Position numbers and translations under genes: made by a program
The notes under the pieces: generated by a model
What the model saw: the letters and a program-made list of their open reading frames with translations, nothing else
Told to the model about the DNA's origin: nothing
Database searches by the model: none
In this document: one piece after another, positions 1-64,000 of the stretch
Layout of the letters: every line of letters begins with the position of its first letter
How positions within the stretch are numbered: position 1 is the stretch's first letter
Assembly: GCA_963843515.1 (NCBI GenBank)
Contig: CAWJKH010000009.1
Location: forward strand, 7,472-71,471
Length of the DNA: 64,000 nucleotides
Reading direction: 5' to 3'
DNA from: an uncultured Actinomycetota bacterium
GTDB taxonomy: Bacteria > Actinomycetota > Thermoleophilia > RBG-16-64-13

Positions 1-2
1 TC

Positions 3-920
3 TTCGGATCGATCATCGGGCACTGGTTCGAACGACGAAGAGGGCTTGCCGTCAGTCTTGCTTTCGCGGGCAGCTGTCTGGGGCAGTTCTTCCTGGTCCC
101 GCTCTTCTCGGACGTGGTGCTCTCCACCGGTTGGCGGACCATGAGCTTGTGGATCGCTGTTCTCACTCTGGCGATCAACCTGCCTCTCGCTTTCGGCGTG
201 ATTCGGGGTAACCCAGAGAGCCTTGGACTCGAGCCGTACGGGACAACGCGGCCGAGCGAGCCGGACGAAGGACCCGCGCGGCGGCAGCCCGCGGAGGGTC
301 TCACCTTGGCGGAGGCCATGCGGACCCGCTCCCTGTGGCTCTTCGCGGTCGTCATGTTCATCTGCGGGGCAGCGGACTTCCTCATCCTCACCCATCTGGT
401 GGCCATGGTCACCGACTACGGGGTCTCGCCCCAGACCGGGGCCAACATGCTCGCCTGGCTCGGCCTCCTCAGCATGGGAGGCATCCTGCTGGCGGGCCCA
501 GCGGCCGACACCATCGGCAACAAGATCCCCATAGCCGCCACATTTGCCTTCCGGATCGTCCTTTTCGCCATCCTTTTCACCTATAAGGGCCCGGCCTCGT
601 TCTGGGTCTTCGCGCTGGGCTTCGGGTTCACGTTCTTGATCACCGCTCCCCTCACGCCCACGCTGCTCGCGAAACTGTATGGCGTGATCGAACTCGGGTT
701 CATTTCGGGCTTCATCGTCATGGCCCATACCCTCGGCGGCGGACTGTGGGCCTATCTGGGCGGGGTCATTTTCGACAGTACGGGCGACTACAACCTCGTC
801 CTGCTGGTCTCGGCCGGGATGGCGGTTGTGGGCCTGGTGTGCACCCTCCTAATCCGCGAAGAGCGCCACACTCGTCCGGCCGGCCGCCTCGGAGAGGGGG
901 AGCGACTCGCGACCCGTTGA
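3..920 (+). CDS. MFS transporter, C-terminal part (5' end lies outside the window)
   Basis: The frame is open from the window edge (FGSIIGHWFERRRGLAVSLAFAG...). Six hydrophobic helices follow a central loop. The M at 114 in the ORF track is internal. Confidence 0.7.
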   Translation, partial: FGSIIGHWFERRRGLAVSLAFAGSCLGQFFLVPLFSDVVLSTGWRTMSLWIAVLTLAINLPLAFGVIRGNPESLGLEPYGTTRPSEPDEGPARRQPAEGLTLAEAMRTRSLWLFAVVMFICGAADFLILTHLVAMVTDYGVSPQTGANMLAWLGLLSMGGILLAGPAADTIGNKIPIAATFAFRIVLFAILFTYKGPASFWVFALGFGFTFLITAPLTPTLLAKLYGVIELGFISGFIVMAHTLGGGLWAYLGGVIFDSTGDYNLVLLVSAGMAVVGLVCTLLIREERHTRPAGRLGEGERLATR

Positions 921-1009
921 GGCTAGTCGAGCGGCTGGCTGCTTGCAGGCGCCACCAGGCTTGACTATTCTTTGAGAGTGCCCCGAGAACGGATCATCAG
1001 AGGTGAGCT

Positions 1010-1456
1010 ATGGCTACTTCGTTGGAGCCGGTGACCAAGGCAAGCGACGAGCTCAAGGCGCTGCTAAACGATGCGGTCGCGCGAGAGATCCAGGTGAGTG
1101 TGCAGTACATGTGGCAGCACGTCCAGGTTGTGGGCGTGAAGGGTGTCGCGGTCCAGGACGCTTTCAAGCAGACCGCCATCGCCGAGATGAAACACGCGGA
1201 GAGGATCGCTGAGAGGCTCTGGTACCTCGGAGCGACGCCGACCACCAAACCCGCGCCCATCACAGTGGGGCTCAGCCTCAAGGAGTTCCTCGAACTCGAC
1301 ACCAAGGCAGAGGTGGAAGCGGTCGAGATGTATCGCAAGATAATCCAGCTGGCCATGCAGGAGGGGGACTTCACCACCGCCCATATGTTCCGGGAGATCC
1401 TCGAGGACGAGGAAGAGCATCACGACCTCTTCACGACCATGCTCGAAGAGGTGTGA
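1010..1456 (+). CDS. bfr: bacterioferritin-like ferritin-fold protein
   Basis: 148 aa. Di-iron ligand pattern 'REIQVSVQY...AEMKHAERIAERL...EDEEEHHDL', aligned by eye to E. coli Bfr, including the EMKHA Met. RBS-like 'gaggtgag' lies upstream. Confidence 0.75.
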   Translation: MATSLEPVTKASDELKALLNDAVAREIQVSVQYMWQHVQVVGVKGVAVQDAFKQTAIAEMKHAERIAERLWYLGATPTTKPAPITVGLSLKEFLELDTKAEVEAVEMYRKIIQLAMQEGDFTTAHMFREILEDEEEHHDLFTTMLEEV

Positions 1457-2472
1457 CGCGTAGAAGGCGTCCGCGTTTTGAGCTGGCCGCCGTGCCGGAC
1501 GAGAAGCCTGCGGCGGCGGGCGAGAAGCCCGCACCGGTCGAAAGGCCACTCACCGACGGGCAGGCCCGACGAAGGGTAAAGCTGGTCCGTGTCCCCGCGG
1601 GCCTGGTCCAGCGGGCAAAGCTCCCGCGCAGAAGGGTGCGCGGAAGAGAGATGCTCGTGCCGACCGCAGCCAACCCCGTGCGGGTGCTCGTCTACGGCCT
1701 GGACAAGCCGGAGGTTCTTCCCCTTTTCGTGAATATGCATGGCGGCGGCTTCGTCATGGGTCAGGCGGAGATGGACGATCTCTTTATGGCCGACCTGGCC
1801 AATGCGGCCGGAGTCAAGGTGATCAGTGTCGACTACAGCCTGGCACCAGAGGAGCCCTTCCCCAAGGCGCTCTATGAGTGCTACGAGGTGGTCAGGTACG
1901 CCAAGGAACACGCGGATGAGCTCGGGGTGGATCCCGACCGTATCGCTGTGGGCGGCCACAGCGCCGGTGGCAACCTGGGAGCCGCCCTCTGCCTCCTCGA
2001 CGCGGAGCGCAAGGCCCTGCGCTGCAAAGCGCTGATACTCGATTATCCTCCCTTGGACCTCCACACCGACCCGTACCTCAAGCCGCGACCGAGGAAGGCC
2101 ATCCCTCCGAGGATGGCCCGCCTATTCGACCGAGCGTACTGCGGCACCCGCGAGGCCGCCGGAAATCCGCTGATCTCGCCGTGCTTCGCCAGCGACGAGC
2201 AACTCGCCTCGTTCCCCCCCACTCTGATGATCTCGGCCGGCCTGGACTCCCTGGCCCCAGAGGAGAAGGATTTCAAGGACAGACTGGAAGCAGTGGGCGT
2301 GACGGTGACGTACAGGCTGTTCGAAGGCTCCCCGCATGGGTTCACGATCGGCAAGGGCCCCGACTCCGCCGAGGCCTGGCGAATGATGGCCGACTTCCTC
2401 AAGCGCCACCTGGCGCCCGCCCACACGCCCCGCGGCCCTACTCCCGGTGACTGCCGTCGCAATACGGCTTGA
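1453..2472 (+). CDS. alpha/beta hydrolase, hormone-sensitive-lipase-type esterase/lipase
   Basis: Oxyanion motif 'HGGGF', nucleophile elbow 'GGHSAGGN' and a C-terminal 'GSPHGF'. The start is uncertain; an internal ATG at 1651 is possible. Confidence 0.8.
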   Translation: MTRRRRPRFELAAVPDEKPAAAGEKPAPVERPLTDGQARRRVKLVRVPAGLVQRAKLPRRRVRGREMLVPTAANPVRVLVYGLDKPEVLPLFVNMHGGGFVMGQAEMDDLFMADLANAAGVKVISVDYSLAPEEPFPKALYECYEVVRYAKEHADELGVDPDRIAVGGHSAGGNLGAALCLLDAERKALRCKALILDYPPLDLHTDPYLKPRPRKAIPPRMARLFDRAYCGTREAAGNPLISPCFASDEQLASFPPTLMISAGLDSLAPEEKDFKDRLEAVGVTVTYRLFEGSPHGFTIGKGPDSAEAWRMMADFLKRHLAPAHTPRGPTPGDCRRNTA

Positions 2473-3124
2473 TGGAACTTCGCCCGCACCTGCACAGCGT
2501 TACCCGGTTCCTCACCTCGTAGAGTTGTCCAGCGGCCGATTCCACCGGGATGCCGCCTCTCACCCAGAGCGGGCCGATCTGCTCGGCGTCGTCTTCGACG
2601 ATCAGACCGAGTGACGGCTCGAGTTCGGGCTCCACGGCCCGGCCGTCCTTGTCCCACGCCACGAGCCTTCCCGAAGGACAATCGCAGGCCTCCTCGATGG
2701 CAACGCGAGCGGCCTGCGGGTCGGCCGAGTGCCGGGTGAGCGCCCAGGTCCCCCCCTGGCGGTGGCAGAAGCCGACGCCCACGCAGAACCCCTCGGCGTC
2801 GGTCAGCCGCAGCCCAGGCCCTACCAACTCCTCGGCCTGATCGAGGTATGGTGTGTCCGGCGCCGTTTCGGTCCCATCGAACCCAACGGCGGCGTGACTA
2901 CCGTCGCAGTAGGGCATCTGCTGCGAATGGCCGCAACGGCAGACGGCGTAGCTCTTAAATGCCGGGAATCTGCGGCCCTCTTTCCAGCCGAGCGGCTGGC
3001 CGTCGTCATCGACGCAGACGGTCTGCTCCGCCAGAGGGACACCCCCTGTGACGAGATAGGGTCCGTCTGTCGTTACCTTGACCCTGTATGGCGGTCGCAG
3101 CGCGGCCGTCTCTTCCTCTTTCAT
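2438..3124 (-). CDS. CDGSH iron-sulfur domain-containing protein (two CDGSH motifs)
   Basis: Motifs 'CRCGHSQQMPYCDGSH' and 'CRCGRSSIKPYCDGSH'. I chose the ATG at 3124 (MKEEE...), which is preceded by GAGG. The longer ORF-track N-terminus looks non-coding. Confidence 0.85.
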   Translation of the reverse strand: MKEEETAALRPPYRVKVTTDGPYLVTGGVPLAEQTVCVDDDGQPLGWKEGRRFPAFKSYAVCRCGHSQQMPYCDGSHAAVGFDGTETAPDTPYLDQAEELVGPGLRLTDAEGFCVGVGFCHRQGGTWALTRHSADPQAARVAIEEACDCPSGRLVAWDKDGRAVEPELEPSLGLIVEDDAEQIGPLWVRGGIPVESAAGQLYEVRNRVTLCRCGRSSIKPYCDGSHRE

Positions 3125-3356
3125 GGTGTTACCTCGCGTGATCTCCACTCTCGTGGCACTTCGGCAGACCCCACGTCCGCGCGTAGGGCTCACCACCCCC
3201 ACAATACGGCAAAGACCACTCTCCGTCCGCCACAAGAACTCTCCGTGGAACAGGCATTCCGCCGCGCCCCGCGCGCCTCGCGCTCGTGGTTTAGCCAAAA
3301 GACTTCCGGGTAGTAGACGTTTTGAGTCACGGCGCGCGATCGAAGGAGACGATCTC

Positions 3357-4022
3357 ATGGAGGGGAACTCGATATCTTCGGCACAGGCCGGTACAGCAGG
3401 GCGGCGCCTTAAGCAGGGGCTTGCCATCGCGTTCGTAGTGGTGGTGCTGGCGGTCCCCTTCGCTCTGATCAATAGGGATTTCGCCATGCTCGGTCAGGGG
3501 ATGGACGAGACCCTTCACACACTGCTCCGTTTTTGCGCGCTGCTGGGAATCAGTCTGCTGTTCCTGCAGATTGTGACAGGCGCGTTCCGTCCGGCTCTGC
3601 GGCATCTGTTCAAGCCCAGGACCGTCCAGAGCTTCCATACCGCCTTCGGGCTCACCGGGCTGGCTTTCATCGTCTGCCACTTCGTCCTTCTCATCCCGAG
3701 CATCGGGGAACATTGGGCGGAGTTGAACCACGCCTTCTTCGTCCTTGGTCCCCTCATGCTGCTTGTGCTGCTTACCACCATCACCACGGCGCTGCTGCTC
3801 CGGCGGACGCACCCGGGCGTGTGGTCGAGGCTGCACGTGCTCAATTACGTCGTCTTCACGGTAGCGCTCATCCACGCCATGGGGATAGGAACGCAAGGGT
3901 CGACGACCAGCGGCCGGATAGTGCTTGGCGTCTACCTGATCATCGGGCTGTCAGGGCTTGCCTACCGGGCCAGCTCGCCCGCGTGGCGGCGCCGGTTCGT
4001 TCCTGCTCGCGTCCGGTCCTAG
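3357..4022 (+). CDS. ferric-reductase-like transmembrane (MsrQ/YedZ-like) heme-binding membrane protein
   Basis: Six predicted TM helices with conserved His residues (FHTAFG, VCHF, LIHAMG). ATG at 3357 follows AAGGAG. Confidence 0.6.
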   Translation: MEGNSISSAQAGTAGRRLKQGLAIAFVVVVLAVPFALINRDFAMLGQGMDETLHTLLRFCALLGISLLFLQIVTGAFRPALRHLFKPRTVQSFHTAFGLTGLAFIVCHFVLLIPSIGEHWAELNHAFFVLGPLMLLVLLTTITTALLLRRTHPGVWSRLHVLNYVVFTVALIHAMGIGTQGSTTSGRIVLGVYLIIGLSGLAYRASSPAWRRRFVPARVRS

Positions 4023-5752
4023 GGCTGCGGCGTCTGCAGCGGCGGCACCGTCCGCTGCTCGGTGTAGAGTCCGGTGGCTGCCGACGGCGAAGACGGGACC
4101 TCCTTGGTCTCCTGGAGTCTGCCCTGCCCGTCGTAGGCGCGGATCGTCAATTGGTGGGTACCCTCGGTGTACGGCCAATCGTAGCGCCAGATGACCCAGG
4201 TGAGCTCCGACAGTGGCTCCCGGAGCTGGGCGGCCTCCCAGGGGCCGTCGTCGATCTGGACCTCGACCTTCGAGATGCCCTTCGCTCCCGAGTGGGCGAC
4301 GCCGCCCATGGGCACGTATGTCTGCTCCCCGCGAGTGACCAGGGATTTGACGGCCACGGTGTCGATGACCGAGGTGGTCTTGACCTCGGCCTTCTCGTCC
4401 CAGCCTCGCTCCACCCAATAGCCCGGCTTGGACTCGGCCGCGAGCGTCGCCCGGGTTATCCACTTGGGCTGCTTCATGCCGTACCGATCGGGGATGAAGA
4501 CGCGTAGCGGGAAGCCATGCTGCCGGGTGAGCGGTTCTCCGTCCCAGGCGTAGGCGAGCGTAATGCGCGGGTCACCTTCGATCAGCTCCACGTCCATCTC
4601 CTCACCGAACCCATCGGCCGATTCGAGATGCACGTACAGCGCGCCGGCCTGGGGCCGAGCTCGGGCGAGAATGTCGCGGAAAGAGGCACCGGTCCACAGA
4701 GTGGTCCCGATGAAGGGCCCCCCGATGGGGTTGGAGATGCACGCCAGGGTAACGAACTGGTCAATCCGCTCGAAGTCCGAACGTAGCTGATCGAGCGTCA
4801 GAGACAGGGGCTCGTCGACCAGTCCGTCGACGATCAGCCGCCAGTCCGCCTCGGCTACCTCGGGGGCGGTGAGAGTGATATCCACCCGGTAATGATCTTC
4901 CACGGGCGTGTACTCGGGCCGAGTGCCGGGCGCCGGCTGAACGGGTGAGTCTGCATTGGGGAATGGGATCGGGGCGTCCCCCTCCCCCGGCGTCTGCGGC
5001 GCCACCTCGGTTCGGAGGACGGCCCCCACCCCGGCTCCCACCACGATGATGGTGGCGGCCAGTCCGCCCATCTGGATGACGAAGCGCCTGCGGCTGATGA
5101 CCCTGACCTCGGCCTGGGGCAAAGCCTCGACCGCCGCCATAGGCCGCCGCTCCGGCCCCGGCACAGGGCCGTCGGGCGATGGGGGTGCCATGATCGCCGC
5201 TGTAGGGTCGCGGGCCGCGACCGCGGCGGCGGCGCCGGCCACCGGGAACGCCAGCAGATAGACACGGGCCATCCCCCATCCCCACAGAAGGAACAGGACG
5301 AGCACCCAGAAGACGAAACCCACCTTGCCGGCGGCGCCCGCGGGGACCCCCTGGACCAGCGTAACCACCGTGGAGAAGACGCCCACGGCTCCGCCCACCA
5401 GCAGCCCGTAGCGTTGGATGCGCCGCCGGTCCGTCGTTCGCACCAGCAGGAAGAACAGAAGCCCGATGATGACACCGACGACGAAGAGGGTGGCGACGGC
5501 AAGGACCTGCTCGGCCGTCTTGGCGGTATCCTTGATGTCGAAGCCCAGACCGCTCAGCACCGATAGGGTGAGATCCAGCCCAAAGGTCACTACCGAACCT
5601 GGGAGGATCCGGATGAGCCATTCGAAGACGGTGAAAGGCAGGTAAGGGATCCCGGCCAGCCAGCCCAAGGCGAGCACGCCCAGCAATGGGGCGGTGAGTA
5701 AGGCTCCCGCTGCGAGACCGGTGCCTGCTTTTGCGATCCGGCGGTGCGGCAT
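4019..5752 (-). CDS. molybdopterin-dependent (sulfite-oxidase/MsrP-fold) oxidoreductase fused to an N-terminal polytopic membrane domain
   Basis: The C-terminal half matches the SUOX/YedY fold: 'TLACISNPIGG', 'HGFPLRVFIPDRYGMKQPKW', 'GYWVERGWD', plus a dimerisation-like beta domain. The N-terminal ~230 aa are hydrophobic helices. The start may be 5752 or 5794. Confidence 0.8.
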   Translation of the reverse strand: MPHRRIAKAGTGLAAGALLTAPLLGVLALGWLAGIPYLPFTVFEWLIRILPGSVVTFGLDLTLSVLSGLGFDIKDTAKTAEQVLAVATLFVVGVIIGLLFFLLVRTTDRRRIQRYGLLVGGAVGVFSTVVTLVQGVPAGAAGKVGFVFWVLVLFLLWGWGMARVYLLAFPVAGAAAAVAARDPTAAIMAPPSPDGPVPGPERRPMAAVEALPQAEVRVISRRRFVIQMGGLAATIIVVGAGVGAVLRTEVAPQTPGEGDAPIPFPNADSPVQPAPGTRPEYTPVEDHYRVDITLTAPEVAEADWRLIVDGLVDEPLSLTLDQLRSDFERIDQFVTLACISNPIGGPFIGTTLWTGASFRDILARARPQAGALYVHLESADGFGEEMDVELIEGDPRITLAYAWDGEPLTRQHGFPLRVFIPDRYGMKQPKWITRATLAAESKPGYWVERGWDEKAEVKTTSVIDTVAVKSLVTRGEQTYVPMGGVAHSGAKGISKVEVQIDDGPWEAAQLREPLSELTWVIWRYDWPYTEGTHQLTIRAYDGQGRLQETKEVPSSPSAATGLYTEQRTVPPLQTPQP

Positions 5753-5784
5753 GGTTCTGAGAGTTCCCCCAGTCGTAACGATGT

Positions 5785-6759
5785 ATGCCCGCAAGTGAAG
5801 GGCGGTCCGCGTTGGCCAGAGCCGAGATCACAGTCGACGAGTACTCCTTCAGCTTTAGCCCCCACCAGGACCCTGTGGCCTCCGTCCGACCCGGAGAGAC
5901 GGTGGTCATCTACACCCAGGACGCCCTGGGCGGCAGGATCCGTTCCGAGTCGGACCTTCCCGGCCAGGCCATGGCGGGCAGGGACCCCAACCCGCTCACT
6001 GGTCCTATAGCCATCGAGGGAGCGGAGTCTGGAGACACCCTGGCGGTGCACATCGAGAGCATCGAGCCGCTGCGGGATTTTGCGGTGAGTTGCTTCGTGC
6101 CGAACATGGGCGGCCTCACCTCGACGGACTACACCCGGACCCTACAGGAGCCCATCCCCGAGAGGACGTGGATATGGCCGCTGTACGACGGTCCCGAAGG
6201 GCGGTATCTGGAGAACCCGGAGATCGGAGTGCGCGTACCCTGGAAGCCGTTTATGGGCAGCATCGGGGTCGCGCCTGCACTCGAAGCGATAGCCTCCATC
6301 ACCCCGGGACCGCACGGGGGCAACATGGACTGCCCCGACGCACGGCCGGGCAACACTTTGCACCTGCCTGTGTCGGTGAAGGGGGCTTTGTTCTCCGTAG
6401 GGGACTGTCACGCCAACCAGGGCCAAGGGGAGGTGTGCGGCGTTGCCCTGGAGATCCCTTGCAGGCTGTCGGTGGTCTTCGCGATCCGCAAGAGCGAGCG
6501 CATCGGCTGGCCGCGGATCGTCTCGGACGAGGCCATCATGGTGGTCGGGTCGGCCAAGCCAATGGAGGATGCCGCCCGGATCGCCTACGCAGAGCTCGTG
6601 CTATGGATGGAGGCGGATTTCGGTTTCGACCGGTGGGAAGCGTACCAACTGCTGGGCCAGGTTGGTGGCCTGTACGTGGCCAACATGGTCAACCCCCTGT
6701 ACTCGGTCGTGGCCTCGATCCAGAAGACGCATCTGCAGCGCTCCCTGCGACGCTCCTAG
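5785..6759 (+). CDS. acetamidase/formamidase family protein
   Basis: 'NPLTGPIAIEGAESGDTLAVHI', 'GGNMDCPD' and 'VGDCHANQGQGEVCGVALE' are typical FmdA/AmdA motifs. The start is uncertain because it overlaps the divergent neighbour. Confidence 0.8.
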   Translation: MPASEGRSALARAEITVDEYSFSFSPHQDPVASVRPGETVVIYTQDALGGRIRSESDLPGQAMAGRDPNPLTGPIAIEGAESGDTLAVHIESIEPLRDFAVSCFVPNMGGLTSTDYTRTLQEPIPERTWIWPLYDGPEGRYLENPEIGVRVPWKPFMGSIGVAPALEAIASITPGPHGGNMDCPDARPGNTLHLPVSVKGALFSVGDCHANQGQGEVCGVALEIPCRLSVVFAIRKSERIGWPRIVSDEAIMVVGSAKPMEDAARIAYAELVLWMEADFGFDRWEAYQLLGQVGGLYVANMVNPLYSVVASIQKTHLQRSLRRS

Positions 6760-6784
6760 TCACACGCCGGCGGAGCGGGCCAAC

Positions 6785-7258
6785 GTGGATGTGAACTACT
6801 CCTACAGGCGCCTCGGGGACCTAGATACCGGGCTGCTCCGAGAAATGCTTGCACTCTTCGCCGAGGTGTTCGATGAACCCGAGACCTATCTCGGCGCGGT
6901 CCCGAGCGAGGAGTATCTGCGAGGGCTGCTGCGACGGACTGACTTCATAGCCCTTGCCGCTTTGGCAGAAGACGAGGTGGTGGGCGGCCTCGCGGCCTAC
7001 GAACTGGAGAAGTTCGAGCGAGAACGGACCGAGATCTACATATACGACCTCGGGGTCAGGGAAGGGCATCGCAGAAGAGGAGTGGCCACCGCGCTGATAG
7101 AGGAGCTCAGGGCCATCGCTCGGGAGGGAAAGGCCTGGGTGATCTTCGTCCAAGCCGACCCGGGCGACGAGGCCGCGATAGAGCTTTATGGGTCACTGGG
7201 CGTACGAGAGCGCGTGTACCACTTCGACATCCCCATAAGGATGGAAGATCGCAGATAG
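6785..7258 (+). CDS. GNAT N-acetyltransferase, AAC(3)-I-like (aminoglycoside 3-N-acetyltransferase family)
   Basis: 157 aa from the GTG at 6785. It aligns by eye along the length of AAC(3)-Ia: 'FIALAA...VVGGLAAYEL.KFE..R.EIYIYDL.V...HRR.G.ATALI' and 'V.ADPGD..A..LY..LG.RE.V.HFDI'. Confidence 0.8.
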   Translation: MDVNYSYRRLGDLDTGLLREMLALFAEVFDEPETYLGAVPSEEYLRGLLRRTDFIALAALAEDEVVGGLAAYELEKFERERTEIYIYDLGVREGHRRRGVATALIEELRAIAREGKAWVIFVQADPGDEAAIELYGSLGVRERVYHFDIPIRMEDRR

Positions 7259-7293
7259 GCAGGCCGGCCCGACCGGCGCTGGTCAGGCCTCGC

Positions 7294-7530
7294 TCAGGCC
7301 TCCGCCCAGACCACCTCGACGCCGTCGGAATTGCCCACGGCTTCCCGCAGCATGACCACCAGATCGGGGCTGGCGCCGTTCTGCTCCAGATAGTCGATGG
7401 TCGCGGGGCTAATGTAGTAGTCGGTGTCCTCGTCGGTCTCCTCCTCGAGCTGGTCTGTCAGCAACTCGAGGTCGGCTTCGTCAATCGTCCCAATCGGTTC
7501 CCCGCTGTCCTTCAACGACAGAGTGATCAC
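7294..7530 (-). CDS. small acidic hypothetical protein (78 aa)
   Basis: GTG at 7530 follows AGGAGG. G+C at third codon positions is high. The sequence is Asp/Glu-rich ('EEETDEDTDYY'). No family recognised. Confidence 0.55.
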   Translation of the reverse strand: MITLSLKDSGEPIGTIDEADLELLTDQLEEETDEDTDYYISPATIDYLEQNGASPDLVVMLREAVGNSDGVEVVWAEA

Positions 7531-7670
7531 GTGGCGACCCTCCTGTTCGCGCCTCCTGCCGGACTTCGCGCCAGCATCCTCCTGCCACTCTATCACCCGC
7601 GCTCGTAGCCCCCGAGTCCCACTTGAGGCATACTGGTGGGTGCGAAGAACGACCGACCAGGAGGTGCACG

Positions 7671-8276
7671 ATGCGTGGACGTTGGACGGTGTCTGTGCTG
7701 GCTGCAATCATTGCGGCCCTTGCTGTCGCGCTGGCTGCCTGCGGATCGACCGCGGCGTCGACGACTTCGCTGGCGCCCGCAACCACGGAGCCGACGGCCC
7801 TCACCACTACTTCCGCGGCAGTGAGCACATCGGTGACGACCTCGCCGGATGGGAGCAGCACCACAGTTTCGGGCGGGTCTGCGGGCATCCCTACCGCGGA
7901 ACTTCAGGTGTACCTCGACGCCATGGGCAGCTTCGCGCAGGCCTTCGCGACCGGTCCGGACACCTCGTTCCTAAACATCACGGACCCGTCGACCGCCACT
8001 GCAGCTGATTCTCAGCAGGCCGACGCGGCCTCGGCTTTCGCCCACAAGCTCCAGGATCAACTCCTGGCCATTCAGGCCCCGGCGGTTGTGGCCGCGCTTC
8101 ACAATGAGTTTGTGAGCTTCTTCCAGGCAGAGGTCAAGAGCATGGACGATTTCATCGCGGCTCTGAAAGCCAAGGACGCCGCCAGAATGAAGACTGCCCA
8201 CGACGCTCTCGCCCAGCAGGTAGAGAACATTGGGCCGGTGCTCACTCAGCTGCTCTCGGTCCCGGGGGTTAAGTAG
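7671..8276 (+). CDS. lipoprotein, function unknown
   Basis: ATG follows GGAGGTG. Signal peptide with lipobox 'LAAC|GS', then a Thr/Ser-rich linker and a helical domain. Confidence 0.65.
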   Translation: MRGRWTVSVLAAIIAALAVALAACGSTAASTTSLAPATTEPTALTTTSAAVSTSVTTSPDGSSTTVSGGSAGIPTAELQVYLDAMGSFAQAFATGPDTSFLNITDPSTATAADSQQADAASAFAHKLQDQLLAIQAPAVVAALHNEFVSFFQAEVKSMDDFIAALKAKDAARMKTAHDALAQQVENIGPVLTQLLSVPGVK

Positions 8277-8378
8277 AAGCCCGGTACGTCGCTTGACGCT
8301 CCCTCGACGGTATGAGAAAAAAGGGCCTTGACCGCGCGTGCGAGCGGCCTCAGTGATCCCCGCCCGAGCAGGAGCACC

Positions 8379-10184
8379 ATGTCGGACCAGGACTTCATCC
8401 GCGAGATCGTGCAGCAAGACCTGGCCTCGGGCCGTGTCGGCGAAGTGGTCACTCGCTTTCCGCCGGAGCCGAACGGCTACCTGCACATCGGGCACGCCAA
8501 GTCCATCTGCCTCAACTTCGGGATAGCCCGCCAGTTCGGCGGCCGCTGCAACCTGCGCATGGACGACACCAATCCGGCCAAAGAGGACGTTGAGTACGTC
8601 GACTCCATCACCGCCGATGTGAACTGGCTCATCGCCGGCTGGGCCGACCACTGTCTGGCCCTCAAGCCGGTGGGCGGCCTCCCGAACAGGCGCCCGGCCG
8701 ATGGCGGCGAGGACTTCTTTATGCCACCGGTGATGGCGGCGGAGGCCGCGGGCGTGGCCGAGGGCCGGAGGCTCGAGCCTTTCTACGCCTCCGACTACTT
8801 CCAGCCACTATACGAGTACGCGCTCGAGCTGATAGGGAAAGGTAAAGCTTTCGTCTGCGACCACACGGCCGAAGAGGTGGACCAGATGCGCGGCGCGCCC
8901 GACCGCCCGGGTGAGGAGAGCCACTACCGAAACCGCTCCGTCGACGAGAGCCTCGACCTGTTCGCCCGCATGCGCGCCGGCGAGTTCCCCGACGGCGCCC
9001 GCACCCTGCGGGCCAAGATCGACATGAGCGCGCCCAATGTCTGGCTGCGCGACCCGGTTCTGTACCGCATCCGGCACGCCTTCCATCACCACACCGGCGA
9101 CGCCTGGTGCATCTACCCCATGTACGACTTCGCCCATGGGCTGAGCGACTACATCGAAGGCATCACCCACAGCATCTGCACGCTGGAGTTCGAGGTCCAT
9201 CGTCCTCTCTACGACTGGATCCTCGACGCCCTCGACCTGCCGCGGATCCATCCCATCCAACGCGAGTTCGCCCGGCTCAACGTCACCTACACCATTATGA
9301 GCAAACGCAGGCTGTTGCGTCTGGTCCAGGAGGGATCGGTGCGGGGCTGGGACGACCCGCGCATGCCAACTATCTCGGGCATGCGCCGGCGCGGCTATCC
9401 GGCTGAGGCCATCCGAGCCTTCTGCGACCGCATCGGGGTGGCCAAGCGAGAGAACCTGGTGGAGATAGGGCTGCTGGAGCACTTCGTGCGTGACGATCTC
9501 AATCAACAGGCGCCGCGGGCCATGGCCGTTCTGCGCCCCCTGCGGGTCGTGATCGAGAACTATCCCGACGGGCTGGTGGAGGAGTTCGAGGCCATCAACA
9601 ACCCGGAAGATCCGAGCGCCGGCACCCGCAAGGTGCCGTTCTCCAAAGTGATCTATATCGAACAGGACGACTTCCGGGACGTGCCCCCACCGAAGTACCA
9701 CCGGCTGAGCCCCGGGGTGGAGGTGCGCCTGCGCTCCGCCTACCTGATCACCTGCACCGGTGTGGTGAAGGACCCGCAGACCGGCGAGGTGGTGGAGGTG
9801 CGGGCCGCCTACGACCCGGCCACCCGCGGTGGCGATGCGCCCGACGGGCGCAAGGTCAAGAGTACTATCCACTGGGTATCTGCCGCCCACGCCGTGGACG
9901 CGGAGGTCCGCCTCTACGACACACTATTCTCGGTGGAGAACCCGGACGACGTACCGGAAGGTGTCGACTTCACCGAGACGCTCAACCCCTACTCTCTCGA
10001 GATCCTGCGGGGCTGCAGGCTAGAACCGTCGCTGGCCGCGGCCGAGCCCGGGGCCCGGTACCAGTTCGAACGGCTGGGCTACTTCTGCGCCGACTCAGCG
10101 GACTCCCGGCCGGGCGCCCCGGTCTTCAACCGTACTGTGACGCTCAAGGACGCCTGGGCCAAGATAGAGAAACGGCTGGGGTAA
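8379..10184 (+). CDS. glnS: glutamine--tRNA ligase
   Basis: '[14 protein letters not shown]' (HIGH) and 'IMSKRRL' (KMSKS). It is collinear by eye with E. coli GlnRS to the C-terminus ('[13 protein letters not shown]'). A ~40-aa in-frame insertion sits after 'WLIAGW'. Confidence 0.95.
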
Positions 10185-10291
10185 CGGGCGGCGGAAGCGG
10201 CCAGGCGCACCGGATGGTCGGTGACTGTGCAGGCGCCTTGGCGATGATAAACTCGACAAGCCGCGCGCCACGCCGGCGCGCATCCGGTCTA

Positions 10292-10365
10292 TGCCCGATG
10301 GTGTAACGGTAGCACGACTGACTCTGGATCAGTTAGCCGAGGTTCGAATCCTCGTCGGGCAGCCA
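10292..10365 (+). tRNA. tRNA-Gln (anticodon CTG), encoded CCA end
   Basis: Cloverleaf folded by hand. Acceptor tgcccga/tcgggca. Anticodon stem actga/tcagt with loop ctCTGga. T arm cgagg-ttcgaat-cctcg. Discriminator G followed by CCA. Confidence 0.9.
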
Positions 10366-10506
10366 CCTTCCTCGTCTGCTTTCTCTCATCTTTTTCCGCG
10401 CTTTGTCTTTGCTTGACCCCTCTCGTCGATGCTGAGGATGCGAGCCGGTGCCCAGCATCCGCCCGAGTGCCGGGGATCGCATGACACTGCGACAAGGAGG
10501 GAGACG

Positions 10507-11541
10507 ATGCGCACGGCAGCCGGACCGATCACCACATCCGACCTGGGCAAGCGCGGCGCGCCGCTTGGAACGGGGCTGAGCCCGGACTTGCACACGAGTG
10601 GGGGCAGCGCTCCCCGTGAGTGCCTCCTTACGTTGAGAGGGCATGACGGCTACGTGCGCTCGTGTGCCTTCTCCCCGGACGGAGGCCGGATCGCGTCCGC
10701 GGGCACCGACGGCACGGTCAAGGTCTGGGACGCAACCACCGGCGAGTGCCTGTTGACCCTGGGTGGCCACCGGGGCACGGTGGAATCGTGTGCCTTCTCA
10801 CCGGACGGACGCCGGGTGGCCTCCGGCGGACATGACCTGGTGCTGAAGCTCTGGGACTTGGGAACCGGCGCCTGCGAAGCCACTATGGCGGGTCATGGCG
10901 AGGCCGTGACCGCCTGCGCATTCTTCCCCGATGGCCGGCGCATCATCTCGGCGAGCCACGACCGCACCCTCAGGTTGTGGGAAACCAACACCGCCACCTG
11001 CCTGCGCGCGCTCGGCGGCCACTCCTTGGCGGTGAACTCCTGCGCCGTCTCGACGGACGGGACCACCGTGGCCTCGGGAAGCGCCGACGGGACACTCAAG
11101 CTGTGGCATCCCGATACGGGAAAGTGCCTACGCACTCTCAAGGGTCATAGGGGGCCGGTGGAGGCGTGTGCCTTCTCGCCCGACGGACGCCAGTTGGTTT
11201 CCGCCGGCGCGGACGACACTCTCAAGACATGGGGCACCGACAGGGGCAGGTGCCTGCGGACCTTCCGGGGCCACTCCCAGGGTGTGCAGACCTGCGCCTT
11301 TTCCCCCGGCGGAGAGCGGATCGTCTCGGGGAGCGTCGACCGGACCGTGAAGCTCTGGGACCCGCAGTCCGGCGCGTGTGAGAGCACCCTGCACGGCCAC
11401 AGCCACACGGTGTGGGCCTGTGCTATATCGCCCGACGGAGAGCGCGTGGTCTCCTCGGCCGGGGACCGGACGCTCAAGGTCTGGGGGTGGGACTACCCGG
11501 CCGGGCGGGAGTACCAGGCCGACGACCGCTGGGCTGATTAA
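10507..11541 (+). CDS. WD40-repeat protein (seven-bladed beta-propeller, no other domain)
   Basis: Seven 42-aa repeats of the form 'GH...V..CAFSPDG..I.S...D.T.K.WD'. ATG at 10507 follows AAGGAGGGAG. Confidence 0.9.
   Translation: MRTAAGPITTSDLGKRGAPLGTGLSPDLHTSGGSAPRECLLTLRGHDGYVRSCAFSPDGGRIASAGTDGTVKVWDATTGECLLTLGGHRGTVESCAFSPDGRRVASGGHDLVLKLWDLGTGACEATMAGHGEAVTACAFFPDGRRIISASHDRTLRLWETNTATCLRALGGHSLAVNSCAVSTDGTTVASGSADGTLKLWHPDTGKCLRTLKGHRGPVEACAFSPDGRQLVSAGADDTLKTWGTDRGRCLRTFRGHSQGVQTCAFSPGGERIVSGSVDRTVKLWDPQSGACESTLHGHSHTVWACAISPDGERVVSSAGDRTLKVWGWDYPAGREYQADDRWAD
10642..11493 (+). repeat. Internal 126-bp tandem coding repeats (WD40 blades, 7 copies)
   Basis: Periodic 'CAFSPDG' and 'LK(L/V)WD' strings every 42 codons. 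Confidence 0.8.
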
Positions 11542-11879
11542 CCTCCGCGCTCCATGATGGTGGCCAGCCACCAGCGCTGCTTCTTCTTGCGAGCGCGGGG
11601 CTGCCGGTCGAAGTAGATCTCCATCTCTTGGCCGTCGGCGGTCTCTACCCTGAACCAGTGTCTGCGGACGTACTGCTCCCCGCTGCCGTGCCGGCACGGC
11701 CCGGTGGTCTTCCACTTCTCGAGCACCCGAACCACCTCGTACTCCTCGCCGCGCCAGACGAACCGGATCGGCAGGCCCGGCTCGCCACCCGGCATCGCCG
11801 CGACGTCGAACGAGCCCTCCACCGGGGTGATCGGTTCGGAGACAAACTCCCTGCGATGAGTGGCGCGAGACTCCGTCAT
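11538..11879 (-). CDS. conserved hypothetical protein (113 aa)
   Basis: ATG at 11879. Basic/aromatic core 'RFVWRGEEYEV..LEKWKTTGPCRHGSGEQYVRRHWFRVETADG'. I do not know its function. Confidence 0.55.
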   Translation of the reverse strand: MTESRATHRREFVSEPITPVEGSFDVAAMPGGEPGLPIRFVWRGEEYEVVRVLEKWKTTGPCRHGSGEQYVRRHWFRVETADGQEMEIYFDRQPRARKKKQRWWLATIMERGG

Positions 11880-11991
11880 GTGCTCCCCACAAATCCCCGA
11901 GCGGTCCATAGTCACGCTATGGTACTCGTCTTCCCTCAACCGTGAGACAATACGCACGAAGGTTTTCTTCAGCAGCAAGGAGAGTATTTCT

Positions 11992-12240
11992 ATGCCTGGT
12001 TGGTTAGGGCCCTGGGAAATCATAATCGTCGTCGTGATCATCCTGCTCGTGTTCGGCGGCAGGTTGATCCCGCGCCTGGGCCGTTCGCTCGGCAGTTCCG
12101 TGGTGGGACTCAAGAAGGGCATCAAAGAGGGCGAAGAGGGCTTCAAGACGGCCATCAAGGAAGATGCCGACATCGACGCCGCGGCCGAGGTCAAGACGGA
12201 CGAGGAACCAAAGAGCACTCCCAAGAGCCCGGTGGCCTGA
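11992..12240 (+). CDS. tatA: twin-arginine translocase TatA/TatE family subunit
   Basis: ATG follows AAGGAGAG. 'GPWEIIIVVVIILLVFGGRLIPRLGRSLGSSVVGLKKG' is the canonical TatA TM helix, hinge and amphipathic helix. Confidence 0.9.
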   Translation: MPGWLGPWEIIIVVVIILLVFGGRLIPRLGRSLGSSVVGLKKGIKEGEEGFKTAIKEDADIDAAAEVKTDEEPKSTPKSPVA

Positions 12241-12340
12241 CGGTTCACGGATTGCGCATGGTCTGACGATCGCGGAGGCCCCTGTGGCGGGTGCCGTTCG
12301 GCCTCCGAGCGTCCGTGGCGACGCGGAAAGGAGCGGGGTT

Positions 12341-12721
12341 GTGGCTGAGCAGCAGGCGGATTCCACCGCGAGGGATATGGTCGGACGGCTCGAGCGCGCC
12401 ATCAACGACCGCGATCTCGAAGGCCTCATCAGGCTATTCCACCCCGAGGTCGTCGTAGAGTACCCTGCCCACCCGTCCCGGAACTTTCGCGGGCGAGACC
12501 AGATCTGGCGGAACTGGGCCCCGATCATGGCTAAGCTCGACGACTTCAAGGCGACGGCGGTCCGTTGGGCCGTGACTGACGATGCGGTCTGGGTCGAGTG
12601 GCTGTGGCAGGGCCGGCAGGCCGACGGGTCTCCTGGTGACCAGGCGGGCATCGTCATCCATGAGCTCGAGGGTGATCAGATACGTCACGTTCTCTTCTAC
12701 CTGGAGCCTGTCGACAAGTAG
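12341..12721 (+). CDS. NTF2-fold (SnoaL-like) protein
   Basis: 126 aa from the GTG after GGAGCGGGG. The 'LERAINDRDLEGLIRLFHPEVVVEYP...W.VTDDAVWVEW' pattern is typical of SnoaL/DUF4440-type proteins. Confidence 0.6.
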   Translation: MAEQQADSTARDMVGRLERAINDRDLEGLIRLFHPEVVVEYPAHPSRNFRGRDQIWRNWAPIMAKLDDFKATAVRWAVTDDAVWVEWLWQGRQADGSPGDQAGIVIHELEGDQIRHVLFYLEPVDK

Positions 12722-12867
12722 AGTCTGGGGGCGCCCGTTCGCAGGCCCGACAAGCGTTCGCAGGCGCGACAAGCCCTCACTAACCGGAACCCCCCAGGGT
12801 ATCGACCCGTCCCAGGCCCGGAGTTCTAGACAGCCCGGTCGAAGAGTTGCCCACAGGAGGGGTCCTC

Positions 12868-14286
12868 GTGAACAGAGCGATAGCCTGCTCGCCCGCCACA
12901 CACCGCCGGCGGCGGATCGGATGGGCCTTATCCGCCGCCATGCTTGTTCTTATCCTCGCCGGCCTGCCGATCCTCGCCGGCTGCAACGTCCAGGCCGGGG
13001 TTGACACCACGGTCAATACCGACGGCTCGGGGACGGTGGGGATGCGCCTGGTGGCCGACAAGGAGCTCCAGGACGCCCTGTCCGGTGTAGTGCAAGGCGT
13101 GGGAGGAGAGGCTGGGGCGATCCTCGGCATCCTGGGTGAGCTGGGAGCTTTTACAGACACCCCGCTCAGCGCGGATGACCTCTTCGATCTGATCCTCGGT
13201 CAGATTCCTGGGGACTGGACCGTCGAGAGAGGCACAGACGACTCAGGCGCGCGCTGGATCACCCTCACCCGACCCTTCTCCAGCCCGGAGGAACTCGAGC
13301 AGATCCTCTCCGGTCGGTTCCTCGGCGCCGTCATCGCCACCGACCAGCTTTCGCTGACCCAGGACCAGGGATTCTTCGCTTCCACGACCTCCTACTCGGC
13401 GACGGCCGATGCCGGGTCGATCACATCCCGCGGAGAATCGGTGACCGGGTACACCCAGGCTATTCTGGGCGACCTGCTCACTGTCGAGAACCGGGTGACG
13501 CTACCCGGCAGTATCAAAGACAACAATGCGGATGAGGTGCGCGGGAACACGCTGGTATGGACCATGGGGACCTCCGGCGCTCGGGAGATGTCTGCTCAGA
13601 GTACGGTGTACCACTGGGGAGCGATCATCGGCGTGATCATAGCCGGACTGGTGGTCGTCATCGGCGGCGTCGTGGCCGCGATCCTTCTCGCTCGCCGGCG
13701 GAAGCCGGCGCCCCAGCCGCCCGCAGAAACTCAGGCTTCGGAAGCGCTGACGGCCGCCCCGGAGGCCGCTGCGCCGACGGCAGAAGTCGCCGCAATCACT
13801 CCACCGCCGGCGCCTGCCGCAGAAGTGGCCGGCGCAGCGGCGGCGGTCGGCGCGACCGAGGCCCCGATAGCTGAAGAAGAAGAGCCGGCTCCCACGCCGG
13901 CGGAGGTGGCGCCCGCGGAGGCAGTTGCGGACGAGCAGGCCGAGCCGGCACCGCCCATCGTTCCAGCGGCAGAACCGGAGGTCCCGGCCGACGAACCCGA
14001 ACTCCCTGCAGAAGAACCGGAAGTCCCCGCAGTGCCCGCAGAAGCGGCACCGGACACTATGCCGCCTGTCGGAGCGGCTACAGGAGCAGCGGCGGCGGCG
14101 GAAAGCGCACCCCGGCCCATAGTACCCATCCCCCTGCGGCCCACGAAGGCCCAGCCGGCTCGGAACGACGCGCCGGAAGTGGCCCCCGACGCCGGCCCGG
14201 AGGCCACAGGGGACATCCCGGAAGAGGGAGCCGCGGCACAGGGCGGGCGGGCGCAAGCGCCAGAAGACGGGTCGCCCTCGCCCTGA
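12868..14286 (+). CDS. LppM-like (DUF3153-type) lipoprotein with a C-terminal TM helix and a Pro/Ala/Glu-rich tail
   Basis: GTG follows AGGAGGGG. Lipobox 'LAGC'. Extracytoplasmic domain, then TM 'WGAIIGVIIAGLVVVIGGVVAAILL' and a ~190-aa low-complexity PAE tail. Confidence 0.55.
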   Translation: MNRAIACSPATHRRRRIGWALSAAMLVLILAGLPILAGCNVQAGVDTTVNTDGSGTVGMRLVADKELQDALSGVVQGVGGEAGAILGILGELGAFTDTPLSADDLFDLILGQIPGDWTVERGTDDSGARWITLTRPFSSPEELEQILSGRFLGAVIATDQLSLTQDQGFFASTTSYSATADAGSITSRGESVTGYTQAILGDLLTVENRVTLPGSIKDNNADEVRGNTLVWTMGTSGAREMSAQSTVYHWGAIIGVIIAGLVVVIGGVVAAILLARRRKPAPQPPAETQASEALTAAPEAAAPTAEVAAITPPPAPAAEVAGAAAAVGATEAPIAEEEEPAPTPAEVAPAEAVADEQAEPAPPIVPAAEPEVPADEPELPAEEPEVPAVPAEAAPDTMPPVGAATGAAAAAESAPRPIVPIPLRPTKAQPARNDAPEVAPDAGPEATGDIPEEGAAAQGGRAQAPEDGSPSP

Positions 14287-14429
14287 GCGCGCCCTCGAGC
14301 ACACCGGGGTGGCGGCCTCGGCCACGCTGGGTTTGGCCGCCTCAACGGGCTCGCGCGCGACCTCGCCTTGTTGAAGCGCGCGGGAGGTGTTATACATCCC
14401 TGAACCCGTACAGGAGGTACCGGTCCGCC

Positions 14430-15644
14430 GTGAAGTCCAGCAAGATCGCCCTGCTCGTCGTGTCGATCAGTCTGCGCACTGTCGCTGATGATGCTGCTGA
14501 CGGGCTGCTCCCTCTTCCGACGACCACGACCACCACGACCTCCACCTCCCCACCCACGACGCAGTCGACCACCGCGACCACTCAGCCCACGGGAACCCCC
14601 CCGGACACCGGAGCCGCCATGTTCAGGGCCGATCCGGCTCGCACCGGCGTCTACCCTGCGGGCGGACCGGTTCAGGCCGGTAGCGTCATCTGGAAGTTCC
14701 AGACAGAGGACACCACCAACGGCATCCCCTGGTCGTGCGCGGCAGTGTACGCGGGCGTGGCCTACTTCGGCGCGGCCGACAGCTATGTCTACGCCGTGGA
14801 TATCCAGACCGGGCAGCAGAAATGGAAGGCCAAGACGGGCAAGGCGGTGTGGTCGTCTCCAGCCGTGTCCGGCGGGATCGTCTACGTGGGCAGCGACGAC
14901 GCGTACCTCTATGCCCTGGACCTGCAGAACGGTACCGAGAAGTGGAAATTCAAGACGCTCTACGGGATCGTATCCGCTCCTGTCGTCTCAGATGGCACGG
15001 TCTATGTGGGCAGTGGTGACGGCTATCTCTACGCAGTTGACGCGCAGGCAGGCACCCAGAAATGGAAGGCGGGCGGCGGCAGCGCAGTCAATTCCTCGCC
15101 GGCCGTCGTGGGCGGAGTCGTCTACTTCGGCGGCGCCGACAAGTACCTCCACGCGGTCGACGCACAGACCGGGGAGCAGAAGTGGCAGTCGCCGACCGGG
15201 GCGGCCATCTGGTCCTCGCCGACGGTCGCCGGCGGGACGGTATATGTGGGGAGCTACGATGAGTTCCTCCACGCCTTCGACGCTCAGACGGGGCAGAAGA
15301 AGTGGAACTTCAAGACCGGAGGCGGCGTGGCCTCCTCGCCGGCGATAGCCAACGGGACCGTCTATGTAGGAAGCGACGACATGTTCCTCTACGCCGTCGA
15401 CGCGCAGACGGGTCAGGAGAAATGGAAGCTGCAGGTCGGCAACATCCTTCGGTGCTCCCCGGTAGTCTCGGACAACGTCGTCTACGTCGGGAGTCCCGAC
15501 TCCTACGTCTACGCGGCAGACGCCCAGACCGGTCAGGAGAAATGGAAGCTCCAGCCGGGCGGCGCCATCTGGGGCTCGCTGTCCGTCGCGGGCGGGACGG
15601 TCTTGGTGGGTACCCTCGACGGCTTCCTCTACGCGATCAAGTAG
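14430..15644 (+). CDS. PQQ-like (BamB-type) eight-bladed beta-propeller repeat protein, probably a lipoprotein
   Basis: Eight repeats 'Y(L/V)YA(V/L)DAQTGQ.KWK'. Thr/Pro linker 'TTTTTTTSTSPPTT'. The signal region appears to pass through an alternate frame at 14473-14514 (see findings). Confidence 0.85.
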   Translation: MKSSKIALLVVSISLRTVADDAADGLLPLPTTTTTTTSTSPPTTQSTTATTQPTGTPPDTGAAMFRADPARTGVYPAGGPVQAGSVIWKFQTEDTTNGIPWSCAAVYAGVAYFGAADSYVYAVDIQTGQQKWKAKTGKAVWSSPAVSGGIVYVGSDDAYLYALDLQNGTEKWKFKTLYGIVSAPVVSDGTVYVGSGDGYLYAVDAQAGTQKWKAGGGSAVNSSPAVVGGVVYFGGADKYLHAVDAQTGEQKWQSPTGAAIWSSPTVAGGTVYVGSYDEFLHAFDAQTGQKKWNFKTGGGVASSPAIANGTVYVGSDDMFLYAVDAQTGQEKWKLQVGNILRCSPVVSDNVVYVGSPDSYVYAADAQTGQEKWKLQPGGAIWGSLSVAGGTVLVGTLDGFLYAIK

Positions 15645-15704
15645 GGCGTGCCGCCCCGGGGCCCGCTGAGGGCCGGCGGGCAGACGCTCTCAGCCCCCGC
15701 TCTC

Positions 15705-17282
15705 TCAGCGGGCGGCCGCCACGAACTCGGCCGCTTCGTCGGCCTGGGTCTCGGCTGCGCCGGTTTCGTCGGCCTCCACTTCGAGTAGCACGGCGTCACC
15801 ACCCACCACGTCGGCCACCGCCACATCTGCGGCCGCCCCGTAAGGCACCTCATGGGGCCGCAGCGTGGCCCAGGCCTCGTCGGCCAGTTCCCGGAAATCG
15901 GCCGCATACTGGTCCATGGCGTGGGCATAGGTGGTGATAAGGTCCTCGGCCCCAGGGTGAGTCGGATGAGCCCCGGTTGTGCACACCGCCTCGCGGATGA
16001 CGTTGGGCTCATCTATGAGCATGCAGGGACGCAGCAGGTTTTCGCTGAACGGCTGCCGGGCCTGGATGGCGCGGAAGAAGGGCGACTTGAGCACCTCGGT
16101 GAGGGGCTTCTCCTTGATGTTGTCGGCCGCGAAGTGCGTGAAGATGCAAGGCTCCACGTCGCCCGTGGACGTGATGTGCATGTACGCCCGTCCACCTGCG
16201 ATGCACCCGCCCACATGCGGGGCGTCGTTCCAGAAATCCATGACGAATAGAGGCTTCTCGCTCCGGATGCGCTCGGCGCCATTGACCCGCAGATACTCGC
16301 GCTGCTCTGGAGTGGGCATGAGTGACAGGTCGGGATCGGCTCCCACCGGCATGTAGAGGAAGTGGAACCCGAACAGGCAGCCCTGTCCAATGAGGTAGTT
16401 GCAGAACTCGTCGCTGCTGGCCTCGAGGTAGTTGCGCGAGGTGACCATGGTGGAGAAGCCGAAGGGGATCTTGTGATGGCGAAGAAGGGCCATGGCCCGC
16501 TCGGTGCGTCTAAGCGCACCAAGCCCGCGCCGTGCGTCGTTGGTGGCCTCGCATCCGTCGACGCTGAAGCAGACAGCGACGTTCGCCGCCTTCGCCAGTC
16601 GGGCGGCCACCCCGTCATCGATCAGGCTACCGTTGCTGAAAACCAGGAAGTCGCAGTCGGAGTTCCGCTCGAACAGGTCGAGCACGTCCTTGCGGATGAA
16701 GGGCTCGCCTCCCAGCAAGGTGTACGCGTAGATGCCCAGTTCACGGCCTTCGGTCACGATCCGGTCGACGACCTCCATGGGCAGGTCGTCCTTCTGGTCG
16801 TACTCGCCGGCGTAGCATCCTGCGCAGGCCAGGTTGCAGCGCATGGTTGGGCTCATGAGAATAATGAATGGGGCCTTGGCGTCGTTGGCCCGTTCCCAAG
16901 CGCTGCGCCGCGCCCCTCCCTGCCACAGGGAATTCACCAGCAAGTTCGACACGGTGCGCGACAGATACTTGGACGAAGTGCTGTGGATAGCCCTGAGAAT
17001 GAGCTGCATCGCCACCGGCGGTGGATCCTGCTGGAGGGCGTTGTCGAAATACTCCCGCCAGATCTTCGCGTTGTGTCTCTGGTATTCGCTCGTTCCCAGA
17101 GTCTCGGCCAGACGGGCCATCCGGATGAGGTTCTTCTCGGGATTGGAGCTCAGCAGCTTGAGCATCTCGCCAAGGGCGATCTCCGTCGAACGCTGCTTGA
17201 GCCTCCCCACGCCAGCTACCATGCCGCCTCCGGACGTCGCTCTTGGTATTTGGAGATTGTCGCTAGGGATTGTTCCCACCAT
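15705..17282 (-). CDS. radical SAM protein with a C-terminal auxiliary-cluster (SPASM/twitch-like) region, 525 aa
   Basis: 'MRCNLACAGCYAGEY' (CX3CX2C), 'LLGGEPF', and downstream 'GGCIAGGRAYMHITSTGDVEPCIF...LRPCMLID'. A ~130-aa N-terminal extension is present. Confidence 0.85.
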   Translation of the reverse strand: MVGTIPSDNLQIPRATSGGGMVAGVGRLKQRSTEIALGEMLKLLSSNPEKNLIRMARLAETLGTSEYQRHNAKIWREYFDNALQQDPPPVAMQLILRAIHSTSSKYLSRTVSNLLVNSLWQGGARRSAWERANDAKAPFIILMSPTMRCNLACAGCYAGEYDQKDDLPMEVVDRIVTEGRELGIYAYTLLGGEPFIRKDVLDLFERNSDCDFLVFSNGSLIDDGVAARLAKAANVAVCFSVDGCEATNDARRGLGALRRTERAMALLRHHKIPFGFSTMVTSRNYLEASSDEFCNYLIGQGCLFGFHFLYMPVGADPDLSLMPTPEQREYLRVNGAERIRSEKPLFVMDFWNDAPHVGGCIAGGRAYMHITSTGDVEPCIFTHFAADNIKEKPLTEVLKSPFFRAIQARQPFSENLLRPCMLIDEPNVIREAVCTTGAHPTHPGAEDLITTYAHAMDQYAADFRELADEAWATLRPHEVPYGAAADVAVADVVGGDAVLLEVEADETGAAETQADEAAEFVAAAR

Positions 17283-17423
17283 GCTACAACTCTCACGCTT
17301 TGCGGGGAAGCCTGCTGAGCCCCTATACTGGGCGGCAGGGCGATCGCATTCCAGGTCTGGGGGATCGAAGCGGTGCAGCAGGACGTCACGAGCGGCAGCG
17401 AAGAGAGATCCACGCCTGGCACG

Positions 17424-18593
17424 ATGCAGCGCGATGGGGCCAGCGGATCGAACGTGCCTCGCTCGCTTTTCATCACCAACGACTTCCCCCCACGCATAGG
17501 GGGCGCGCAGTCGTACTACTGGGGACTGATACAGCTTCTCGACCCGACAGACGTCATCATCATCGCCCCGGATCAGCCCGGAGGCCAGGACTTTGACACT
17601 TCACATCCGTATACCGTCCACCGGTACCCGCTGGAACAACTGCGCCCCACGCGGGGACTGCTGCGGCTCTCCCTTGCGCTCATCGAACAATACGGGCTGG
17701 AGTTGGTCCAATTCGGCCATCCATTGCCCACGGGCCTTTTGGGCCCCAGTATCACAAAGCGTAGCGGTCTGCCGTATATCGTGTTCCTGGGTGGAGCCGA
17801 GGTCACCGTCCCCGCGGCCATGCCTATCGGCTCATCGCTGTTGCGCCACGTTCTGGGCAACGCGGCCCTTCTGGCCACGGTCAGCGACTTCACCGCTTCG
17901 GTGGCCGCGAAGGAGGTGCGCGGGCGGGTGCCGGCCGTCACCTTACGGCCTCCTCTGGACGGCGCATTCAATCTGCCGCCCTTGCCTGGGAAGGTCGAGG
18001 CCAAAGCTGAACTGGGGATCGACGGAGAATTGGTCATCATCATCGGCCGGCTCGTTCCGCGCAAGGGCCAGGACCGCCTCATCGAAGCGCTTGCCCTGCT
18101 CAGCGACGAGTACCCGCGCCTGAATCTCGCCATCATCGGTGGCGGGCGTATGGAGAAGCGCCTCAAACACACGGCGGCGTCGCTCGACGTGGACGAACGA
18201 GTGCTCATGACCGGGGCGCTGGATACCGAAGATCTGAAGATCTGGCTGAGGGCGGCCGACATCTTCGCCTGTCCCTGCCGCACCCGCTGGGGGGGCCTCG
18301 AGGTGGAGGGCTTCGGCATCGTGTTCGCCGAAGCGTCGTTGGCCCGCTTGCCGGTACTCGCCGGCCGGTCCGGCGGCGCCCCGGAGAGCGTCAAGAGTGG
18401 CGAGACGGGCATCATCCCGGCGGGTGATTCGAGCGAGGAGGTGGCGGAGGCTCTGCGCCGGCTGCTCGCGCTGACCCCTGACGCCCGCGCCGCGATGGGG
18501 GAGCGGGCCAGGGAGTTCACCCTCTCCCGGCACTCGCCGGAAGTCGTGGCCATACAGTACCGGGAACTGCTGGCCAGGGCGGTGAGGGCCTGA
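17424..18593 (+). CDS. GT4 glycosyltransferase, PimB-like (phosphatidylinositol mannoside mannosyltransferase-like)
   Basis: The N-terminal 'LFITNDFPPRIGGAQSY' signature is shared with the mycobacterial PimB(Rv2188c) type. C-terminal 'EGFGIVFAEA...P.LAGRSGGAPE' (the EX7E region). Confidence 0.75.
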   Translation: MQRDGASGSNVPRSLFITNDFPPRIGGAQSYYWGLIQLLDPTDVIIIAPDQPGGQDFDTSHPYTVHRYPLEQLRPTRGLLRLSLALIEQYGLELVQFGHPLPTGLLGPSITKRSGLPYIVFLGGAEVTVPAAMPIGSSLLRHVLGNAALLATVSDFTASVAAKEVRGRVPAVTLRPPLDGAFNLPPLPGKVEAKAELGIDGELVIIIGRLVPRKGQDRLIEALALLSDEYPRLNLAIIGGGRMEKRLKHTAASLDVDERVLMTGALDTEDLKIWLRAADIFACPCRTRWGGLEVEGFGIVFAEASLARLPVLAGRSGGAPESVKSGETGIIPAGDSSEEVAEALRRLLALTPDARAAMGERAREFTLSRHSPEVVAIQYRELLARAVRA

Positions 18594-18637
18594 GCACCGA
18601 AGAAAAGGGGCCGGCCGCGGACCGGAGCGACGACCCG

Positions 18638-19738
18638 GTGCCCCAGTCGGCGATCGAGAGCAGCGTGCTCGCGCCCCCCACCGGCACTTTCGACGCAGCC
18701 TCTGCGGCCGCATCGGCTGAGACCTCCGCCAATGCGGCCGCCCCGGGCGTCGTACGTTGGCGCCGCCTACTTTTCAACCTGGCCGCCGGTCTTGCCGTCG
18801 CCGCGGTTGTCATCGTGATCGCGGGTTCTCGTCTGGGGCCGCAGATAGCCAAAACGGACCTTGGCAACGCTCGTTACCCGTTCCTGGCTCTGGCCGGGCT
18901 GTGCCTCCTCATCGTGCTGCTCACGGAGGCCTTCACTCTGGTGGTGATCGCCCGCGCCCTGTGTCCGAAAGCGTCTACGTGGGGAATATTCGGCGTGGCC
19001 ATGGAATCGCTGCTGGTGGGGGGCGCAACGTCGTTCGGCGGGCTCGAGATCCCCTACCAAGTAGTCCGCCTCCGCTATTCCGGCCTAAGCGCCACGCAGG
19101 CCACCTCCGCGGTGATCGTCAAAGGGCTCATCCACACATCGCTGCTGGTCATCGTAGCGGCGGTGGCGCTCGTTCCGGCTATCGGGACCCGGCTGACCAG
19201 CCTCCAGCGATGGATCCTCATCGCCGTGATACTGGCGGTGATAGCTGGCTGGATCATCGCCGGCCTGTGGACGCACAAGCCGGTCGGCATGCGCCTATTG
19301 CCGGGGCGGGTGCGGAAGTACACGGACTCGTTTCGAGAGGCCAATATGGTGCTGTTCCACGCAGGATGGAGGGCCATCGTCAGCACCGTCACGCTGCAGG
19401 CCGTCTACTGGGTGGCCATGTTCTCCATCATCCCGCTGATCTTGATGGCGCTCGGCTACCAGGGCGGGCTACTGCACGTGATCGTCGCCCAGGCCGCCCT
19501 TCAGGTGATCATGCCTTTCTCGCCTCTGCCGGGCGGAGCGGGGGTGGCAGAACTGGGCTACCTAGGCCTGATAGGCGCGACCATCCCCCCCGACATCCGG
19601 GTGTCGAGTCTGCTCCTATGGCGTATCTTTACCTGGCTCGTCCCCATGACTATAGGAGCACTGGCGATAGGTACCCGGGTGGTCATATCGGGCAGGAAGA
19701 ACCGGGCAGCTCGGCGGCAGGTCTCACGTGTCGCGTGA
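18638..19738 (+). CDS. flippase-like (lysylphosphatidylglycerol-synthase TM-region/UPF0104) membrane protein
   Basis: About eight TM helices. 'PLPGGAGVAELG' near the C-terminus is typical of this family. The start is uncertain. Confidence 0.6.
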   Translation: MPQSAIESSVLAPPTGTFDAASAAASAETSANAAAPGVVRWRRLLFNLAAGLAVAAVVIVIAGSRLGPQIAKTDLGNARYPFLALAGLCLLIVLLTEAFTLVVIARALCPKASTWGIFGVAMESLLVGGATSFGGLEIPYQVVRLRYSGLSATQATSAVIVKGLIHTSLLVIVAAVALVPAIGTRLTSLQRWILIAVILAVIAGWIIAGLWTHKPVGMRLLPGRVRKYTDSFREANMVLFHAGWRAIVSTVTLQAVYWVAMFSIIPLILMALGYQGGLLHVIVAQAALQVIMPFSPLPGGAGVAELGYLGLIGATIPPDIRVSSLLLWRIFTWLVPMTIGALAIGTRVVISGRKNRAARRQVSRVA

Positions 19739-20420
19739 CCCAAGGACCCCACCGGCCGGCGGCCGCTCCCGGCGCCGGCCCAAGCGCCGTTGGTCGCCGT
19801 CGCCTTGGCGTTCGCTGCTCGCCGTTTCCGCCGCCTTCGCGGTTGGCTGCATACCGGCCGCCCGCCTGGCGGCGTTGTTCGCGACGCCGGATCAGAGGGA
19901 GCGACTCGAGACTGTCAACCCCGGAACATCGAGCATCTACCGGGTGATGGGCAAGAAGGCCGCCGTGGCAGTATTCACCGGGGACGCCCTCAAAGGCCTG
20001 GTGCCTCCCCTCGTGGGCCGCGCCGCGGGAGCTGATCCCGTTACCGTCGATGCGCTGATGCTGGCGCCCCTGGCCGGGCACATCACCGTGGGCGGCGGCC
20101 GGGGCGTGGCCGCGCTGTGCGGGTCGGTGCTGGCCGGCGATCCCCCCGGGTTCTTCATCACACTGCCTGTGTGGGTGATTCCCACCGCCAAGAAGGAACA
20201 CGCCCGAGGAGTGCTGGTGGCCTGCTTGATGTTCCCACTGGTGAGGTGGTGGCTCGGACGCGGCAAGGCGCGCATTGCGCTGGGGACCTTGGTGCCTTTG
20301 CTTCTCATCTACGGCCGCCTGCGGGGCCAGGGCTGGGCAGGGACGCAGTGGACCCCGAATCTGCTCTGGGCGAGGATCACGTGCGACGCGGACTCTACGA
20401 GAGGAGGTGACATGGTATGA
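19728..20420 (+). CDS. divergent PlsY-family (glycerol-3-phosphate acyltransferase-like) membrane protein
   Basis: 'NPGTSSIYRVMGKKAAVAVFTGDALKG' and 'LAGHI...GGGRGVAALCG' resemble the PlsY 'GSGNPGATN', 'D..KG' and 'GH.....GGKGVA' motifs. Confidence 0.55.
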   Translation: MSRDPRTPPAGGRSRRRPKRRWSPSPWRSLLAVSAAFAVGCIPAARLAALFATPDQRERLETVNPGTSSIYRVMGKKAAVAVFTGDALKGLVPPLVGRAAGADPVTVDALMLAPLAGHITVGGGRGVAALCGSVLAGDPPGFFITLPVWVIPTAKKEHARGVLVACLMFPLVRWWLGRGKARIALGTLVPLLLIYGRLRGQGWAGTQWTPNLLWARITCDADSTRGGDMV

Positions 20421-20616
20421 CCGTCGAGCTGAAGACCTGAACCCGCTTGGTTCGTGCACGGGTTGCACGAAGCCAGCGCGTAGCGAATGACGAATCCCTT
20501 CGCCGCCGACGGACCTGCCGTCGCCTCTCGAGGACACATCCGGGCTAGACCCTCCTTCTCCTCCGAGCGGCCGGACGGACATCGTTCGACCGGCGCAACC
20601 AGACTAGGAGGAGACC

Positions 20617-21900
20617 GTGACCGACACCACTATCGACTACCGCCCCATGTGGGAAAGCCTCGGGCTGGACTTGGAAGCCCACGATATGCTGCTCGCCGCC
20701 ATCCCTCAGCTGTACCAGCAGGCCTACCTCACTCAGAACGACCGCCCCGAAGGGATGGCCTACTTCGACTTCGTGATGAGCGAGATCCACGGCCTGCGCG
20801 TCAAGGAACTGCTGGACCACAAGGCCGCCGGAGGCACGGTCATCGGCACGTTCTGTCTCTATGTGCCCGAGGAGATCATCCGAGCACTCGGGGGGATCGC
20901 CGTGGGCCTGTGCGCCGGCGCCGAGTGGGCCTATGACAAGGTGGAGCGCCTGCTGCCCGCGAACACGTGCGCTCTTGTCAAATCCTTCATGGGCTTCAAG
21001 TTGGGGAGGGTCTGCCCGTACGTGGAGTCGGCCGACCTCGTCATCGGCGAGACCACCTGCGACGGCAAGAAGAAGGCGTACGAGTTGTTCGCCGAGTTCG
21101 CGCCCGTCTTCGTGATGGAGCTCCCGCAGATGAAGCGGCCGCACGACCTCGTCCTGTGGCGCTCGGAACTCGACCGCCTGGTCGCCACTCTGGAGGAAGT
21201 GAGCGGGCGGAAGCTCACAGCCGACGCCCTTGCCCAGGCGATCAAGGAAGTGAACGGCAAACGCCGGGCCTTGCAGCGCCTGAACGCCGCACGAAAGGCC
21301 TCCCCGGTGCCGATCTCCGGCAAAGATGCCCTGCTCGCGGTACAGGTGGCCTTCTACGACGACGTGCCTCGCTTCACCCAGATGGTGAACAAGATCGCGG
21401 ACGAACTGGAGGCACGGATAGCAGCCGGGCAGGGGGTGGCCCCCAAGGACGCCCCGCGGCTGATGATCACGGGAAGCCCCATGAGCATCCCCAACTGGAA
21501 GCTGCACGACATCATCGAGAAGGCGGGCGGCGTCGTGGTGGCCGAGGAACTCTGCACCGGCTCGCGCTACTACGAGAAGCTGGTGCCGGAGACGGCGACC
21601 ACGGTCGAGGCGATGCTCGACGATCTCGCGGCGAAGTACCTCGACATCAACTGCGCATGCTTCACTCCCAACCAGGGACGCACCCACGACGTGCTTCGCC
21701 TCGCGCAGGAGTACGCCGTCGACGGCGTGGTCGACTACTCGCTCCGGTTCTGCGCCCCCTACTCCATCGAGGCGACGTCATTGGCACGCGCGGTAAGGGA
21801 GGCCGGGTACAACTACTTGAGCATCGACACCGACTATTCCGCCGGTGATGTGGGCCAGCTCCAGACTCGGCTAGAAGCCTTCCTCGAGATGATGGCCTGA
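20617..21900 (+). CDS. 2-hydroxyacyl-CoA dehydratase/BcrBD family protein (double-cubane-cluster type)
   Basis: GTG follows AGGAGG. 'GTFCLYVPEEII', 'TCALVKSF', 'GETTCDGKKK' and 'LCTGSRYY' supply the conserved Cys ligands of this family. Confidence 0.75.
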   Translation: MTDTTIDYRPMWESLGLDLEAHDMLLAAIPQLYQQAYLTQNDRPEGMAYFDFVMSEIHGLRVKELLDHKAAGGTVIGTFCLYVPEEIIRALGGIAVGLCAGAEWAYDKVERLLPANTCALVKSFMGFKLGRVCPYVESADLVIGETTCDGKKKAYELFAEFAPVFVMELPQMKRPHDLVLWRSELDRLVATLEEVSGRKLTADALAQAIKEVNGKRRALQRLNAARKASPVPISGKDALLAVQVAFYDDVPRFTQMVNKIADELEARIAAGQGVAPKDAPRLMITGSPMSIPNWKLHDIIEKAGGVVVAEELCTGSRYYEKLVPETATTVEAMLDDLAAKYLDINCACFTPNQGRTHDVLRLAQEYAVDGVVDYSLRFCAPYSIEATSLARAVREAGYNYLSIDTDYSAGDVGQLQTRLEAFLEMMA

Positions 21901-21919
21901 CGCGGTCCCCAGGTCTCCC

Positions 21920-21953
21920 GCCGCCCCGGTGCCGCCTGCGGTGCCGGGGCGGC
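21920..21953 (+). terminator. GC-rich hairpin just after the dehydratase-family gene
   Basis: Perfect 10-bp stem gccgccccgg / ccggggcggc with a 14-nt loop. No clear U-tract. Confidence 0.35.
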
Positions 21954-22226
21954 CGACGCGGGGTGCCACGGAGCCGGCGAAGGAGCATGTCGACCGCACG
22001 GTCGACCTCGCGCTTACGTCTAGCGCCCGCGATTCCTGGGTATCAACCTCGGACCCGTGCAGAAGCCTGAGAGGCGAGGCCCATGAGTCTCATATCGCGC
22101 GGTCTTGGGGGTCGGCGCGGTGCTGCTGGTTATGGTGCGGCGGCCCCCCGCTCTTCAGATCACGTTTGAAGGACTGAGGTCTCTGGATATCCCTGGCATC
22201 GAACAGACAGCAGAAAGGAGCACGCT

Positions 22227-22643
22227 ATGACGCCGGGCGTCAAAGGAAGCGGGACCCGCGAGGATCCTTGGCGTCTGACCACTCCGAGTGGCCAGTCCGA
22301 GATCGAGGCCTTCCGGGACGAGCAGTCCGATCCGGCAGCCCTGGTGGTGACCGCCGCCAAGACCGAGGTGCGCTATCTCCTGCGCGCCATCGACGACCTC
22401 TACGCCATGCTCAAAGCCGACGGCGGTTGGCTGCCGCTGGGCAGCGCCGACGAGCAGAAGGAGGCACAGGAGGGGACCGTCGAAGCCTGGGCCCGCTCGC
22501 CGCAGAACCCGGTGGGCGGCTGGTATGGACTCAAGAAGGGTCTGCGTGGACGGTTCGCCAACTACGTCCCTCCGGTGCTCGAGGTCCTCGGACTGGCTGA
22601 GGTCGAGCACAACCCCAGAGGTAACCGGATGCGGGCGATCTAG
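22227..22643 (+). CDS. conserved hypothetical protein (138 aa)
   Basis: ATG follows AAAGGAG. 'GTREDPW.L.TP' at the N-terminus and 'NPVGGWYGLKKGLRGRF..Y.PP.LE.LGLAEVEHN' at the C-terminus. Confidence 0.6.
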   Translation: MTPGVKGSGTREDPWRLTTPSGQSEIEAFRDEQSDPAALVVTAAKTEVRYLLRAIDDLYAMLKADGGWLPLGSADEQKEAQEGTVEAWARSPQNPVGGWYGLKKGLRGRFANYVPPVLEVLGLAEVEHNPRGNRMRAI

Positions 22644-22696
22644 CCAGCAGGCGGGCTGCCCGATCCCACCCCGACTGTCTGACTCAAGGAGGCACC

Positions 22697-23200
22697 ATGG
22701 GCGACCCGATCGGCACCAACGGCTATGTGGACCAGCTCAACAGCGCCCTCGCCCGGGAGTTGCAGGTCTCCCTGCAGTACATGCTCCAACACGCCATCGG
22801 GGCCGGTCTCAAGGGGGCGGGGCTCGGCCGCTTCTCATCCGACGCACAGGGCTCGTTCATCGCCAGCCACGCGCTCTACTTCATTCCCGGGCCGAGCCTC
22901 AAGAAGATCGCCATCACCGAGATGCGCCATGCGGAGGCCATCTCCGAGAGGATCGTGCTCATGGGCGGACGGCCGACCACGCAGCCCCATCCCATCGCGA
23001 TGGGTGAGACCGCAACGGAGATGCTACAAAACGACCAGGCTACCGAGCAGGAGGCCATCGACCTCTATACCCAGATCATCGCCGCGGCCGAGGCCGCCGG
23101 CGACTCCAGCACGGTCCACATGTTCCGCAAGATCCTCTCCGACGAGCGGAGGCACCACAAGACCTTCTCCGACTTGCTGGCCCGAGCTTCGCACCCCTGA
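22697..23200 (+). CDS. bacterioferritin-like ferritin-fold protein (paralog with an insertion)
   Basis: 'ARELQVSLQYMLQH', 'TEMRHAEAISERI' and 'SDERRHHKTFSDLL' parallel the gene at 1010-1456. About 20 extra residues lie between helices A and B. Confidence 0.7.
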   Translation: MGDPIGTNGYVDQLNSALARELQVSLQYMLQHAIGAGLKGAGLGRFSSDAQGSFIASHALYFIPGPSLKKIAITEMRHAEAISERIVLMGGRPTTQPHPIAMGETATEMLQNDQATEQEAIDLYTQIIAAAEAAGDSSTVHMFRKILSDERRHHKTFSDLLARASHP

Positions 23201-23234
23201 TCCGGTCAGAGCATCGCCCGCCGCAGAGGGGCCG

Positions 23235-23663
23235 CTACACGTTGTAGGCTTCGTGCCCGAGGGTCTTGACCCAGTTGGCGGCCAAGACCTTCTGCGCCTC
23301 TTCGGTCTGGTCCACCCCAAGGATGACGATGGCGTTGTTGCTCACCCGGCCCAGGTGCGGATAGAGGTAGTGCACGTTGATGCCGGCCGCCTTCAGCGGC
23401 TTCAGCACCCCCAGCATGCCGCCTGGGTGGTCAGGCACTTCCACGGCCAACACCTCGGTCTCCTTGGGAGTGTAGCCATTGGCGATCAGCATGTTCTTGG
23501 CCTTATCCGGGTCGTCGAACACGAAGCGCACGGTGCTCCGGTCGGAGGTGTCGGCCACCGAGATGGCTCGGATGTTCACGCCTTCCCGGCCCAGGCTCTC
23601 GCTGATGGTGGCGAGCGCGCCGGGGACATTGTCGAGACTCACCGACAGCTGTTTGATCGCCAC
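23235..23663 (-). CDS. ACT domain-containing protein
   Basis: GTG at 23663 follows AGGAG. There are two ACT-like halves ('LSVSLDNVPGALATISESLGREGVNI', 'LAVEVPDHPGGMLGVLKPLKAAGINV'). It is the last gene of the kor operon. Confidence 0.7.
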   Translation of the reverse strand: MAIKQLSVSLDNVPGALATISESLGREGVNIRAISVADTSDRSTVRFVFDDPDKAKNMLIANGYTPKETEVLAVEVPDHPGGMLGVLKPLKAAGINVHYLYPHLGRVSNNAIVILGVDQTEEAQKVLAANWVKTLGHEAYNV

Positions 23664-23667
23664 GCCG

Positions 23668-24237
23668 TCACTCCTGGATTCGTAGGCTGCCGAAGAACGA
23701 AGCAGCCCCACAGTTGTAGCCCAGGGCCAGGGCTTCCCGGTTGAGCTTGAGCAACTTGGCCTTGCCCTCGCCGAGTATCTCGGTGAGATTCTCGAGCATG
23801 CGCTCGTACGAGATCATGTTGCTCGCCCTCACCAGGGCACCGAGCATCACCATGTTTGCCACTTTCGTGGTGCCCAGTCCCTCGGCCAGTTCGGTGGTGG
23901 GTATGGCCAGGATCTCGATATCGCTGCGGGCGGTCTCGGTGTTGACGATGGATGAGTTCACACACAACAGGCCGCCGGGCTGCAGGATGCTCTGGAAGCG
24001 GGCAAACGAGGGCTGGTTCATGGCCACCACGAACTCGGGGTCGGAAGCCACCGGCGAGGCGATCTCCTCATCGGAGACCACCACCGTGCAGTTGGCCGTG
24101 CCGCCCCGCACCTCCACCCCGTAGGCCGGGAAGTAGGTGACGTATTTCCCCTCGAGCATGGCTGCCGTAGCGAGCGTGGTGCCCATCGAGAGCACGCCCT
24201 GGCCGCCGAAACCCGAGAACAAGGTCTTTACGAGCAT
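23668..24237 (-). CDS. korC: 2-oxoacid:ferredoxin oxidoreductase, gamma subunit
   Basis: 'FSGFGGQGVLSMG' and 'EVRGGTANCTVVVSDE'. Confidence 0.85.
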   Translation of the reverse strand: MLVKTLFSGFGGQGVLSMGTTLATAAMLEGKYVTYFPAYGVEVRGGTANCTVVVSDEEIASPVASDPEFVVAMNQPSFARFQSILQPGGLLCVNSSIVNTETARSDIEILAIPTTELAEGLGTTKVANMVMLGALVRASNMISYERMLENLTEILGEGKAKLLKLNREALALGYNCGAASFFGSLRIQE

Positions 24238-25052
24238 GCCGCCCCCTCGGAGGCCGGCGAGGCGCCGGGCGCTGCGCCACCTGCCGGCGCGTCACCGCCG
24301 TCTCCGGCGCGCGCGGCCGCGACGTCCTTGACCACCCCCAGCGGGAACTGCCGGCTCATCACCTCGTCCACCCAGGTGCACGCTTCCAGAGTGCCCATCT
24401 TCCAGGCCGTCGGGCAGGGCGACAGGATCTCCACCAGGGAGAAACCGGCTCCGTCGAGTTGCCGCTGGAAAGCCTTGCGGATGGCCTTCTTGGTCCTCAC
24501 CACGGCGGCCGGCCTGTTGACGGCCACCCGTTCCAGGTAGGCGGAGCCGTCCAACATGGAGAACACCTCGCAGATTCGCACCGGGTGGCCGGCCAGGCTT
24601 GAGTTCCGGCCCACTGGCGACGTGGTGGTCACCTGGTCGATAAGCGTCGTTGGTGCCATCTGGCCGCCGGTCATGCCGTACACGCCGTTGTTCACGAAGA
24701 TCACGCTGATGTTCTCTCCCCGGTTGGCGGCGTGGAACCCCTCGGCCGTCCCGATGGCGGCCAAGTCGCCGTCGCCTTGGTACGAGAAAACCAGGTTCTC
24801 CGGCCGGACGCGCTTGATGCCGGTCGCGACGGCCGAGCCTCGTCCGTGGGCCGACTCGATCACGTCGATCTCGAAGTAGTTGTAGAGCAGCATGCCACAG
24901 CCGGCCGGCGCCACGCAGATGGCCTTCTCGGCAAGGCCCATCTCCTCGATGACCTCCATGAGCAACCGGTTGATGATGCCGTGGCCACACCCAGGGCAGT
25001 AGTGGAAATGGGCGGGCTTGAGCAGCCGGGGCCGCTTGTAGACGGTCTTCAT
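24228..25052 (-). CDS. korB: 2-oxoacid:ferredoxin oxidoreductase, beta (TPP-binding) subunit
   Basis: ATG at 25052. 'HYCPGCGHG', 'GDGDLAAIG' and 'NNGVYGMTGGQ'. The C-terminus carries an Ala/Gly-rich extension. Confidence 0.9.
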   Translation of the reverse strand: MKTVYKRPRLLKPAHFHYCPGCGHGIINRLLMEVIEEMGLAEKAICVAPAGCGMLLYNYFEIDVIESAHGRGSAVATGIKRVRPENLVFSYQGDGDLAAIGTAEGFHAANRGENISVIFVNNGVYGMTGGQMAPTTLIDQVTTTSPVGRNSSLAGHPVRICEVFSMLDGSAYLERVAVNRPAAVVRTKKAIRKAFQRQLDGAGFSLVEILSPCPTAWKMGTLEACTWVDEVMSRQFPLGVVKDVAAARAGDGGDAPAGGAAPGASPASEGAACS

Positions 25053-25054
25053 GG

Positions 25055-26128
25055 TCACCTTCCCGTCCGGGCCGACTGCGCCTGGAGATAGTGGCGCGAC
25101 ACGATCCTGTAGAGCTCCACCGGCATGGGGATGACTCCGCCCGGCCTCCCGTAGAAATGCACGTTCGCTTTCCCCCCTAGCGCCAGCCTGACGTCTTCCA
25201 CCATCTGACCGGTGCTCATCTCGAACACGAAGAACTCGGCTACGTTCACCGCCAGCTCCTGTAGGACCTTGGTCGGGAAGGGCCACAAGGTGATGGGCCT
25301 GACCAAACCGACTTTGAGACCTTCCTCGCGTAGCCTTTTGATGGCTCCCCGGGCGATGCGCGCGCCCATGCCGTAAGCCACGACGATCATCTCGGCGTCG
25401 TCGGCCAGATAGGTCTCGTAGCGCACCTCGCGCTGCTCGATGAGCTGGAACTTGCGGTGCAGCTTCCAGTTGTGCTCCTCCTGAAGCTTGGCATCGAAGA
25501 TGAGCGAATAGATGTTCCGGGCCGGCCGGTCCCTGGCGCCGGTAAGGATGTAGTCCTTCCGATAGTCGGGGGGCCTTTTGAGCGAGTCGAAATCCACCGG
25601 CTCCATCATCTGCCCCAGCATGCCGTCGCCCAGAATGATCACAGGGTTGCGGTACTTGTCGGCGAGATCGAAGGCCAGCGGCACTATCTCGGTGAGCTCC
25701 TGCACCGAGCTCGGTGCCAGGACGATGGTCTTGTAGTCGCCGTGGCCGCCCCCGCGCGTGGCCTGGAAGTAGTCAGACTGCGACGGCGAGATGTTGCCCA
25801 TGCCCGGGCCGCCCCGAACCATGTTGACCACTACTGCGGGGAGCTCGTCGGCCACCAGGTAGGAGATGCCTTCCTGCTTGAGGCTCATACCCGGCCCGCT
25901 GGAGGAGGTCATGGCCCGCGCCCCGGCAGCCGAGGCACCCAAGACCATGTTGATGGCCGCGATCTCGCTCTCGGACTGGATGAACACCCCGCCTGCCTCG
26001 ACCATGCGCCTGGCCATGTGCTCGGTCAACTCGTTCTGAGGGGTGATGGGGTAGCCGAAGTAGGCCGTGCAGCCGGAAAGGATGGCCGCCTCCCCCAGGG
26101 CAGCGTTGCCGCTCATCAGGCGCTTCAT
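25055..26128 (-). CDS. korA: 2-oxoacid:ferredoxin oxidoreductase, alpha subunit
   Basis: 'GNAALGEAAILSGCTAYFGYPITPQNE' and 'MVRGGPGMGN'. The start ATG overlaps the ferredoxin stop (ATGA). Confidence 0.9.
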   Translation of the reverse strand: MKRLMSGNAALGEAAILSGCTAYFGYPITPQNELTEHMARRMVEAGGVFIQSESEIAAINMVLGASAAGARAMTSSSGPGMSLKQEGISYLVADELPAVVVNMVRGGPGMGNISPSQSDYFQATRGGGHGDYKTIVLAPSSVQELTEIVPLAFDLADKYRNPVIILGDGMLGQMMEPVDFDSLKRPPDYRKDYILTGARDRPARNIYSLIFDAKLQEEHNWKLHRKFQLIEQREVRYETYLADDAEMIVVAYGMGARIARGAIKRLREEGLKVGLVRPITLWPFPTKVLQELAVNVAEFFVFEMSTGQMVEDVRLALGGKANVHFYGRPGGVIPMPVELYRIVSRHYLQAQSARTGR

Positions 26129-26415
26129 ACCCGCTCCACCTCGATGGCCACTTCCGGGCACATCAGAGCACAGACGCCGCACCCGTTGCAGCTACTGCTT
26201 TCGCCGGCGGCACCGTCGAACGCAGCTACGAAATACCCCTTGAGGTTCAACTCCTCGGAGAGATGGATGCTCTTCTTGGGACAGAGCTCTATGCAGAACA
26301 GGCAGCCCTTGCAGCGCTCCCTGTCGATGTCGATACGCCCCTGCAATGGTCGGTTCCCCCCGCTCGATCCTGTGTGGTCTGGCCTGCGCGGCCGTGAAGC
26401 GCCGCGCAGGTTCAT
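26125..26415 (-). CDS. korD: 4Fe-4S dicluster ferredoxin (delta subunit of the oxidoreductase)
   Basis: 'CKGCLFCIELCP' and 'CNGCGVCALMCP'. The N-terminal extent is uncertain. Confidence 0.8.
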   Translation of the reverse strand: MNLRGASRPRRPDHTGSSGGNRPLQGRIDIDRERCKGCLFCIELCPKKSIHLSEELNLKGYFVAAFDGAAGESSSCNGCGVCALMCPEVAIEVERV

Positions 26416-26584
26416 ATGATAGCCCCTCCGCCCTCATGCCCGTCGCGCTCCTTGCCCGCCACCCCCATGCCCAGGCTGGTGGGCAGGGAAGCAGCTGGTT
26501 TGGGGCCGGGGGTCGCAGGGAACCCTGCTCAACGAGTCCACGCCACGAAGTCGGCAGGCCGCGGCCGGCGCAGGGAGGGGTACG

Positions 26585-27529
26585 GTGACGCGGAGACTCG
26601 CGGGCACGTCGTTCGTCGCCATATGCAGCTTTCTCATCCTGATCGTCAGCGTCGGGATGGTGGGCTGTGCTTTACCGTGGGCGTCGTCCCCCACAGCCAC
26701 GACCATCTCGTCCGACACGGTAGTGGCCCAGGTCATCGCCCGGTTGCAGTCCGCGCTGGGATTGCCGGCCGGGGCGATATCCAAGTCCTCGCAGCCGCCG
26801 CTGCTCTCCGGCTCCGATGTGGCCCTCCACTGGTCGGCGGGCAAAGCCGACGTCGACGTACACGGCGGATACATCCGCGCCATCCTGACCGACAGCACGC
26901 AGACGACCTCCGGATCGACGCTGTCGATTTCCGAACTGGGCAAGAAGGCAGACCTGTACATGGGCCTTCTCGGGTGGGATGGTGCAAGCCTCAGGACTCA
27001 GGGCTTCACCGAGGGTGAAGCGAAGATGGTCGATCGTGGCGACAACGGGGCCGTCTACCAGAAGACGTGGGTCGGCCACGACTCGAATGGCGTACCCAAC
27101 GAGGGGGTCATCGAGGTCGGACTCGACGCCACCAACGGCCGACTTCACAGCTTTCTCTTCGATCCGGGACCGGCGACCGCCCTCGACTCATCAGATACCA
27201 TCACGAAGAGCGAGGCCATGATGACGGCCAAGGAAGCGACAACCAGCAGGTCGCCCAGTTCATCGCCTACCTCGGCATCGGGGCCGACTACCGCGAGCAG
27301 CGCGCCGAGCGGCGCATCGGGGGAGGGCTCCACATCGACCACCGTAGCTCCTCCGCTCGAGGTGGTGGACGCCACCTTGATCCACACGAACAAGACCGGG
27401 ATAACCGGCGGAAGAGACATGCTGGTGTGGCTCGTCAAGCTCGCTCGCCCGGCGACGTCGGCCGCCGGAGGCGCCACTGTCTATGTCGACGCGGTGAGCG
27501 GGGACGTCCTGGTGGTAATCGCCACCTGA
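26585..27529 (+). CDS. lipoprotein with a C-terminal PepSY-like fold, function unknown
   Basis: Signal peptide with lipobox 'MVGC'. Ser/Thr/Pro linker. The C-terminal 'ATVYVDAVSGDVLVV' is PepSY-like. Confidence 0.5.
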   Translation: MTRRLAGTSFVAICSFLILIVSVGMVGCALPWASSPTATTISSDTVVAQVIARLQSALGLPAGAISKSSQPPLLSGSDVALHWSAGKADVDVHGGYIRAILTDSTQTTSGSTLSISELGKKADLYMGLLGWDGASLRTQGFTEGEAKMVDRGDNGAVYQKTWVGHDSNGVPNEGVIEVGLDATNGRLHSFLFDPGPATALDSSDTITKSEAMMTAKEATTSRSPSSSPTSASGPTTASSAPSGASGEGSTSTTVAPPLEVVDATLIHTNKTGITGGRDMLVWLVKLARPATSAAGGATVYVDAVSGDVLVVIAT

Positions 27530-27557
27530 CGCAACGGCCGGCGCCCCTTGGGGACCC

Positions 27558-27581
27558 GGCGACGCCGCGCTCCGCGTCGCC
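27558..27581. terminator. hairpin between convergent genes (possible bidirectional terminator)
   Basis: Perfect 8-bp stem ggcgacgc / gcgtcgcc with an 8-nt loop. Confidence 0.35.
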
Positions 27582-27590
27582 TGCCCGTTC

Positions 27591-28409
27591 TCAGCTCAGT
27601 TGGTGGCGCGGCACCTCGATGTTCGGCTCTCCCTTGATACTTTCCACCAGATGCACCGCTCGCTCCAAATCTTCCTTCGCGCCCTCCAGCAACAAGACGA
27701 CGGCACCCTCATTGCCCGCTATGCCCCCACAGCCCACGACCCGAGCATGCACACCGGCGAGAACGGCCAGCGCCTGGATTTCGGTGACCACAAGCGCGCT
27801 GGTCAGAGCGAAGTACCCGATCTTGATGCCCATGGAGTAGTCGAGAGTCCCCTGCCCCCAGCCCTGGGCAGCCTCGGGGACTGAGGCTATCTGCTTCTCC
27901 AGCCCCACCGGGCATATGATGGGGATCCCGCGCGCAGCCGCCGGCCCGAACACGAAGCCCATGGCCCCGCCGTTCTCATTGGCCAGGAAGATCCCCACGA
28001 TCCCGCCGGCGTCGACGGCGTTCGCGCCCTTTATGATGGCATCGTCTTTCCCCATCGTCTTGACGAACTCGGGATAGGGGATGTCGACCCGCTCACCCTC
28101 GAGGAAACAGCGCCCGTTGACCCGCCCCTCCTCGAGGCTCATGGTCAGGAGCCCGTCGGCGCTCATGCCCATTGAGAACCGGGGGGGCTCCAGCTTCTCG
28201 CCGGTCACCTCCTCCAAGACGAAGCTGGTGGTGCCGCCGGACAGGATGGCCAGTCGTCCGCTCCCATATGCGTTCTGCACCTCCGGAAGCGCAGCCACTG
28301 CCTTGGCGAGCAGCCGGCGCGATTCCGCCGGCGTCAGCACGACCATCGCCTGTTTGAGACTCCCGCGGTCATTCAGCTCGACCTGACACGGGTAGAACAT
28401 CGGAATCAC
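27591..28409 (-). CDS. conserved hypothetical protein (272 aa)
   Basis: Clean ORF with high G+C at third codon positions. Gly-rich loops ('LSGGTTSF', 'NENGGAMGF', 'VGCGGIAGNEGA'). No family recognised. Confidence 0.6.
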   Translation of the reverse strand: MIPMFYPCQVELNDRGSLKQAMVVLTPAESRRLLAKAVAALPEVQNAYGSGRLAILSGGTTSFVLEEVTGEKLEPPRFSMGMSADGLLTMSLEEGRVNGRCFLEGERVDIPYPEFVKTMGKDDAIIKGANAVDAGGIVGIFLANENGGAMGFVFGPAAARGIPIICPVGLEKQIASVPEAAQGWGQGTLDYSMGIKIGYFALTSALVVTEIQALAVLAGVHARVVGCGGIAGNEGAVVLLLEGAKEDLERAVHLVESIKGEPNIEVPRHQLS

Positions 28410-28507
28410 TCCTCTCGGACTGGGACCAGGACTGCGCCTCGGACGGCGCCGGCTGTGAGCGCGTCTGCTGTCAACACGTCGCCGGCGGGCGCCTCACGCG
28501 CGAGACA

Positions 28508-29425
28508 TCACGGCGGACACTTGGCGCACACCGACCGGAATTGCATGGTGCTGAGGTAGCGGTCCCCCCGGTCGGGAAGGATCACCACTATCGTTCCCCT
28601 GTCGATCCTCTGAGCTACCCGCAGCGCAACCGCGACCGCGGCCCCACTGGAGGTGCCGATGAAAAGACCCTCCCTGGTGGCGAGCAGCCGAGTGGTTTCG
28701 AAGGCTTCGCCGTCGGCCACCATCTCCTTGATATCGAGCTCCTCCGGGCGATAGATGCCCGGCTCCATCGACTCGGTCATGTTCTTGAGACCCTGGATGG
28801 TGTGCCCCTCCACCGGCTCGACCCCCACGATCTTCACCGATGGCTTGACCGCATGCAGATACTTCCCAGTGCCCATGAGGGTGCCCGAGGTACCCATGCC
28901 CGCGACGAAGTAGTCCACCTCGCCGCCGGTCTGGCGGAAGACTTCGGGACCCGTGGTCTCGAAGTGCGCCAGGACGTTGGCCTCGTTGTCGTATTGGTTG
29001 GGCATGAAGTACTTGCCCGGGAACTGCTCCATCAGGGCGTGGGCCTGGCGGATGGCGCCGTCGATGTTCTCCTTTGCCGAGGTCGGGAACACATGAGCAC
29101 CGAACCCCTCCAGGATCAGCTTGCGCTCGGTGCTCACGCACTCGGGCATGCACAGTTGCACCTCGTACCCCTTGGCCGCCCCGATCATGGCGATGGCGAT
29201 CCCCGTGTTGCCGGAGGTCGGCTCCAGGATCACCTTGTTGCGGGTGAGCTCGCCGCTCTCTTCCGCCTTGGCGATCATGTAAAGAGCGGGGCGGTCTTTC
29301 ACCGATCCGCCTGGATTGCAGCCCTCCAGCTTGCAGAGCACCCGTACGTTCGGGTTCGGGTTGAGATTGGCGATCTCCACCAGGGGCGTGTTCCCGATGG
29401 CCTCGAGAAGGTTCACCAGACGCAT
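28508..29425 (-). CDS. cysK: cysteine synthase (PLP-dependent, CysK/CysM family)
   Basis: ATG at 29425. 'NPGGSVKDR' (PLP Lys), 'TSGNTGIA' and 'GMGTSGT'. The tail 'SVCAKCPP' is unusual. Confidence 0.9.
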   Translation of the reverse strand: MRLVNLLEAIGNTPLVEIANLNPNPNVRVLCKLEGCNPGGSVKDRPALYMIAKAEESGELTRNKVILEPTSGNTGIAIAMIGAAKGYEVQLCMPECVSTERKLILEGFGAHVFPTSAKENIDGAIRQAHALMEQFPGKYFMPNQYDNEANVLAHFETTGPEVFRQTGGEVDYFVAGMGTSGTLMGTGKYLHAVKPSVKIVGVEPVEGHTIQGLKNMTESMEPGIYRPEELDIKEMVADGEAFETTRLLATREGLFIGTSSGAAVAVALRVAQRIDRGTIVVILPDRGDRYLSTMQFRSVCAKCPP

Positions 29426-29459
29426 CTCCGATGTCTTGCGCGTACGACCCCTCGATGCT

Positions 29460-29473
29460 ACCGCATATGCGGT
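29460..29473. promoter_or_regulatory. perfect 14-bp palindrome ACCGCATATGCGGT in the cysK / META-gene divergent intergenic region
   Basis: Read directly from the sequence. It lies 35-48 bp upstream of the cysK start codon and is a candidate operator. Confidence 0.3.
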
Positions 29474-29627
29474 GCGGGCTGGAGGCAAAGAGGCCTGGGT
29501 GTGGTATTCCTGGATAGGTGCCGGTCGGCAGATGCCGGAGCCAGAAGGTCCCGGTCGCCGCGAAGAACGGCCCGCGTGTCCCCTGCCTTTCAGAGATGGT
29601 CCTGGCAGCTCGACTCGGAGGTGTGAA

Positions 29628-30444
29628 GTGAAGCGTTCGGTCCGCGTCATCCTGATCGTCAGTGCCTCAGTGCTTCTACTGGTCGTGGTGGCCGCCACCG
29701 GATGTGGCAGTGGAAGCAGCGCGGACGATTCCAAGGCGCTGGAGGGCAAGCTCTGGAAGGCCACGGAGATCGCCGGGGTACAGTCGGCCAATACCGCGGC
29801 CGGCCAGGCGTCGACGGCCAAGTTCTCCGCCGGCAAGGTCTTCGGCTCCGGCGCCGTCAACAACTACAACGCTTCCTACACCACGGGCCCCGGCGAACAC
29901 CATCGAGATCGGCATGCCCGTGAGCACCCAGATGGCCGGTCCGGAACCGGCCATGGCCCAGGAGGCCGCGTATTTCGCGGCCATCCAGAAGGCTGCCACC
30001 TACAGGGTTACCTCCGACTCTCTGACGCTGCTGGACAAGGACGGCGCCACCCAGGTGAAGTATGAAGCCGTCGCCGAGGCGTCCCTCACCGGCACCGAGT
30101 GGTCGGCCACGGCGTACAACAACGGCAAAGGCGGCCTTCAGTCGCTCGCGGCCGACACCCAGATCACCGCCATGTTCGACACCAAAGGCGGGCTTGCCGG
30201 CAACGCCACCATCAATCAGTACAACACCACCTACACGACCGGCGACGACGGCAAGATGACCATCAGCGATCAAATCATTTCAACCAAGATGGCCGGGCCC
30301 GACGCCTTCATGGCCCAGGAGGCCGCGTACCTGGCCGCTCTGCCGAAGACGGCCACCTACGCGATCGAAGGTGACACGCTCACACTGCGGGACGCGGACG
30401 GAGCGGCCCTGGCCACCTATGCGGCCAAGGGCGCAGCCAGGTAA
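29628..30444 (+). pseudogene. lipoprotein with two META (HslJ-like) domains, interrupted by a +1 frame change near 29895
   Basis: GTG follows GGAGG. Lipobox 'ATGC'. Domain 1 reads '...YNASYTTGPG' in frame 1 and continues 'NTIEIGMPVSTQMAGPEPAMAQEAAYF' in frame 2. The intact domain 2 reads 'YNTTYTTGDDGKMTISDQIISTKMAGPDAFMAQEAAYL'. Confidence 0.8.
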
Positions 30445-30468
30445 TCTGTCCCCACACCGGTGAATGAC

Positions 30469-30505
30469 AACGGGGCCGCCCTCAGAGCGGCCCCGTTGCT
30501 TTCTC
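30469..30505. terminator. rho-independent-type hairpin between convergent genes
   Basis: Perfect 11-bp stem aacggggccgc / gcggccccgtt with a 7-nt loop, followed by gctttctc. Confidence 0.6.
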
Positions 30506-30549
30506 GAATCCCGACTCGTTCTCGAATCGCGCTCGCTGCCCCCCGCGCG

Positions 30550-31545
30550 CTACCTCTGGTCTTCCGGGGCTGAAGGAGGGGCATCTGCGGCCGCCGCCGG
30601 CGCGGGCGGCGCCTCGGGTGCGGGCGTCTCAGGAGCCGGGGCCTCTGAGGCCGGTGCCGCCGGAGCCGGCGGCGGGACAGGCTGCGCATAGGGAGCCGAA
30701 GCCTGTGGCTGGGCCTGGTACGGCGGCGGTGCGTAGGCACCCTGTGGCGGCTGCGTGTAGGGCTGCTGCGCAGGCGGCTGCTGGTACGGTGGCATCGGAT
30801 ACGGAGCGTACTGAGGCGGCTGGCCGGGCGGCTGCTGGCCGGGACCGTAGGGAGCTTGGCCCGCAGGGTAGCCTGGCTGTGGGGGTTCGCGCCTGCGCCG
30901 CGCCCCAAGGACAACCAGCGTAATGCCGACGGCAAGGAGTACGACGCCGGCTACCGTCATCCCGATACCCAGCGGGAACAGGAAGCCCAAACGCGCCCCT
31001 AGGCTTACGCTCGCCTCGACGGGCGCGGTGGCGTCACCGTTCATCACGACCGCGGTCCAGTCACCGCCCCGCACGTCCCATTGCAGGGTCTGCGTGCCCT
31101 GCCCCTCTTGCTGTGCAACCCAGAAGGTCTGCTGTCCCGGAGGTGACGAGGGCGCGCCTCCCTCATAGTGCAGGTACTCGGCCGAGGACGAGAACCAGCC
31201 GACGTTCGTCACCTCGTCGTAAGCCACGCCGCTCAGGTATTCCTGCACATCCGCGGTCCGCCCGATCCCCAGGAACAGCGGGGCTCCGCCATCGGACGTC
31301 GCCTGCATCTGCACCAGCCCTCCCCCCGGGAGCCAGTCTCCGGACCCGATGTTCAACTTCACGTCCGGGGTGGTGAGGGCATAGCCGCTCGAGCTGAGCC
31401 GCCAGTCAGGCGTGGTGAGGAATCCGTTGTTGTCCTGGTGGGCGCCGTCTATCCAGAGCAGAAGACTTCCGGGAACCACCAGGGCAAGGCCGATAATTAT
31501 CAGTAGCGCCCCGATGACTATGGCAACGATCTTGGCTGCTCGCAT
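30550..31545 (-). CDS. membrane-anchored hypothetical protein with a Pro/Gln/Tyr-rich C-terminal tail
   Basis: ATG at 31545 follows GAGGAGGGG. N-terminal TM, extracytoplasmic domain, second TM, then 'PQPGYPAGQAPYGPGQQPPGQPPQYAPYP...'. Confidence 0.6.
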   Translation of the reverse strand: MRAAKIVAIVIGALLIIIGLALVVPGSLLLWIDGAHQDNNGFLTTPDWRLSSSGYALTTPDVKLNIGSGDWLPGGGLVQMQATSDGGAPLFLGIGRTADVQEYLSGVAYDEVTNVGWFSSSAEYLHYEGGAPSSPPGQQTFWVAQQEGQGTQTLQWDVRGGDWTAVVMNGDATAPVEASVSLGARLGFLFPLGIGMTVAGVVLLAVGITLVVLGARRRREPPQPGYPAGQAPYGPGQQPPGQPPQYAPYPMPPYQQPPAQQPYTQPPQGAYAPPPYQAQPQASAPYAQPVPPPAPAAPASEAPAPETPAPEAPPAPAAAADAPPSAPEDQR

Positions 31546-31682
31546 CTCGCCCCTCCTCTTCTGGAACGGTTTTGCCCCACAGAGGATTCCCAGGCCCACG
31601 CCGCTGTAATCCTCAACTACGCGGCACGCAGCAGCGCCGACTCGCGGATCCGGCCGTCGTCACCTCGCGGTGCCGGCCGGCG

Positions 31683-32537
31683 TCACTCCTCTTCTCGCCA
31701 GTGCCAGTCCCGATCGCCTTTGAACACGTTGGCATTCATCTCGTTGCTGAGATGGCAAAGGTGCGCATAAGGGAAGCGTTCCGCCATGGCGTAGTAGAAC
31801 TCGGCGACGCTGTCGGTGCGGACCAGCTCCTCCTCGGTGGCGAGCAGGTACTCCCTGGTAAACTCGAGGGAGCTCTTGTCGAATGGCATGCCGGGCCTCT
31901 GGTGCCCGGGAATTATCACCTCGGCGTCCATGGCGTCGATCTTCTCGATCTCCCGCACCCATTGCTGCCGTTCGTCGGGCAGGAGCTCGCAGGTGAAGGG
32001 GTGGGCCTGGTTGAAGAGGACATCGCTGGCGTAGAGGGTCTTGATGCAGGGGATCCACACCATGGTGTTGTAGCGCATGTCGCCGATCACTTTGGGGATG
32101 ATCTCCAGACGTTGGCCCTCAAGCTCGATGTACTCCTCGTCCAGCGACTCCACCGGACAGGAGATGCGGCAGATGTTGTGGGCCCCGATGGTGTTCTCCC
32201 ATATCTCGAGCTTGCCGAAGAACTGGGCGTTCATCATGTCCGCCTCGGACGGCACGGCAACTATCCGGGCTTCGGGGAAGGCCTGAGCGATGACCCCTGC
32301 TCCAAAGTAGTGATCGGGATGGGCATGCGTCAGATACACGGTCTTGAGCTTCTTGCCGGTCTCGATGATCTCGGCGATGAGCCGATGGACGCTCGAGAGG
32401 GTCCACTGGGCGTCGATGAGGACGGCATCGGTCTTCCCCATAACGATGACGGAGGCGACTTCGAAAGCCTCTTCGTCGCAGAAGAAGACCTTGGTCGCCA
32501 GAGGTTGGGCCGCATTCGCGTTGAGCCTGACTTCCAC
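31683..32537 (-). CDS. MBL-fold metallo-hydrolase
   Basis: 'LTHAHPDHYFG' (HxHxDH) and later His/Asp ligands ('IIPGHQ'). Confidence 0.85.
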   Translation of the reverse strand: MEVRLNANAAQPLATKVFFCDEEAFEVASVIVMGKTDAVLIDAQWTLSSVHRLIAEIIETGKKLKTVYLTHAHPDHYFGAGVIAQAFPEARIVAVPSEADMMNAQFFGKLEIWENTIGAHNICRISCPVESLDEEYIELEGQRLEIIPKVIGDMRYNTMVWIPCIKTLYASDVLFNQAHPFTCELLPDERQQWVREIEKIDAMDAEVIIPGHQRPGMPFDKSSLEFTREYLLATEEELVRTDSVAEFYYAMAERFPYAHLCHLSNEMNANVFKGDRDWHWREEE

Positions 32538-32622
32538 TGCAGATACCCCCGGTTGTCGGTTTGGCCTTACTCTAGCACTACGGCCACACTGTTGGGCGCC
32601 TGCTCATTAGTAGGCTCTAGGC

Positions 32623-33363
32623 CTACCGGGGGGCGGCGGCCGCGGAGGCCCGGGCGCGCCGCTCCTGCCTCATGCGCGCACGGGCCCGGCGGGTGACACG
32701 CACGAAGCTGGAGAAGTGCGTCCAGGGTTTGATGTCGCTCTTTTCCGTGCCGTAGATGGTCTTGATGGGCACCCAGGCCAGGCCGTACCCCCTCCCCACG
32801 CAGATGGCGATCTCCTCCACTTCGAAGGCGAACCTCTGCTCCTCGCTGTCCAGGGAAGCCTCTGCCATGCGGCGGCTGTGCAGCCGGTAGCCTGACTGGT
32901 TGTCGGGGATGCGCCGGCCCAGGGCCCAGGAGAACAGCTGGCGGCTGACTGTGTTGGTGAACCAGCGGATGGGCGGCATGTCTTTGTAGTCGCGCATGCC
33001 GACCACCAGGTCGGCGCCCGAGCGTTCCCACTCCTCCAGCAGGCGGGGGATCTCTGCGGGATCGTGCTGCCCGTCGCCGTCGAGGGTGAGAAACGCGGCC
33101 CACGCCTGCCCTTCGGCGGATGCCTCTGTGAGGGCCTCGCCGAACCCGGCCTTGAGCGCCGCCCCTTTCCCCCGGTTGGGCTGCAAGCGGAGTACCCGAG
33201 CCCCGGCGGAAGCCGCTTCAGCCCCGGTGCCGTCGCTCGACCCGTCGTCCACCACCAGCACCGGCAACCCATGGGCCGCCACGCCGGAGACCACTGCCCC
33301 GACCCTTCCGGCCTCGTCGTGGGCGGGGACGATGGCGAGCACGGGGCCACCCGTGGGAGTCAC
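32623..33363 (-). CDS. GT2 glycosyltransferase (polyprenol-phosphate sugar transferase-like)
   Basis: 'AIVPAHDEAGRV', 'VVDDGSSDGT', 'NRGKGAALKAG' and 'LDGDGQHDP'. Confidence 0.8.
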   Translation of the reverse strand: MTPTGGPVLAIVPAHDEAGRVGAVVSGVAAHGLPVLVVDDGSSDGTGAEAASAGARVLRLQPNRGKGAALKAGFGEALTEASAEGQAWAAFLTLDGDGQHDPAEIPRLLEEWERSGADLVVGMRDYKDMPPIRWFTNTVSRQLFSWALGRRIPDNQSGYRLHSRRMAEASLDSEEQRFAFEVEEIAICVGRGYGLAWVPIKTIYGTEKSDIKPWTHFSSFVRVTRRARARMRQERRARASAAAAPR

Positions 33364-33911
33364 AGTGCGGCGGGTGCTCGTTTGAGCCGGACCTTCTGCC
33401 GCTGGTCTTCGACGGCGGCGGCCAGCTCGTCAGCTCTCTGGGACCCCAGCATCAGGCTGCGCCCGTCCCGGAGCGTCAACTCCACTCCCTTGTTGCCGCT
33501 GACGTTGTAGGCCATCTTCTCCTTCGACCAGCCCCTGATGCCCCACCCGCCGTATTCCCTGAGGGCTTCGTAGGTGCGAGCCTCGACCTTCTGGATGTCG
33601 GCGATCGGGATAGACCGCCGGGAGAAAGGGCGATACCGCACGAGGACCGCGTCGGGAGTGACCTCGATGAACAGCCGCATCTGGCCGAACAGCGCCGGGA
33701 GGCCCATGCCTATCAGGAGCCAGAGGGCCACCACCAGCCAGACGGGAGGCGGGTTGCTGCCCATGGGCCGCCCCTGGACCACCAGAGCGAGGAAGGCCCA
33801 CCAGGCCAGCATGGCCGGGGCCATGACGAGCATCCAGACCCACCACTGGCGAAAGCGTTGCTCCTCTCGATAGAGAGGCGCGCCTGGGATGGTTGAGGGC
33901 GAGGAGGACAT
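33360..33911 (-). CDS. membrane protein with a C-terminal PH-like domain, function unknown
   Basis: ATG at 33911. Two TM helices, then 'YGGWGIRGWS...YNVSGNKGVELTLRDGRSLMLGS'. Its stop overlaps the GT2 start by 4 bp. Confidence 0.5.
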   Translation of the reverse strand: MSSSPSTIPGAPLYREEQRFRQWWVWMLVMAPAMLAWWAFLALVVQGRPMGSNPPPVWLVVALWLLIGMGLPALFGQMRLFIEVTPDAVLVRYRPFSRRSIPIADIQKVEARTYEALREYGGWGIRGWSKEKMAYNVSGNKGVELTLRDGRSLMLGSQRADELAAAVEDQRQKVRLKRAPAAL

Positions 33912-34023
33912 GCCCGCAAGTATAGCGGGAGCGGCGGGACCGGCGAGACCAGCCGACCGGCCGCGGTGGTGGGGGGACCTGTAGAATGTGGGGACCGCTG
34001 CAGGCAAGAAAGGGATCCCCTCG

Positions 34024-35658
34024 ATGGTCATTACCGAACTGGTCGCGCGTAACGCCGCGCTGTACGGCGACGAGGTCTGCCTCGTTTGCGTCAACCCCGA
34101 GGTGAAAGGGAAGCGTGAGGTCACCTGGCGGGACTACGAACTCATGGAGACCAACGCGCACGACTATTCTCGGCGGGAGATCACCTGGCGGCTCTTCGAA
34201 GAGGGAGCCAACCGCTTCGCCAACCTGCTGCTCGGGCGCGGCATCGGAAAGGGCGACAAGGTCGCGATCCTGCTGATGAACTGCCTGGAGTGGCTGCCCA
34301 TCTACTTTGGCATCCTCAAGACCGGAGCGGTGGCGGTGCCTATGAACTACCGCTACACCGCCGAAGAGATCGAGTACTGTCTTAAGCTCTCCGAGACCCG
34401 AGCGCTGGTGTTCGGGCCTGAGTTCGTGGGCCGGGTGGAAGCGGTGGTCCCCCGGCTGCCCGGACTCGACCCCCGCTTCTTCGTGGGCGCCGATTGCCCC
34501 TCGTTCGCCGAGTGCTACAGCGAGGTGACGGCGGGGTACTCCGCGGAGCCGCCGGCCATCGCCATCGCGGAAGAAGACGACGGCGCCATTTACTTCTCGT
34601 CCGGCACCACCGGCTTCCCCAAGGCCATCCTGCACGACCACCGCAGCCTCATGTCGGCGGCCATCGTGGAGCAGAACCACCACGGCCAGGGCCGGGATGA
34701 CACCTTCCTCTGCATCGCCCCGCTTTATCACACCGGGGGCAAGATGCACTGGTTCGGCAGCCTGCTGTCAGGCAGCATAGGCGTCCTCCTGCGGGGCACC
34801 AAGCCGGAGTGGATCCTCAAGACCATCTCCGACGAGAAGGTCACCATCGTCTGGCTGCTGGTCCCCTGGGTGCAGGACATCCTGCAGGCCGTCGACGCCG
34901 GCGAGGTCAAGCTCGAGGACTACGACCTGGACCGGTTGCGCCTCATGCACATCGGCGCCCAGCCGGTGCCGCCCAGCCTGGTGCATCGCTGGCTGGAGCG
35001 CTTCCCTCATCACCAGTACGACACCGATTACGGTCTGACCGAGTCGGTCGGGCCGGGGTGCGTGCACCTGGGCATCGAGAACGTGCACAAGGTGGGGGCC
35101 ATCGGGATACCGGGCCACTTGTGGGAGACGAAGATCGTCGACGACGCCGGCACTCTGGTCGCGCCGGGGGCTATCGGCGAGCTGGTCGTCAAAGGACCCG
35201 GCGTGATGAAGAGCTACTACAACGACCCGGAGGCGACGGCGGCTGTGCTCCGCGACGGCTGGCTACTCACGGGCGACATGGCCCGCACCGACGAGGACGG
35301 CTTCATCCATCTGGTGGACCGCAAGAAGGACGTCATCATCACCGGCGGGGAGAACATCTACCCCGTGCAGGTGGAGGACTTCCTGCACCGTCACCCCGAC
35401 ATCAAGGACGTGGCCGTCATCGGCCTGCCCGACGAGCGCCTGGGCGAGATTGCAGCGGCCATCGTCCAATTGAAGCGCGGGCATCCGCGGACCGAGGCCG
35501 AGATCGCAGAATTCTGCCTGGAGCTCCCCCGCTACAAGCGCCCGCGCAAGATCATCTTCGACCAGGTGCCGCGCAACGCCACCGGCAAGATCGACAAGCC
35601 CACGCTCAGGCGGAAGTACCACGCGGAAGGTCTCGTCCAGACGGAGACGGAGCATTAG
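34024..35658 (+). CDS. AMP-dependent acyl-CoA synthetase/ligase
   Basis: 'YFSSGTTGFPKAILHDH', 'YGLTES', 'TGDMARTDEDGFIHLVDRKKD' and 'PRNATGKIDK'. Confidence 0.9.
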   Translation: MVITELVARNAALYGDEVCLVCVNPEVKGKREVTWRDYELMETNAHDYSRREITWRLFEEGANRFANLLLGRGIGKGDKVAILLMNCLEWLPIYFGILKTGAVAVPMNYRYTAEEIEYCLKLSETRALVFGPEFVGRVEAVVPRLPGLDPRFFVGADCPSFAECYSEVTAGYSAEPPAIAIAEEDDGAIYFSSGTTGFPKAILHDHRSLMSAAIVEQNHHGQGRDDTFLCIAPLYHTGGKMHWFGSLLSGSIGVLLRGTKPEWILKTISDEKVTIVWLLVPWVQDILQAVDAGEVKLEDYDLDRLRLMHIGAQPVPPSLVHRWLERFPHHQYDTDYGLTESVGPGCVHLGIENVHKVGAIGIPGHLWETKIVDDAGTLVAPGAIGELVVKGPGVMKSYYNDPEATAAVLRDGWLLTGDMARTDEDGFIHLVDRKKDVIITGGENIYPVQVEDFLHRHPDIKDVAVIGLPDERLGEIAAAIVQLKRGHPRTEAEIAEFCLELPRYKRPRKIIFDQVPRNATGKIDKPTLRRKYHAEGLVQTETEH

Positions 35659-35696
35659 CTGCCGGCCGCATGTGCCTGACGCATGAGCTAAGGCCC

Positions 35697-35765
35697 GTGA
35701 GCTTCGCCCCGCGGGCGTGGCGCCGTGAGTTTCGCCACGCGAGCGTGGCTCTGTGAGCCTCGCCT
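35697..35765 (+). repeat. 28-bp-period direct repeat (2.5 copies) running into the mntP start codon
   Basis: GTGAGCTTCGCC at 35697, GTGAGTTTCGCC at 35725 and GTGAGCCTCGCC at 35753. The third GTG is the mntP start. Confidence 0.8.
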
Positions 35766-36307
35766 ACCTTCTGCTGATAGCCGTCGGTCTGGCCATGGAC
35801 GCCTTCGCCGTCTCCACCGCGTGCGGTGTGCAGATCGCGGTGGTCAGGTACGGACACGTGCTTCGCGTGGCCCTCGCTTTCGGCTTCTTCCAGTTCATGA
35901 TGCCGGTGATCGGCTGGTTCGCCGGTTCTACGTTTTCCGGATGGCTGGAGGCGGTGGATCACTGGGTGGCTTTCGGTCTTCTCACGGTGATCGGCGTCCG
36001 CATGATATGGGAGTCGTTCCGAGAGGAAGAAACCCCGGACAGAGACCCTACCCGGGGCTGGCACCTGCTGGTGCTGGCGGTGGCCACGAGCATCGACGCA
36101 CTGGCCGTTGGGCTCGGATTGGCGTTCCTGGGCGTCTCCATCTGGATCCCGAGCCTAGTGATCGGCATCGTCGCTGCGATCCTCAGCGCCGTCGGGGCCC
36201 TGTTCGGCTGCCGCCTGGGCCGCCGTTTCGGAGTGTGGGCAGAGCGGGCCGGCGGACTGGTGCTGATCGGGATAGGCGTGAAGATCCTCATCGAGCACCT
36301 GACCTAG
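35753..36307 (+). CDS. mntP: manganese efflux pump MntP
   Basis: 'LLLIAVGLAMDAFAVS' and a second 'SIDALAVG' half. Six TM helices. Typical MntP/DUF204 duplication. Confidence 0.85.
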   Translation: MSLAYLLLIAVGLAMDAFAVSTACGVQIAVVRYGHVLRVALAFGFFQFMMPVIGWFAGSTFSGWLEAVDHWVAFGLLTVIGVRMIWESFREEETPDRDPTRGWHLLVLAVATSIDALAVGLGLAFLGVSIWIPSLVIGIVAAILSAVGALFGCRLGRRFGVWAERAGGLVLIGIGVKILIEHLT

Positions 36308-36444
36308 ACGCCACTGCCTGGAGTGCGGGGGGCCGCTCGGTCGACCCCGTAGAGGGGCCTGCTGAGCGGCGCCGGGGCGGCGGGCCGAACGGCCCCGGAC
36401 GGGCGGCGCGCGAAGCCGCCGCCTCCGCGCTTTTCAGCGGCCTT

Positions 36445-37911
36445 CTATCGCTCTTTGGCCGCGCTCATGGCGATGCCGAGGTCTGCCGCCACTCCTTCTC
36501 CGTAGGCCGGATCGGCCTTGAGGCAGTTCCGGACGTGCCGGATCTGCACATCCTTCGTGACACCGGCCAGGTTCCGGGCTGTGTTGTCGCAGAGGATCCG
36601 CTGCTTCTCAGCCCCGATGAGTCTGAACAGCAGACCCGGCTGCGTGTAGTAATCGCTGTCGTCGGCCCGGTAGTCCCAGCGATCGGCTGCACCCTCCAGA
36701 GCCAGGGGCGGTTCGGAGAACTCCGGCTGCTCCTGCCACACGCCGTAGCTGTTGGGCTCGTAGTGCAACGTGCTGCCGTAGTTTCCATCCACCCGCATGG
36801 ACCCATCACGACTGAAGCCGTGGACCGGACAACGGGCCTTGTTCACCGGGATGAGGTGATGGTTCACCCCCAGCCTGTAGCGCTGGGCGTCACCATAGGA
36901 GAACAGCCGGCCCTGAAGCATCTTGTCGGGCGAGAAGCCGATCCCAGGCACCACGTTGCCCGGGTTGAACGCCGCCTGCTCCACGTCGGCGAAGTAGTTC
37001 TCCGGGTTCTGGTTCAGCTCCATGATCCCGACCTCGATGAGCGGGTAGTCGCCGTGCAGCCATACCTTCGTCAGGTCGAAGGGGTGGAACTTGTAGGAGG
37101 CGGCGTCCTTCTCGGGCATCACCTGGACACAGAGCTTCCACTTGGGGTAGTCCTTGTTCTCGATGGCCTCGTAGAGGTCGCGCTGGTGGCTCTCCCGGTC
37201 CTTACCCACGAGCTCACCGGCTTCCTCGTCGGTGAGCGTCCTGATGCCCTGCTGGCAGACCCAGTTGAACTTGACCCACTGCCGCTCGCCGGCCGCATTG
37301 ATGAGGCTGAACGTGTGGCTGCCGAAGCCGTGCATGTGCCGGTAGCTGGCGGGGAGGCCCCGGTCGCTCATGACGATGGTCACCTGGTGCAGCGCTTCGG
37401 GAAGCGAGCTCCAGAAGTCCCAGTTGTTCTGAGCGCTCCGCATGTTGGTGCGCGGGTCCCGCTTGACCGCGTGGTTGAGGTCGGGGAACTTGAGCGGGTC
37501 GCGGAAGAAGAAGACCGGTGTATTGTTGCCCACCAGGTCCCAGTTCCCCTCTTCCGTGTACAGCTTGACGGCAAAGCCGCGGATGTCGCGCTCGGCGTCG
37601 GCGGCGCCCCGCTCCCCGGCCACGGTGGAGAAGCGGACAAACAGGTCGGTCTTCTTGCCAACAGCGGAGAAGAGCTTGGCCTTCGTGTACTTCGTGATGT
37701 CGTTTGTCACGGTGAAAGTGCCGAAAGCGCCGGAGCCCTTGGCGTGCATGCGCCGTTCGGGGATCACTTCCCGGTCGAAGTTCGCCATCTTCTCCAGGAA
37801 CCACACGTCCTGCAGCAGCATCGGGCCCCGAGGCCCGGCGGTGACACTGTCCTGGTTGTTGGCGACCGGCGCGCCGAAATTGGTGGTCAACTTCTTGTGC
37901 TGGTCGGTCAT
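36445..37911 (-). CDS. katA: monofunctional heme catalase
   Basis: ATG at 37911 follows GGGAGGAG. '[20 protein letters not shown]', '[13 protein letters not shown]' and '[14 protein letters not shown]' (proximal Tyr). Confidence 0.95.
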
Positions 37912-38366
37912 GATGTCTCCTCCCTTCGCAGGCATTTCTCGCACACTCCGTAGAAGCGGACCTCCACCCCGTCCACCCGACCGAGCAACTCCGTCCGGTC
38001 GGGCGCCGAGATCGAGTCGAGGTCCTCACCGTAGAGATCCCTGATGAGTCGGCAGTCCTGACACACGAAGTGGTGGTGCCTCACCGGGTTCGGGTCGTAG
38101 CGGCTGGGCCCGGGCGCCACCACTACACGCCGGACAAGTCCGAACCGCTCCATCTCCGCCAGGGTCCGATACACAGTGTCCAGGGAGATGGTGGGGATGC
38201 GCTCCCGCACGGCGAGGAATACTGTCTCCACATCAGGGTGGGTCTCACTCCTCGCCACTTCCCGCGCGACCTCGATTCTCTGGTGGGTCACACGGAGACC
38301 GTCCTGCCGGAGCGCCTGGGCAAACGCCGCTACCCGACGCTCCACTTCATCTGAGGGAACGCTCAC
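37908..38366 (-). CDS. Fur-family transcriptional regulator (PerR/CatR-like)
   Basis: Winged-helix N-terminus. 'HHHFVCQDC' and 'GVCEKC' form the structural Zn site. Its stop overlaps the catalase start (ATGA). Confidence 0.85.
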
Positions 38367-38403
38367 GGCCTGCTCTCCATCCGCAAGCTTGTTATGGTTG
38401 GCT

Positions 38404-38419
38404 TCTTATCTAGTATAGA
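38404..38419. promoter_or_regulatory. AT-rich imperfect inverted repeat upstream of the fur-family gene (candidate Fur/PerR box)
   Basis: TCTTATCTAGTATAGA, with 10 of 16 positions self-complementary around CTAG. It lies in the only strongly AT-rich patch of this neighbourhood, about 40-55 bp upstream of the GTG start. Confidence 0.4.
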
Positions 38420-38464
38420 TTCCTATCGATGCGAGGCAAAGCGGAATGTGCCCGGGTGCACGTG

Positions 38465-39571
38465 TTAGTAAACCCAGGGGATGATCCGCTTCGGCACGCG
38501 CCGCTCGTACGCGGCCCACAAGTTCCCGTACTTGGCGGCGCAACGCCGCTCGTCCGCCCTCTCGCGAGGAAAGAGCAGCGCCACGTAGTACAGCGGGTAG
38601 AGCCACACAACCCAATATCCCGGGTAGCCCAGTGTCAAGGTCAGTCCGACCGCCATCAAGATCTCGCCCAGGTAGTTGACGTGCCGGGAGATGCCCCAGA
38701 ACCCGCCTGCCAGCAGGGAGTTGGTCCCGTCGGTGATCACGCGCGGCTTCATGAAGCCTAGGAATACCCGGTCCGGTTCCCGCTTGAAGGTGTACTTCTG
38801 CATGTTGGCGCCGCGGGACAGGCCCCACCCCGCGAAGAAGAGGACGGCGTAGAGAGCCAGGAGCCCGGTCGGCGTTCCGGGGTCGGGTTTGTCCGCCACC
38901 GCCCACAGGCCGACCGCGTAGAAGTAGGGATAGAAGGTGAAGCAGCCCCACCCCAGTTTGAACCCTACCCGCTCGGCGAAGATGTCGTACGAGTACAGGT
39001 GCACCCGTTCGAACACCAGGTAATCGATGATGAACCAGAAGAACAGAGCGCAGTAGAGACCTACTCCGGCGGAGGCCTCCGAGCCGAAGACCAGCACGTG
39101 GTGGGCCGTGAACGAGAGCAGGTTGAGCGCCAGCATGGTGGCACCGATCAGGTAGAGGAACATCTTGACGTCCACCCGCCGCCCCGCCCGGCTGCCGCGA
39201 CGGCCGAAGAACTGGGGGTTCTCCCAGCGGCCGAAATACAAGTCGGCAAGGAAGCTTCTACCGGTGCCGGGCGCGGGCAGGACCACGGCGACGCTGAAGA
39301 GTACGCCGAGGACGGCCGAGCCGATGAGCCCCGTCCAGCGGTGGGTCCAGAGCCAGTCCCAGGCGAAGACCCCTGTGCTGCCCAGCACCACCCATAGCAG
39401 CACCAGGGCGACAAGCACCAGGGGCCCGTTGAGCCGGTAGTGGAGCGGCTTCCCGGTGGCGGAGTCGGCGACGTAGCCTTTCACCCTCCGTGCCGGCAGC
39501 GCCAGGTGAAGCGCCAGGATGACGGCGTAGATGATCCAGGGGGCGAAGAAGCCGGCAACGAAGTCGGTCAT
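38465..39571 (-). CDS. ERG4/ERG24-family sterol-reductase homolog (polytopic membrane oxidoreductase)
   Basis: 'LLAGGFWGISRHVNYLGEILMAVG' and the C-terminal 'ERADERRCAAKYGNLWAAYERRVPKRIIPWVY' match the family signature. About eight TM helices. Confidence 0.8.
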   Translation of the reverse strand: MTDFVAGFFAPWIIYAVILALHLALPARRVKGYVADSATGKPLHYRLNGPLVLVALVLLWVVLGSTGVFAWDWLWTHRWTGLIGSAVLGVLFSVAVVLPAPGTGRSFLADLYFGRWENPQFFGRRGSRAGRRVDVKMFLYLIGATMLALNLLSFTAHHVLVFGSEASAGVGLYCALFFWFIIDYLVFERVHLYSYDIFAERVGFKLGWGCFTFYPYFYAVGLWAVADKPDPGTPTGLLALYAVLFFAGWGLSRGANMQKYTFKREPDRVFLGFMKPRVITDGTNSLLAGGFWGISRHVNYLGEILMAVGLTLTLGYPGYWVVWLYPLYYVALLFPRERADERRCAAKYGNLWAAYERRVPKRIIPWVY

Positions 39572-39696
39572 GACGGGTCCTCGGGAGTCGTCGGGCGGGG
39601 AGTCGCCGGCCCGGCGGGTGCCCCCGGCTCTGCCGGCGCGGCGGGCATCGCCGGCGCGGGGGCTCCGCAGGCGCGGCCGGCACCAGACCGGCGGTG

Positions 39697-40500
39697 TTAG
39701 TGGCCATGATAGCGATGGCCCTGCGCCGAGGAAGCAGACGGCCCATGACGACCCTCGCCACGCGATTCACCGTCCCCGGGACCACCACGGGGCCCCGGCC
39801 CAACGCCCGCAGACGCCTGCTCCACCACTGCTTCGGGCTCGAGGGTCCCAGGAGCGTCCTTCCCTGCCGAGGCGCCGGCATAGCCTGGCGTGCGCACGGC
39901 GCCGGCGCAGCAGGCGACCACATCCACACCTTTGTCCTTCAACTCATACCAGAGACCCTCGGCCAGCACACGGGTAAAGGCCTTGCTCGCTGCGTAGGTG
40001 GCGATGTACGGCGAGCCCTGCTCGCCGGCAAGAGAGGTCATCAGGATGACGCCTCCCCGGCCCCGTGCGGTCATGCCCGGCAGCAGTCCGTGCACCAACG
40101 ACACCGGGGCACGGATGTTCACCGCGGCCACGCGCAGGAGATCGTCGAGGGAGGTGGAGGCGAACTCGCCGATGGGGGCGTAGGCGGCGTTATAGACGAC
40201 CAGCCCCACGTCCAGTCCGGAGCAGGCTTCCAACAGGCCCTCCAGGAAGCGCCGCTCGCCGAGGTCTCCGTCGAGACAGCGGACCTCCACGGGGAACCGG
40301 CCAGCGAGTTCCTGTCGCAGCGCGTCGAGCGCGGGCCGATGGCGGGCGACCAGTACCAGGTCGAGTCCTCTCGCGGCCAGCGCGTGGGCGTACGCGGCCC
40401 CCAGTCCTTTCGATGCGCCCGCGACCAGCGCCCAGGGGCCGTAACGCCCGGCGAAGGATCCTCCAAGAAAGGCTGTTGTTGTCGGTCTCTTTCGACTCAT
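39697..40500 (-). CDS. SDR-family oxidoreductase
   Basis: 'VAGASKGLGAAYA' (TGxxxGxG-like), 'NAAY' and 'YAASKAF' (YxxxK). Confidence 0.85.
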   Translation of the reverse strand: MSRKRPTTTAFLGGSFAGRYGPWALVAGASKGLGAAYAHALAARGLDLVLVARHRPALDALRQELAGRFPVEVRCLDGDLGERRFLEGLLEACSGLDVGLVVYNAAYAPIGEFASTSLDDLLRVAAVNIRAPVSLVHGLLPGMTARGRGGVILMTSLAGEQGSPYIATYAASKAFTRVLAEGLWYELKDKGVDVVACCAGAVRTPGYAGASAGKDAPGTLEPEAVVEQASAGVGPGPRGGPGDGESRGEGRHGPSASSAQGHRYHGH

Positions 40501-40544
40501 GAGCCTCTCGGAGCATAGCGAAGGCTATCCCCAGCTGTCTATAC

Positions 40545-40937
40545 TTGACGAAAGTCAACCACTTGACGGCCCTCCTGGTCTATCGTATTGACGGACGGCG
40601 CGATGCCCCACGGGAGGGGCGCGGTCGACATCAGAACGGGGGTGGCAACATAGACCGCCGGACTTTCATCTTCGCATCGGTGCTCTCGGCCTTGGCCCCC
40701 TTGGGCGCCGGCGTCGCTCGGAAATGGGAGGCGGCCGCGACCGCCGCGGCACCGACTGTGCGTCCGCAGGCTCAGGGCAACAGCTCGCTGGTTTGCGGGG
40801 GCTGCGGACAGCCCGGCCATAGCGCACTCGATCCCGGTTGCCCGGCTGTCTCGCGGCAAGCCTCGGCGGTCCAGGCGGCTGCGCGTCTGCGCGCCGCGGG
40901 AATGGGGGCGGCCGGTAGCGGGACGGCTGACTCGTGA
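40545..40937 (+). CDS. small Tat-signal protein with a Cys/His motif; start unresolved
   Basis: 'DRRTFIFASVLSALAPLGAGVA' looks like a Tat signal. 'CGGCGQPGHSALDPGC' follows. G+C at third codon positions is high after ~40650. An ATG at 40603 in another frame may be the true start if there is an indel. Confidence 0.35.
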   Translation: MTKVNHLTALLVYRIDGRRDAPREGRGRHQNGGGNIDRRTFIFASVLSALAPLGAGVARKWEAAATAAAPTVRPQAQGNSSLVCGGCGQPGHSALDPGCPAVSRQASAVQAAARLRAAGMGAAGSGTADS

Positions 40938-43619
40938 GCCTCACGCGCCGGCAATTCCTCAAGGGGACGGCCGCCGTAGCTGGGACCGTCGCCGCAGGAG
41001 CGGCCCTCGGCGGAGCCGCGGACCGCGTGCTGGCGGGCCGCGACGACCCGATCCGCTCCCTGCCCGTCGACCGGGTGGTGCGGACCACCTGCTCCCCCAA
41101 CTGCACGGGCTCCTGCGGGCAGCTCGCCTTCGTGCGCGACGGCAACATCGTCAAGGTCCAGCAGGCGGCGGACTACCCCGATACGGTCTACAACCCGCGG
41201 GGCTGTATGAAGGGGATCTCCTATCACCTGCTGGTCCACGGGCCGGACCGCATCAAGACACCTCTGGTGCGCGACGGCGACCGGGGGTCCGGCAAGTTCC
41301 GGCAGGCCACGTGGGAGGAAGTCCTCGACCGCATCGCCTCCGAGTTCAAGCGCATCGGGGATTCGTGGGGATGGGAAAGCATCCACGTGTTCGGGCAGGT
41401 CCCGGGGTCCGGTTACATCCAAAAGGGGGCGAACTACCGCGCCTGCGCCGCGCTGGGCATGACCCACGGCACCAGCTTCGACTTCAACGGCGACCTGCCC
41501 ATGGGCATGCCTATCACCTTCGGGGTCCAGAACGCCGAGCATGAGGCCAAGGACTGGGCCAACAGCCGGTTCATCCTGGCCATCGGGGCCAACCCGCTGG
41601 AGACGCGCATCCCCGATGCCCACTTCATCGAGGACGCCCTGGAGAAGGGGGCCCGCCTGGTGGTGGTCGACCCCACCTTCTCTTCCACGGCATCCAAGGC
41701 CGACGCCTGGATCCAGATCAAGCCCGGTACCGACGCCGCCTTCGGGCTGGCGATGTGCAAGCGGGTGATCGACGCGGGCAAGGCCGATTGGGACTTCATG
41801 CGCACGTACACCGACGCGCCGCTGCTCGTGCGGGCGGATACCCACAAGCGACTGCGCGCCGACGAGCTCGCGCTCGGGCAGGCCCGCGACCCCGGATCGG
41901 CCATGGGCGTGGGTCTTGGCAACTACGGCCGCAAAGCTCTCCCCGTGGGCACGGCGCCCGAAGTCCCGGGAACGGTCCCGCCGGCCGCCGATGCTCCACC
42001 GGCCCCGCGCTTCGTGGTCTGGGACAGCGCCGCCAAACAGCCGGTGATCGTCGGCACGGAGAGGCTGGGCATGCCCGCCGGGGTCGACGCCGCGCTGGAG
42101 GGCAGCTTCACCGTGACCCTCGCCGACGGCACCCAAGCTGAGGTCACCCCCGGATTCGCCCTGGTCCGAGCGGGGCTGGAAGTCCTGGACCCCGGAGCAT
42201 GCCGCGGAGATCACCGGGATCCCGGCCGACGACATCGTGCGCGTCGCCGACGCGTATGCGGCCGACCACCCGGCTGCCATCATCATGGGCGGCGGCACCA
42301 ACCACTGGTTCCACGGCGACCTCAACGGCCGCGCCCTGGCTCTGCTGGCCTCCCTCACGGGCAACATAGGGCGCTCCGGGGGCGGGTTCTCCGTCTATGT
42401 GGGCCAGTACAAGGTGCGGGTCGACACCTCTCCCTGGTGGAACATCGGCGACAAGAGGGCCAAGGTCGTCCCCAGCATCTACTTCACCCGGGGACGCTCC
42501 GACACCATGAACGAGACCGTCCCCTACCCCAAGAACGGGTGGAAGGCGCTGTTCTGCACGTTCGCGAACATGTTCATCCAGTCCATGGACGTCAATCGGC
42601 TCCATGAGACCCTCGCCGGCTGCGAGCTGGTGGTGGTCATGGACCACCAGATGACCGACACGGTCAAGTGGGCCGACATCGTCCTGCCGGCCACCACCTG
42701 GTACGAAAAGACCGACCTCACCGCCACCCCCCTCCACCCCTATCTGCAGATACAGCAGCCAGCGATACCGCCCGTCGGCGAGGCCCGGTCCGAGCTATGG
42801 GTGTGGCAAGAGCTGGTGAAGCGGATCGACCCAGCCATGTTCGCCGAGTCGTTCAACATGACCGAAGAGCAGGCCATCACGGCCATCCTCGAGAAGGGCG
42901 GATCCAAAGGAGGGCCCACCGAAGGGATCACGCTGGACCAGCTCAAGGCCGGTCCGGTCCGCCTGAAGGTCCCCGATCCCGACGTGGCCTTCGTCCGCCA
43001 GGTCAACGAGCTGCTGCCCTTCCCGCCGCGGTCGCTCCCGGCGGCGCTGGCGGCGACGGCGGTGTTCATCCCCACCAGGCGCATCGAGTTCTACAAGGAG
43101 GAGAACCGCTTCATCGAGGCCGGCGAGACCGTCCCCACCTACAAGCCGCCTTTCGACGATGGTATCCACGACCCCGCGCAATACCCTTTCGCGCTCCTGT
43201 CCCCGCACTCCAAGTGGCGCATACATTCCAGCTACGCGAACGTGGCCTGGTTGAACGAGATCACCTCGGGCAGGGCACCGGTGCTTCTCAACCCACAGAG
43301 CGCGGCCGAGAAGGGCATCGCGGAGGGCGACCTGATCGAGTTGGCCAACACCCGCGGCTCCGTCCGTGCGTGGGCCCACCTGACCGAGGCGGCCCTTCCC
43401 GGCACCGCCACCCTTTTTGAGGGGTGGTGGAGCTCGCAGCTCGGCGGGGGGAAGAGCGTCAACGAACTGACATCCTCCGAAGTCAATCCCATCCATGAGA
43501 TCCACTTCGTCCCCAACATGTGGTCTCCGTCGACCGCCTGGAAGGATTGCCGGTGCCAGGTGACCCGCGTGAGCGGCGGCGAGGCGGTCGCGGCCGGCAA
43601 GGAGGCGGCCCATGCCTGA
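40934..43619 (+). pseudogene. Tat-exported molybdopterin oxidoreductase catalytic subunit (DMSO-reductase family, Psr/Dms-like), interrupted by a +1 frame change near 42182
   Basis: 'RRQFLKG' Tat signal. 'CSPNCTGSCG...GCMKG' FeS motif. Frame 2 reads to '...FALVRAGLE'. The conserved 'WTPEHAAEITGIPADDIVRVA...GGGTNHW' then continues in frame 0 (the ORF-track entries 40934-42607 and 42237-43619). Confidence 0.85.
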
Positions 43620-44325
43620 CAAGGTGTCACCCATCGATGCCCTGTCCCCAGCGTCTCGCGCCTACGGCGAGATCGGGCCGGTGTCGAACAATCCGCGGTG
43701 GGCCATGGTGGTCGATCAGGAACGCTGCATAGGCTGCTGGTCGTGCTGCGTCATCTGCAAGTCGGAGAACGATGTGCCCCTGGGCATGTGGTGGAACCGC
43801 ATCAACACCGTTGGCGACGCGCTCGATACCCCCTACCTGGAGCAGGGGAAGCTCGCCATGCACTGGCTGCCACTGGCCTGTCAGCACTGCGAGAACCCGG
43901 CGTGCACCAAGGTGTGCCCTGTGAAGGCCACGTACCCGCGCGAGGATGGCCTGGTGATGCAGGATTCAGAGCGGTGCATCGGCTGCCGCTACTGCCTGGT
44001 GGCGTGCCCGTATGGAGTGCGCACGTTCAACTGGGGACACGCGGAGCGGCCCACCGATTTCAACACCGGCATGGTGGCGCCAAGGCCCATCGGGACCATG
44101 GAGAAGTGCACATTCTGCGTCCACAGACTCCCCGACGGACAGATCCCCTCTTGTGTGTGGTCGTGCCCCGGCCAGGCCCGCATCTTCGGCGACCTCAACG
44201 ATCCTGACAGCCGGGTGAGCCGGCTCATCCGCGATCGGGGCGGCTACCAGTTGCTGGAGGAACGGGGCACCGACCCGTGCGTCCTCTACCTTCCTCCGCG
44301 CCGCAAGAGGGGGTTGGAGCCGTGA
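43612..44325 (+). CDS. 4Fe-4S ferredoxin-type electron-transfer subunit (PsrB/DmsB-like)
   Basis: Four Cys clusters: 'CIGCWSCCVICK', 'CQHCENPACTKVCP', 'CIGCRYCLVACP' and 'CTFCVHR'. Confidence 0.9.
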   Translation: MPDKVSPIDALSPASRAYGEIGPVSNNPRWAMVVDQERCIGCWSCCVICKSENDVPLGMWWNRINTVGDALDTPYLEQGKLAMHWLPLACQHCENPACTKVCPVKATYPREDGLVMQDSERCIGCRYCLVACPYGVRTFNWGHAERPTDFNTGMVAPRPIGTMEKCTFCVHRLPDGQIPSCVWSCPGQARIFGDLNDPDSRVSRLIRDRGGYQLLEERGTDPCVLYLPPRRKRGLEP

Positions 44326-45644
44326 GCAGCGCCCAACCCGTGCAAGCGGGCGCTTCAGGCGCTTCGGGCGCTCCCATGACGCCATCCGTCGCGGCTACCA
44401 CGGCCGGCGAAGGGCGCGGTCGCGCCCGGCTGATATGGGTGACGGTCATCTGCCTGGGGCTGGCCGCCGGAATCGGAGCCTGGATCTACCAGTTGTCCAA
44501 CGGGCTTGCCGTCACCAATATGCGGAACCCCACCATGTGGGGCCTCTACATCACCCTCTTCATGTTCTTCGTGGGTCTGTCGGCGGGCGGGCTGATCGTG
44601 GCTTCGGCCGGCCGGCTGTTCGGCGGAGTGCAGGTGAAGCCCATCGTCCGTCTCGCCGTGCTGGAGGCAACCGTCGCCGTCATGTTGGCGGCGCTGTTCC
44701 TGCTGCCCGACATGGGCCGACCGGACCGGCTGTGGCACCTCATCCGCTACCCGAACTTCACATCGCCGATGGTGTGGGACATCACCATCGTCATCATCTA
44801 CTTCATCATCTCGCTGCTCTACGTGTGGGTCTATACCCGCGCCGACAATGCCGAGCGCCGCAGCTGGTTGGCCTTCGGCACCGGCACCTCGCCGGCCGAC
44901 TACCAGCGCGACGAGCGCATGAAGACGGTGCTCGCGGCCATAGGGCTGCCCGCCGCGATCCTGCTCCATTCCATCACTGCCTGGATCTTCGGGCTGCAGA
45001 TCGGCCGCGCCTTCTGGTACACCGCTCTCATGGCGCCCCTGTTCATCACGTCGGCGCTAGTCTCGGGTACCGCCCTCATGATCCTACTGGCCCTCGTCGT
45101 GCGGGGGGTGGGCCGGATATCGTTCGGGTCCGACCTCGTGGCCTTCATGGCCAAGTTGCTGGCGATCTTTGTGGCCGTGGAAGTGTTTCTGGTGTTCTGC
45201 GAGATGCTGACCGCCGCCTACGCTGGCGCAGCATTCGAGGCGGACCCCATAGCCCGCCTGCTTACCGGTCGCTTCAGCCCCCTCTTCTGGTTCGAGATCG
45301 TCATTGGACTGCTGGTGCCGTTCGTACTGCTGGTCGTTCCGAAGTGGAGATTGCGGGCCAGCCTGGTGGCCATCGCCTCGGTCCTCGCCGTGATTGGCAT
45401 ATTCGCCCACCGGCTCAACATCATCCTCAACGGCCTCACCTTCGCCACCATCCCATATCCCCCCGGAGTCTCCATCGGGACGCCGCAACCTGCCGGGACG
45501 GACTCGTTCGCGTTGAGTCTCCCGTATCTACCCAGCTGGGTGGAGTGGCTGGTCGCTTTGGGCGTGCTCTGCTTCGGGGCCCTTGTCTTGACGGCTGCGG
45601 TCATCTGGCTTCCACTGCGAGAGAAGGCCCACTCGACAGACTGA
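44322..45644 (+). CDS. NrfD/PsrC-family polytopic membrane anchor subunit
   Basis: GTG at 44322 overlaps the preceding stop (GTGA). About ten TM helices. 'MWGLYITLFMFFVGLSAGG' is typical of NrfD. Confidence 0.8.
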   Translation: MSSAQPVQAGASGASGAPMTPSVAATTAGEGRGRARLIWVTVICLGLAAGIGAWIYQLSNGLAVTNMRNPTMWGLYITLFMFFVGLSAGGLIVASAGRLFGGVQVKPIVRLAVLEATVAVMLAALFLLPDMGRPDRLWHLIRYPNFTSPMVWDITIVIIYFIISLLYVWVYTRADNAERRSWLAFGTGTSPADYQRDERMKTVLAAIGLPAAILLHSITAWIFGLQIGRAFWYTALMAPLFITSALVSGTALMILLALVVRGVGRISFGSDLVAFMAKLLAIFVAVEVFLVFCEMLTAAYAGAAFEADPIARLLTGRFSPLFWFEIVIGLLVPFVLLVVPKWRLRASLVAIASVLAVIGIFAHRLNIILNGLTFATIPYPPGVSIGTPQPAGTDSFALSLPYLPSWVEWLVALGVLCFGALVLTAAVIWLPLREKAHSTD

Positions 45645-45810
45645 GCCAGCCGGCGGGGCCGAAGGCCGCCGGGCTAAGCGGGCGGGCGTGGTCGGCGACG
45701 GGTGCCGCGCGCCGCCTCAGCCTCAGCCTAAGCCTAAGCCGCCAGGACCAGGAAGGATACCTGGCCGCGATGCAGAATCGCGGATTGACACCCGCAGCCA
45801 GGGAGGCACC

Positions 45811-46565
45811 GTGAGGAAGCTCGAGACCGATCTGTCCATCCTGCGCAAGTTCGAGTTCGAGCACTCGCCCGTCGGCGTGAAGTTTCTCTTCAGCCGGCCT
45901 GAAGGCATCGAGAGGCTGGACAAGCCAGCCGCCATCTGCGAGATGATCCGGATAGCCCAGGAGAGAAGCGCGGCCTTCTATGTTTCCCAGAACGAGGAGG
46001 GTTGTTTCGGCACCGTCGTCTTGGGGATGCGAGACGCGCCCGTTTGGGCGGAGGCAGGCCTATTGGGCGAGAAGTTCGGTGTTTACGAGGAGCCCCGGGC
46101 CAACGAGCGGATATACCAGCATATGCCCGAAGCTTGAGAAGGGCACGGTGAACTACGCGGCTTTCGCCTCGCTGGACGCCCTCGATTTCGAGCCCGACCT
46201 GCTCATCCTGATGGCCACTCCCTCCCAAGCGGAGGTCGTGCTCCGGGCGATGAGCTACTCGACCGGCGAGCTGTGGGAGAGCAAGAAGACCCCGGTGCTG
46301 AGTTGCGCCTGGATCTTCGCCTACCCGTGGCTCACCGGGAAGGTCAACTACATGATCACCGGGATGGGCTTTGGATCGAAGGCCCGGGAGGCGCTGCCCG
46401 AGGGCTGGATGCTGATCTCCATCCCCTGGGACAAGATCCCGGTGATCATCACCGAGCCTGGAGAAGATGACGTGGGTCTTGCCGGCCTACACGGAGGGTC
46501 GGGAGAAGTTCATGGAGAGGGAGGCGCGGGTGAGAGAGGAAGCAGCCCGAGCGGCACCCGGATGA
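45811..46565 (+). pseudogene. DUF169-family protein, interrupted by two +1 frame changes (about 46129 and 46457)
   Basis: GTG follows GGGAGG. Segment 1 ends '...ERIYQHMP'. Segment 2 reads 'KLEKGTVNYAAFASL...PDLLILMATPSQAEVVLRA...IPVIITE'. Segment 3 reads 'LEKMTWVLPAYTEGREKFMEREARV...'. Each segment has high G+C at third codon positions only in its own frame. Confidence 0.7.
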
Positions 46566-46606
46566 GGCTCTAGCTGTGCAAGAGTCACTACCAGGGGGAA
46601 GGCACT

Positions 46607-48944
46607 ATGCGTGTGACGCGAACTAACCTGTTCCTTGCCGCCGCGGCCGCCGCACTCCTCGCTCTTGCACAGCCAGCCTTCGCAGACACTTCCACAACCC
46701 TGCCCGCAACTCCGTGGATCACGCAGCCCTCAGACAGTGCGGACACGGTGGTCGAGCCCAACCCGGACCCCGGCACCTCCGAGCGGAAATCGGCCGATGC
46801 AAGGTTCCCAGTACTATTCGCAGACGATGTCAAGCCACAGGACGTGATTACCCTCGATCTGCTCGGCATTTCGCTGGCGGCCGGGGACGACACTAAGAAA
46901 GTTGTGCCTCTGGACTACGGTGCCTTCGCTCTATCTGCCAGCACCGGCGGGCAGCTCACAGTTGACGCGGCCTACCGGGCGGAAGTCGTGGTTACGATAG
47001 CGTTCTCCGCGATTCAGTCTCCCGGGACCTACACTTTGAATCTGCGCGCCTCGGCCCCCTCGTCCTCGCAACTGCCTCCCCAGACGATTGCGGTGCAGGT
47101 TATCATCCCCTCAGCAGCTGCGACCGTCCCGTCTGACTTTAGAATTGTGCATGCCCGTCCCTTCTGGGGTTTCTTGGGAGGGACAAAGGACGAGGACCTG
47201 CCGGCCTTGACCATTCGCGAAACAACCGGCAAGGCCCCGATAGTTTCCCCGCAGCTCGAGCACGGCGCCTTCCTAGACCCCAATGGCAAGCCGGTCGACG
47301 GCGATGTTGAGGTGGGCGAGGTGACGGCAGTCAACAGTGGTAGCGAGACATCAGCATCCATCAAGTCTGTGATGGACTTCCCCCTCGGGACTGCCAGCGC
47401 CATCGTCACGATGCAGGCCGCCGAGTTGTCTGCCCTTCAACAATTCAAGATCCAGGTTCTCGAGCGAAATTCCCGGATATGGATCTTCTTCATGACCTTC
47501 CTCGGGGTGATTGCTGGGCTGACCGTCAGGTCCGTCCTCGGGCCTTTGATCGATCTTAATAAGGCGAAGGAGGGCCCGGATCGCTTGACGAAGGAAATAA
47601 AGACGCGAGTGGGTAATGACCCGCTGATTAGTGAGAGATTGAATGACATAATCGTTACCTTGAACGGCGAAAACGAAGTCCTCATAAACGAAGTCAGTAC
47701 CAGGAGCCAGGCCTCAGGAACATCCCAATGGCTCCACAAGATGCGCCTCAGGAAGCTCGCGATCTTTGTCTACGAGGCTGGAAATGCTCAGCCGCTCACC
47801 GAACGCTGGCAGAACGCGGTCGGTGCCGCCCAGACGCGGGCCAATGCACTGCTCGAGTATCAGTATGGACGTCTGGACACGGCTAGGGCAGGATTGATTG
47901 GTCTCCAGCGGGCCATGAACACATTGCAGAACCGCGGAACTGGCCTTCCGAAGCCAGATCAGACAGTGCTGGGCGCTTTGCGGAAGCGACTGCCCACATA
48001 CCTCGTACTGAGCAACGTCGGAGAGGCTTTGAAGCAAGAAGACGAGATCGCCTGGGAACTCGCCGACTACATTTACGCAACGGTACGCTCTCCCCTGGCA
48101 GTCTATCCTGGGAAGGCTCCTCCGCCAGATAGCGGACCAGGGAGGCCTTCCCGCGTTCCAGCAGGACGAAATCGATGCGACTTTGAAGTCATGGCCAAGC
48201 GTTGTCCCACCCATATCGGAGGCAGACCAAAGCGCATTGATAACAAATGCCTTGGACAACCTTGGTGTCGTCGCGCGAACCGTGAGTTGGGTAGGGCATT
48301 TGGAGGGCGAACTAATAGCGGTGGCAGACACAGTGAGGGACATGCTGGTTGAAAAGGGTGCCAGCAGCGACGCGCTCACGGAACTCATCAATCGTGTCAA
48401 TTCGTACACTGACGGGCTCTCAGCGGCGGTGCCGGACCCCGACGGCCCAGCTGCGGACCAAGCCCTCAGTCTAGCGCGCGACCTGCTCCAGAACTGGACA
48501 ATGGTGCTCGATGACGGCACACCAAGGACAAGAGATAACCTCACTAGTCACAAGTACGTGGAAGCGGCGCGAACCTTTGTGAAGCCTGGCATCGCGGCTT
48601 TTTCGCCCCAGAGCTACGACTCACTGCCCGCGCTAATGCCGATAACCAAGGGCATGGTGGTCTCGGAGGAAACTTGGAGGCCGTCTCTGATCATCCCTGT
48701 CGTGCCCAAGAGTCATGAGCGAATCACCCGGACCGCTCGAGAAAACCGACCTGTTCTCACACTCTACAAGGCCCTATGGATGGCCATTCTCGTGGGTCTG
48801 ATCTTCCTGGCGATTTGGGTGCTCCGAGTGGACACATTTGTCGGAACTCCCGCGGAGTTGATACTCATCTTTCTTGGCGCCTTCGCAATCGATTTGAGCA
48901 CCTACAAGGTGCCCGAGTTCTTCGGCTCAGTCCTTCGCATTTGA
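46607..48944 (+). pseudogene. large (~780 aa) secreted/membrane hypothetical protein, +1 frame change near 48083
   Basis: Signal peptide 'AAAAALLALAQPAFA|DT'. ~270-aa extracytoplasmic region, TM 'IWIFFMTFLGVIAGL', ~400-aa helical region, and two C-terminal TMs. Frame 2 reads to '...ADYIYAT', then frame 0 reads 'YALPWQSILGRLLRQIADQ...'. G+C is lower than in neighbouring genes. Confidence 0.6.
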
Positions 48945-50421
48945 CATGTCTTGAATGGGACCGCAATACGCCCCCGCCGACGAGTGTGAGTTCTACCTAA
49001 TCCAAGCCTAGCCGCGTCCCCGACCGCGCCGGCCGAGGCCTCGATCCCGGGCCTCGATGCGTAGTGGTTGCTCGCCATTGTCGCCGCTCTGACCGTGGCC
49101 CTTACCTCAGAAGAGCTGACGAGGGGAGTCTCGAATTGGCCCAACTGGGTGAAGAGCTCCGGGCATCGTTGGATGCTCTTCGCCCCCATGAGCCCGTAGG
49201 CGAGGCCATCAAAGGCGGCCGCGGAGATCCCCTCCCTGGGGTGTATTGGTTCGGTCCTTTCCAGAAGAGTGCCGGGTAGCGGACAGAGCGTCGACATCTG
49301 GCTCCCTGCACCTCGGCGCAATAGAGACACGTGTAGGTTATAGGTCTCTCTGACGTCGCACGACGTCTCCCAGGGGAAGCCGACGATCAGCGACACGTGG
49401 ACCTGGAATCCCTTGGCGAGCGCATGCTCGAGCATGGCCAGCGACCGATCGAGATCGATTCTCTTTCCGATCTTGTTCAGGGTGCCCTGGGAGGCGCTCT
49501 CGAGGCCCACAAAGATACTCCGGCACCGGCCTTTCCAAAGTACGTCCAAGTCCTCGGCCCGCAGGTGGCTCAGGGTCAGGCTGCAGCCCCAGGTGAGACT
49601 GTCTTGAGCTTCTTGGGCCAGCTGCCCGCAGAGGTCGAGAAGCCAGCGCCGAGAGTTCGCGAGGTTATCACCGATCAGCGAGACGAATGTGAGATCGGTG
49701 AGATCCCGGAGCCGACGGATCTCCTCAAGCACCCTGCCGGTCGATTTCCGACGGACCTTCCTACCCCAATAGACGCTTGTTGAACAGAACGAGCAGCGAC
49801 CCGCACACCCCCGTTCAGCCTCAAGGGGTATCTCTGACCGATCATATTCGGAACAGCTGAGGCTCGCCGCGAAGTCGGGAGCATCGCCGATACAGGGAAG
49901 GTTGTCGAGGTTCGGCTCCGGCTCGCGAGGGACGAAAGGCCGCTCCCTCGTGGCGATGCCCGGAAGGCCGGCTTCGGAACGACTTGCAACCCACTCCGGC
50001 CGCATCAAGAGGTCTCTGAGGGTCCCTTCTGCCTCACCCACGAATACCGCCTCGATCTCCGGGTAGCTTGCCAACGCCGCCTCTGGGTGTACGGAAACAT
50101 GTGGTCCGCCCATCCAGATGCGCAGACGGGGGTGGCGGCGTTTCAGCTCCTGACGAGCCCGATGGAATGGTGGAAGGAACTGCACATCGTGGAAAGACCT
50201 ACGGCCGTGTATCTCTCACCCCGGACGAGGTCCGCGACGCCGCGCACGAGCTCGTCCGAACTCGAAAAGACCTGGCCGGTCAGGGTGTGGAGTTGCAGGA
50301 GGTCAATTGACCCCGAGCATCCCTTTGCGGCGGCCTGCACGGATAGCAGGCCGTAAGGGACGTAGGTCACTATCCGATCCTGGTCGACGAACGGCGCTGG
50401 GACAAGAAGGAGTCTAGACAC
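48902..50421 (-). pseudogene. B12-binding-domain radical SAM protein, -1 frame change near 50150
   Basis: The N-terminal Rossmann-like part 'LLLVPAPF...YGLLSVQAAAKG...VGLSTMCSSFHHSIGLVR' (ORF 50143-50421) continues as 'ELKRRHPRLRIWMGGPHVSVHPE...EAERGCAGRCSFCSTSVYWG' (ORF 48902-50185). Confidence 0.75.
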
Positions 50422-50478
50422 TTGCGGCGGGAGGGCTTGGGCAAGGTTTCACCGGTGCTTGTGGCTCTGCATCGGCGA

Positions 50479-50706
50479 CTATGCGACGCCGGGGCTCTTG
50501 AACGGCTTGGGTACGCGGTACGGTATATTTGCCGCCGCTAAGGCGGCTGACAACTCATCGAACGTCGCGGAGTACATCATGGCGGTGGGCGTGTCGAAGC
50601 CCGCCGCATTCAGCTTTTCCTCCATATCTTCCAAGAAAGCTATGAGCTTGTCTGGATGGTCCACAAATGCCGCCACAATGGGACCGGCATCAAATTCCTC
50701 GGCCAT
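50479..50706 (-). CDS. small acidic protein/peptide (75 aa) immediately upstream of the radical SAM gene
   Basis: ATG at 50706 follows AAAGGGGAG. 'MAEEFDAGPIVAAFVDHPDKLIAFLEDMEEKLNAAGFD...NIPYRVPKPFKSPGVA'. It has an acidic helical N-terminus and a basic Pro-rich C-terminus. Confidence 0.6.
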   Translation of the reverse strand: MAEEFDAGPIVAAFVDHPDKLIAFLEDMEEKLNAAGFDTPTAMMYSATFDELSAALAAANIPYRVPKPFKSPGVA

Positions 50707-50803
50707 AAGTCTCCCCTTTCCGATTCGGGTTCGTACAACAGAGGGTCTTGCAGCAGCAAGCCCTCCCGCCGCCAAGGAAATCAGCCTACTTCGTCGCCCC
50801 GAT

Positions 50804-53800
50804 CTATCCGGCCCCAGGTTCCGCCGACTGGACCGCCGCCGCAGATCTCTCCTCCCACTTCCTCTTCATCTGGACGATCCGCGGGTGATCGGCGCCGCCG
50901 ATATCGGCCATCAATGTGACCGCATTCTCGAAGTCCTCTTCGGCCTCCATCCAACGCGCCTGCTGCCGCCTGAGGTGTGCTCTGCGAAGGCAGAGCTCCG
51001 CGCAGAAGGGATGGTGAGGCGAGAACCTCTCGCTCACCACAGCCTCACTCCGCTCGAGGAAAGCCTCCGCGAGATCCAACCTCCCGCGCGTCATCTCGAC
51101 ACCCGCCAAGGTCCACAGGGCGACCGCTTGACAGTGGTCGACCACTGTCGCCTCCATCCGGCGAAGTACGCTCAGGACAGTCTCCTCCGCCTTGTCAATC
51201 TTGCCTGCCTGCAGTTGCGTCTCGGCCAGAACGGTTAGTGCTTCGAACAGGTGGCGGGGCTCCGCGCCCTCCTCAAGAACCCCAACAGCGTACGCGAGAT
51301 GCTCTTCGGCCTCCAGATACGCCCCCTGGGCGAAGCGAACTTCCGCCAGGTGACGGGCCGCCGAAGCCTTGAGGTAGGGATTGACTATGCCGTCCACGCA
51401 TTCCTGGGCCTGCACCGCCGCCTCCTCCCACCTCCCGTCGACCACGTTCACGGAGGAAAGGTTGATGAGCAGCATCCAGCCTCTCTGCGTACCTTTGAGA
51501 TCGAACCTCCGCAGCGCTTCTTCTATCACCTGTCTCATCTCATCGTGCCGCCCAAGAAAGAAAAGGTTCGTGCTCAGGTAGATATTCAGATCCTGCAGCA
51601 CGCCCGCATCGCCGGACGTCTTGGCTTCCTCAAGAGCGAGTGCTCGACGAAAGACTTCCTCGGACTCGAAGAACCTGTCGTTGTTGAGAAAGCACAGCCC
51701 GAGGATCAGAAGGAGGCGGGTCAGCGACGGGTCGTCATCGCGTCCGGACGCGTCCAGCGATCTTATTGCGCGTTCTGCCAGGTGGATGCATGCGTCGTGC
51801 GCCCCTCGCTGAAAGTGGCAGCCGGCAAGCACGGCCGTGGCAGCCATCGTGCGCGGATCCGTCGGTCCGCAAGCCTTCAAAACCTTGTCGTAGAACACCT
51901 GGGCCGAATCGAGAAGCTCCCCCCCGGATCGTGCCAGCCAGAAGGGTTCGGTTGCCGTGACGAACCATTTGACCTGGCTGTGAGAGTCAGTAGACTCCGA
52001 AGTCTCATCAAACGCTTGCAGCAGTGCCGACATGGCATCGCGGTAGTAGGCGACTGCCTCGGCATCTGCAGCCATGCTCACCGACTGGTCGCCCGCCTTG
52101 AGAAGATAGCTCTGAGCGTTCTGCCAATCCTCAGCTCTGGTGTAGTGATAGGCAAGAATGCCGTACAGGTCCCTTATCTGGCCTGAGTACAGCTCCTCGA
52201 TGGCACGAGCGACCCGACGATGCAGTTCCCGACGCTGCTTGAGAAGTAGCGTGCCGTATGCCGCCTCCTGTACGAGGGCGTGCTTGAATGCATACTCCGG
52301 TTCAGGCTCCAGACGTTTGAGAAAGATGAGCTGGTGGTCCTGTAGCGAGCGCAGGTTTTCGCCGAGCTCCGGCTCGGTCGAGGCAGACAGCGACCGCAGA
52401 AGCCGGCGAAAGAAGCTTCGCCCGATGACGGAGGCGCAGAGCAAGTCCTGCCGCGTTGACTCTGCGAGACGGTCGATACGGGCCGAGATCACGCCCTGAA
52501 CTGTCGATGGTATGGAAAGTTCGCCCTCGATCGTCGCCGTCCATCTTCCGCCCTCGTCCCGTTGGAGCATGGCCAGGTCGATGAGGTGGCGGATGATCTC
52601 CTCGACAAAGAACGGGTTGCCCTCGGAACGGGTCCGGATGGTGCGCATCACTCTGGGCTCGATCTCGCTGCCCCTTAGCAGCTTGGACACGAGCTGTTCC
52701 GTGTATCTCTGCGACAGTGGGCTGAGCTGAATGTGGACGCACTGCGAACCAGCATGGCGACGTGCAGCCTCGAGCAACTCAAGCGTGATCGAATCCGTCC
52801 CAGCTCGTCCTACCAGGCAGATGAGTACTGGTGCCTGCGCCGCGAGTGGGAGCAGGTTCTCGATAAGTGCGGCCGATGACCGGTCGAGCCAGTGAACATC
52901 CTCAAAAGCAAGGATCAGGGGCTTCTCAGTGCTGAGCCTGCGGGCGTAGCGCTGCGCTCGGTCGACGACGATCCTCCGAACGCCCTCCTCCTCCGCCACC
53001 AGAGGCTCGTACTCGCCGAACTGACCCCTGGCAATACCGAGAAGACTGCCCAACACCGGAAGAAAGTCGTCCGCCTTGTCCGCGAACAGCCGCGTGGCCC
53101 GTTCGCGCAGTTTGCGCTCCTTCTCTTCGGCCGAGTCCCCTAGCTCGATGCCGCAGTCCGCCTGCACGATCTCGCGGAACGGAAGGTAACTGATGTTCTG
53201 CCCGTAGGAGAGCGTCCTGGCCTCCAGCCACTTGAGACCGCGGCTCGCGGCTTCACGGCGCACCTCGGCCGTGAGACGAGATTTGCCGACCCCGGCATCG
53301 CCCGTGACGAGGACAACGCAGCCCAGTCCTTCGTCCAATCGGTCTAGAGACGCTCGGAACAGTGCCATCTGCTCGTCTCGCCCCACGAGAGCCGACTCGA
53401 TGCCGCGTCCACCCCGGACCGAAGTCTGGCCGGACTCGACGTTGTTGATCCGCTGATAGGAGAGTTCCCCGGGTCTCCCGCGGATCTTCATCTCCCCGGC
53501 AGGCTCAGCGTCCACGAACCCACCCACCAGCTTGAGCGTCTCCGGGCCCACCAGCACTTCGCCGGGACCCGCTGCATTGGCCAGACATGAAGCGTCATCG
53601 ACGGACTGGCCTATGACTGAGTAGTCGTGAACCCCGTTTCCGAGAGAGCCGGCGATGACCATCCCGGTGTTGATACCGATATGCACCGAGAGGCCCTCTA
53701 CACCTTTCTCGGCTCCGAACTCCGACACCGCATCACGGATGTCCATCGCCGCCCGCACGGCCATCTCCGCATCATTGTCGTGAGCCACAGGAGCGCCGAA

Positions 53801-54739
53801 CAAGGCGATGAAGGTATCCGGTCCCTTGCGTTCGACCCGGCCACCGTAGCGTTCGACGCAAGGAATGATGCAGTCGAAGAGCGCGCCTGCAAGCCCGTGC
53901 AGCGACTCGAAACCAAGTGTCTCGGCCAGGGTGGTGAGACCACCGATGTGGGCGAGAAGGACTGCCACCAGGCGGCGCTCGTCGGCCGTCCTGATGGCCG
54001 CCGCGCATGAGGCGGCGGAGGCGGCGGTCCCCAGGGCCCCCTGCCCATTCCCCGCGGCCGGGAGGGTCCCGGCCTCGTTACCAGTCTCCGTCGTCACTTC
54101 CGAAGGCGCCATCGCGGCCGCCGGCGCCACCAGCTTGTACCCCACGTTCCGTACGGTCTCAATTAATCCGCAGCCGGGCGCCACGGCCTCGAGCTTCTTC
54201 CGCAGGTTGCCCATGTGCACGGTCACGACCCGCGGATCGCCAAACTCGTAGCCCCATACCTGCTCGAGCAGTTCCTGGCGGCTATAGACCCAGCCGGGAT
54301 GGCGGGCGAGATGGCACAGCAGTTCGAACTCCCGGGCGGTGAGGTCCAGGGAGGAGTCCCCGATCCTGGCCTCATGGCCCGCGAAATCGATGGTCAGCGG
54401 CCCCACCACCAGTTGCGGCGCCTCCCGCTCGGCCGAGTCCGGCTTGCCGAGGACCTTTTCAACCTCCGCGAGCAGCGAATCCGGTCCGGACCAAACGCTG
54501 ATAAGCGGGATGGTGTGCGCCTCCGCGAGCACAGCGAGGCTGTCGGCGGCTGTCGGCGTGAGTAGGCGCGGGTCGGCGACGATCACCGCCGGATGGGAGC
54601 GCTGCACCGTCCGCATCGCCGAGGAGGGGGAGTCGGCTGACAGCACGGGGTATCCGGCTCCCAGCAGGATCCTCCGCAGCGGGTCTTGAGGGTCTCGCCG
54701 AGCCACGATCAGAATCTGTGCAGACGGGGTGACGGCCAC
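50804..54739 (-). CDS. 1311-aa multidomain signal-transduction protein: receiver-like + OmpR/PhoB-type winged helix + degenerate class III cyclase-like + P-loop STAND/AAA ATPase + TPR repeats
   Basis: GTG follows GGGAGG. wHTH 'LTAREFELLCHLARHPGWVYSRQELLEQVWG...VTVHMGNLRKKLE...VGYKL'. Cyclase-like 'RRLVAVLLAHIGGLT...IALFGAPVAHDNDAEMAVRAA...HIGINTGMVIAG'. Walker A 'GDAGVGKSRL'. A long TPR-like C-terminus. Confidence 0.85.
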   Translation of the reverse strand: MAVTPSAQILIVARRDPQDPLRRILLGAGYPVLSADSPSSAMRTVQRSHPAVIVADPRLLTPTAADSLAVLAEAHTIPLISVWSGPDSLLAEVEKVLGKPDSAEREAPQLVVGPLTIDFAGHEARIGDSSLDLTAREFELLCHLARHPGWVYSRQELLEQVWGYEFGDPRVVTVHMGNLRKKLEAVAPGCGLIETVRNVGYKLVAPAAAMAPSEVTTETGNEAGTLPAAGNGQGALGTAASAASCAAAIRTADERRLVAVLLAHIGGLTTLAETLGFESLHGLAGALFDCIIPCVERYGGRVERKGPDTFIALFGAPVAHDNDAEMAVRAAMDIRDAVSEFGAEKGVEGLSVHIGINTGMVIAGSLGNGVHDYSVIGQSVDDASCLANAAGPGEVLVGPETLKLVGGFVDAEPAGEMKIRGRPGELSYQRINNVESGQTSVRGGRGIESALVGRDEQMALFRASLDRLDEGLGCVVLVTGDAGVGKSRLTAEVRREAASRGLKWLEARTLSYGQNISYLPFREIVQADCGIELGDSAEEKERKLRERATRLFADKADDFLPVLGSLLGIARGQFGEYEPLVAEEEGVRRIVVDRAQRYARRLSTEKPLILAFEDVHWLDRSSAALIENLLPLAAQAPVLICLVGRAGTDSITLELLEAARRHAGSQCVHIQLSPLSQRYTEQLVSKLLRGSEIEPRVMRTIRTRSEGNPFFVEEIIRHLIDLAMLQRDEGGRWTATIEGELSIPSTVQGVISARIDRLAESTRQDLLCASVIGRSFFRRLLRSLSASTEPELGENLRSLQDHQLIFLKRLEPEPEYAFKHALVQEAAYGTLLLKQRRELHRRVARAIEELYSGQIRDLYGILAYHYTRAEDWQNAQSYLLKAGDQSVSMAADAEAVAYYRDAMSALLQAFDETSESTDSHSQVKWFVTATEPFWLARSGGELLDSAQVFYDKVLKACGPTDPRTMAATAVLAGCHFQRGAHDACIHLAERAIRSLDASGRDDDPSLTRLLLILGLCFLNNDRFFESEEVFRRALALEEAKTSGDAGVLQDLNIYLSTNLFFLGRHDEMRQVIEEALRRFDLKGTQRGWMLLINLSSVNVVDGRWEEAAVQAQECVDGIVNPYLKASAARHLAEVRFAQGAYLEAEEHLAYAVGVLEEGAEPRHLFEALTVLAETQLQAGKIDKAEETVLSVLRRMEATVVDHCQAVALWTLAGVEMTRGRLDLAEAFLERSEAVVSERFSPHHPFCAELCLRRAHLRRQQARWMEAEEDFENAVTLMADIGGADHPRIVQMKRKWEERSAAAVQSAEPGAG

Positions 54740-55041
54740 TGGACCTCCCGAAACAGCACACCTGTACCGCGGAACGAAAGCAACCGCGCCGGTTCTCTAT
54801 GTCGATATTAGGGCAACCGAGCCCCCAGCGCGAGAGGGTCTGAGCGCCGTGAACAAGGGCCGCATGATTGATCGTGAGCGGCGGCGGTGGTTTCGGGGAG
54901 CCCGCGGCGGTCGCAAAGACGCCCGACCGTCTCTGAACACCGCCTGTTTGCTTTTCGAGTTCTTTACCTCTGCTTTGCTTCCCCTTGACCCCCCTCTCCG
55001 AAACTGTAGACGTGAGACAAGGCTTCAGTGGAGGAGGAACC

Positions 55042-55245
55042 ATGAATCCGCAACTGACAATGACAAGGGTCGTCAGGCCAGGCACTCAGTTCTTCTTTGC
55101 CGCCCAGGCGACCTCACGGACGATCAGGCGCGAGCGGCCTACCGCCGGCGTCGCGCCCGCCATGGTCGACGCCACCGCGGTGGACGCCCGCGAGCGTGAC
55201 AGGCAGGAGGCCCTGACGTTTCTGCACCGCCTGGTCATGGGCTGA
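55042..55245 (+). CDS. small ORF P1 (67 aa), paralog of P3
   Basis: ATG lies 5 nt after GGAGGAGG. 'MNPQLTMTRVV...ERDRQEALTFLHRLVMG*'. G+C at third codon positions is high. Confidence 0.5.
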   Translation: MNPQLTMTRVVRPGTQFFFAAQATSRTIRRERPTAGVAPAMVDATAVDARERDRQEALTFLHRLVMG

Positions 55246-55276
55246 GTCGGCCGTCGATGGAAGAAGGAGGCAAACG

Positions 55277-55520
55277 ATGAACGAGATCGCGGCCTTCATG
55301 GTCATCTCGCTCATGACGCGGAGCCGGGTTGGATGGGACGAACGGATGCACCGGTACCCCCTGGCGACCGAACCGGAGCCGAGCGATGGCACCGCGGTGT
55401 GCCGGCTCGGAAAGGCGGCGGGGATGGCCCCCTTGGGCGCCCGCACCCTTCCCGCAACGGGCGTGGCGAGAGCTCCTGCTGAAGCCCCTGGCGGCGAATA
55501 GGCCCTTTGAGGAGGAGTGA
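55277..55520 (+). pseudogene. small ORF P2 (~80 aa), apparent +1 frame change near 55469; its stop overlaps the P3 start
   Basis: ATG follows AAGGAGG. Hydrophobic N-terminus 'MNEIAAFMVISLM'. G+C at third codon positions collapses after ~55468 in the starting frame. It stays high in the +1 frame, which ends in TGA at 55518-55520 and overlaps the P3 ATG (GTGATG). Confidence 0.4.
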
Positions 55521-55724
55521 TGAACCCGCACATGACATTGACCGACGCGGTACGTTGTCGAAGAGCGGTTCGCGGTCGAGGACCACCTTGCACCTCCGAC
55601 GGCTGCCGGGAAAGCCCCGGACCTGCCCGCGGATGCCGGCGAGGCCATCCAGGACCCCACAGATCCGACCGAGCGCAGCCGGCAGGACTCGCTGGACTTC
55701 CTGCGCCGGCTGGTGATGGGGTAG
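55520..55724 (+). pseudogene. small ORF P3 (~68 aa), paralog of P1, apparent +1 frame change near 55550
   Basis: ATG follows GAGGAGGAG. 'MNPHMTLTDA' in the starting frame. The C-terminus homologous to P1, '...ERSRQDSLDFLRRLVMG*', is in the +1 frame. Confidence 0.45.
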
Positions 55725-55897
55725 GTACACCGTGATCGGTGTCGATGCCCGAGGCCGATCCGGTCCCCTCCGGGATCGCCCGGGCTGGTGACGACGGGGC
55801 CCAAGGCTGCCCTGACGCCTGGGGCCCGTCTCGGTCGGCGCCGGCAGCGCCGGCCGCGGCTGTGGTGGGCCGCGCCGGCGCTGCCGCACCTGCTTTC

Positions 55898-56680
55898 TTA
55901 CTCCTTGGTCTCCGGCTCGGCCTCCGAGCCCTCCGGCAGCGCGACGCTGTTGGCGATGATGGCGCCTTTGTCCGTGATCACGCCGATCTCCATCGCGGCG
56001 CCTTCCGCGGTCGCAGCCGCAACCTGGTAGACCACTCCCTCGGCGGTCGCGACGATCACACCGGCGGCGACGGCCTCGTCGGTTATGACGGCAGTGACCA
56101 CTTCGGCAGTCTCCTCATTGGCGGATATCTCCTGGATGGCCAGACCGTCGGCGGCCAGGATGATACCCACGGCCACGTTCTTGTTCTCGGCCAGCCGCGC
56201 CGAGATCTCGTCGGCCAGCCCGGCGACGATGCCGCGGGTGGCCTCGATGTCCACCTGCTGCTGCACGGCTTTGAGGAACTCGTGGCTGGTGATCATGGCG
56301 ATGGCCGACGTCCCCGGCTTGAGCGCCGACCCGATCTTGTCCAGGCTCTCGTTGCGGAACCCTTTGTCGCGCGAGGCGATAGCGCCACCGGCTGCCGCGC
56401 CGAGGGCCGCGCCCGCGGCGATGCCGGCCGGACCGCCAAGGATGCCCAGGATGCCGCCCACCAGCGCCCCTGCACCGGCCCCTCGGCCCGCGGACATGTC
56501 GCCGGTCTCGAAGTAGTGGACCTTGCCCTGGGCGTCCTGCCGAATGACCCCGGCGTCTTCGAAGTAAAACTGGCCCTGCTGCTTGGCCGCGTTCATGGCC
56601 TTCAGGGCCTCTTCGGCCGCCCCCTCATCGGTGAACGCTGCCACCAGGAAACCTACAGCGGGAATGCCTTCTTGTGCCAT
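55898..56680 (-). CDS. DUF1269-family membrane protein
   Basis: 'VAAFTDEGAAEEALKAM...EDAGVIRQDAQGKVHY', followed by the Gly/Ala-rich segment 'GAGAGALVGGILGILGGPAGIAAGAALGAAAGG'. Confidence 0.7.
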   Translation of the reverse strand: MAQEGIPAVGFLVAAFTDEGAAEEALKAMNAAKQQGQFYFEDAGVIRQDAQGKVHYFETGDMSAGRGAGAGALVGGILGILGGPAGIAAGAALGAAAGGAIASRDKGFRNESLDKIGSALKPGTSAIAMITSHEFLKAVQQQVDIEATRGIVAGLADEISARLAENKNVAVGIILAADGLAIQEISANEETAEVVTAVITDEAVAAGVIVATAEGVVYQVAAATAEGAAMEIGVITDKGAIIANSVALPEGSEAEPETKE

Positions 56681-56719
56681 CTCGTCTGCCTCCTCTTATG
56701 TGGTTCGTACCGGCCGCGC

Positions 56720-57709
56720 CTACCCGGCCGCTTCTTCCAGTGCTTCGGCCACCGCATCCAAAGCCTCAGACGCGCCGATTTCCTCGGCGCCATCGGTGAC
56801 CTGGTCGACACCCTCTGTCTCCAACTCCTGTGCCACCTCGTCGGCCTCGGCGGCGAAGGCCGCTTCTTCCTCGCCGGCGGCCACGTTAAGCACGCCTGCG
56901 ATCGCCAGTTCATCGCTGCGTTCCGCCACCGCTTCGGCAGCCGCCATGCGGACCAACCCCTCGGCGATCTCTTCCGCGCCCATATCACCGACCTTGGCCC
57001 CCGTCGCTGCCATGGCCCGCGCCAGCGACCGAGTGGCTCCCGCCCGGATGATCGAATCCACGGCGAACAACCGCAGGGCGATGCTCTTGTCTTCCAGGAA
57101 AGCCGCCAGCACGGGCATGTCGCGCACCGCCACAAGATCGCTGGCCACCTGCAGCTGTCCGGCGACCGCGCCCAAATCCATGGCCCGCATGACGTCCTCG
57201 GCGCTTAGAGCAGCGACGACTGCCGACTGTATCCCGATGTCCTCGGATACTGCCAGGGCCTCGACTCCTTCGGCCATATCCACGGCACCGGCTTCGGCCA
57301 CGAACTCGCTCAGCCTGGCCAACCGCTCCGCGACGACGATCTGGTCGGCCCCGTGGGTCACGTCGACGGCAGCTGCGACGGCTGCTTCTCGGGACAGCTG
57401 TCGGGCTTCACTGGCGGCTTCGAGGGTGTCCGACCCTTCGATAAGGTCGGATATGCCTTCCGCCGCCGCGTCGCCGGCCATAGCCTCAACGGCGACCGCA
57501 GCCTCCTTCCGTTCCTTCTTGCCGGCCGCGGCCTTGTCGACCGGCTTGGCCGGGGCCCTTCTCGGAGCCTTCGCGGGAGCTTTGGCGGGGGCCTTTGCCG
57601 CAGCCTTGGCCGGGGCCTTTGTCGCAGCTTTGGCGGGGGCCTTCTCAGCGGTCTTGTCTGCGACCTTCTCCGGGGCCTTCTCCGGGGCCTTCTTGCTCCT
57701 TGCTGGCAT
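56720..57709 (-). CDS. protein with a histone-H1-like Lys/Ala/Pro-repeat N-terminus and an Ala/Glu-rich C-terminal region
   Basis: ATG at 57709 follows GAAGGAG. 'KKAPEKAPEKVADKTAEKAPAKAATKAPAKAAAKAPAKAPAKAP', then ~260 aa of acidic Ala-rich sequence. Confidence 0.65.
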   Translation of the reverse strand: MPARSKKAPEKAPEKVADKTAEKAPAKAATKAPAKAAAKAPAKAPAKAPRRAPAKPVDKAAAGKKERKEAAVAVEAMAGDAAAEGISDLIEGSDTLEAASEARQLSREAAVAAAVDVTHGADQIVVAERLARLSEFVAEAGAVDMAEGVEALAVSEDIGIQSAVVAALSAEDVMRAMDLGAVAGQLQVASDLVAVRDMPVLAAFLEDKSIALRLFAVDSIIRAGATRSLARAMAATGAKVGDMGAEEIAEGLVRMAAAEAVAERSDELAIAGVLNVAAGEEEAAFAAEADEVAQELETEGVDQVTDGAEEIGASEALDAVAEALEEAAG

Positions 57710-57915
57710 CGATGCTCCTTCCCCTGGGAACGTTGGTCGTTCGAACGCACGCGGTCCGCGCATGGGGCGGCCTTCTACCTCTTCAGAATAGACTAGCCGC
57801 GCCCGTGGGACCATGCGGGGGATCAAATGTGCAGGTTCTGGGGTTGAGTCGCCCGTGAAAAGGTATTCTTCGGCCGTTCCTCACTTTGTGTTGCGCGCCC
57901 GACTCGGGAGGCACG

Positions 57916-58563
57916 ATGTCCGAACATTGGATCGACGTCACGGTGGCCATCAGGCCGGGGACGGTGACCTGGCCCGGCGACACGGAGATCCAGGTCAGCC
58001 GGGTGCTGAGTCTCGATCGGGGTGATCCATGTACGCTGTCGCGGCTGCATATGAGCGCACACGCCGGCACACACATGGACGCGCCCGCGCACTTCGTGCG
58101 GGGCGGCGCAAGCATCGACCAGATGCCCGCCGACGCCGGCATCGGACCGGCGCGGGTGATCGCCATCTCGGCCACGCGGTCGATCACGGCGGAGGAACTC
58201 GCCGGGCACGACATCCGCCCCGGTGAGCGGGTGCTCCTGAAGACCCGTAACTCCGACCACGACTGGGAGACGGCCGCTTTCACCGAAGACTTCGTCCACC
58301 TCTCCCCTGCCGCCGCCGAGCATCTCGTGGAGCGGCGGGTGCGGCTTGTGGGCATCGACTATCTTTCGGTGGGCGGGCCCGGGGACGATGGAAGCGAGAC
58401 CCATCGGGTGCTGCTCGAGGCCGGCATTTGGATCGTGGAGGGGCTGCGATTAGGGGACGTCCCGCTTGGGCCGGTGGAGCTGGTCTGTCTACCGCTCAAG
58501 ATCGCCGGCGGCGATGGGGCCCCTTGCCGCGCCGTAATCCGGTCAACCGGCAACACTCGCTGA
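57916..58563 (+). CDS. cyclase-family protein (kynurenine formamidase-like)
   Basis: ATG follows GGGAGG. 'HAGTHMDAPAHF' (HxGTHxDxPxH) and 'GIDYLSVG'. Confidence 0.8.
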   Translation: MSEHWIDVTVAIRPGTVTWPGDTEIQVSRVLSLDRGDPCTLSRLHMSAHAGTHMDAPAHFVRGGASIDQMPADAGIGPARVIAISATRSITAEELAGHDIRPGERVLLKTRNSDHDWETAAFTEDFVHLSPAAAEHLVERRVRLVGIDYLSVGGPGDDGSETHRVLLEAGIWIVEGLRLGDVPLGPVELVCLPLKIAGGDGAPCRAVIRSTGNTR

Positions 58564-58572
58564 GCGTCCGGC

Positions 58573-59469
58573 CTAGGGCAAGGACCGGCCGGCCGGGACG
58601 GTCCCGGCGGCTGGGCTCGCCGACGTCTCCCGCAGCCCCCGCCCGAACAGGATGGCCGAGCCTGCCAGGATAATCACCATCCCCACGATCTCGAGCGGGG
58701 TGGGCTGCTCGCCCAGTTGGGCCCAGGAGAAGAGCAAGCCCATCACCGGGGTGGCCATGGTCCCAAGACCGGCGATACTGGCCGGCATGGCCCCCAGAAC
58801 GAACAGCCACAGGAAGGTCGCAAGGCACGACCCGACGAGAGTGGCGTACAGCAGCGCCCAGATGAAGTCGGCGGACCACACCGGCGGCTCCGCCTCCAGA
58901 AACACCGCTACCAGGATCAGTGGAACAGCGCCGAACAAAGTCTGCCACGCGCTCAGGCTGAGGACGTCCACGTCGTGATGCCGCCGCATGACCTTAGCGA
59001 CCATCGACCCGGCCGCCCAGCAGACCGCGCCGGCCAGAGCGAGCATCGCGCTCAGCACCCCGTGCAGCTTCCAGGGCTCGATGATCAACACCAGCCCGGT
59101 CAGCGCGAGACCGACCGATACCCATTGGGAGCCACGGAGCGTCTCGCCGAGAATGGGCCAGGCCATCAGCAGGATCCAGAACTGCCAGGTGTTGGCCAGG
59201 ATAGCCGTCCGGCCGGCCCCACCTGTCACCAAAGCGGCGATAGTGAGGCCGATGAAGCCGCTAGTCTGCAGAAGGCCGAGAGGGATGGTATATCTCGCCG
59301 CCTGCAGCCTGAGCGGGTGCCGCAGGACCGCGGCCAGGACAAGCAGAAGGATGCCTCCGGGGAGCGAGCGGAGAGCGGCAAACGTGAATGGCGGACAGTA
59401 TGCGACACCTATCTTGAGCGGCACCCAAGCGTAGCCCCAGATAAGTGGCAGAAGACCGAGCGCGACCAA
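58573..59469 (-). CDS. DMT-superfamily (EamA) transporter
   Basis: Ten TM helices in two EamA halves. Confidence 0.75.
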   Translation of the reverse strand: MVALGLLPLIWGYAWVPLKIGVAYCPPFTFAALRSLPGGILLLVLAAVLRHPLRLQAARYTIPLGLLQTSGFIGLTIAALVTGGAGRTAILANTWQFWILLMAWPILGETLRGSQWVSVGLALTGLVLIIEPWKLHGVLSAMLALAGAVCWAAGSMVAKVMRRHHDVDVLSLSAWQTLFGAVPLILVAVFLEAEPPVWSADFIWALLYATLVGSCLATFLWLFVLGAMPASIAGLGTMATPVMGLLFSWAQLGEQPTPLEIVGMVIILAGSAILFGRGLRETSASPAAGTVPAGRSLP

Positions 59470-59589
59470 TGGGAGATGGCGGCGCGAGTTGATGATGCCT
59501 CTCCTTCCACGGTCGCTGTGAGCGCCTCGGGGCCGGTACCTACCGGCCCCCTTGCGGGTCGCTGTTGCTGGCCGCGGCTCGGCCGCCGC

Positions 59590-59949
59590 TTAACCCATGG
59601 CTTTGCGCTTGAGTTCCTCGAACTCCGCGTCGCTGATGGCCCCGCTGTCCTTGAGCGCCTGCGCCTTGGCGATCTCATCCGCGGCCGAGTACCCGGCGGT
59701 CCGGCGCTGGTGGGTCTGCGTCTGCTCCATCATCTCTTTGTCCTGCGCCAGGTTCTTCGGCCTGGCGATGAGATAGATGAGTATCCCGATGAGGGGGATG
59801 AAGATGACGAGCACGGTCCAGCCGGCCTTGGCCCCCCCTCCGAGGTCACGCCGCCGGAAGATGTCTCCGAACACCATTATGAGCATCCAGAAGAACAGGA
59901 ACCACATGAAGAACACCAGCATCGACCAGAACACGTCCCAGACGCTCAT
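59590..59949 (-). CDS. PLD-nuclease-N-terminal (PLDc_N) membrane domain + SHOCT domain protein
   Basis: ATG at 59949 follows GGGGAGGAAG. 'WTVLVIFIPLIGILIYLI' and the C-terminal 'LKDSGAISDAEFEELKRKAMG'. Confidence 0.7.
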   Translation of the reverse strand: MSVWDVFWSMLVFFMWFLFFWMLIMVFGDIFRRRDLGGGAKAGWTVLVIFIPLIGILIYLIARPKNLAQDKEMMEQTQTHQRRTAGYSAADEIAKAQALKDSGAISDAEFEELKRKAMG

Positions 59950-60064
59950 GCTTCCTCCCCGCCGTTCTCCGTGGACTCTGGAGCCACGATACGTATAGGC
60001 ACCGGGCGGGTCAAGGGTTTTGATATGCTCAGGACGTCGCCGTCGTTCCGAAGGGGGTCTCGCC

Positions 60065-60955
60065 GTGGCCGAGGGTCGCTCGAAGAAGACCGGGTTCAGC
60101 AACGCGTACGAGATGTTCATTCTCGTGCTCACCGTGCTCTCGCTGGCCATCATGGTCTTGAACCTGATCCCGTTTTCCGACGCAACCCAGCAGCTCCTCC
60201 TGATTTACGACAACCTTATCTGTGTCATCTTCCTGGGCGACTTCGTCATGCGACTCAGGCGCGCCCCCACCCCCGGCCAGTACTTCTTCCGCGAGCGCGG
60301 CTGGCTCGACCTGCTGGGCTCCGTACCGGCTCTGGGAGTCTTCAAATATGCCGCACTTCTGCGTTTGGCCCGACTCAGTCGCCTGGCGAGGATCGCCCGT
60401 CTGCTTGGAGGTCAGAAGCGCGAAGAGATCGTGAAGGACGTGCTCGAGAACCGGGGACAGTACGCAGCCTTCATCACCGTGCTGGCCGCGGCGGTGGTAC
60501 TGGTGGTGTCGAGCATCGTAGTGCTTGCCTTCGAGAGCGCTCCGGGGGCCGACGGCAACATCACCACCGGGGGTGACGCCCTCTGGTGGGCGATCGTAAC
60601 CATGACCACCGTGGGATACGGGGACCACTTCCCGGTAACCATGGGCGGGCGCATCGCGGCGGTCTTCGTGATGTTCATGGGGGTCGGGATCATCGGCGCC
60701 CTGGCCAGCATCCTGGCGAGCTTCCTGGTGTCGCCGAGTCAGCCTGACTCGTCCGGAGAGGAGTCCGCGGGCGAAGCCGCGGGCGCGGAGGCGGGCGAGG
60801 CATCCGCGACGCCGGCCGGCTTAGCCGCTGCCACTTCCCCGGCAGGAGCCGGTCCCAGCCCGGCGGCGTCGCTCGCGGTGGAGGAGGAACTGCGCGCCGT
60901 CCGGGCGGAACTGGAGGCGTTGCGGCAGTTGATAGTTACCAAGGGAACAAGCTGA
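60065..60955 (+). CDS. voltage-sensor-containing potassium channel
   Basis: S4-like '[16 protein letters not shown]'. Selectivity filter 'TTVGYGD'. The start is uncertain (TTG at 60020 or GTG at 60065). Confidence 0.85.
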
Positions 60956-60977
60956 GCTTGCGCTGCCCTGAAGAACC

Positions 60978-62276
60978 GTGGACACTCACAACATTCGCGC
61001 GGACACCCTCACCGCCTTCCACGTGATGGCGAAGCCCACGGGGGCGCGCTGCAATCTGGATTGCGCCTACTGCTTCTTCCTCAAGAAGGACCGTCTCTAT
61101 CCGGACAGTACGTTCCGGATGTCAGATGAGGTGCTGGAGGCCTACATTCGCCAGACGATCGAGGGGCACACCACCCCCGAGATCACCATCGCCTGGCAAG
61201 GCGGCGAGCCCACCCTCATGGGTGTCGACTTCTTCCGAAAGGCTGTGGAGTTGGAATTGAGATACGCGCCTCCCGGGGTGCGCTTCGAAAATACACTCCA
61301 GACAAACGGCGTCCTTCTTGACGACGAGTGGTGCGAGTTCCTCCGGGAGCACGGGTTCCTGGTGGGCCTCAGCCTGGACGGGCCCCGGGAGATGCACGAC
61401 GCCTACCGGCGGGACAAGCGAGGCGGGTCCGTCTTCGACAAAGTGGTCGGCGCCGCCCGCCTCCTGCAGAAGCACGGAGTGGAGTTCAACATCCTCTGCA
61501 CCGTGAATGCAGTCAACAGCCTCCATCCTCTGGAGGTCTACCGTTTCTTCCGCGACGAGATGCGGGCCCCTTACCTGCAGTTCATCCCCATCGTGGAGCG
61601 CGACAACGACACCGGCGACCAGGTGGGCGCAGCGCTCACCGACCGGTCGGTGGACGGGCAAGAATACGGCCGGTTCTTGATGGAGATCTTCGACGAATGG
61701 GTCCACCACGACGTGGGAAAGATGTTCGTGCTGTTCTTTGACGGCGTACTCGCAGCCTACGTCTACGGCGAATCCAGCCTTTGTGTGCTTCGCTCTGCCT
61801 GCGGCGACGGGGTGGCGCTGGAGCACACCGGTGACGTCTACTCCTGTGACCACTATGTGGAACCCGGCTGCCTGCTGGGGAACATCCTCGAGACGCCGTT
61901 GCGGGACCTGGTGCTATCGGACAAGCAGCGGGCCTTCGGCGACGCCAAGACCTCGACCCTCCCGAAGACCTGTCGCGTGTGTCGCTGGCTTTTCGCCTGC
62001 CATGGCGAATGCCCCAAGAACAGAGTGCTCACCACATCCGGAGGCGAGCCCGGGCTCAACTGGCTGTGCGAGGGGCTGCGGGCCTTTTTCGAGCATACCG
62101 AGCGCCCCATGCACCTGATGGCCGACCTGCTGCGGCAGGGCCGGCCGGCCGATGAGGTCATGGGCATTTTGGCCGAGGAGGAGCGACAGCGCGCCGCGCT
62201 CTTGGCGGCGGCCGGCCGCAACGACCCCTGCCCGTGCGGGAGCGGCCTGAAGTACAAGAAGTGCCACGGAGCCTGA
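60978..62276 (+). CDS. anaerobic sulfatase-maturase-like radical SAM/SPASM enzyme with a C-terminal SEC-C motif
   Basis: 'AKPTGARCNLDCAYCFF', 'WQGGEPTL', SPASM cysteines 'CVLRSACG...YSCDHY...CRVCRWLFACHGECPKNR', and the end 'CPCGSGLKYKKCHG'. Confidence 0.8.
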   Translation: MDTHNIRADTLTAFHVMAKPTGARCNLDCAYCFFLKKDRLYPDSTFRMSDEVLEAYIRQTIEGHTTPEITIAWQGGEPTLMGVDFFRKAVELELRYAPPGVRFENTLQTNGVLLDDEWCEFLREHGFLVGLSLDGPREMHDAYRRDKRGGSVFDKVVGAARLLQKHGVEFNILCTVNAVNSLHPLEVYRFFRDEMRAPYLQFIPIVERDNDTGDQVGAALTDRSVDGQEYGRFLMEIFDEWVHHDVGKMFVLFFDGVLAAYVYGESSLCVLRSACGDGVALEHTGDVYSCDHYVEPGCLLGNILETPLRDLVLSDKQRAFGDAKTSTLPKTCRVCRWLFACHGECPKNRVLTTSGGEPGLNWLCEGLRAFFEHTERPMHLMADLLRQGRPADEVMGILAEEERQRAALLAAAGRNDPCPCGSGLKYKKCHGA

Positions 62277-62464
62277 GCAGCCGACCGAGGTGGCGCGTGG
62301 CACTCCGCATCCCCGCAGCCACCGGGCGCGGCTCTGCCACGCGCGCCGGTCGCGGCGCACTTTCGCCGGCCTGTCCCACGCGCTACCCTAGAAAGCCAGA
62401 CCGCCCGGGGCCCATGCGGACTTCGGGCGTGGATCGGTCACTGACGGGACTCGAGGTGGCATTC

Positions 62465-63133
62465 ATGGAGCGGGAGGCGGTCGTATCTCGGCGCATCGAG
62501 CCACGGTGGGCGCCTTTGCTTGCGCTCGCCGTTCTCGTCGCCCTAACGACGCTGACCCATTCCCGGGTGCGACTGCTCCCCGTGTGGTTTCCCTACGCAG
62601 TGCTGGCCGTGGCTATCGTCCCCATGGCGCTTGTCCAACTCACCGGCGGAGGACGCCTCTGGCTTCGCGTGGAGCGAGTGACGACGCTGGTGGTGGTCGT
62701 GGTGGTCACCCCGGCCACGCTGGCCGGTTTGGTGAACATCATCCGCCTGATCCTGTCCCAGTCGGTGCAGATCAGCGGACAGCAGCTTCTTGCCTCGAGC
62801 ATCTTCGCGTGGATCACCAACGTGATCACGTTCTCCTTGCTGTACTGGTGGCTCGACCGGGGCGGACCCGAGGCCCGGGCGGCCGACGCGGGCATCAGGC
62901 CCGACTGGCATTTCCCACAGCACGACGTACCTGAAGAGGAGATACCTATCGGTTGGCGGCCTACTTACGTGGACTACCTGTTCCTGAGCTTCTCGACGTG
63001 CACTGCCTTCAGCACTACGGAAGTGTCGCCCTTGACCAAGCGGGCCAAGCTGCTCATGATGCTGGAAGCTTCCATTTCGCTCGTGACCATCACTGCGGTG
63101 GCCGCGCGGGCGATCAACGTGCTGGGTAGCTGA
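62465..63133 (+). CDS. DUF1345-like membrane protein
   Basis: ATG at 62465. Four or five TM helices. 'YLFLSFSTCTAFSTTEVSPLTKRAKLLMMLEASISL' resembles the DUF1345 core. Confidence 0.5.
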   Translation: MEREAVVSRRIEPRWAPLLALAVLVALTTLTHSRVRLLPVWFPYAVLAVAIVPMALVQLTGGGRLWLRVERVTTLVVVVVVTPATLAGLVNIIRLILSQSVQISGQQLLASSIFAWITNVITFSLLYWWLDRGGPEARAADAGIRPDWHFPQHDVPEEEIPIGWRPTYVDYLFLSFSTCTAFSTTEVSPLTKRAKLLMMLEASISLVTITAVAARAINVLGS

Positions 63134-63147
63134 CTGAGGGGGTGTCT

Positions 63148-64000
63148 GTGGGCGCGTTTCTGCTGCTGGCGGGCTTCATAGTCTTATTCGCTCTCGTGGC
63201 CGCACGCCTCGACTACCTGTGGATCACAGGCCCGATCGTGTTCATAGTGGTGGGCTTTGTGGCTGGCACGAAGGCGACCTCTCTGCTCGACTTGGGGACC
63301 GAATCAGAGATTATCCGCCTGGTAACGGAGATCACCCTTGCGTTGCTGCTTTTCGCCGACGCATCGAGCATAGACTTGCGGGCGCTGCGCAAGGATGCCT
63401 CGGTTATCGTCCTGTTGCTGTCGGTGGGGATCCTCCTGGCCATCGGCTTTGGGACGCTCGCGGCCTGGCTCCTCCTTCCCGCCCTGAGTCTGGGTCTGTG
63501 CGCCGTGGTCGCTTCCGTCCTTTGCCCCACCGACCTCTCCCTGGGTCTCGCCATGTTCAAGAACCCCCGCGTTCCGGAGCGAGTGCGCCGCGAGCTCAAC
63601 GTCGAGAGCGGGCTCAACGACGGCATCGCCACCCCGTTCGTCACCCTGTTCCTGGGCGTGGCCATAGCTGAGGCAGGACACAGCGGCCGCCCGATCGCGC
63701 AGGCGGTGGTGGACATCGCCATCGGCGTGGGCATCGGAATCGCGGTGGGCGCCGGCGGCGCCTTCCTCATGCGGCGGTCCATCCGCCGAGGCTGGTCGTC
63801 GGCCGCCTCCCGTCAGTTCGCAGCCGTGGCCCTGGCGCTGCTGGCCTACGGCGCTGCTGTGGCCTTGGAAGGGAACGGCTTTCTCGCGGCCTTTGTAGGC
63901 GGTCTGGCTTTCGGCGCGGTGAATCACAACGAGGCTGCCGAGTCAGTGGAGTATGCGGAGCAGACCGGGACACTGCTGACCCTGGCAGTGTGGTTCATAT
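63148..64000 (+). CDS. cation:proton antiporter (CPA1/NhaP-like), 3' end outside the window
   Basis: GTG follows GAGGGGG and the frame is open to the window end. 'LLLFADASSID', 'CPTD' and 'ESGLNDG' motifs. It is absent from the ORF track because there is no stop codon. Confidence 0.75.
   Translation, partial: MGAFLLLAGFIVLFALVAARLDYLWITGPIVFIVVGFVAGTKATSLLDLGTESEIIRLVTEITLALLLFADASSIDLRALRKDASVIVLLLSVGILLAIGFGTLAAWLLLPALSLGLCAVVASVLCPTDLSLGLAMFKNPRVPERVRRELNVESGLNDGIATPFVTLFLGVAIAEAGHSGRPIAQAVVDIAIGVGIGIAVGAGGAFLMRRSIRRGWSSAASRQFAAVALALLAYGAAVALEGNGFLAAFVGGLAFGAVNHNEAAESVEYAEQTGTLLTLAVWFI

What the first reader, a model, noticed from the sequence alone, without database searches (positions are those of the whole stretch)
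15705..20420. Membrane-lipid gene cluster centred on an uncharacterised 525-aa radical SAM enzyme
A large radical SAM protein has CX3CX2C plus a Cys-containing auxiliary region and a ~130-aa N-terminal extension. It is divergently adjacent to three consecutive, nearly abutting genes: a PimB-like GT4 glycosyltransferase, a flippase-like LPG-synthase-TM protein, and a divergent PlsY-like acyltransferase (10-bp overlap). All three neighbours act on glycerolipids. This suggests the radical SAM modifies lipid chains. Known precedents for that chemistry are the tetraether/membrane-spanning lipid synthases (Tes/GDGT-MAS, Mss). I cannot establish homology to those by eye.
Basis: inference. Interest (0 to 1): 0.6.

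Follow-up and report, generated by a model that had tools for sequence, protein, structure and literature searches.

The report
Mss-type lipid synthase beside glycolipid genes
The large radical SAM gene is a homologue of the known bacterial enzyme family (Mss) that welds two fatty-acid tails into one membrane-spanning lipid, and it sits back-to-back with a self-contained glycolipid gene trio only in this one genus, so it is a new member of a known kind, not a new kind of enzyme.

Summary
All four genes are real and lie at the stated coordinates. The radical SAM protein (525 aa as listed, probably 505 aa from Met21) has a CX3CX2C core, a family-typical helical N-domain and one twitch-like auxiliary-cluster site (Cys360/379/420).

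**Identity.** It belongs to the bacterial membrane-spanning lipid synthase (Mss) family. It is 41-42% identical (E about 1e-125) to the Hathewaya limosa and Eubacterium multiforme proteins that the discoverers of Mss list as Mss homologues. It is not a Tes/GDGT-MAS member (19.5 bits against a 450-bit cut-off).

**Paralogues.** The genus carries three Mss paralogues. This one is sister to a Coriobacteriia clade whose gene ends a TetR-acyltransferase-patatin-DegV operon.

**Neighbours.** They are a PimB'-like GT4, an MprF-type flippase-like protein and a divergent third PlsY paralogue. They form an autonomous module, which recurs in other genera without the radical SAM, twice in genomes with no Mss-family gene. 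The adjacency holds only within this genus and one 73%-identical metagenomic relative.

**Function.** Tail-to-tail coupling of acyl chains is inferred from homology. I could not retrieve the two experimentally verified Mss sequences.

**Earlier work.** The scan reached the same verdict earlier on another genome (e1-1429236).

The parts
15705..17282 (-). Mss-family radical SAM gene (paralogue group A). 525 aa as listed, with the likely true start at Met21 (ATG at 17222), giving 505 aa. Helical N-domain at residues 21-133, radical SAM core with C149/C153/C156, a twitch-like auxiliary-cluster site CX13GX4C (C360...C379) plus C420, and an unconserved acidic/Ala-rich tail from about residue 479.
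   Evidence: model pLDDT 86; link to the literature's Mss homologues; tree; start codon.
17281..17329 (.). Conserved block in the 90-bp divergent intergenic region. It reads as back-to-back promoter-like elements. For the + strand: TTGCGG (17300-17305), 18 nt, TATACT (17324-17329). For the - strand: TTCCCC (17309-17304), 17 nt, TAGCAT (17286-17281). Inferred from consensus and conservation, not shown.
   Evidence: Alignment of six congeneric intergenic regions and the sequence itself. The consensus scanner found no site at its threshold.
17373..18593 (+). PimB'-like GT4 glycosyltransferase, the first gene of the trio.
   Evidence: Pfam Glycos_transf_1 at 1.8e-37. Full-length match to C. glutamicum PimB' (3OKA/3OKC) at E=1.1e-50. 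Orthologues at 50-55% identity head the same trio in other genera.
18638..19738 (+). MprF-type flippase-like membrane protein (LPG_synthase_TM). Orthologues align only from about residue 37, so the listed start may be too early.
   Evidence: (TIGR00374 above its cut-off; weak hits to MprF and to the GlcN-PG flippase model).
19728..20420 (+). Divergent PlsY paralogue, the third PF02660 copy in the genome. Motif 1 is degenerate (ETVNPGTSS where canonical PlsY has GSGNxGxTN). Motif 3 has a 5-residue deletion. The DxxKG motif and the His-...-GG(K/R)G motif are kept.
   Evidence: 48 bits against a 137-bit cut-off; canonical copy at G000:C3:42074, 180 bits; alignment.

Best explanation
**What the gene is.** The gene at 15705-17282 encodes a member of the bacterial membrane-spanning lipid synthase (Mss) family. 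These are anaerobic radical SAM enzymes.

**Proposed mechanism.**
- The CX3CX2C cluster cleaves SAM to a 5'-deoxyadenosyl radical.
- That radical abstracts a hydrogen at or next to the methyl end of a lipid-bound fatty acyl chain.
- The chain radical is then joined to the tail of a second chain. This probably involves the single three-cysteine auxiliary [4Fe-4S] cluster (C360/C379/C420, with an open or C302-filled fourth site).
- The product is a diabolic or iso-diabolic-acid-type diacid that spans the membrane.

**Paralogues.** This is one of three Mss paralogues in the genus (group A). Group B is the class-wide copy. In two genomes of another family of the same class it lies within 4 kb of a PlsA/Ger-type ester reductase gene.

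**The neighbours.** The GT4 (PimB'-like), flippase-like and PlsY-like genes form a separate, self-sufficient module. It most likely makes a mannosylated, possibly inositol-based, glycolipid on the inner leaflet, modifies it and flips it outward. In this genus the Mss paralogue has come to lie back-to-back with that module behind a conserved divergent promoter block. It may therefore act on, or be co-expressed with, that glycolipid, but this link is weak.

**Shown:** gene integrity, domain content, homology to the proteins the literature lists as Mss homologues, the paralogy, and the autonomy of the trio.

**Inferred:** the chemistry, the substrate and any coupling with the trio.
For: **Family membership.**
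- The protein is 41-42% identical (E=1e-125 to 1e-129) over about 450 residues to the H. limosa and E. multiforme proteins.
- Exact-sequence look-up shows those proteins are WP_307356026.1 and WP_307484919.1.
- Both accessions are listed as 'Mss homologe' in Table S3 of PMC13274423.
- It keeps every invariant residue of a 65-sequence family alignment.

**Phylogeny.** Group A plus its Coriobacteriia sister (support 0.99) is sister to the Firmicutes Mss-homologue clade, which contains Clostridium, Hathewaya and Moorella sequences (support 0.96).

**Lipid context of relatives.**
- All five sampled contigs of that TetR-operon subclade carry a TetR-patatin operon ending in the radical SAM gene, four with DegV and two with a PlsC-type acyltransferase.
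- A further contig of the sister clade has the gene directly after an LPG_synthase_TM gene.
- About 100 further family loci show PlsA/Ger-like genes (11 loci), B12 radical SAM genes (19), lipid A-type acyltransferases (11), and FabD-like and thioesterase genes.

**Own genome.** It carries a PlsA/Ger-like gene. Mss/Ger co-occurrence is the pattern the literature reports (PMC13159169, PMC13274423).

**Distribution.** The family occurs in anaerobes: Actinomycetota, Chloroflexota, Bacillota and Atribacterota. This matches the published distribution.

**Structure.** The model is confident (pLDDT 86) and is a SPASM/twitch-type radical SAM fold.

**Synteny.** The arrangement with the trio is kept in all five congeneric orthologue loci and in a 73%-identical metagenomic contig. 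The divergent intergenic block is conserved.
Against: - I could not retrieve the two experimentally verified enzymes (Tmari_0825, WP_129545148.1). The link to them runs through proteins the discoverers list as homologues at E<1e-30 and >30% identity.
- The Mss literature itself notes that homologue presence does not always coincide with detected membrane-spanning lipids.
- Three paralogues per genome at about 44% mutual identity leave room for diverged function.
- The trio exists without the radical SAM in five other genomes.
- The wider flanking genes (LppM-like, PQQ propeller) are just as syntenic within the genus. The adjacency may therefore be mere linkage.
- No lipid data exist for this uncultured organism.
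Confidence: 0.6

Rival explanations
1. Group A is a neofunctionalised Mss paralogue. It still works on lipid-bound acyl chains but carries out a different radical modification or uses a different substrate. Possibilities include coupling or cross-linking the chains of the PIM-like glycolipid made by the neighbouring trio, a different regiochemistry, or a second coupling step. The class-wide group B copy would then be the ordinary Mss.
For: - The genus carries three paralogues at about 44% mutual identity.
- Group B, not group A, is the copy next to PlsA/Ger-like genes in two genomes of the same class.
- Group A sits on a long stem (0.37 substitutions per site).
- Only group A is back-to-back with the glycolipid trio, behind a conserved promoter block.
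- One relative in the sister clade follows an LPG_synthase_TM gene.
Against: - All family-invariant residues and the auxiliary-cluster cysteines are retained.
- The trio functions without any Mss-family gene elsewhere.
- No direct evidence points to a different chemistry.
Confidence: 0.27
2. The enzyme is a non-lipid SPASM/twitch radical SAM enzyme, such as a peptide or cofactor maturase, and lies beside lipid genes by chance.
For: - The best NCBIfam, PDB and Foldseek matches are maturases and cofactor enzymes: AhbD, NirJ, MftC, PqqE, SkfB, SuiB and anSME.
- All NCBIfam matches are far below their cut-offs.
- The adjacency is not conserved beyond the genus.
Against: - No precursor peptide or cofactor genes lie nearby.
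- The family's recurrent neighbours across phyla are lipid genes.
- The homology to the literature's Mss homologues (E about 1e-125) is far stronger than to any maturase (E about 1e-9 to 1e-23).
Confidence: 0.05
3. The enzyme is a bacterial Tes/GDGT-MAS-type tetraether synthase.
For: - Both have a radical SAM core that starts near residue 110-140 after an N-terminal extension.
- The family profile touches 7TOL at E=2.9e-8 over the core only.
Against: - The protein scores 19.5 bits against the 450-bit cut-off of NF045702.
- A single-sequence search finds no hit to 7TOL.
- 7TOL/7TOM are absent from the top 50 Foldseek matches.
- Only 3-4 conserved cysteines follow the core, whereas Tes has two auxiliary clusters and a further iron site.
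Confidence: 0.02

Closest known systems
Mss, the bacterial membrane-spanning lipid synthase (Thermotoga maritima Tmari_0825; Thermoanaerobacter ethanolicus WP_129545148.1; Sahonero-Canavesi et al. 2022, PMC13159169)
   Same: - It is a radical SAM enzyme of about 450-500 aa from strict anaerobes.
- It is 39-45% identical (E=1e-110 to 1e-139) to Firmicutes family members. Two of these (WP_307356026.1, WP_307484919.1) are listed by the discoverers as Mss homologues. C. tepidum has such a listing too, but I could not match the accession to the sequence I compared.
- A PlsA/Ger-type reductase gene occurs in the same genome.
- Actinobacterial homologues were already reported in that paper.
   Different: - It is one of three paralogues in its genus and is restricted to one genus.
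- It is sister to a Coriobacteriia clade.
- It lies back-to-back with a PimB'-like/flippase/PlsY-like module.
- Its activity is untested, and I could not compare it directly with the two verified sequences.
Tes / GDGT-MAS (MJ0619, PDB 7TOL/7TOM; NCBIfam NF045702)
   Same: - The proposed chemistry is the same: radical sp3-sp3 coupling of two lipid tails.
- Both have a radical SAM core after an N-terminal extension.
- Both are proposed to use an auxiliary Fe-S cluster.
   Different: - It scores 19.5 bits against a 450-bit cut-off.
- It has one twitch-like auxiliary site instead of two auxiliary clusters plus a further iron site.
- Tes is not among its 50 best structural matches.
- The substrates would be ester-linked fatty acyl chains, not phytanyl ethers.
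Glycosyltransferase plus MprF-type flippase operons (gpgSDF of Pseudomonas aeruginosa, PMC12713373); PimB' of Corynebacterium glutamicum (PDB 3OKA)
   Same: - The neighbouring trio pairs a lipid glycosyltransferase with an LPG_synthase_TM flippase-like protein, as in gpgSDF.
- The GT4 aligns over its full length with PimB' (E=1e-50).
   Different: - The third gene is a divergent PlsY paralogue, not a deacetylase.
- The lipid acceptor and the sugar are unknown.
- The matches to the GlcN-PG models are weak (6.8e-10 and 1.2e-4), far below their cut-offs.

Membership tests
Mss (bacterial membrane-spanning lipid synthase) | A radical SAM core with CX3CX2C and a GGEP SAM-binding motif | tested here: met
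   C149/C153/C156 and GGEP at residues 191-194. Pfam Radical_SAM at 3.6e-14.
Mss (bacterial membrane-spanning lipid synthase) | Full-length homology to proteins the discoverers accept as Mss homologues (>30% identity, E<1e-30) | tested here: met
   40.9% identity and E=1e-124 to WP_307356026.1. 41.5% identity and E=1e-128 to WP_307484919.1. Identities confirmed by exact look-up and by Table S3 of PMC13274423.
Mss (bacterial membrane-spanning lipid synthase) | Direct homology to the two experimentally verified enzymes (Tmari_0825, WP_129545148.1) at E<=1e-50 and >=30% identity | not testable with these tools
   The sequences could not be retrieved. Neither Thermotoga nor Thermoanaerobacter appeared among the 80 genome loci or the three 120-hit lists.
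Mss (bacterial membrane-spanning lipid synthase) | The family-conserved blocks and auxiliary-cluster cysteines are retained | tested here: met
   All 51 invariant columns of alignment A1 are present. C360/C379/C420 are 100% conserved and C302 is 81% conserved.
Mss (bacterial membrane-spanning lipid synthase) | An anaerobic host with a co-occurring PlsA/Ger-type ester reductase | tested here: met
   A PlsA/Ger-like gene lies at G000:C5:112857-115953. It is read in several frames, so it is either broken or carries assembly errors. Anaerobic markers such as the double-cubane reductase lie in the window.
Mss (bacterial membrane-spanning lipid synthase) | Formation of diabolic or iso-diabolic acids from two acyl chains | not testable with these tools
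   This needs anaerobic heterologous expression and GC-MS.
Tes / GDGT-MAS (NF045702) | A score above the curated cut-off of the family model | tested here: not met
   19.5 bits against 450 bits at G000:C9:23950-24327.
Tes / GDGT-MAS (NF045702) | A full SPASM-type region with two auxiliary clusters (CX2CX5CX3C) and a further iron site | tested here: not met
   Only CX13GX4C (C360...C379) plus C420 are conserved. There is no CX2CX5CX3C motif.
Tes / GDGT-MAS (NF045702) | The closest solved structure is GDGT-MAS | tested here: not met
   The top Foldseek matches are SuiB, SkfB and anSME, and 7TOL/7TOM are not in the top 50. The family profile hits 7TOL at 2.9e-8 over the core only and ranks it 10th.
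PlsY (TIGR00023) for the gene at 19728-20420 | A score above the equivalog cut-off and intact motifs 1-3 | tested here: not met
   48 bits against 137 bits. Motif 1 is degenerate and motif 3 has a 5-residue deletion. A canonical PlsY lies elsewhere in the genome.
PimB'-type GT4 for the gene at 17373-18593 | Full-length homology to the structurally characterised PimB' | tested here: met
   3OKA/3OKC at E=1.1e-50, aligning residues 30-393 with 6-369. Donor and acceptor specificity are not testable here.
MprF-type flippase-like domain (TIGR00374 / PF03706) for the gene at 18638-19738 | A score above the curated cut-off | tested here: met
   TIGR00374 at 58.2 bits against 43.2. PF03706 at 68 bits against 33.4. 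Flipping activity is not testable here.

The most novel reading that the evidence does not exclude
The genus-specific group A Mss paralogue is specialised for the mannosylated, PIM-like glycolipid made, flipped and modified by the adjacent PimB'-like/MprF-like/PlsY-like module. Together they would produce membrane-spanning (bolaform) glycolipids in anaerobic Actinomycetota. As a corollary, the LPG_synthase_TM protein of the trio would be a candidate for the still-unidentified flippase of PIM-type glycolipids.
Probability: 0.12. Interest if true: 0.6.

Novelty: new member of a known kind. Interest (0 to 1): 0.3.

Why it matters
Mss-type enzymes are the leading candidates for making bacterial membrane-spanning lipids, and with Ger the branched GDGTs used as palaeoclimate proxies, in anoxic settings.

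This locus adds an uncultured anaerobic actinobacterial genus with three Mss paralogues. That offers a natural test of whether paralogues differ in substrate or regiochemistry.

The result also corrects an attractive but weak inference. The glycolipid trio is an independent module, so adjacency alone should not be read as a pathway.

The trio itself (PimB'-like GT4, MprF-type flippase-like protein, aberrant PlsY paralogue) is conserved across several genera. It is a small, testable candidate system for glycolipid export in Actinomycetota.

Tried and rejected
1. **Retrieving the verified Mss sequences.** I tried one genome-contig scan (capped at 80 loci) and two further protein searches seeded from Desulfovirgula and a Thermosediminibacterales MAG. 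These returned Moorella, Carboxydothermus and Thermacetogenium but no Thermoanaerobacter or Thermotoga. The supplements of PMC13159169 are not held. T. maritima is among the control genomes but only as a yes/no result.
2. **Tes membership.** Rejected.
3. **The downstream double-cubane/HGD-D gene (20617-21900) as a hidden Ger-like partner.** Rejected. It has no significant similarity to the PlsA/Ger-like protein and is not syntenic in congeners.
4. **The consensus promoter scan.** It found nothing at its threshold. The promoter-like block rests on conservation only.
5. **The surroundings of the genome's own group B paralogue** (G000:C9:101435-102841). By eye the neighbouring translations looked like ordinary genes (an aminotransferase-like and a dehydrogenase-like protein among them). 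I saw no obvious lipid gene, but I did not run them against any profile library.
6. **Looking up Moorella and Carboxydothermus accessions in Table S3.** The stored table is truncated, so this was uninformative.
7. **Organism names for the genus.** None were obtained.
Full report
**Observation.**
- Radical SAM: 15705-17282 (-), 525 aa.
- GT4: 17373-18593 (+), 406 aa.
- LPG_synthase_TM protein: 18638-19738 (+), 366 aa.
- PlsY-like protein: 19728-20420 (+), 230 aa, overlapping the previous gene by 11 nt.

Pfam and NCBIfam confirm the domain calls. The radical SAM protein reaches no curated NCBIfam cut-off; its best hits (AhbD, NirJ2, MftC) score about 80 bits against cut-offs of 265-500. The PlsY-like protein scores 48 bits against the 137-bit PlsY cut-off. 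The flippase-like protein passes TIGR00374.

The window is G000:C9:7472-71471 of a 1.76-Mb, 70%-complete genome. NCBI record titles of same-class and same-family genomes read 'Thermoleophilia bacterium' and 'Actinomycetes bacterium' (L098 is G026 and L060 is G018).

**Anatomy of the radical SAM protein.**
- CX3CX2C is C149/C153/C156.
- In alignments of 134 and of 65 family members, the only other conserved cysteines are C360, C379 and C420 (all 100%) and C302 (81%).
- C360-X13-G374-X4-C379 is the CX9-15GX4C hairpin of SPASM/twitch domains. The CX2CX5CX3C motif of full SPASM domains is absent. I therefore read one auxiliary cluster with three, perhaps four, cysteine ligands (inference from the sequence).
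- An AlphaFold2 model built on the 65-sequence alignment is confident (pLDDT 86, pTM 0.84). It shows a five-helix N-domain (residues 21-133), the core, the twitch-like region and a disordered tail from about residue 479.
- Residues 1-19 are disordered and orthologues align only from residue 12-20.
- In the six congeneric intergenic regions, a GGAGG four bases before the Met21 codon is conserved. A conserved block overlaps the listed ATG. The real start is therefore probably 17222 (505 aa).

**What family it is.** The protein has thousands of relatives of about 450-470 aa in Coriobacteriia, Chloroflexota, Bacillota, Atribacterota and others. All are annotated only as 'radical SAM protein'.

A scan of species-representative genomes returned named loci. 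Among them were Hathewaya limosa (L095), Eubacterium multiforme (L075) and several Clostridium species. Exact-sequence look-up shows that the L095 and L075 proteins are WP_307356026.1 and WP_307484919.1. Both accessions are listed under 'Mss homologe' in Supplementary Table 3 of PMC13274423, whose criteria are >30% identity and E<1e-30 to the confirmed Mss. My protein is 40.9% and 41.5% identical to them (E=1e-124 and 1e-128) and 44.6% identical to the C. tepidum protein.

Mss was defined by anaerobic expression of Tmari_0825 and WP_129545148.1 in E. coli, which produced C32-C34 diacids. Homologues were reported in Actinobacteria, Chloroflexi, Atribacterota and many other anaerobes (PMC13159169). 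I could not obtain the two verified sequences, so the link to them is transitive.

**Not Tes.**
- A single-sequence search of PDB chains finds no GDGT-MAS.
- The family profile reaches 7TOL only at E=2.9e-8 over the N-terminal half of the core, ranking it tenth behind SkfB, SuiB, PqqE, BlsE and anSME.
- The 50 best Foldseek matches to the model are SuiB, SkfB, anSME, DesII, MoaA, viperin and similar, without 7TOL/7TOM.
- The curated Tes model NF045702 gives 19.5 bits against a 450-bit cut-off on this gene. No hit in the genome exceeds the cut-off.

**Paralogues and phylogeny.** Among 41 related genomes, 26 have a family member and several have two to four. A FastTree of 239 sequences resolves three groups in the genus.
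- **Group A (this gene).** It is found in six of nine congeneric genomes and in metagenomes down to 73% identity. It has a long stem and is sister to a Coriobacteriia clade (support 0.99). Together they are sister to the Firmicutes Mss-homologue clade, which holds the two anchor proteins plus Moorella and Thermosediminibacterales sequences (support 0.96).
- **Group B.** This includes a second copy in this genome at G000:C9:101435-102841, outside the window. It is the class-wide copy.
- **Group C.** This is a third lineage.

All three groups are 39-45% identical to Firmicutes homologues.

**The neighbours.**
- *GT4.* It aligns over its full length with Corynebacterium glutamicum PimB' (3OKA/3OKC, E=1.1e-50).
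- *PlsY-like gene.* It is the third and most divergent PF02660 copy. The canonical copy scores 180 bits at G000:C3:42074, a second copy scores 114 bits, and this one scores 69 bits. Its subfamily has a degenerate motif 1 and a 5-residue deletion in motif 3.
- *Autonomy of the trio.* The trio GT4-flippase-PlsY-like, often followed by a second GT4, occurs as adjacent genes in four other genera of the same family (G010, G016, G023, G014) and in another family of the class (G036). Identities are 50-55%, 46-55% and 33-36% for the three proteins. None of these loci has a radical SAM gene nearby. In the two loci I annotated with Pfam (G023, G016) the module lies between isopropylmalate-synthase-like and isopropylmalate-dehydrogenase genes.
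- G010 and G016 are 98% complete, and no Mss-family match was found in them at E<=1e-20.
- Inositol-1-phosphate synthase is present in trio-bearing genomes. This fits, but does not prove, an inositol-lipid acceptor.
- Glycosyltransferase plus MprF-type flippase operons have a precedent in gpgSDF (PMC12713373).

The radical SAM-trio adjacency is kept in all five congeneric orthologue loci and in the 73%-identical contig. However, the unrelated LppM-like and PQQ-propeller genes on the other side are equally syntenic there. Within the genus, G005 (96% complete) shows neither the group A gene, the flippase-like gene nor the PlsY-like gene.

**Lipid context elsewhere in the family.**
- In the Coriobacteriia sister clade, five of five sampled contigs of one subclade carry a TetR-patatin operon that ends in the radical SAM gene. 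Four of them include DegV and two include a PlsC-type acyltransferase.
- A sixth contig has the gene directly after an LPG_synthase_TM gene of another subfamily.
- Clustering the neighbours within 4 kb in about 100 loci gave these recurrent families: B12-binding radical SAM (19 loci), GT2 (17), lipid A-type acyltransferase (11), a 1036-aa PlsA/Ger-like protein with two BcrAD_BadFG domains plus DUF2229 (11 loci, including group B loci of G031 and G026), polysaccharide deacetylase (9), 4HBT thioesterase and FabD-like.
- These loci are not phylogenetically independent, so I give counts and no statistics.
- This genome has a PlsA/Ger-like gene on C5, read in several frames.
- The double-cubane gene downstream of the trio is unrelated to Ger and is not syntenic in congeners.

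**Regulatory hint.** The 90-bp divergent gap holds a block (17281-17329) that is nearly invariant across the genus. It reads as back-to-back promoter-like elements with overlapping -35 regions. The consensus scanner did not call them. This is compatible with co-regulation but does not prove it.

**Mechanism and rivals.**
- *Best reading (0.6).* The gene encodes an Mss-family enzyme that couples the tails of two lipid-bound acyl chains, with the auxiliary cluster assisting as postulated for Tes, Gms and Mss (PMC13459092).
- *Main rival (0.27).* Group A has diverged in substrate or reaction, possibly towards the neighbouring glycolipid.
- *Non-lipid maturase (0.05) and Tes-type enzyme (0.02).* Both are poorly supported.

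**Novelty.** Actinobacterial Mss homologues were already reported. An earlier follow-up in this scan reached the same verdict for the same arrangement in another genome (e1-1429236).
- the accession-level link to the literature's homologue list;
- the three-paralogue structure;
- the Coriobacteriia lipid operon;
- the demonstration that the trio is autonomous.

I rate it a new member of a known kind, of modest interest.

Noticed in passing
window 17373-20420; L123-L127 (G010, G016, G023, G036, G014): The PimB'-like GT4, MprF-type flippase-like and aberrant PlsY paralogue trio is conserved across at least five genera and two families of this actinobacterial class, independently of any radical SAM gene. 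It is often followed by a second GT4. It is a compact candidate glycolipid synthesis and export module. I did not find it described, but I made no dedicated literature search for it.
   Followed up: partly
G000:C9:101435-102841 (outside the window); G001/G003/G004 group C loci L028-L030: The genus carries up to three or four Mss-family paralogues per genome. In G031 and G026, the class-wide group B copy lies within 4 kb of a PlsA/Ger-like gene.
   Followed up: partly
G000:C5:112857-115953: The PlsA/Ger-like ester reductase gene of this genome is recovered only as tblastn pieces in several frames. It is either frameshifted or carries assembly errors.
   Followed up: no
L034, L131-L134 (Coriobacteriia contigs): A conserved operon of TetR, patatin-like lipase and Mss-family radical SAM, usually with DegV (4 of 5 contigs) and sometimes a PlsC-type acyltransferase (2 of 5). 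It suggests a regulated acyl-chain remodelling pathway around Mss in Coriobacteriia.
   Followed up: partly
window 60978-62276 (+): A second SPASM radical SAM gene in the window is an ordinary anaerobic sulfatase maturase (TIGR03942, 465 bits against a 349-bit cut-off).
   Followed up: yes
window 20617-21900 (+): A double-cubane-cluster reductase (NF040772, 476 bits) lies directly downstream of the trio. It is not syntenic in congeners and is unrelated to the Ger-like protein.
   Followed up: partly
L046, L047, L054, L058, L065, L073 and 13 other loci: In 19 loci, mostly from Thermodesulfobacteriota/'Deltaproteobacteria', Zixibacteria and Nitrospirota, a B12-binding radical SAM gene lies within 4 kb of the Mss-family gene. 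It often comes with GT2, a lipid A-type acyltransferase and a deacetylase.
   Followed up: no

Follow-up and report, generated by a model that had tools for sequence, protein, structure and literature searches.

A conserved regulator–peptide–radical SAM cassette in an uncultured actinomycetote is a candidate peptide-maturation system

Results

Genes and features of the locus

The window analyzed here is a stretch of 64,000 nucleotides (64 kb) from an uncultured Actinomycetota bacterium, and all coordinates refer to it. The locus contains the following genes and features.

45811..46553, plus strand: DUF169 gene (Pfam DUF169), conserved left flank
46607..48944, plus strand: 779-aa membrane protein, convergent with the radical SAM gene, one frameshift repaired
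48902..50421 (open frame), minus strand: class-B (cobalamin-binding) radical SAM enzyme (rSAM), ~465-490 aa; PF04055, 63 bits, and PF02310, 33 bits
50424..50439, minus strand: 3' arm of an RNA helix, CAAGCCCUCCCGCCGC, ending 2 nt before the rSAM GTG start
50479..50706, minus strand: 75-aa acidic small protein, putative precursor peptide, with homologs upstream of rSAM genes
50757..50772, minus strand: 5' arm of the helix, GCGGCGGGAGGGCUUG on the mRNA, between the regulator and peptide genes, about 50 nt before the peptide start codon
50804..54739, minus strand: 1311-aa STAND regulator (Pfam Trans_reg_C, Guanylate_cyc, AAA_16, TPR)
~50840-52042, minus strand: TPR repeats of the regulator (Pfam)
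52820-53389, minus strand: AAA_16 NTPase of the regulator (Pfam)
53456-53971, minus strand: class III cyclase-homology domain of the regulator, catalytic residues substituted (Pfam)
54131-54352, minus strand: OmpR-type wHTH of the regulator (Pfam)
54440-54739, minus strand: degenerate receiver-like N-terminus of the regulator (12 bits)
55042..55245, plus strand: small ORF1, 67 aa, MNPQ...FLHRLVMG, divergent from the regulator, with homologs in L001, L002 and L003
55277..55501, plus strand: small ORF2, called at 74 aa, Shine-Dalgarno (SD) sequence GAAGGAGG
55520..55724, plus strand: small ORF3, paralog of ORF1, MNPHMTLT...DSLDFLRRLVMG, recognized by three-frame translation and an HMM match of 92 bits
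55898..56680, minus strand: DUF1269 gene (Pfam), conserved right flank

All five components that a preliminary description of this DNA had listed are present: a membrane protein of ~780 aa, a B12-type radical SAM enzyme, an acidic 75-aa peptide upstream of it, a 1311-aa multidomain protein, and three small divergent ORFs, each with a GGAGG-type ribosome-binding site. Three same-strand genes make up the conserved core, i.e., those for the STAND protein (50804-54739), the peptide (50479-50706) and the rSAM (~49030-50421).

The peptide and the radical SAM enzyme

The 75-aa peptide has a net charge of −7, and its ATG is preceded by the SD sequence AAGGGGAG. In the AF2 model, it is predicted to consist of a three-helix N-terminal domain (residues 8-57; helical pLDDT about 90) and an 18-residue C-terminal tail, AANIPYRVPKPFKSPGVA, that is basic and disordered (pLDDT below 50-67). 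The peptide has no match in Pfam or NCBIfam and no curated family in Pfam, NCBIfam or PADLOC; a family search gave 33 clusters, and all those named by their source are called "hypothetical protein." Homologous peptides of 62-78 aa lie on the same strand, 3-170 nt upstream of the rSAM gene, in 11 of the 13 loci read (HMM E-values 1e-19 to 6e-24, plus alignments); next to the rSAM family members at L086 and L005, no adjoining peptide was detected. Each clade has its own conserved C-terminus (xGF/KPF, VTGI, IVWI).

The B12-binding and radical SAM domains of the enzyme are both recognized by Pfam, and C209-x3-C213-x2-C216 is invariant across 38 homologs. The gene is read in two frames, from 50421 to ~50160 and from ~50160 downwards, with a frameshift at a GGG run within 50154-50165, and is otherwise intact. 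Because the mapped ends of its homologs lie near 49030-49050, the open frame probably runs ~40-45 codons past the native end. The search returned 118 matches, and about 90 protein clusters are close (33-66% identity); this clade has no Pfam, NCBIfam or PADLOC family of its own. Scores to every named family are far below the cut-offs, the best in NCBIfam being ApyD with 129 bits against a cut-off of 750, in a match that spans only positions 27-392 of 645. The nearest characterized relatives include ApyD, a Tyr C-beta methylase of a RiPP, and QCMT/MgmA, the MCR glutamine C-methyltransferase, which is also the best PDB match (9CCB); the RiPP C-methyltransferases of TIGR03975 are likewise among the best named relatives. 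No RRE is recognizable in the enzyme.

The STAND regulator

The 1311-aa protein has the wHTH, cyclase-like, STAND and TPR parts described for it previously, while the receiver part is faint, scoring 12 bits against a cut-off of 30. In an alignment to the CyaB structure, the cyclase catalytic residues are replaced (metal Asp to His, Asn to Asp, Arg to Cys). The same degeneration is found in L002 and L003, the canonical residues are kept in L165 and L166, and the domain is degenerate only where the wHTH is fused. Orthologs of the regulator adjoin the peptide–rSAM pair in L001-L003 and in a diverged metagenome (JGI) contig, and analogous cyclase- or kinase-STAND-TPR genes do so in L165, L166, L006 and L085; overall, 9 of the 13 loci read have such a neighbor.

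A long-range helix brackets the peptide ORF

The two helix arms form a perfect 16-nt inverted repeat on either side of the peptide ORF. The 3' arm ends 2 nt before the GTG start of the rSAM and thus takes the place of its SD region. The helix is present in both the MFE and the centroid fold (z = −3.5). Its position is kept in L002 (12 of 12 pairs) and in L001 (13 of 14 plus one G.U), with three compensatory pairs, so that three sequences in total support it; in both relatives, the rSAM start codon consistent with the family follows this arm after 5-6 nt. The motif has no other occurrence within the 64-kb window and no match in Rfam.

Small ORFs, membrane protein and flanking genes

ORF1 is preceded by a promoter-like TTGACC (54985-54990) and the SD sequence GGAGGAGGA (55030-55038). 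Blocks of this intergenic region, the −35-like box and the SD sequence are conserved across L001, L002 and L003; ORF1 has no Pfam match. The conserved part of ORF2 is its first ~30 residues, MNEIAAFMVISLMTRSRVGWD..., which are homologous to a 56-aa gene of L001 (5174-5344); the JGI contig has a 57-aa gene at this position. ORF3 is broken by one frameshift near 55543.

The membrane protein is predicted to comprise a signal peptide, an Ig-like beta-rich ectodomain (~46-288), a TM helix (~291-313), a long helical region to ~659 and two C-terminal TM helices. Ig-like domains were the only Foldseek matches of its AF2 model, and Pfam, NCBIfam and PADLOC gave none. This protein had been described as an orphan; however, it has 144 distant homologs of 600-800 aa at E ≤ 1e-3, with motifs common along the full length. 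The best of these, P0176, fills the same slot in the JGI contig, and two other family members lie in unrelated contexts. The protein is absent from L001-L003.

On the left, the DUF169 gene occupies three frames, implying two frameshifts (74-94% identity to the L002 ortholog by tblastn, spread over frames 1, 2 and 3); L001, L002 and the JGI contig have it in a syntenic position. The DUF1269 protein on the right is 61% identical to the DUF1269 protein flanking the same region in L001.

Conservation of the cassette

At least four related genomes carry the locus at one and the same chromosomal position. One lineage with wider synteny (adh_short, ERG4, DUF169) comprises L001-L003 and the JGI contig; the gene content of the slot between rSAM and DUF169 changes from relative to relative. 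The full five-part layout, with the membrane protein (~780 aa) and all three small ORFs, was found in one contig, the JGI contig, from its gene table; the rSAM there agrees in length with P0024, a 45%-identical search match. In all, the 11 peptide–rSAM loci span several phyla (Bauldia, Nitrospiraceae, Vibrio and a Dehalococcoidia-type contig; some are labelled Alphaproteobacteria, Nitrospiraceae or Vibrio), and the pair, mostly with a STAND gene, occurs in L165, L166, L085, L006, L007 and L167 without other shared synteny. The trio of regulator, peptide and rSAM recurs in related and distant genomes. In Vibrio and Bauldia, peptidase genes (Trypsin_2 and S8, respectively) lie beside the pair, and the Vibrio copy sits between integrase genes. 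The window locus contains neither an exporter nor a leader peptidase gene. Searches of phage contig and plasmid collections gave no family members, and the composition is not described in the curated libraries or literature searched, in line with the earlier remark that no described system has it.

Base composition and frame changes

The previously noted drop in G+C is borne out by windowed counts. In 1-kb windows, G+C is 57-58% at 47-49 kb and 61-63% at 49-53 kb against 63-70% in the rest of the window; in 500-nt windows, it is 55-59% at 47-49 kb and 65.9 ± 2.7% (sd) elsewhere, the two lowest values of the whole 64 kb (55.4%) lying at 47251 and 48501. The minimum coincides with the gene for the 779-aa membrane protein. 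The three 60-nt counts first given for the region (46.7, 41.7 and 50.0%) are exact, and 5 of the 10 60-nt lines with ≤50% G+C fall between 46.8 and 52.0 kb. The dip ends on the right near 53.7 kb and not, as first delimited, at 55.7 kb. Third codon positions are indeed less G+C-biased, with a GC3 of 0.67-0.76 for the genes of the region vs. 0.82-0.85 for their right-hand neighbors ORF1 and DUF1269; GC3 is also low in the orthologous loci L001 and L002.

The previously noted frame changes are confirmed: five fall between 45.8 and 55.7 kb, in the DUF169 (two), membrane protein and rSAM genes and additionally in small ORF3. Those in the membrane protein gene (C4 run around 48093-48096) and the rSAM gene (G3 run) are single-base changes in short homopolymers. 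Because housekeeping-type genes outside the region (adh_short, DUF6141, molybdopterin oxidoreductase) are also affected, and because the L001 and L002 regulators likewise have frame breaks or splits, the frameshifts look like assembly errors. Of the two causes first proposed, decay or poor assembly, we favor the second. No tRNA, integrase, transposase or flanking direct repeats were found around the locus. In relatives, it occupies this same place, with DUF169 and DUF1269/PASTA as neighbors. Given this synteny and the lack of mobility genes, the earlier notion of an island in the sense of a recent insertion is not supported. We read the low-G+C stretch as a conserved cassette, neither recently acquired nor decaying.

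Discussion

Several lines of evidence support the idea, raised in the preliminary description, of a regulated peptide-modification locus, i.e., the recurring trio, the three-helix-plus-tail model of the peptide and the rSAM relatives that methylate peptides or proteins. We suggest, with a probability of about 0.6, that the core is a conserved three-gene cassette for regulated, RiPP-like post-translational modification of a small ribosomal peptide, in which the neighboring B12-dependent radical enzyme most likely modifies the 75-residue peptide. The peptide would consist of a folded "leader" of three helices and a floppy 18-residue tail; the enzyme would bind the peptide and modify the tail. 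The likeliest chemistry would be C-methylation, with an unactivated carbon as its target, at the conserved small-residue-Phe position or close to it (in the peptide of the window, KPF), although class-B enzymes catalyze non-methylation reactions as well, as discussed in PMC10635010.

The STAND protein may be the pathway-specific switch, with its TPR/AAA_16 module sensing a ligand, possibly the peptide product itself, and then oligomerizing. Since the cyclase domain lacks catalytic residues, the output in this lineage would be DNA binding via the OmpR-type wHTH, while in other lineages the same cassette appears to be paired with STAND proteins bearing an intact cyclase or Ser/Thr kinase. By enclosing the peptide ORF and burying the translation-initiation region of the rSAM, the long-range mRNA helix could hold the enzyme at low levels compared with the precursor, or it could delimit a stable precursor mRNA; alternatively, the inverted repeat may have a role at the DNA level. 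The divergent small-ORF operon (two MNP...LVMG paralogs and a short hydrophobic peptide) and the convergent Ig-domain membrane protein would be lineage-specific accessories.

The small protein might instead be an obligate partner or adaptor of the rSAM, much as MpcC/DUF5825 is for MpcB, or act like a stand-alone recognition element, with something else as true substrate, in this lineage perhaps the MNP...LVMG peptides or a non-peptide metabolite. MpcBC sets an example of a B12-rSAM dependent on a second protein (PMC10849626). The predicted confident fold over about 50 residues, the conserved length, the lack of an RRE-like extension in the rSAM (see the partial ApyD match), and, beside the regulator, the two small paralogs, whose ribosome-binding sites are strong and whose C-terminus is conserved, all fit such a role. 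We nevertheless consider it unlikely: MNP...LVMG peptides were found in the lineage of the window only, whereas the three-helix protein is seen with the rSAM in different phyla and is the sole small gene directly upstream of it in the Vibrio and Nitrospiraceae loci, where the HMM detected no MNP...LVMG-type peptide, and its disordered, clade-specific tail resembles a core peptide. A STAND-based sensing or defense module (Avs/Pycsar-like), in which the NTPase detects an invader, rSAM and membrane protein are effectors, and the small protein is a regulator or antitoxin-like component, is improbable. Its appeal lies in the NTPase with TPR sensor architecture and cyclase domain, in PADLOC matches of the regulator to PycC (E = 7e-5) and of the rSAM to PDC-M51A (E = 2e-7), in the integrase genes flanking the Vibrio copy and in a 259-aa gene of L165, about 5 kb downstream of the rSAM, that matches Anti-Pycsar_Apyc1 and a metallo-beta-lactamase Pfam. 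However, these PADLOC matches are weak and generic, so that the STAND-sensor module proposed earlier gains little from them if understood as defense; the cyclase appears catalytically degenerate from its sequence and shares its protein with a DNA-binding wHTH; and the locus is chromosomal, syntenic and without mobility genes in this lineage, with no relatives in the phage contig or plasmid collections. Moreover, an enzyme paired with a variable-tailed small peptide is typical of RiPP loci.

It is slightly less probable still that the locus is a horizontally acquired island of foreign, low-G+C DNA whose frameshifts mark functionless pseudogenes. The dip in G+C and GC3 is real, five frame changes lie here, and the slot beside DUF169 varies; yet the position is shared by at least four related genomes, GC3 is depressed in L001 and L002 too, hallmarks of insertion are missing, the 1311-aa ORF is intact, and the breaks in the membrane protein and rSAM genes lie in homopolymers, with others in genes outside the region and in the regulators of L001 and L002. 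The least probable of these explanations is that all five components are unrelated neighbors held together by general co-linearity of a conserved chromosome segment. The closest loci do belong to one lineage with wider shared synteny, and the membrane-protein family is found in unrelated contexts elsewhere, so that the membrane protein and the small ORFs are possibly just neighbors; for the core trio, this explanation is largely refuted by its recurrence in different phyla without other synteny. Altogether, these findings favor a cassette for regulated peptide modification and make it a candidate new peptide-maturation system.

Results

A conserved peptide-radical SAM gene pair next to a STAND gene

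All five components that the preliminary description had listed for this region, i.e., a membrane protein, a radical SAM enzyme, a 75-aa peptide, a 1311-aa protein, and three small ORFs, are present. With one frameshift repaired per gene as needed, these genes and their immediate neighbors are as follows:

45811-46553, + strand: DUF169 gene, left flank, spread over three frames
46607-48944, + strand: 779-aa membrane protein (orfA)
48902-50421, − strand: B12-binding radical SAM enzyme (rSAM)
50479-50706, − strand: 75-aa peptide, net charge −7
50804-54739, − strand: 1311-aa protein (the regulator), intact ORF
55042-55724, + strand: three small ORFs (ORF1 to ORF3), each preceded by a GGAGG-type ribosome-binding site
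55898-56680, − strand: DUF1269 gene (Pfam), right flank

A search with the repaired rSAM returned 118 hits, and ∼90 of these (protein clusters) form a closely related clade with 33 to 66% identity that extends over several phyla. In pattern scans based on the rSAM alignment, generic class-B rSAMs overwhelmed the output, and just four true family loci were recovered from the genome scan and two from the metagenome scan; no members of the clade were present in the plasmid and viral collections. Among the 13 distinct loci of the clade that we read, 11 have a homologous gene for a peptide of 62 to 78 aa located 3 to 170 nt upstream of the rSAM gene and on the same strand, i.e., the window, L001, L002, L003, L165, L166, the JGI contig, L085, L006 (Bauldia), L007 (Nitrospiraceae), and L167 (Vibrio parahaemolyticus), while a peptide gene was undetected at L086 and L005. 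The locus thus has the organization of RiPP loci, in which a small precursor gene is adjacent to, and co-oriented with, the gene for a modifying enzyme across genomes. Moreover, a STAND gene encoding AAA_16/TPR together with a cyclase, kinase, or wHTH domain adjoins the pair in 9/13 loci. Co-occurrence elsewhere, proposed earlier as a check, is therefore borne out for both parts. The suggestion of a regulated peptide-modification locus gains from the conserved pairing and the adjacent STAND gene, and we regard the locus as a candidate RiPP-like system.

The surroundings of the pair vary. No leader peptidase or exporter genes were detected at the window locus with Pfam and NCBIfam, and such genes are found at other loci: an S8 peptidase in Bauldia, where it accompanies a cyclase-STAND-TPR gene; MFS transporters in L001 and L003; and EamA on the JGI contig. 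In V. parahaemolyticus (L167 236-7029; GCA_045006955.1), the intact peptide-rSAM pair (WP_140204986.1 and the 63-aa gene upstream of it) precedes a Trypsin_2 peptidase, and the cassette is flanked by two phage-integrase-family genes close to the contig end and may sit on a mobile element. On L085, a Dehalococcoidia-type contig, the neighbor is a Pkinase-AAA_16-TPR gene. SnoaL-like genes lie 3' of the rSAM gene in L165 (9771-11425 and 14542-15321; three in tandem) and L166 (5495-5917), and both loci contain several further wHTH-AAA_16 or cyclase-AAA_16 genes. L165 also has, ∼5 kb 3' of the rSAM gene, a 259-aa gene matching the Anti-Pycsar_Apyc1 and metallo-beta-lactamase Pfam families.

The peptide has a possible leader/core organization

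The peptide family comprises 33 clusters, all source-named members of which are called "hypothetical protein," and has no Pfam or NCBIfam model. An AlphaFold2 model built with 23 homologs predicts a three-helix bundle for residues 8 to 57 with a pLDDT of about 90 and a disordered tail for residues 58 to 75; Foldseek found no match to this model in the PDB. The pattern of the helical domain is kept across phyla, whereas the basic C-terminal tail is conserved inside clades and differs between them. In relatives of the window peptide, the tail ends in a small residue and Phe (KPF, GGF, KGF, KNF, KAF, RQF), an ending also seen in Bauldia and Nitrospiraceae (AGF, KSF); tails of the Dehalococcoidia type end in VTGI and those of the Vibrio type in IVWI or IIWF. 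No cleavage motif was identified in the peptide. Based on the model, the peptide looks like a precursor in which a folded leader would precede a short core. The helical DPxLL...AAGV pattern raised the possibility of Nif11/NHLP membership; none of 10 peptides matched the corresponding Pfam/NCBIfam models, even at E ≤ 5. An in-frame TTG upstream (50775) was also rejected as the start of the peptide gene, as the aligned region of L001 and L002 contains frame-breaking indels.

The rSAM belongs to a new branch of class-B enzymes

The radical SAM core of the window enzyme is recognized by PF04055 (63.4 bits; cut-off 29.5), and 38 homologs all retain the CxxxCxxC cysteines C209, C213, and C216. A B12-binding domain is predicted by PF02310 (33.1 bits on the frameshifted fragment; cut-off 32.1), a match that is precomputed for nearly every full-length homolog. 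Clade members are ∼465 to 490 aa and have no recognizable RRE; the window ORF stops ∼40 to 45 codons beyond the ends of its homologs. The best NCBIfam matches, i.e., ApyD, MJ_1487, HpnJ, the MCR glutamine C-methyltransferase, and TIGR03975, all score far under their cut-offs, and the clade therefore represents a new branch of class-B rSAMs. Existing annotations of the clade are generic or, in many JGI records, [quoted passage not shown] (BchE) or "YgiQ." Because the clade scores 60 bits against a BchE cut-off of 481, these names are over-annotations.

The regulator combines a wHTH with a substituted cyclase domain

The 1311-aa protein matches AAA_16 (89 bits; cut-off 33), TPR_12 (83 bits; cut-off 30), and Trans_reg_C (87 bits; cut-off 26) and thus has the AAA_16 NTPase, the following TPR, and the fused DNA-binding domain of MalT/AfsR/SARP-like STAND proteins. 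The ∼100 N-terminal residues, previously called receiver-like, are faintly so: PF00072 scores 12.4 bits against a cut-off of 30.2, and IVARRD occupies the place expected for the receiver acidic pair, leaving the wHTH as the one half of an OmpR-family response regulator that is present. The cyclase-homology fold is well supported (PF00211, 52.8 bits, cut-off 21.9; CyaB structure 3r5g, E = 3.5e-15), while the residue set of a catalytically active class III cyclase is absent from the window protein. Compared to Pseudomonas aeruginosa CyaB, the domain (53456-53971) has His for the first metal-binding Asp, Arg for Lys, Asp for Asn, and Cys for Arg. Across the window, L002, and L003, the first Asp is replaced by His or Tyr, the substrate Lys by Arg, and the transition-state Asn by Asp or Glu; the transition-state Arg is Cys in the window and L002. 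By contrast, L165 and L166 have STAND proteins without a wHTH, in which all canonical cyclase residues are kept. That the substitutions are confined to the wHTH-fused orthologs suggests that output has moved from cNMP synthesis to DNA binding, and in the window lineage the regulator appears to act through predicted DNA binding by its fused OmpR-type wHTH and not by cNMP synthesis. An apparent lack of the cyclase domain in the L001 regulator was ruled out by tblastn, which identified a full-length, frameshifted ortholog.

A predicted long-range RNA helix ends just before the rSAM start codon

The peptide gene is enclosed by a perfect 16-nt inverted repeat (50757-50772 / 50424-50439, − strand). 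L002 has a counterpart at the same position (12/12; 4461-4472 / 4781-4792) and so does L001 (13/14; 9740-9753 / 10063-10076), where the lone mismatch is a G.U on the sense strand. When the three sequences are aligned, pairing of the helix amounts to 95% compared to 43 to 55% for slid controls, and three pairs show compensatory changes. In folds of the 368-nt transcript segment, the helix is the closing stem of both the MFE and the centroid structures (z = −3.5). Its 3' arm stops 2 to 6 nt (2 nt in the window) short of the family-consistent rSAM start codon at each of the three loci, and no Shine-Dalgarno sequence of its own was found in the rSAM start region. We suggest that the helix could limit translation of the rSAM relative to the precursor or, alternatively, define a stable precursor mRNA. 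Given that three sequences carry it, the inverted repeat may conceivably have a role at the DNA level instead. The idea that the repeat arms are a shared operator was set aside for now, because neither the divergent promoter region nor any other part of the window contains the motif. Rfam 15 covariance models, including that of the cobalamin riboswitch, gave no matches at E ≤ 1 between 45.5 and 57 kb, and scans for promoters and terminators by consensus gave a chance-level result.

Accessory and flanking genes

The three divergent small ORFs are real genes. ORF1 (55042-55245) and ORF3 (55520-55724) are paralogs of ∼67 aa with the pattern MNPxxTxT...RQxSLxFLxRLVMG. This family, duplicated in the window, occurs beside the regulator or rSAM gene in all four sequenced loci of the lineage (L002 65-271, L003 11471-11680, and L001 5344-5595, each on the − strand), and conservation in L001 extends to the N-terminus of ORF2. 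A TTGACC box (54985-54990) and a strong SD are preserved in the divergent intergenic region of three loci.

The membrane protein is not the orphan that it was taken for, as an exhaustive phmmer search returned 144 homologs at E ≤ 1e-3. These are mostly 600 to 800 aa, with common motifs in the ectodomain and onward into the C-terminal FVGTxxELxxIFFWAF helices; a further protein search with the alignment returned the query alone. The AlphaFold2 model (pLDDT 72) has a signal helix, Ig-like beta domains, a TM helix, a long helical region, and a C-terminal TM hairpin, and Foldseek matched the Ig-like domains alone, with TM-scores ≤0.2. The best homolog, P0176 (28% identity, E = 6e-32), is encoded on the JGI contig, the layout of which is that of the window: adh_short, DUF169, the membrane protein (737 aa), an rSAM of 471 aa, a 71-aa peptide, a 1307-aa wHTH-cyclase-AAA_16-TPR regulator, three small ORFs (67, 57, and 74 aa), EamA, and PASTA. 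The rSAM of this contig, matched by length and contig size to the homolog P0024, is only 45% identical to that of the window, and the five-part arrangement is therefore old within the lineage. Two further relatives of the membrane protein occur in unrelated contexts, one beside a heme peroxidase and peptidases and one among housekeeping genes, and in L001 to L003 the membrane-protein slot is filled by different small genes. For these reasons, we consider the membrane protein a lineage-specific neighbor whose relation to the cassette is uncertain. At L168 (6606-10346; JGI 3300061211), a 781-aa homolog is encoded directly 3' of an animal-heme-peroxidase-family gene, close to a trypsin-like peptidase, two S8 peptidases, and small ORFs of 82 and 92 aa; this may be another peptide-related context for the family.

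The flanks differ in detail between loci. In the window, a Psr/Nrf-like operon (40931-45644) encoding a TAT-signal molybdopterin oxidoreductase, a 4Fe-4S subunit, and an NrfD membrane subunit sits between adh_short and DUF169, which directly adjoin each other in L002. L001 (2325-3821) has an MFS transporter and another B12-binding radical SAM gene, unrelated to the first, between PASTA/DUF1269 and the regulator; both are absent from the window, where the small-ORF operon alone fills that space.

The locus is probably neither a recent island nor decaying

The region had been described as a low-G+C island of ∼9 kb at 46590-55730. The drop in G+C is real: against a background of 65.9% (sd 2.7%; 500-nt windows), G+C is 55 to 59% at 47.0 to 48.9 kb and 59 to 63% up to about 53.5 kb, and the lowest two 500-nt windows of the entire 64 kb fall in this dip. 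The three earlier counts on 60-nt lines were reproduced exactly (46.7, 41.7, and 50.0%), and 5/10 of the 60-nt lines with ≤50% G+C lie within 46.8 to 52.0 kb. Third codon positions are likewise less G+C-biased, as proposed, with a GC3 of 0.67 to 0.76 in the dip genes compared to 0.82 to 0.85 in ORF1/DUF1269 immediately to the right. The interval itself holds for its left and central parts; because the dip ends at ∼53.7 kb, the right-hand 2 kb are compositionally normal. Thus, deviant composition speaks for an island, but the region lacks signatures of mobility, with no flanking direct repeats, no integrase or transposase domains at the locus (Pfam), and no tRNA at its boundary (the sole tRNA of the window is at 10.3 kb), and its synteny extends to L001, L002, L003, and the JGI contig. 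The GC3 depression is common to L001 and L002 and is not seen in L003.

Decay had been considered on the basis of frame changes in genes at the edges of the region. Those in orfA (48093-48096) and the rSAM gene (50157-50160) are single-base changes in a C4 run and a G3 run, respectively, and another lies near 55543 in ORF3. Frame changes extend to genes beyond the dip, including the conserved housekeeping-type genes DUF6141 (33439-33923), adh_short (39672-40500), and DUF169 (45811-46553) as well as the molybdopterin oxidoreductase, which is frameshifted between 40931-42604 and 42237-43619. The regulator genes of related loci are affected as well: that of L001 (5788-9657) is spread over several frames and that of L002 (508-4408) is split into two called genes. 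The records of L001 and L002 are both titled "contig_NNN." This distribution points to the kind of indel error common in long-read metagenome assemblies, and assembly error is the simplest explanation for the frameshifts. Altogether, the locus is probably neither a recent island nor a product of decay.

Discussion

In our model, the locus would function in the manner of a RiPP cluster under a pathway-specific STAND regulator. In agreement with the preliminary description, its composition matches none of the named families tested, as it falls below the membership thresholds of ApyD, TIGR03975, TIGR03903, Nif11/NHLP, and PADLOC systems. PADLOC-DB v2 gave weak generic matches only (PDC-M51A, 28 bits, for the rSAM; PycC, 20 bits, for the cyclase domain) and none for the peptide and the membrane protein, and our literature search found no paper that describes the cassette.

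Characterized relatives nevertheless allow comparisons. In proteusin and Nif11-NHLP systems of the PoyB/C type, a leader domain of >50 aa is followed by a short core that is modified by a cobalamin rSAM. The leader of the window peptide has a similar helical DPxLLxxL...AAGVxLT flavor; however, the window rSAM scores 72.6 bits against TIGR03975 (RiPP C-methyltransferase; cut-off 281.85), and the locus has no epimerase, dehydratase, or other proteusin gene. [quoted passage not shown] Its substrate, as would be the case for a tail ending in Phe, is an aromatic residue near the C-terminus of a ribosomal peptide from the same cluster. However, the score of 129.5 bits is far from the equivalog cut-off of 750 and covers profile positions 27 to 392 of 645 alone; ApyD is a 645-aa protein with an RRE; the MNIO, P450, and methyltransferase genes of the apy cluster are absent from the window locus; and the precursor families are unrelated. 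In the clavusporin (mpc) cluster, the 39-aa precursor MpcA, a short ribosomal peptide, is C-methylated by the cobalamin rSAM MpcB encoded directly 3', together with the DUF5825 protein MpcC; mpc clusters are widespread, yet were long overlooked, and are found in Actinobacteria only (PMC10849626). Unlike the window locus, mpc needs DUF5825, contains an S9 peptidase and a transporter, and has no STAND regulator. By analogy, the mpc and apy clusters may be regarded as functional analogues of the cassette with different parts. The closest solved structure by sequence is that of QCMT/MgmA (PDB 9CCB, E = 4.5e-32; TIGR04014, the fourth-best NCBIfam match), a class-B rSAM of comparable size (450 aa). 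It adds a methyl group to an sp3 carbon of a protein, i.e., to a glutamine of methyl-coenzyme M reductase. This enzyme differs in that it is archaeal, acts on a large folded enzyme subunit, and has no adjacent small-peptide gene, and the window rSAM scores 81 bits against TIGR04014, well under the cut-off of 360. Judging from these nearest characterized relatives, C-methylation of the peptide tail is the most economical prediction.

For the regulator, the best NCBIfam match is the TOMM kinase/cyclase fusion TIGR03903 (E = 9e-83 in the cyclase-AAA-TPR region), a protein with cyclase-homology, NTPase, and repeat regions encoded beside a RiPP cluster; the kinase-AAA_16-TPR neighbor in L085 is of the same type. 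TIGR03903 is a precedent for such proteins beside RiPP genes. The 1311-aa protein itself scores 278.8 bits over positions 254 to 1053 (cut-off 705.75), has no Pkinase match, and, unlike TIGR03903, adds an OmpR-type wHTH and a degenerate receiver-like N-terminus and has substituted cyclase residues. The gene order is also reminiscent of streptococcal Rgg/SHP "RaS-RiPPs" and RRNPP cassettes, in which the gene for a TPR transcription factor is followed by genes for a small peptide and a radical SAM maturase. This likeness suggests that the window TPR domain could sense the peptide product. However, Rgg/RRNPP receptors are HTH-TPR proteins of ∼300 aa without an NTPase, their rSAMs are of the SPASM and not the cobalamin type, and, to our knowledge, these systems are restricted to Firmicutes.

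Taken together, these elements can be combined in a wider joint reading, which we consider doubtful in its entirety. In it, an unnamed, widespread class of three-helix-bundle precursors with a short C-terminal core would give rise to ribosomal peptide natural products or cofactors. The core would be altered by the new cobalamin radical SAM clade, with chemistry possibly beyond simple methylation. A STAND ATPase dedicated to the system would use its TPR to detect the mature peptide in an ATP-gated autoinduction outside Firmicutes, with an output interchangeable by lineage between cyclic nucleotide, phosphorylation, and direct DNA binding. Finally, the long-range mRNA helix would hide the ribosome-binding site of the rSAM gene and thereby set the precursor-to-enzyme ratio.

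Even under the ordinary reading alone, the interpretation of the region as an island with an orphan gene and decay is corrected. The cassette is a clean candidate enzyme-substrate pair with an unusual regulator and RNA feature. By masking the start region of the rSAM gene, the long-range helix could offer a simple means of setting the precursor-to-enzyme ratio. One conserved cassette, in which the STAND output domain has been swapped in different lineages among a presumably active cyclase, a kinase, and a wHTH fused to a presumably dead cyclase, provides a natural experiment on the rewiring of STAND regulators. Cobalamin-dependent radical SAM enzymes catalyze some of the hardest C-H functionalizations known, and few have defined peptide substrates. 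The locus pairs a compact (∼470 aa), RRE-less clade of these enzymes with an obvious candidate substrate in a pairing that is open to co-expression, and the clade includes a culturable host, V. parahaemolyticus.

Follow-up and report, generated by a model that had tools for sequence, protein, structure and literature searches.

What role might a protein of only 75 amino acids play when it is encoded directly upstream of a B12-type radical SAM enzyme? The question is raised by a locus in an uncultured Actinomycetota bacterium (GenBank assembly GCA_963843515.1, contig CAWJKH010000009.1), of which a stretch of 64,000 nucleotides, here called the window, was analysed; an earlier note on this DNA had read the two genes as a candidate precursor/maturase pair. 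The comparisons set out below make it moderately likely that the small protein is a ribosomally made substrate of the enzyme encoded after it. They show a conserved gene pair, the class of the enzyme with its catalytic motifs intact, and an enzyme clade that is rare and monophyletic. The substrate relationship, the type and site of the chemistry, any later removal of the N-terminal part, and the fate and function of the product are inferred.

The small protein (MAEEFDAG...KPFKSPGVA) and its surroundings are as the earlier note described them. The gene has a good ribosome-binding site, its end is separated by 57 nt from the GTG of the radical SAM gene at 50421, and neither a terminator nor a stable hairpin was detected in this interval. 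Judged by comparison with related loci the ORF is no chance frame, since positional orthologs of 70-72 aa (identity 34-37%) precede the orthologous enzyme in L002, L003 and L004. Residues 1-58 contain 12 Asp/Glu versus two Lys and are predicted to be helical, in an AlphaFold2 model (four sequences) of low confidence whose pLDDT of 59 is below the level usable for a fold search. Residues 59-75, ANIPYRVPKPFKSPGVA, form a basic tail with a charge of +3, four Pro and no acidic residue.

Table 1. Features of the small gene, the radical SAM gene and their neighbours, in window positions.
Feature	Position	Strand	Basis
Small gene, 75 aa (ATG 50706, stop 50479-50481)	50479..50706, including stop	-	ORF reading and orthologs
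Acidic, predicted helical N-terminal part, residues 1-58	50533-50706	-	AlphaFold2 helices at 8-58
Basic Pro-rich tail, residues 59-75	50482-50532	-	Predicted disordered
Phe69 codon	50500-50502	-	Same residue in all of the 7 closest counterparts
GGGGAG ribosome-binding site (spacing to the small-gene ATG 4 nt)	50711..50716	-	Sequence reading
B12 radical SAM, first frame, 92 aa (86 N-terminal B12-domain residues, then 6 out of frame and stop)	50143..50421	-	Alignment with intact homologs (their residues 1-89)
B12 radical SAM, second frame, 427 aa (usable from ~50157 downward)	48902..50185	-	Pfam matches and homolog alignment
C-run (G-run on the coding strand), site of the reading-frame change	50158..50160	.	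Alignment with intact homologs
Regulator, 1311 aa, directly upstream (OmpR-type winged helix, class III cyclase-like, AAA_16 (STAND) ATPase, TPR)	50804..54739	-	Domain matches
P1, 67 aa (MNPQLTMT...FLHRLVMG), divergent from regulator	55042..55245	+	Homologs in L003, L084, L002
P3, second P1-family copy, split over two frames	55520..55724	+	Sequence comparison

The identification of the neighbour as a B12-type radical SAM enzyme is likewise borne out. Its second frame comprises the rest of the B12 domain, the radical SAM core, a C-terminal region that is conserved (RCPELFTQLG...) and an extension of 50 aa that is absent from the homologs compared; this frame alone scores 33.1 bits for PF02310 B12-binding (cut-off 32.1), a domain also found in the genome scan, and 63.4 bits for PF04055 Radical_SAM. 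The cluster motif CAGRCSFC (CxxxCxxC) is intact, with C206, C210 and C213 invariant in a 36-sequence alignment. By its domain and motif content the protein is a class B (cobalamin-dependent) radical SAM enzyme, and cobalamin should be available in the host, since the genome encodes CobS and five other B12-binding proteins.

The affinities of the enzyme point towards peptide chemistry. NF050148 (ApyD) is the top family match for every member of the enzyme clade, well above lipid and cofactor B12 enzymes, with 114.7 bits for the window fragment, 144-209 bits for intact clade members and 258 bits for the sister-clade enzyme L014; neither the window enzyme nor any clade member reaches the equivalog cut-off of 750 bits, and the match spans about profile positions 26-450 of 645 (ends at 430-453). 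The lipid enzymes HpnJ and HpnR are secondary matches, and TIGR03975 (61 bits, cut-off 282) and TIGR04014 (81 bits, cut-off 360) score below their thresholds. The nearest solved structure by sequence, PDB 9CCB (E = 1.3e-29), is QCMT, a glutamine C-methyltransferase (PMC12931638), and ApyD is a peptide Tyr C-beta-methyltransferase (PMC10635010); the closest characterised relatives thus methylate carbons in residues of peptides or proteins.

As assembled, the enzyme gene has no uninterrupted reading frame and lies in two. Relative to intact homologs the frame changes between ...FHHSIG and ARQELKRRHP, which fits one missing base in the C-run, and one base added there yields ...SIGARQELKRRHP, collinear with the homologs' SIGIAVELRRRFP. 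If the change were real, the system would be dead here and the pair the decaying remains of an island gained by horizontal transfer, a reading with which the G+C content of the region (57-63% versus 65-69% in the flanks) and the absence of the enzyme from all 400 other genomes sampled from the phylum Actinomycetota would agree. It appears very improbable, because conserved neighbours within ~16 kb carry at least four further breaks (DUF169 twice, giving three frames; SDR once, giving two; P3 once), several of them at or beside short C/G runs, and the regulators of the sister MAGs L002 and L003, whose contig names are in long-read style, are also split into 2-3 frames. Moreover, the enzyme is otherwise well conserved, with 66% identity to the L004 homolog and, the single shift aside, all invariant residues of the cluster motif. 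The break is therefore probably an assembly indel, and arguments from gene decay on this genome must allow for frequent single-base frame breaks on the contig.

The enzyme belongs to a monophyletic clade of ~40 proteins (support 100/99), whose loci are distributed over Actinomycetota, Acidobacteriota, Pseudomonadota and Bacillota. When metagenomes were scanned with the enzyme alignment, most matches were distant B12 enzymes, and only L087, L088 and the partial L096 were clade members. The sister clade, L014 from Chloroflexia, is found in a multi-precursor cluster with four B12 radical SAM paralogs and peptidases, and the peptides of that cluster belong to the NHLP clan (NF038399, E = 2e-19). 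The family has no model in Pfam or NCBIfam and is not described in the full-text literature searched outside subscription journals; the search found no papers on Franean1_4349 peptides.

The substrate reading is supported by the pairing of the two genes across these loci. An ORF of 62-125 aa lies upstream on the same strand in 19 of 22 distinct enzyme-clade loci, the three without an adjacent small ORF being L008, L088 and L172. All homologs and positional counterparts of the small protein whose context was examined, which covers all but four extra profile matches (P0086 and P0092-P0094), adjoin a B12 radical SAM gene of the same clade. The counterparts share a common build, in which a helical N-terminal part is followed by a short tail that varies and usually contains Phe or Tyr; most tails have an aromatic residue 2-10 residues from the C-terminus, and that of L181 (KPIPFRSPPGAA) resembles the KPFKSPGVA of the window. 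The N-terminal parts resemble one another more closely than the tails do (18% versus 8% mean pairwise identity), and no small-protein homolog that is conserved over its full length and stands apart from a radical SAM gene occurs among the contexts examined. Together with tandem copies and the ApyD and QCMT relatives of the enzyme, co-conservation and variable tails support the pair proposed in the earlier note.

Homology between the groups of small proteins can be traced unevenly. A jackhmmer search seeded with either the L084 or the L085 protein recruits the counterparts of L009/L169, L167, L086 (two copies), L010, L087 and L181; among 24,708 ORFs, none of the matches that passed the threshold for inclusion was false. 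Started from the window protein it stops at its own group of four, and from L181 alone it finds nothing; hmmsearch with the window-group HMM does not reach the other groups significantly. Profile-profile alignment (hhalign) of the window group with the remaining groups gives E = 1.2e-4 over 51 collinear columns, which speaks for homology. With an hhalign probability of 55% and an E-value of 0.017 in the BLASTP comparison with L181, however, homology of the four-protein group to the others is weak. A word-index search with the 75-aa protein found itself only, and its phmmer matches among 1.84 billion representatives, itself apart, were HEAT, ankyrin and other repeat proteins, which were rejected as repeat-inflated.

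Is the small protein, then, a conventional RiPP precursor? Several features generally expected of such pairs are present, namely a co-conserved small ORF, an N-terminal part more alike than the tail and multiple copies in some loci, and one is absent: no cluster-encoded leader peptidase and/or exporter accompanies the pair. The proposed resemblance to Nif11-type leaders is not supported. The window protein is unmatched by the Nif11/NHLP leader HMMs (TIGR03798, TIGR03793, PF07862) at E <= 1 to 5, and 12 of 13 counterparts are unmatched by RiPP leader HMMs; each RiPP model has a single matching member, which to judge from its sequence is presumably the L014 peptide from Chloroflexia. When aligned by hhalign with three L014 peptides, the NHLP-type relatives, the probability is 5-8% (P = 0.005-0.009), in collinear register. 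Cleavage between leader and core is not supported and stays conjectural; the tail of the window protein is not preceded by a GG or GA site. The observation that protease, transporter and RRE genes are missing was confirmed within ~10 kb of the pair: neither an ABC nor a C39 gene is found there, nothing in the window matches PqqD/RRE at E <= 1, and the neighbourhood contains no MNIO or P450 gene. Across loci no protease or exporter is conserved with the pair, the scattered candidates being an MFS gene only in L002 and L084 and an S8 peptidase with ABC genes only in L173. Overall, the lack of protease, exporter and RRE, the lack of a RiPP-model match, the weak homology between groups and the three loci without a small ORF count against the substrate reading, as do the broken state of the enzyme gene in the assembly and the signal peptides in the L009/L167 branch described below.

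Alternatively, the small protein could be an obligatory partner of the enzyme, a specificity or activating subunit, while the enzyme acts elsewhere. There is precedent in MpcB of clavusporin, which depends on a non-substrate partner, DUF5825 (PMC10849626), and a separate recognition protein is conceivable where an RRE is lacking. Genes of the P1 type co-occur in the window, L003, L084 and L002, SDR and ERG4/ERG24-like genes are syntenic in the actinobacterial sub-clade, and lipid enzymes are among the secondary matches; candidate substrates under this reading are P1/P3, whose C-terminus reads FLHRLVMG, or else a product of the SDR and ERG4/ERG24-like proteins, either a lipid or a small molecule. 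These genes are, however, limited to one sub-clade and lie on the opposite strand, whereas the upstream small ORF tracks the enzyme across phyla, and the ApyD match is far stronger than those to lipid enzymes. Tandem copies with differing tails (two in L086, two small ORFs at the P0005 locus) are typical of a substrate and not of an accessory subunit, and the tails differ in both length and sequence, much like the cores of RiPPs. An obligatory partner is for these reasons considered unlikely.

P1 has no known-family match. By sequence comparison it represents another family of small proteins, the second one conserved in the actinobacterial sub-clade, and is possibly a further component of the system. 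Two other readings of the neighbourhood were rejected: that of a defence system, for which PADLOC gave weak and generic matches only, and that of an anSME-like radical SAM gene at 60978-62276 as the counterpart of the SPASM enzyme in L167-type clusters.

The regulator directly upstream raises a different possibility. A homolog of this AAA_16/TPR protein adjoins the pair in 13 of 22 family loci; its output module varies (winged helix and cyclase, cyclase alone, or protein kinase) and its AAA_16 part is constant, and it probably controls the small gene/enzyme pair. The small protein might be modified and yet work intact, without being a leader/core RiPP at all, and in a bolder form of this reading the modified tail would be the ligand of the STAND regulator. 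In the branch of L009, L167 and L169 a Tat-type signal peptide precedes the same domain, which suggests export of the complete small protein and not removal of a leader; the lack of a conserved leader peptidase or exporter, the swapping of output modules around a constant AAA_16 part and the cNMP-binding Crp regulator added in L173 are also in keeping with an intact product. It is important to point out that large AAA_16/TPR proteins are ordinary pathway-specific regulators of actinobacterial gene clusters, that nine loci have no such regulator, and that co-variation of the TPR region with the peptide tail, which was looked for, was not seen: the regulators of L181, L002 and L004 are 69-70% identical to that of the window despite differing tails. 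An intact working protein is, on balance, unlikely. A more far-reaching proposal, that pair and STAND protein form a self-contained circuit in which a TPR sensor reads an enzyme-tailored, uncleaved tail and the output module has been swapped between lineages, is decidedly improbable. The sensor outputs in such a circuit would be DNA binding and cyclase, cyclase with a Crp partner, and protein kinase; if it existed, it would represent a new class of peptide signal, written by an enzyme and either intracellular or exported, with P1/P3 as further parts or targets.

Returning to the small protein as substrate, a mechanism can be outlined. The helical acidic residues 1-58 would act as the leader-like recognition part, and direct binding of this part by the enzyme is proposed because the enzyme has no RRE domain. 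The flexible 17-residue tail could then enter the active site, where the [4Fe-4S] cluster would cleave SAM to give a 5'-deoxyadenosyl radical, the radical would abstract hydrogen at an sp3 carbon in one of the tail residues, and methylcobalamin would supply a methyl group, adding 14 Da per event. ApyD beta-methylates the penultimate Tyr of its precursor, and on this model the target is most likely C-beta of Phe69 or an adjoining residue. Class B enzymes form cross-links too, as exemplified by PbsB (PMC12257519).

If the substrate reading is correct, the pair represents an undescribed minimal peptide-modification family built on an RRE-less relative of ApyD, in which the enzyme recognises a helical domain of 55-60 residues and modifies a tail of 6-25 residues, with ~40 known members over at least four phyla. 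It would offer a compact two-gene system for leader recognition by class B radical SAM enzymes without an RRE, and might yield aromatic residues that are C-methylated or cross-linked. The tight link to large STAND regulators, together with the missing export and cleavage genes, makes one ask whether a natural product is made here at all, or instead a modified small protein that serves the cell.

Bottromycin radical SAM methyltransferases beta-methylate Phe, Val and Pro. They and PbsB, the B12 radical SAM enzyme that makes a C-C cross-link in biphenomycin-like peptides (PMC12257519), have aromatic or hydrophobic residues in ribosomal peptides as their targets; their clusters, unlike the locus described here, include MNIO, arginase, YcaO and others, and their homology is no closer than the general class, so that they serve as examples of alternative chemistry only. 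The clavusporin mpc system (MpcA/MpcB/MpcC; PMC10849626) likewise places a small actinobacterial precursor beside a B12 radical SAM C-methyltransferase, but there MpcB has a CX7CX2C motif and the DUF5825 partner, and an S9 peptidase, a transporter and a 39-mer precursor are found, none of which occurs here. QCMT (9CCB), to be named together with Mmp10, is a class B radical SAM enzyme and methylates an sp3 carbon of a residue in a protein that is left intact; its substrate, however, is a large enzyme subunit in methanogens, that of methyl-coenzyme M reductase, with no dedicated small substrate gene, and the TIGR04014 score given above is far below the cut-off.

Proteusin-type systems (NHLP/Nif11-leader precursors with B12 radical SAM C-methyltransferases of the PoyB/PoyC type; TIGR03975, TIGR03793, TIGR03798) differ in that the present locus has no epimerase, Gly-Gly site or C39 peptidase transporter, no HMM match and a very short tail, in addition to the low hhalign probability and TIGR03975 score given above. 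Nevertheless, they too combine a long helical N-terminal part with a B12 radical SAM maturase and modify the C-terminal part that follows the leader, as is proposed here for the tail; the order of motifs is similar (D-P-x-L ... A-G-(V/F/Y)-x-L-T), and the sister clade is linked to NHLP-clan precursors. The closest parallel by enzyme score is ApyA/ApyD of the aminopyruvatide pathway in Burkholderia thailandensis (PMC10635010). In contrast to ApyD, which is described as RRE-containing, the window enzyme has no part beyond the catalytic domains, where the profile match ends; its putative precursor is unrelated to ApyA, and MNIO, P450 or methyltransferase partners are absent. Both, however, are class B radical SAM enzymes, and ApyD acts on a ribosomal peptide by methylating C-beta of an aromatic residue next to the C-terminus; most tails of the present family likewise carry an aromatic residue close to that end.

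A 75-aa gene with a ribosome binding site (GGGGAG, 4 nt ahead of its ATG) ends 57 nt before the GTG at which a B12-binding radical SAM gene opens, as the earlier note had described. The charge pattern reported there is likewise borne out: residues 1-58 of the small protein contain 12 acidic and 2 basic residues, and residues 59-75 (ANIPYRVPKPFKSPGVA) contain 3 basic residues, 4 Pro and no acidic residue. AlphaFold2, using a 4-sequence alignment, predicts helices at 8-58 and a disordered tail at low confidence (pLDDT 59). Searched as a single sequence, the small protein is an orphan; overall, it is probably a substrate of the enzyme.

Coordinates of the features discussed (positions in the window unless a locus handle is given)
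Feature	Position	Strand	Remark
SDR, ERG4/ERG24-like and DUF169 genes	38465-46573		syntenic block
SDR	39672-40455		two frames
DUF169	45811-46556		three frames
Orphan protein, ~780 aa	46607-48944		probably broken too
Gene convergent to radical SAM	48183-48944		3' end overlapped by 43 nt
B12 radical SAM, second frame	50185-48902	-	Pfam B12-binding and Radical_SAM matches
C-terminal excess of radical SAM	48902-49051	-	~50 codons
B12 radical SAM, first frame	50421-50143	-	as assembled
C-run at frame break	50158-50160	+
Small gene, 75 aa	ATG 50706 to stop 50479-50481	-	read from sequence
Regulator	50804-54739	-	AAA_16/TPR
P1	55042-55245	+	second small-protein family
P3	55520-55724	+	second copy, split over two frames
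P1-family member	L003:65-271	-
P1-family member	L084:8474-8680	-
P1-family member	L002:~1344-1595	-
Regulator counterpart	L181:2-3058
Small gene of variant system	L169:6001-6324
Chloroflexia MAG cluster	L014:1-12800

The enzyme gene is split over two frames. Alignment to intact homologs (446-489 aa) is good to ...FHHSIG in the first frame and from ARQELKRRHP in the second, which keeps the CAGRCSFC cluster motif; one G added at the C-run, between ATC GGG and CTC GTC on the coding strand, restores a collinear protein. Searches with proteins of syntenic relatives (tblastn) recover SDR and DUF169 in pieces too, so that the window holds one break each in SDR, radical SAM and P3 and two in DUF169, several of them at or beside short C/G runs, and in sister MAGs, apparently long-read assemblies by their contig names, the large regulators come in 2-3 frames each. 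With conserved genes so frequently interrupted by single-base breaks, the contig is to be treated as indel-prone. These splits, the C/G runs and the otherwise conserved enzyme (66% identity to that of the homologous locus L004) favour an assembly indel as the apparent cause of the radical SAM break; real inactivation of the enzyme, which would be fatal to the earlier reading, is very improbable, and we think it just as doubtful that the pair is dead in this genome. The radical SAM frame also runs past the ends of its homologs; the excess may be a genuine extension or a further frame fault.

A word-index search returned 38 relatives of the enzyme at 38-66% identity, beyond which the E-value leaps from 1e-55 to 1e-30. 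In a maximum-likelihood tree the 48 clade rows are monophyletic (support 100/99), the window's enzyme falling in a starred six-row group with L002, L003, L004, P0005 and P0006, and the sister group comprises four Chloroflexia paralogs (L014) and P0041. The clade is rare in the phylum, with no match at E <= 1e-60 in 400 other sampled genomes; this absence, together with a G+C content of 57-63% across 47-53 kb versus 65-69% in the flanks, suggests that region 47000-53000 was horizontally acquired. CobS and five further B12-binding proteins are encoded in the genome. The best match for all clade members is NCBIfam NF050148 (ApyD), over profile positions 26-450 of 645, at 115-209 bits against a cut-off of 750 bits, so that they fall short of every family cut-off. 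The B12 radical SAM enzyme ApyD, described as RRE-containing, forms (2S,3R)-beta-methyltyrosine at the last residue but one of its precursor, ApyA (PMC10635010). The best-matching solved structure by sequence is 9CCB, which a 2026 review identifies as QCMT, the enzyme that C-methylates a glutamine of methyl-coenzyme M reductase (PMC12931638). Both nearest characterised relatives therefore C-methylate residues in peptides or proteins.

The survey of homologous loci proposed in the earlier note yielded a same-strand ORF of 62-125 aa ahead of the enzyme in 19 of 22 distinct clade loci, with tails more variable than N-termini. Such ORFs occur in the window, L002, L003, L004, L181, the P0005 locus (two small ORFs), L086 (two copies), L084, L085, L087, L006, L007, L173, L013, L011 and L010, in L012 at 1.4 kb upstream, and in L009/L169 and L167 with a radical SAM/SPASM gene in between; L008, L088 and L172 have none. 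The records name Actinomycetota, Terriglobia, Alpha- and Gammaproteobacteria and Bacillota, with Chloroflexia as the sister clade. L009/L169/L170 and L167/L168 represent a variant of the system, ordered small gene, radical SAM/SPASM, clade B12 radical SAM, in which a small protein of 106-109 aa opens with a twin-arginine type signal (RRK(L/I)LAGAGAA...), followed by the leader-like domain, and has YPQ(I/V)HVKV as its C-terminus.

Small proteins of the window group (window, L002-L004) share 34-37% identity, and in a pool of 24,708 ORFs a jackhmmer search started from L084 or L085 brings together both L086 copies, L087, L010, L009/L169, L167 and L181, with zero false matches at the inclusion threshold. 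Between the window group and the others, hmmsearch is not significant, hhalign gives E = 1.2e-4 (probability 55%, 51 collinear columns), and BLASTP against L181 is weak (E = 0.017). L181 is the bridge, having an enzyme 55% identical to the window's, the same synteny and a tail, KPIPFRSPPGAA, that parallels the window's KPFKSPGVA. Given weak direct statistics and this bridge, we call the small proteins probable homologs with fast-evolving sequence. A single architecture is common to them: M-x-x-E..., helix, D-(P/E)-x-L-L, helix, A-G-(V/F)-x-L-T-x-x-E, helix, tail. Mean pairwise identity is 18% in the N-terminal parts versus 8% in the tails, which span 6-25 residues. In most tails a Phe or Tyr lies 2-10 positions before the C-terminus (PFKSPGVA, GGFVE, KGFVEQ, NFVTRW..., RQFPA, AGFGGVIPP, EFGGG, EFWNHYVK, AFVGHF), commonly in a [Y/H]-x-x-F pattern; others end TG[IY] or HVKV, or include (SHM)n. 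That the small protein is instead a non-substrate partner of the enzyme appears unlikely.

As a substrate, the small protein would dock on the enzyme through its helical domain, and its tail would be modified by radical chemistry with methylcobalamin, most likely by C-methylation at or near Phe69, a specific chemistry in which we place less confidence than in the substrate relationship. A cross-link, as made by PbsB (PMC12257519), would be the main alternative. The earlier note had seen no protease, transporter or RRE, and indeed the window has neither a protease nor a peptide exporter nor an RRE within ~10 kb, and none is conserved across the clade loci; this lack of a peptidase, like the Tat signals in the L009/L167 variants, points towards a modified protein that stays whole, its N-terminal part not removed.

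A further unlikely reading is such a modified yet intact protein, which the STAND regulator may sense, and sensing itself is more doubtful still; these rival readings overlap in part with that of a substrate. A large AAA_16/TPR protein adjoins the pair in 13 of the 22 loci with differing output parts: winged helix plus cyclase-like domain (window, L003, L084, P0005 locus and, by homology, split or cut by the contig end, L002, L004, L181), only the cyclase-like domain (L085; L173, which has a cNMP-binding Crp next to it; and L006 and L007, judged from homology to the window's regulator) or protein kinase (L086). L087 carries an AAA_16 protein homologous to that of L086. From window to L181, conservation falls from regulator (70% identity over 1007 aa) to enzyme (55%) and, far lower, small protein (~30%), and no co-variation of the TPR region with the small-protein tail was found. 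A second small-protein family of 67-69 aa (P1, P3) accompanies the regulator in the actinobacterial sub-clade, with N-terminal MNP..T.T, a near-invariant C-terminus RQ(D/E)(A/S)L.FLH(R/K)LVMG and no Pfam or NCBIfam match; its genes either diverge from the regulator or directly follow the 3' end of the radical SAM gene. PADLOC, run for defence systems, returned nothing useful. L002, L003, L004 and L181 keep the SDR to DUF169 block in synteny with the pair, as does L084 apart from its missing DUF169; the window's SDR and DUF169 are separated by an inserted molybdoenzyme/4Fe-4S/NrfD operon.

The pairing of a ribosomal peptide with a B12 radical SAM enzyme is of a well-known general kind; no Pfam or NCBIfam model covers this enzyme clade or its small proteins, and a full-text literature search found no description of the family. 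L014, from the sister group, is clearly a multi-precursor cluster, whose three NHLP-clan precursors (tails HWDFVGIPM, HWDFLGVPFIF, VGFGGVGTNPTW) are interspersed among the four B12 radical SAM paralogs. Genes for a pepsin-like aspartyl protease, for an acyltransferase_3 and for a DPP-IV/S9 peptidase come next, the last apparently split over two ORFs. Each RiPP model matches a single member of 13 aligned counterparts, presumably, from its sequence, the L014 peptide (NF038399 E = 2e-19, PF14407 E = 1e-12; NHLP and Nif11 matches weak). The resemblance to Nif11-type leaders proposed earlier is not supported: the window's small protein matches no RiPP leader model and reaches an hhalign probability of 5-8% against the L014 peptides, and it is therefore not assigned to Nif11/NHLP, its likeness to these leaders being limited to motif order.
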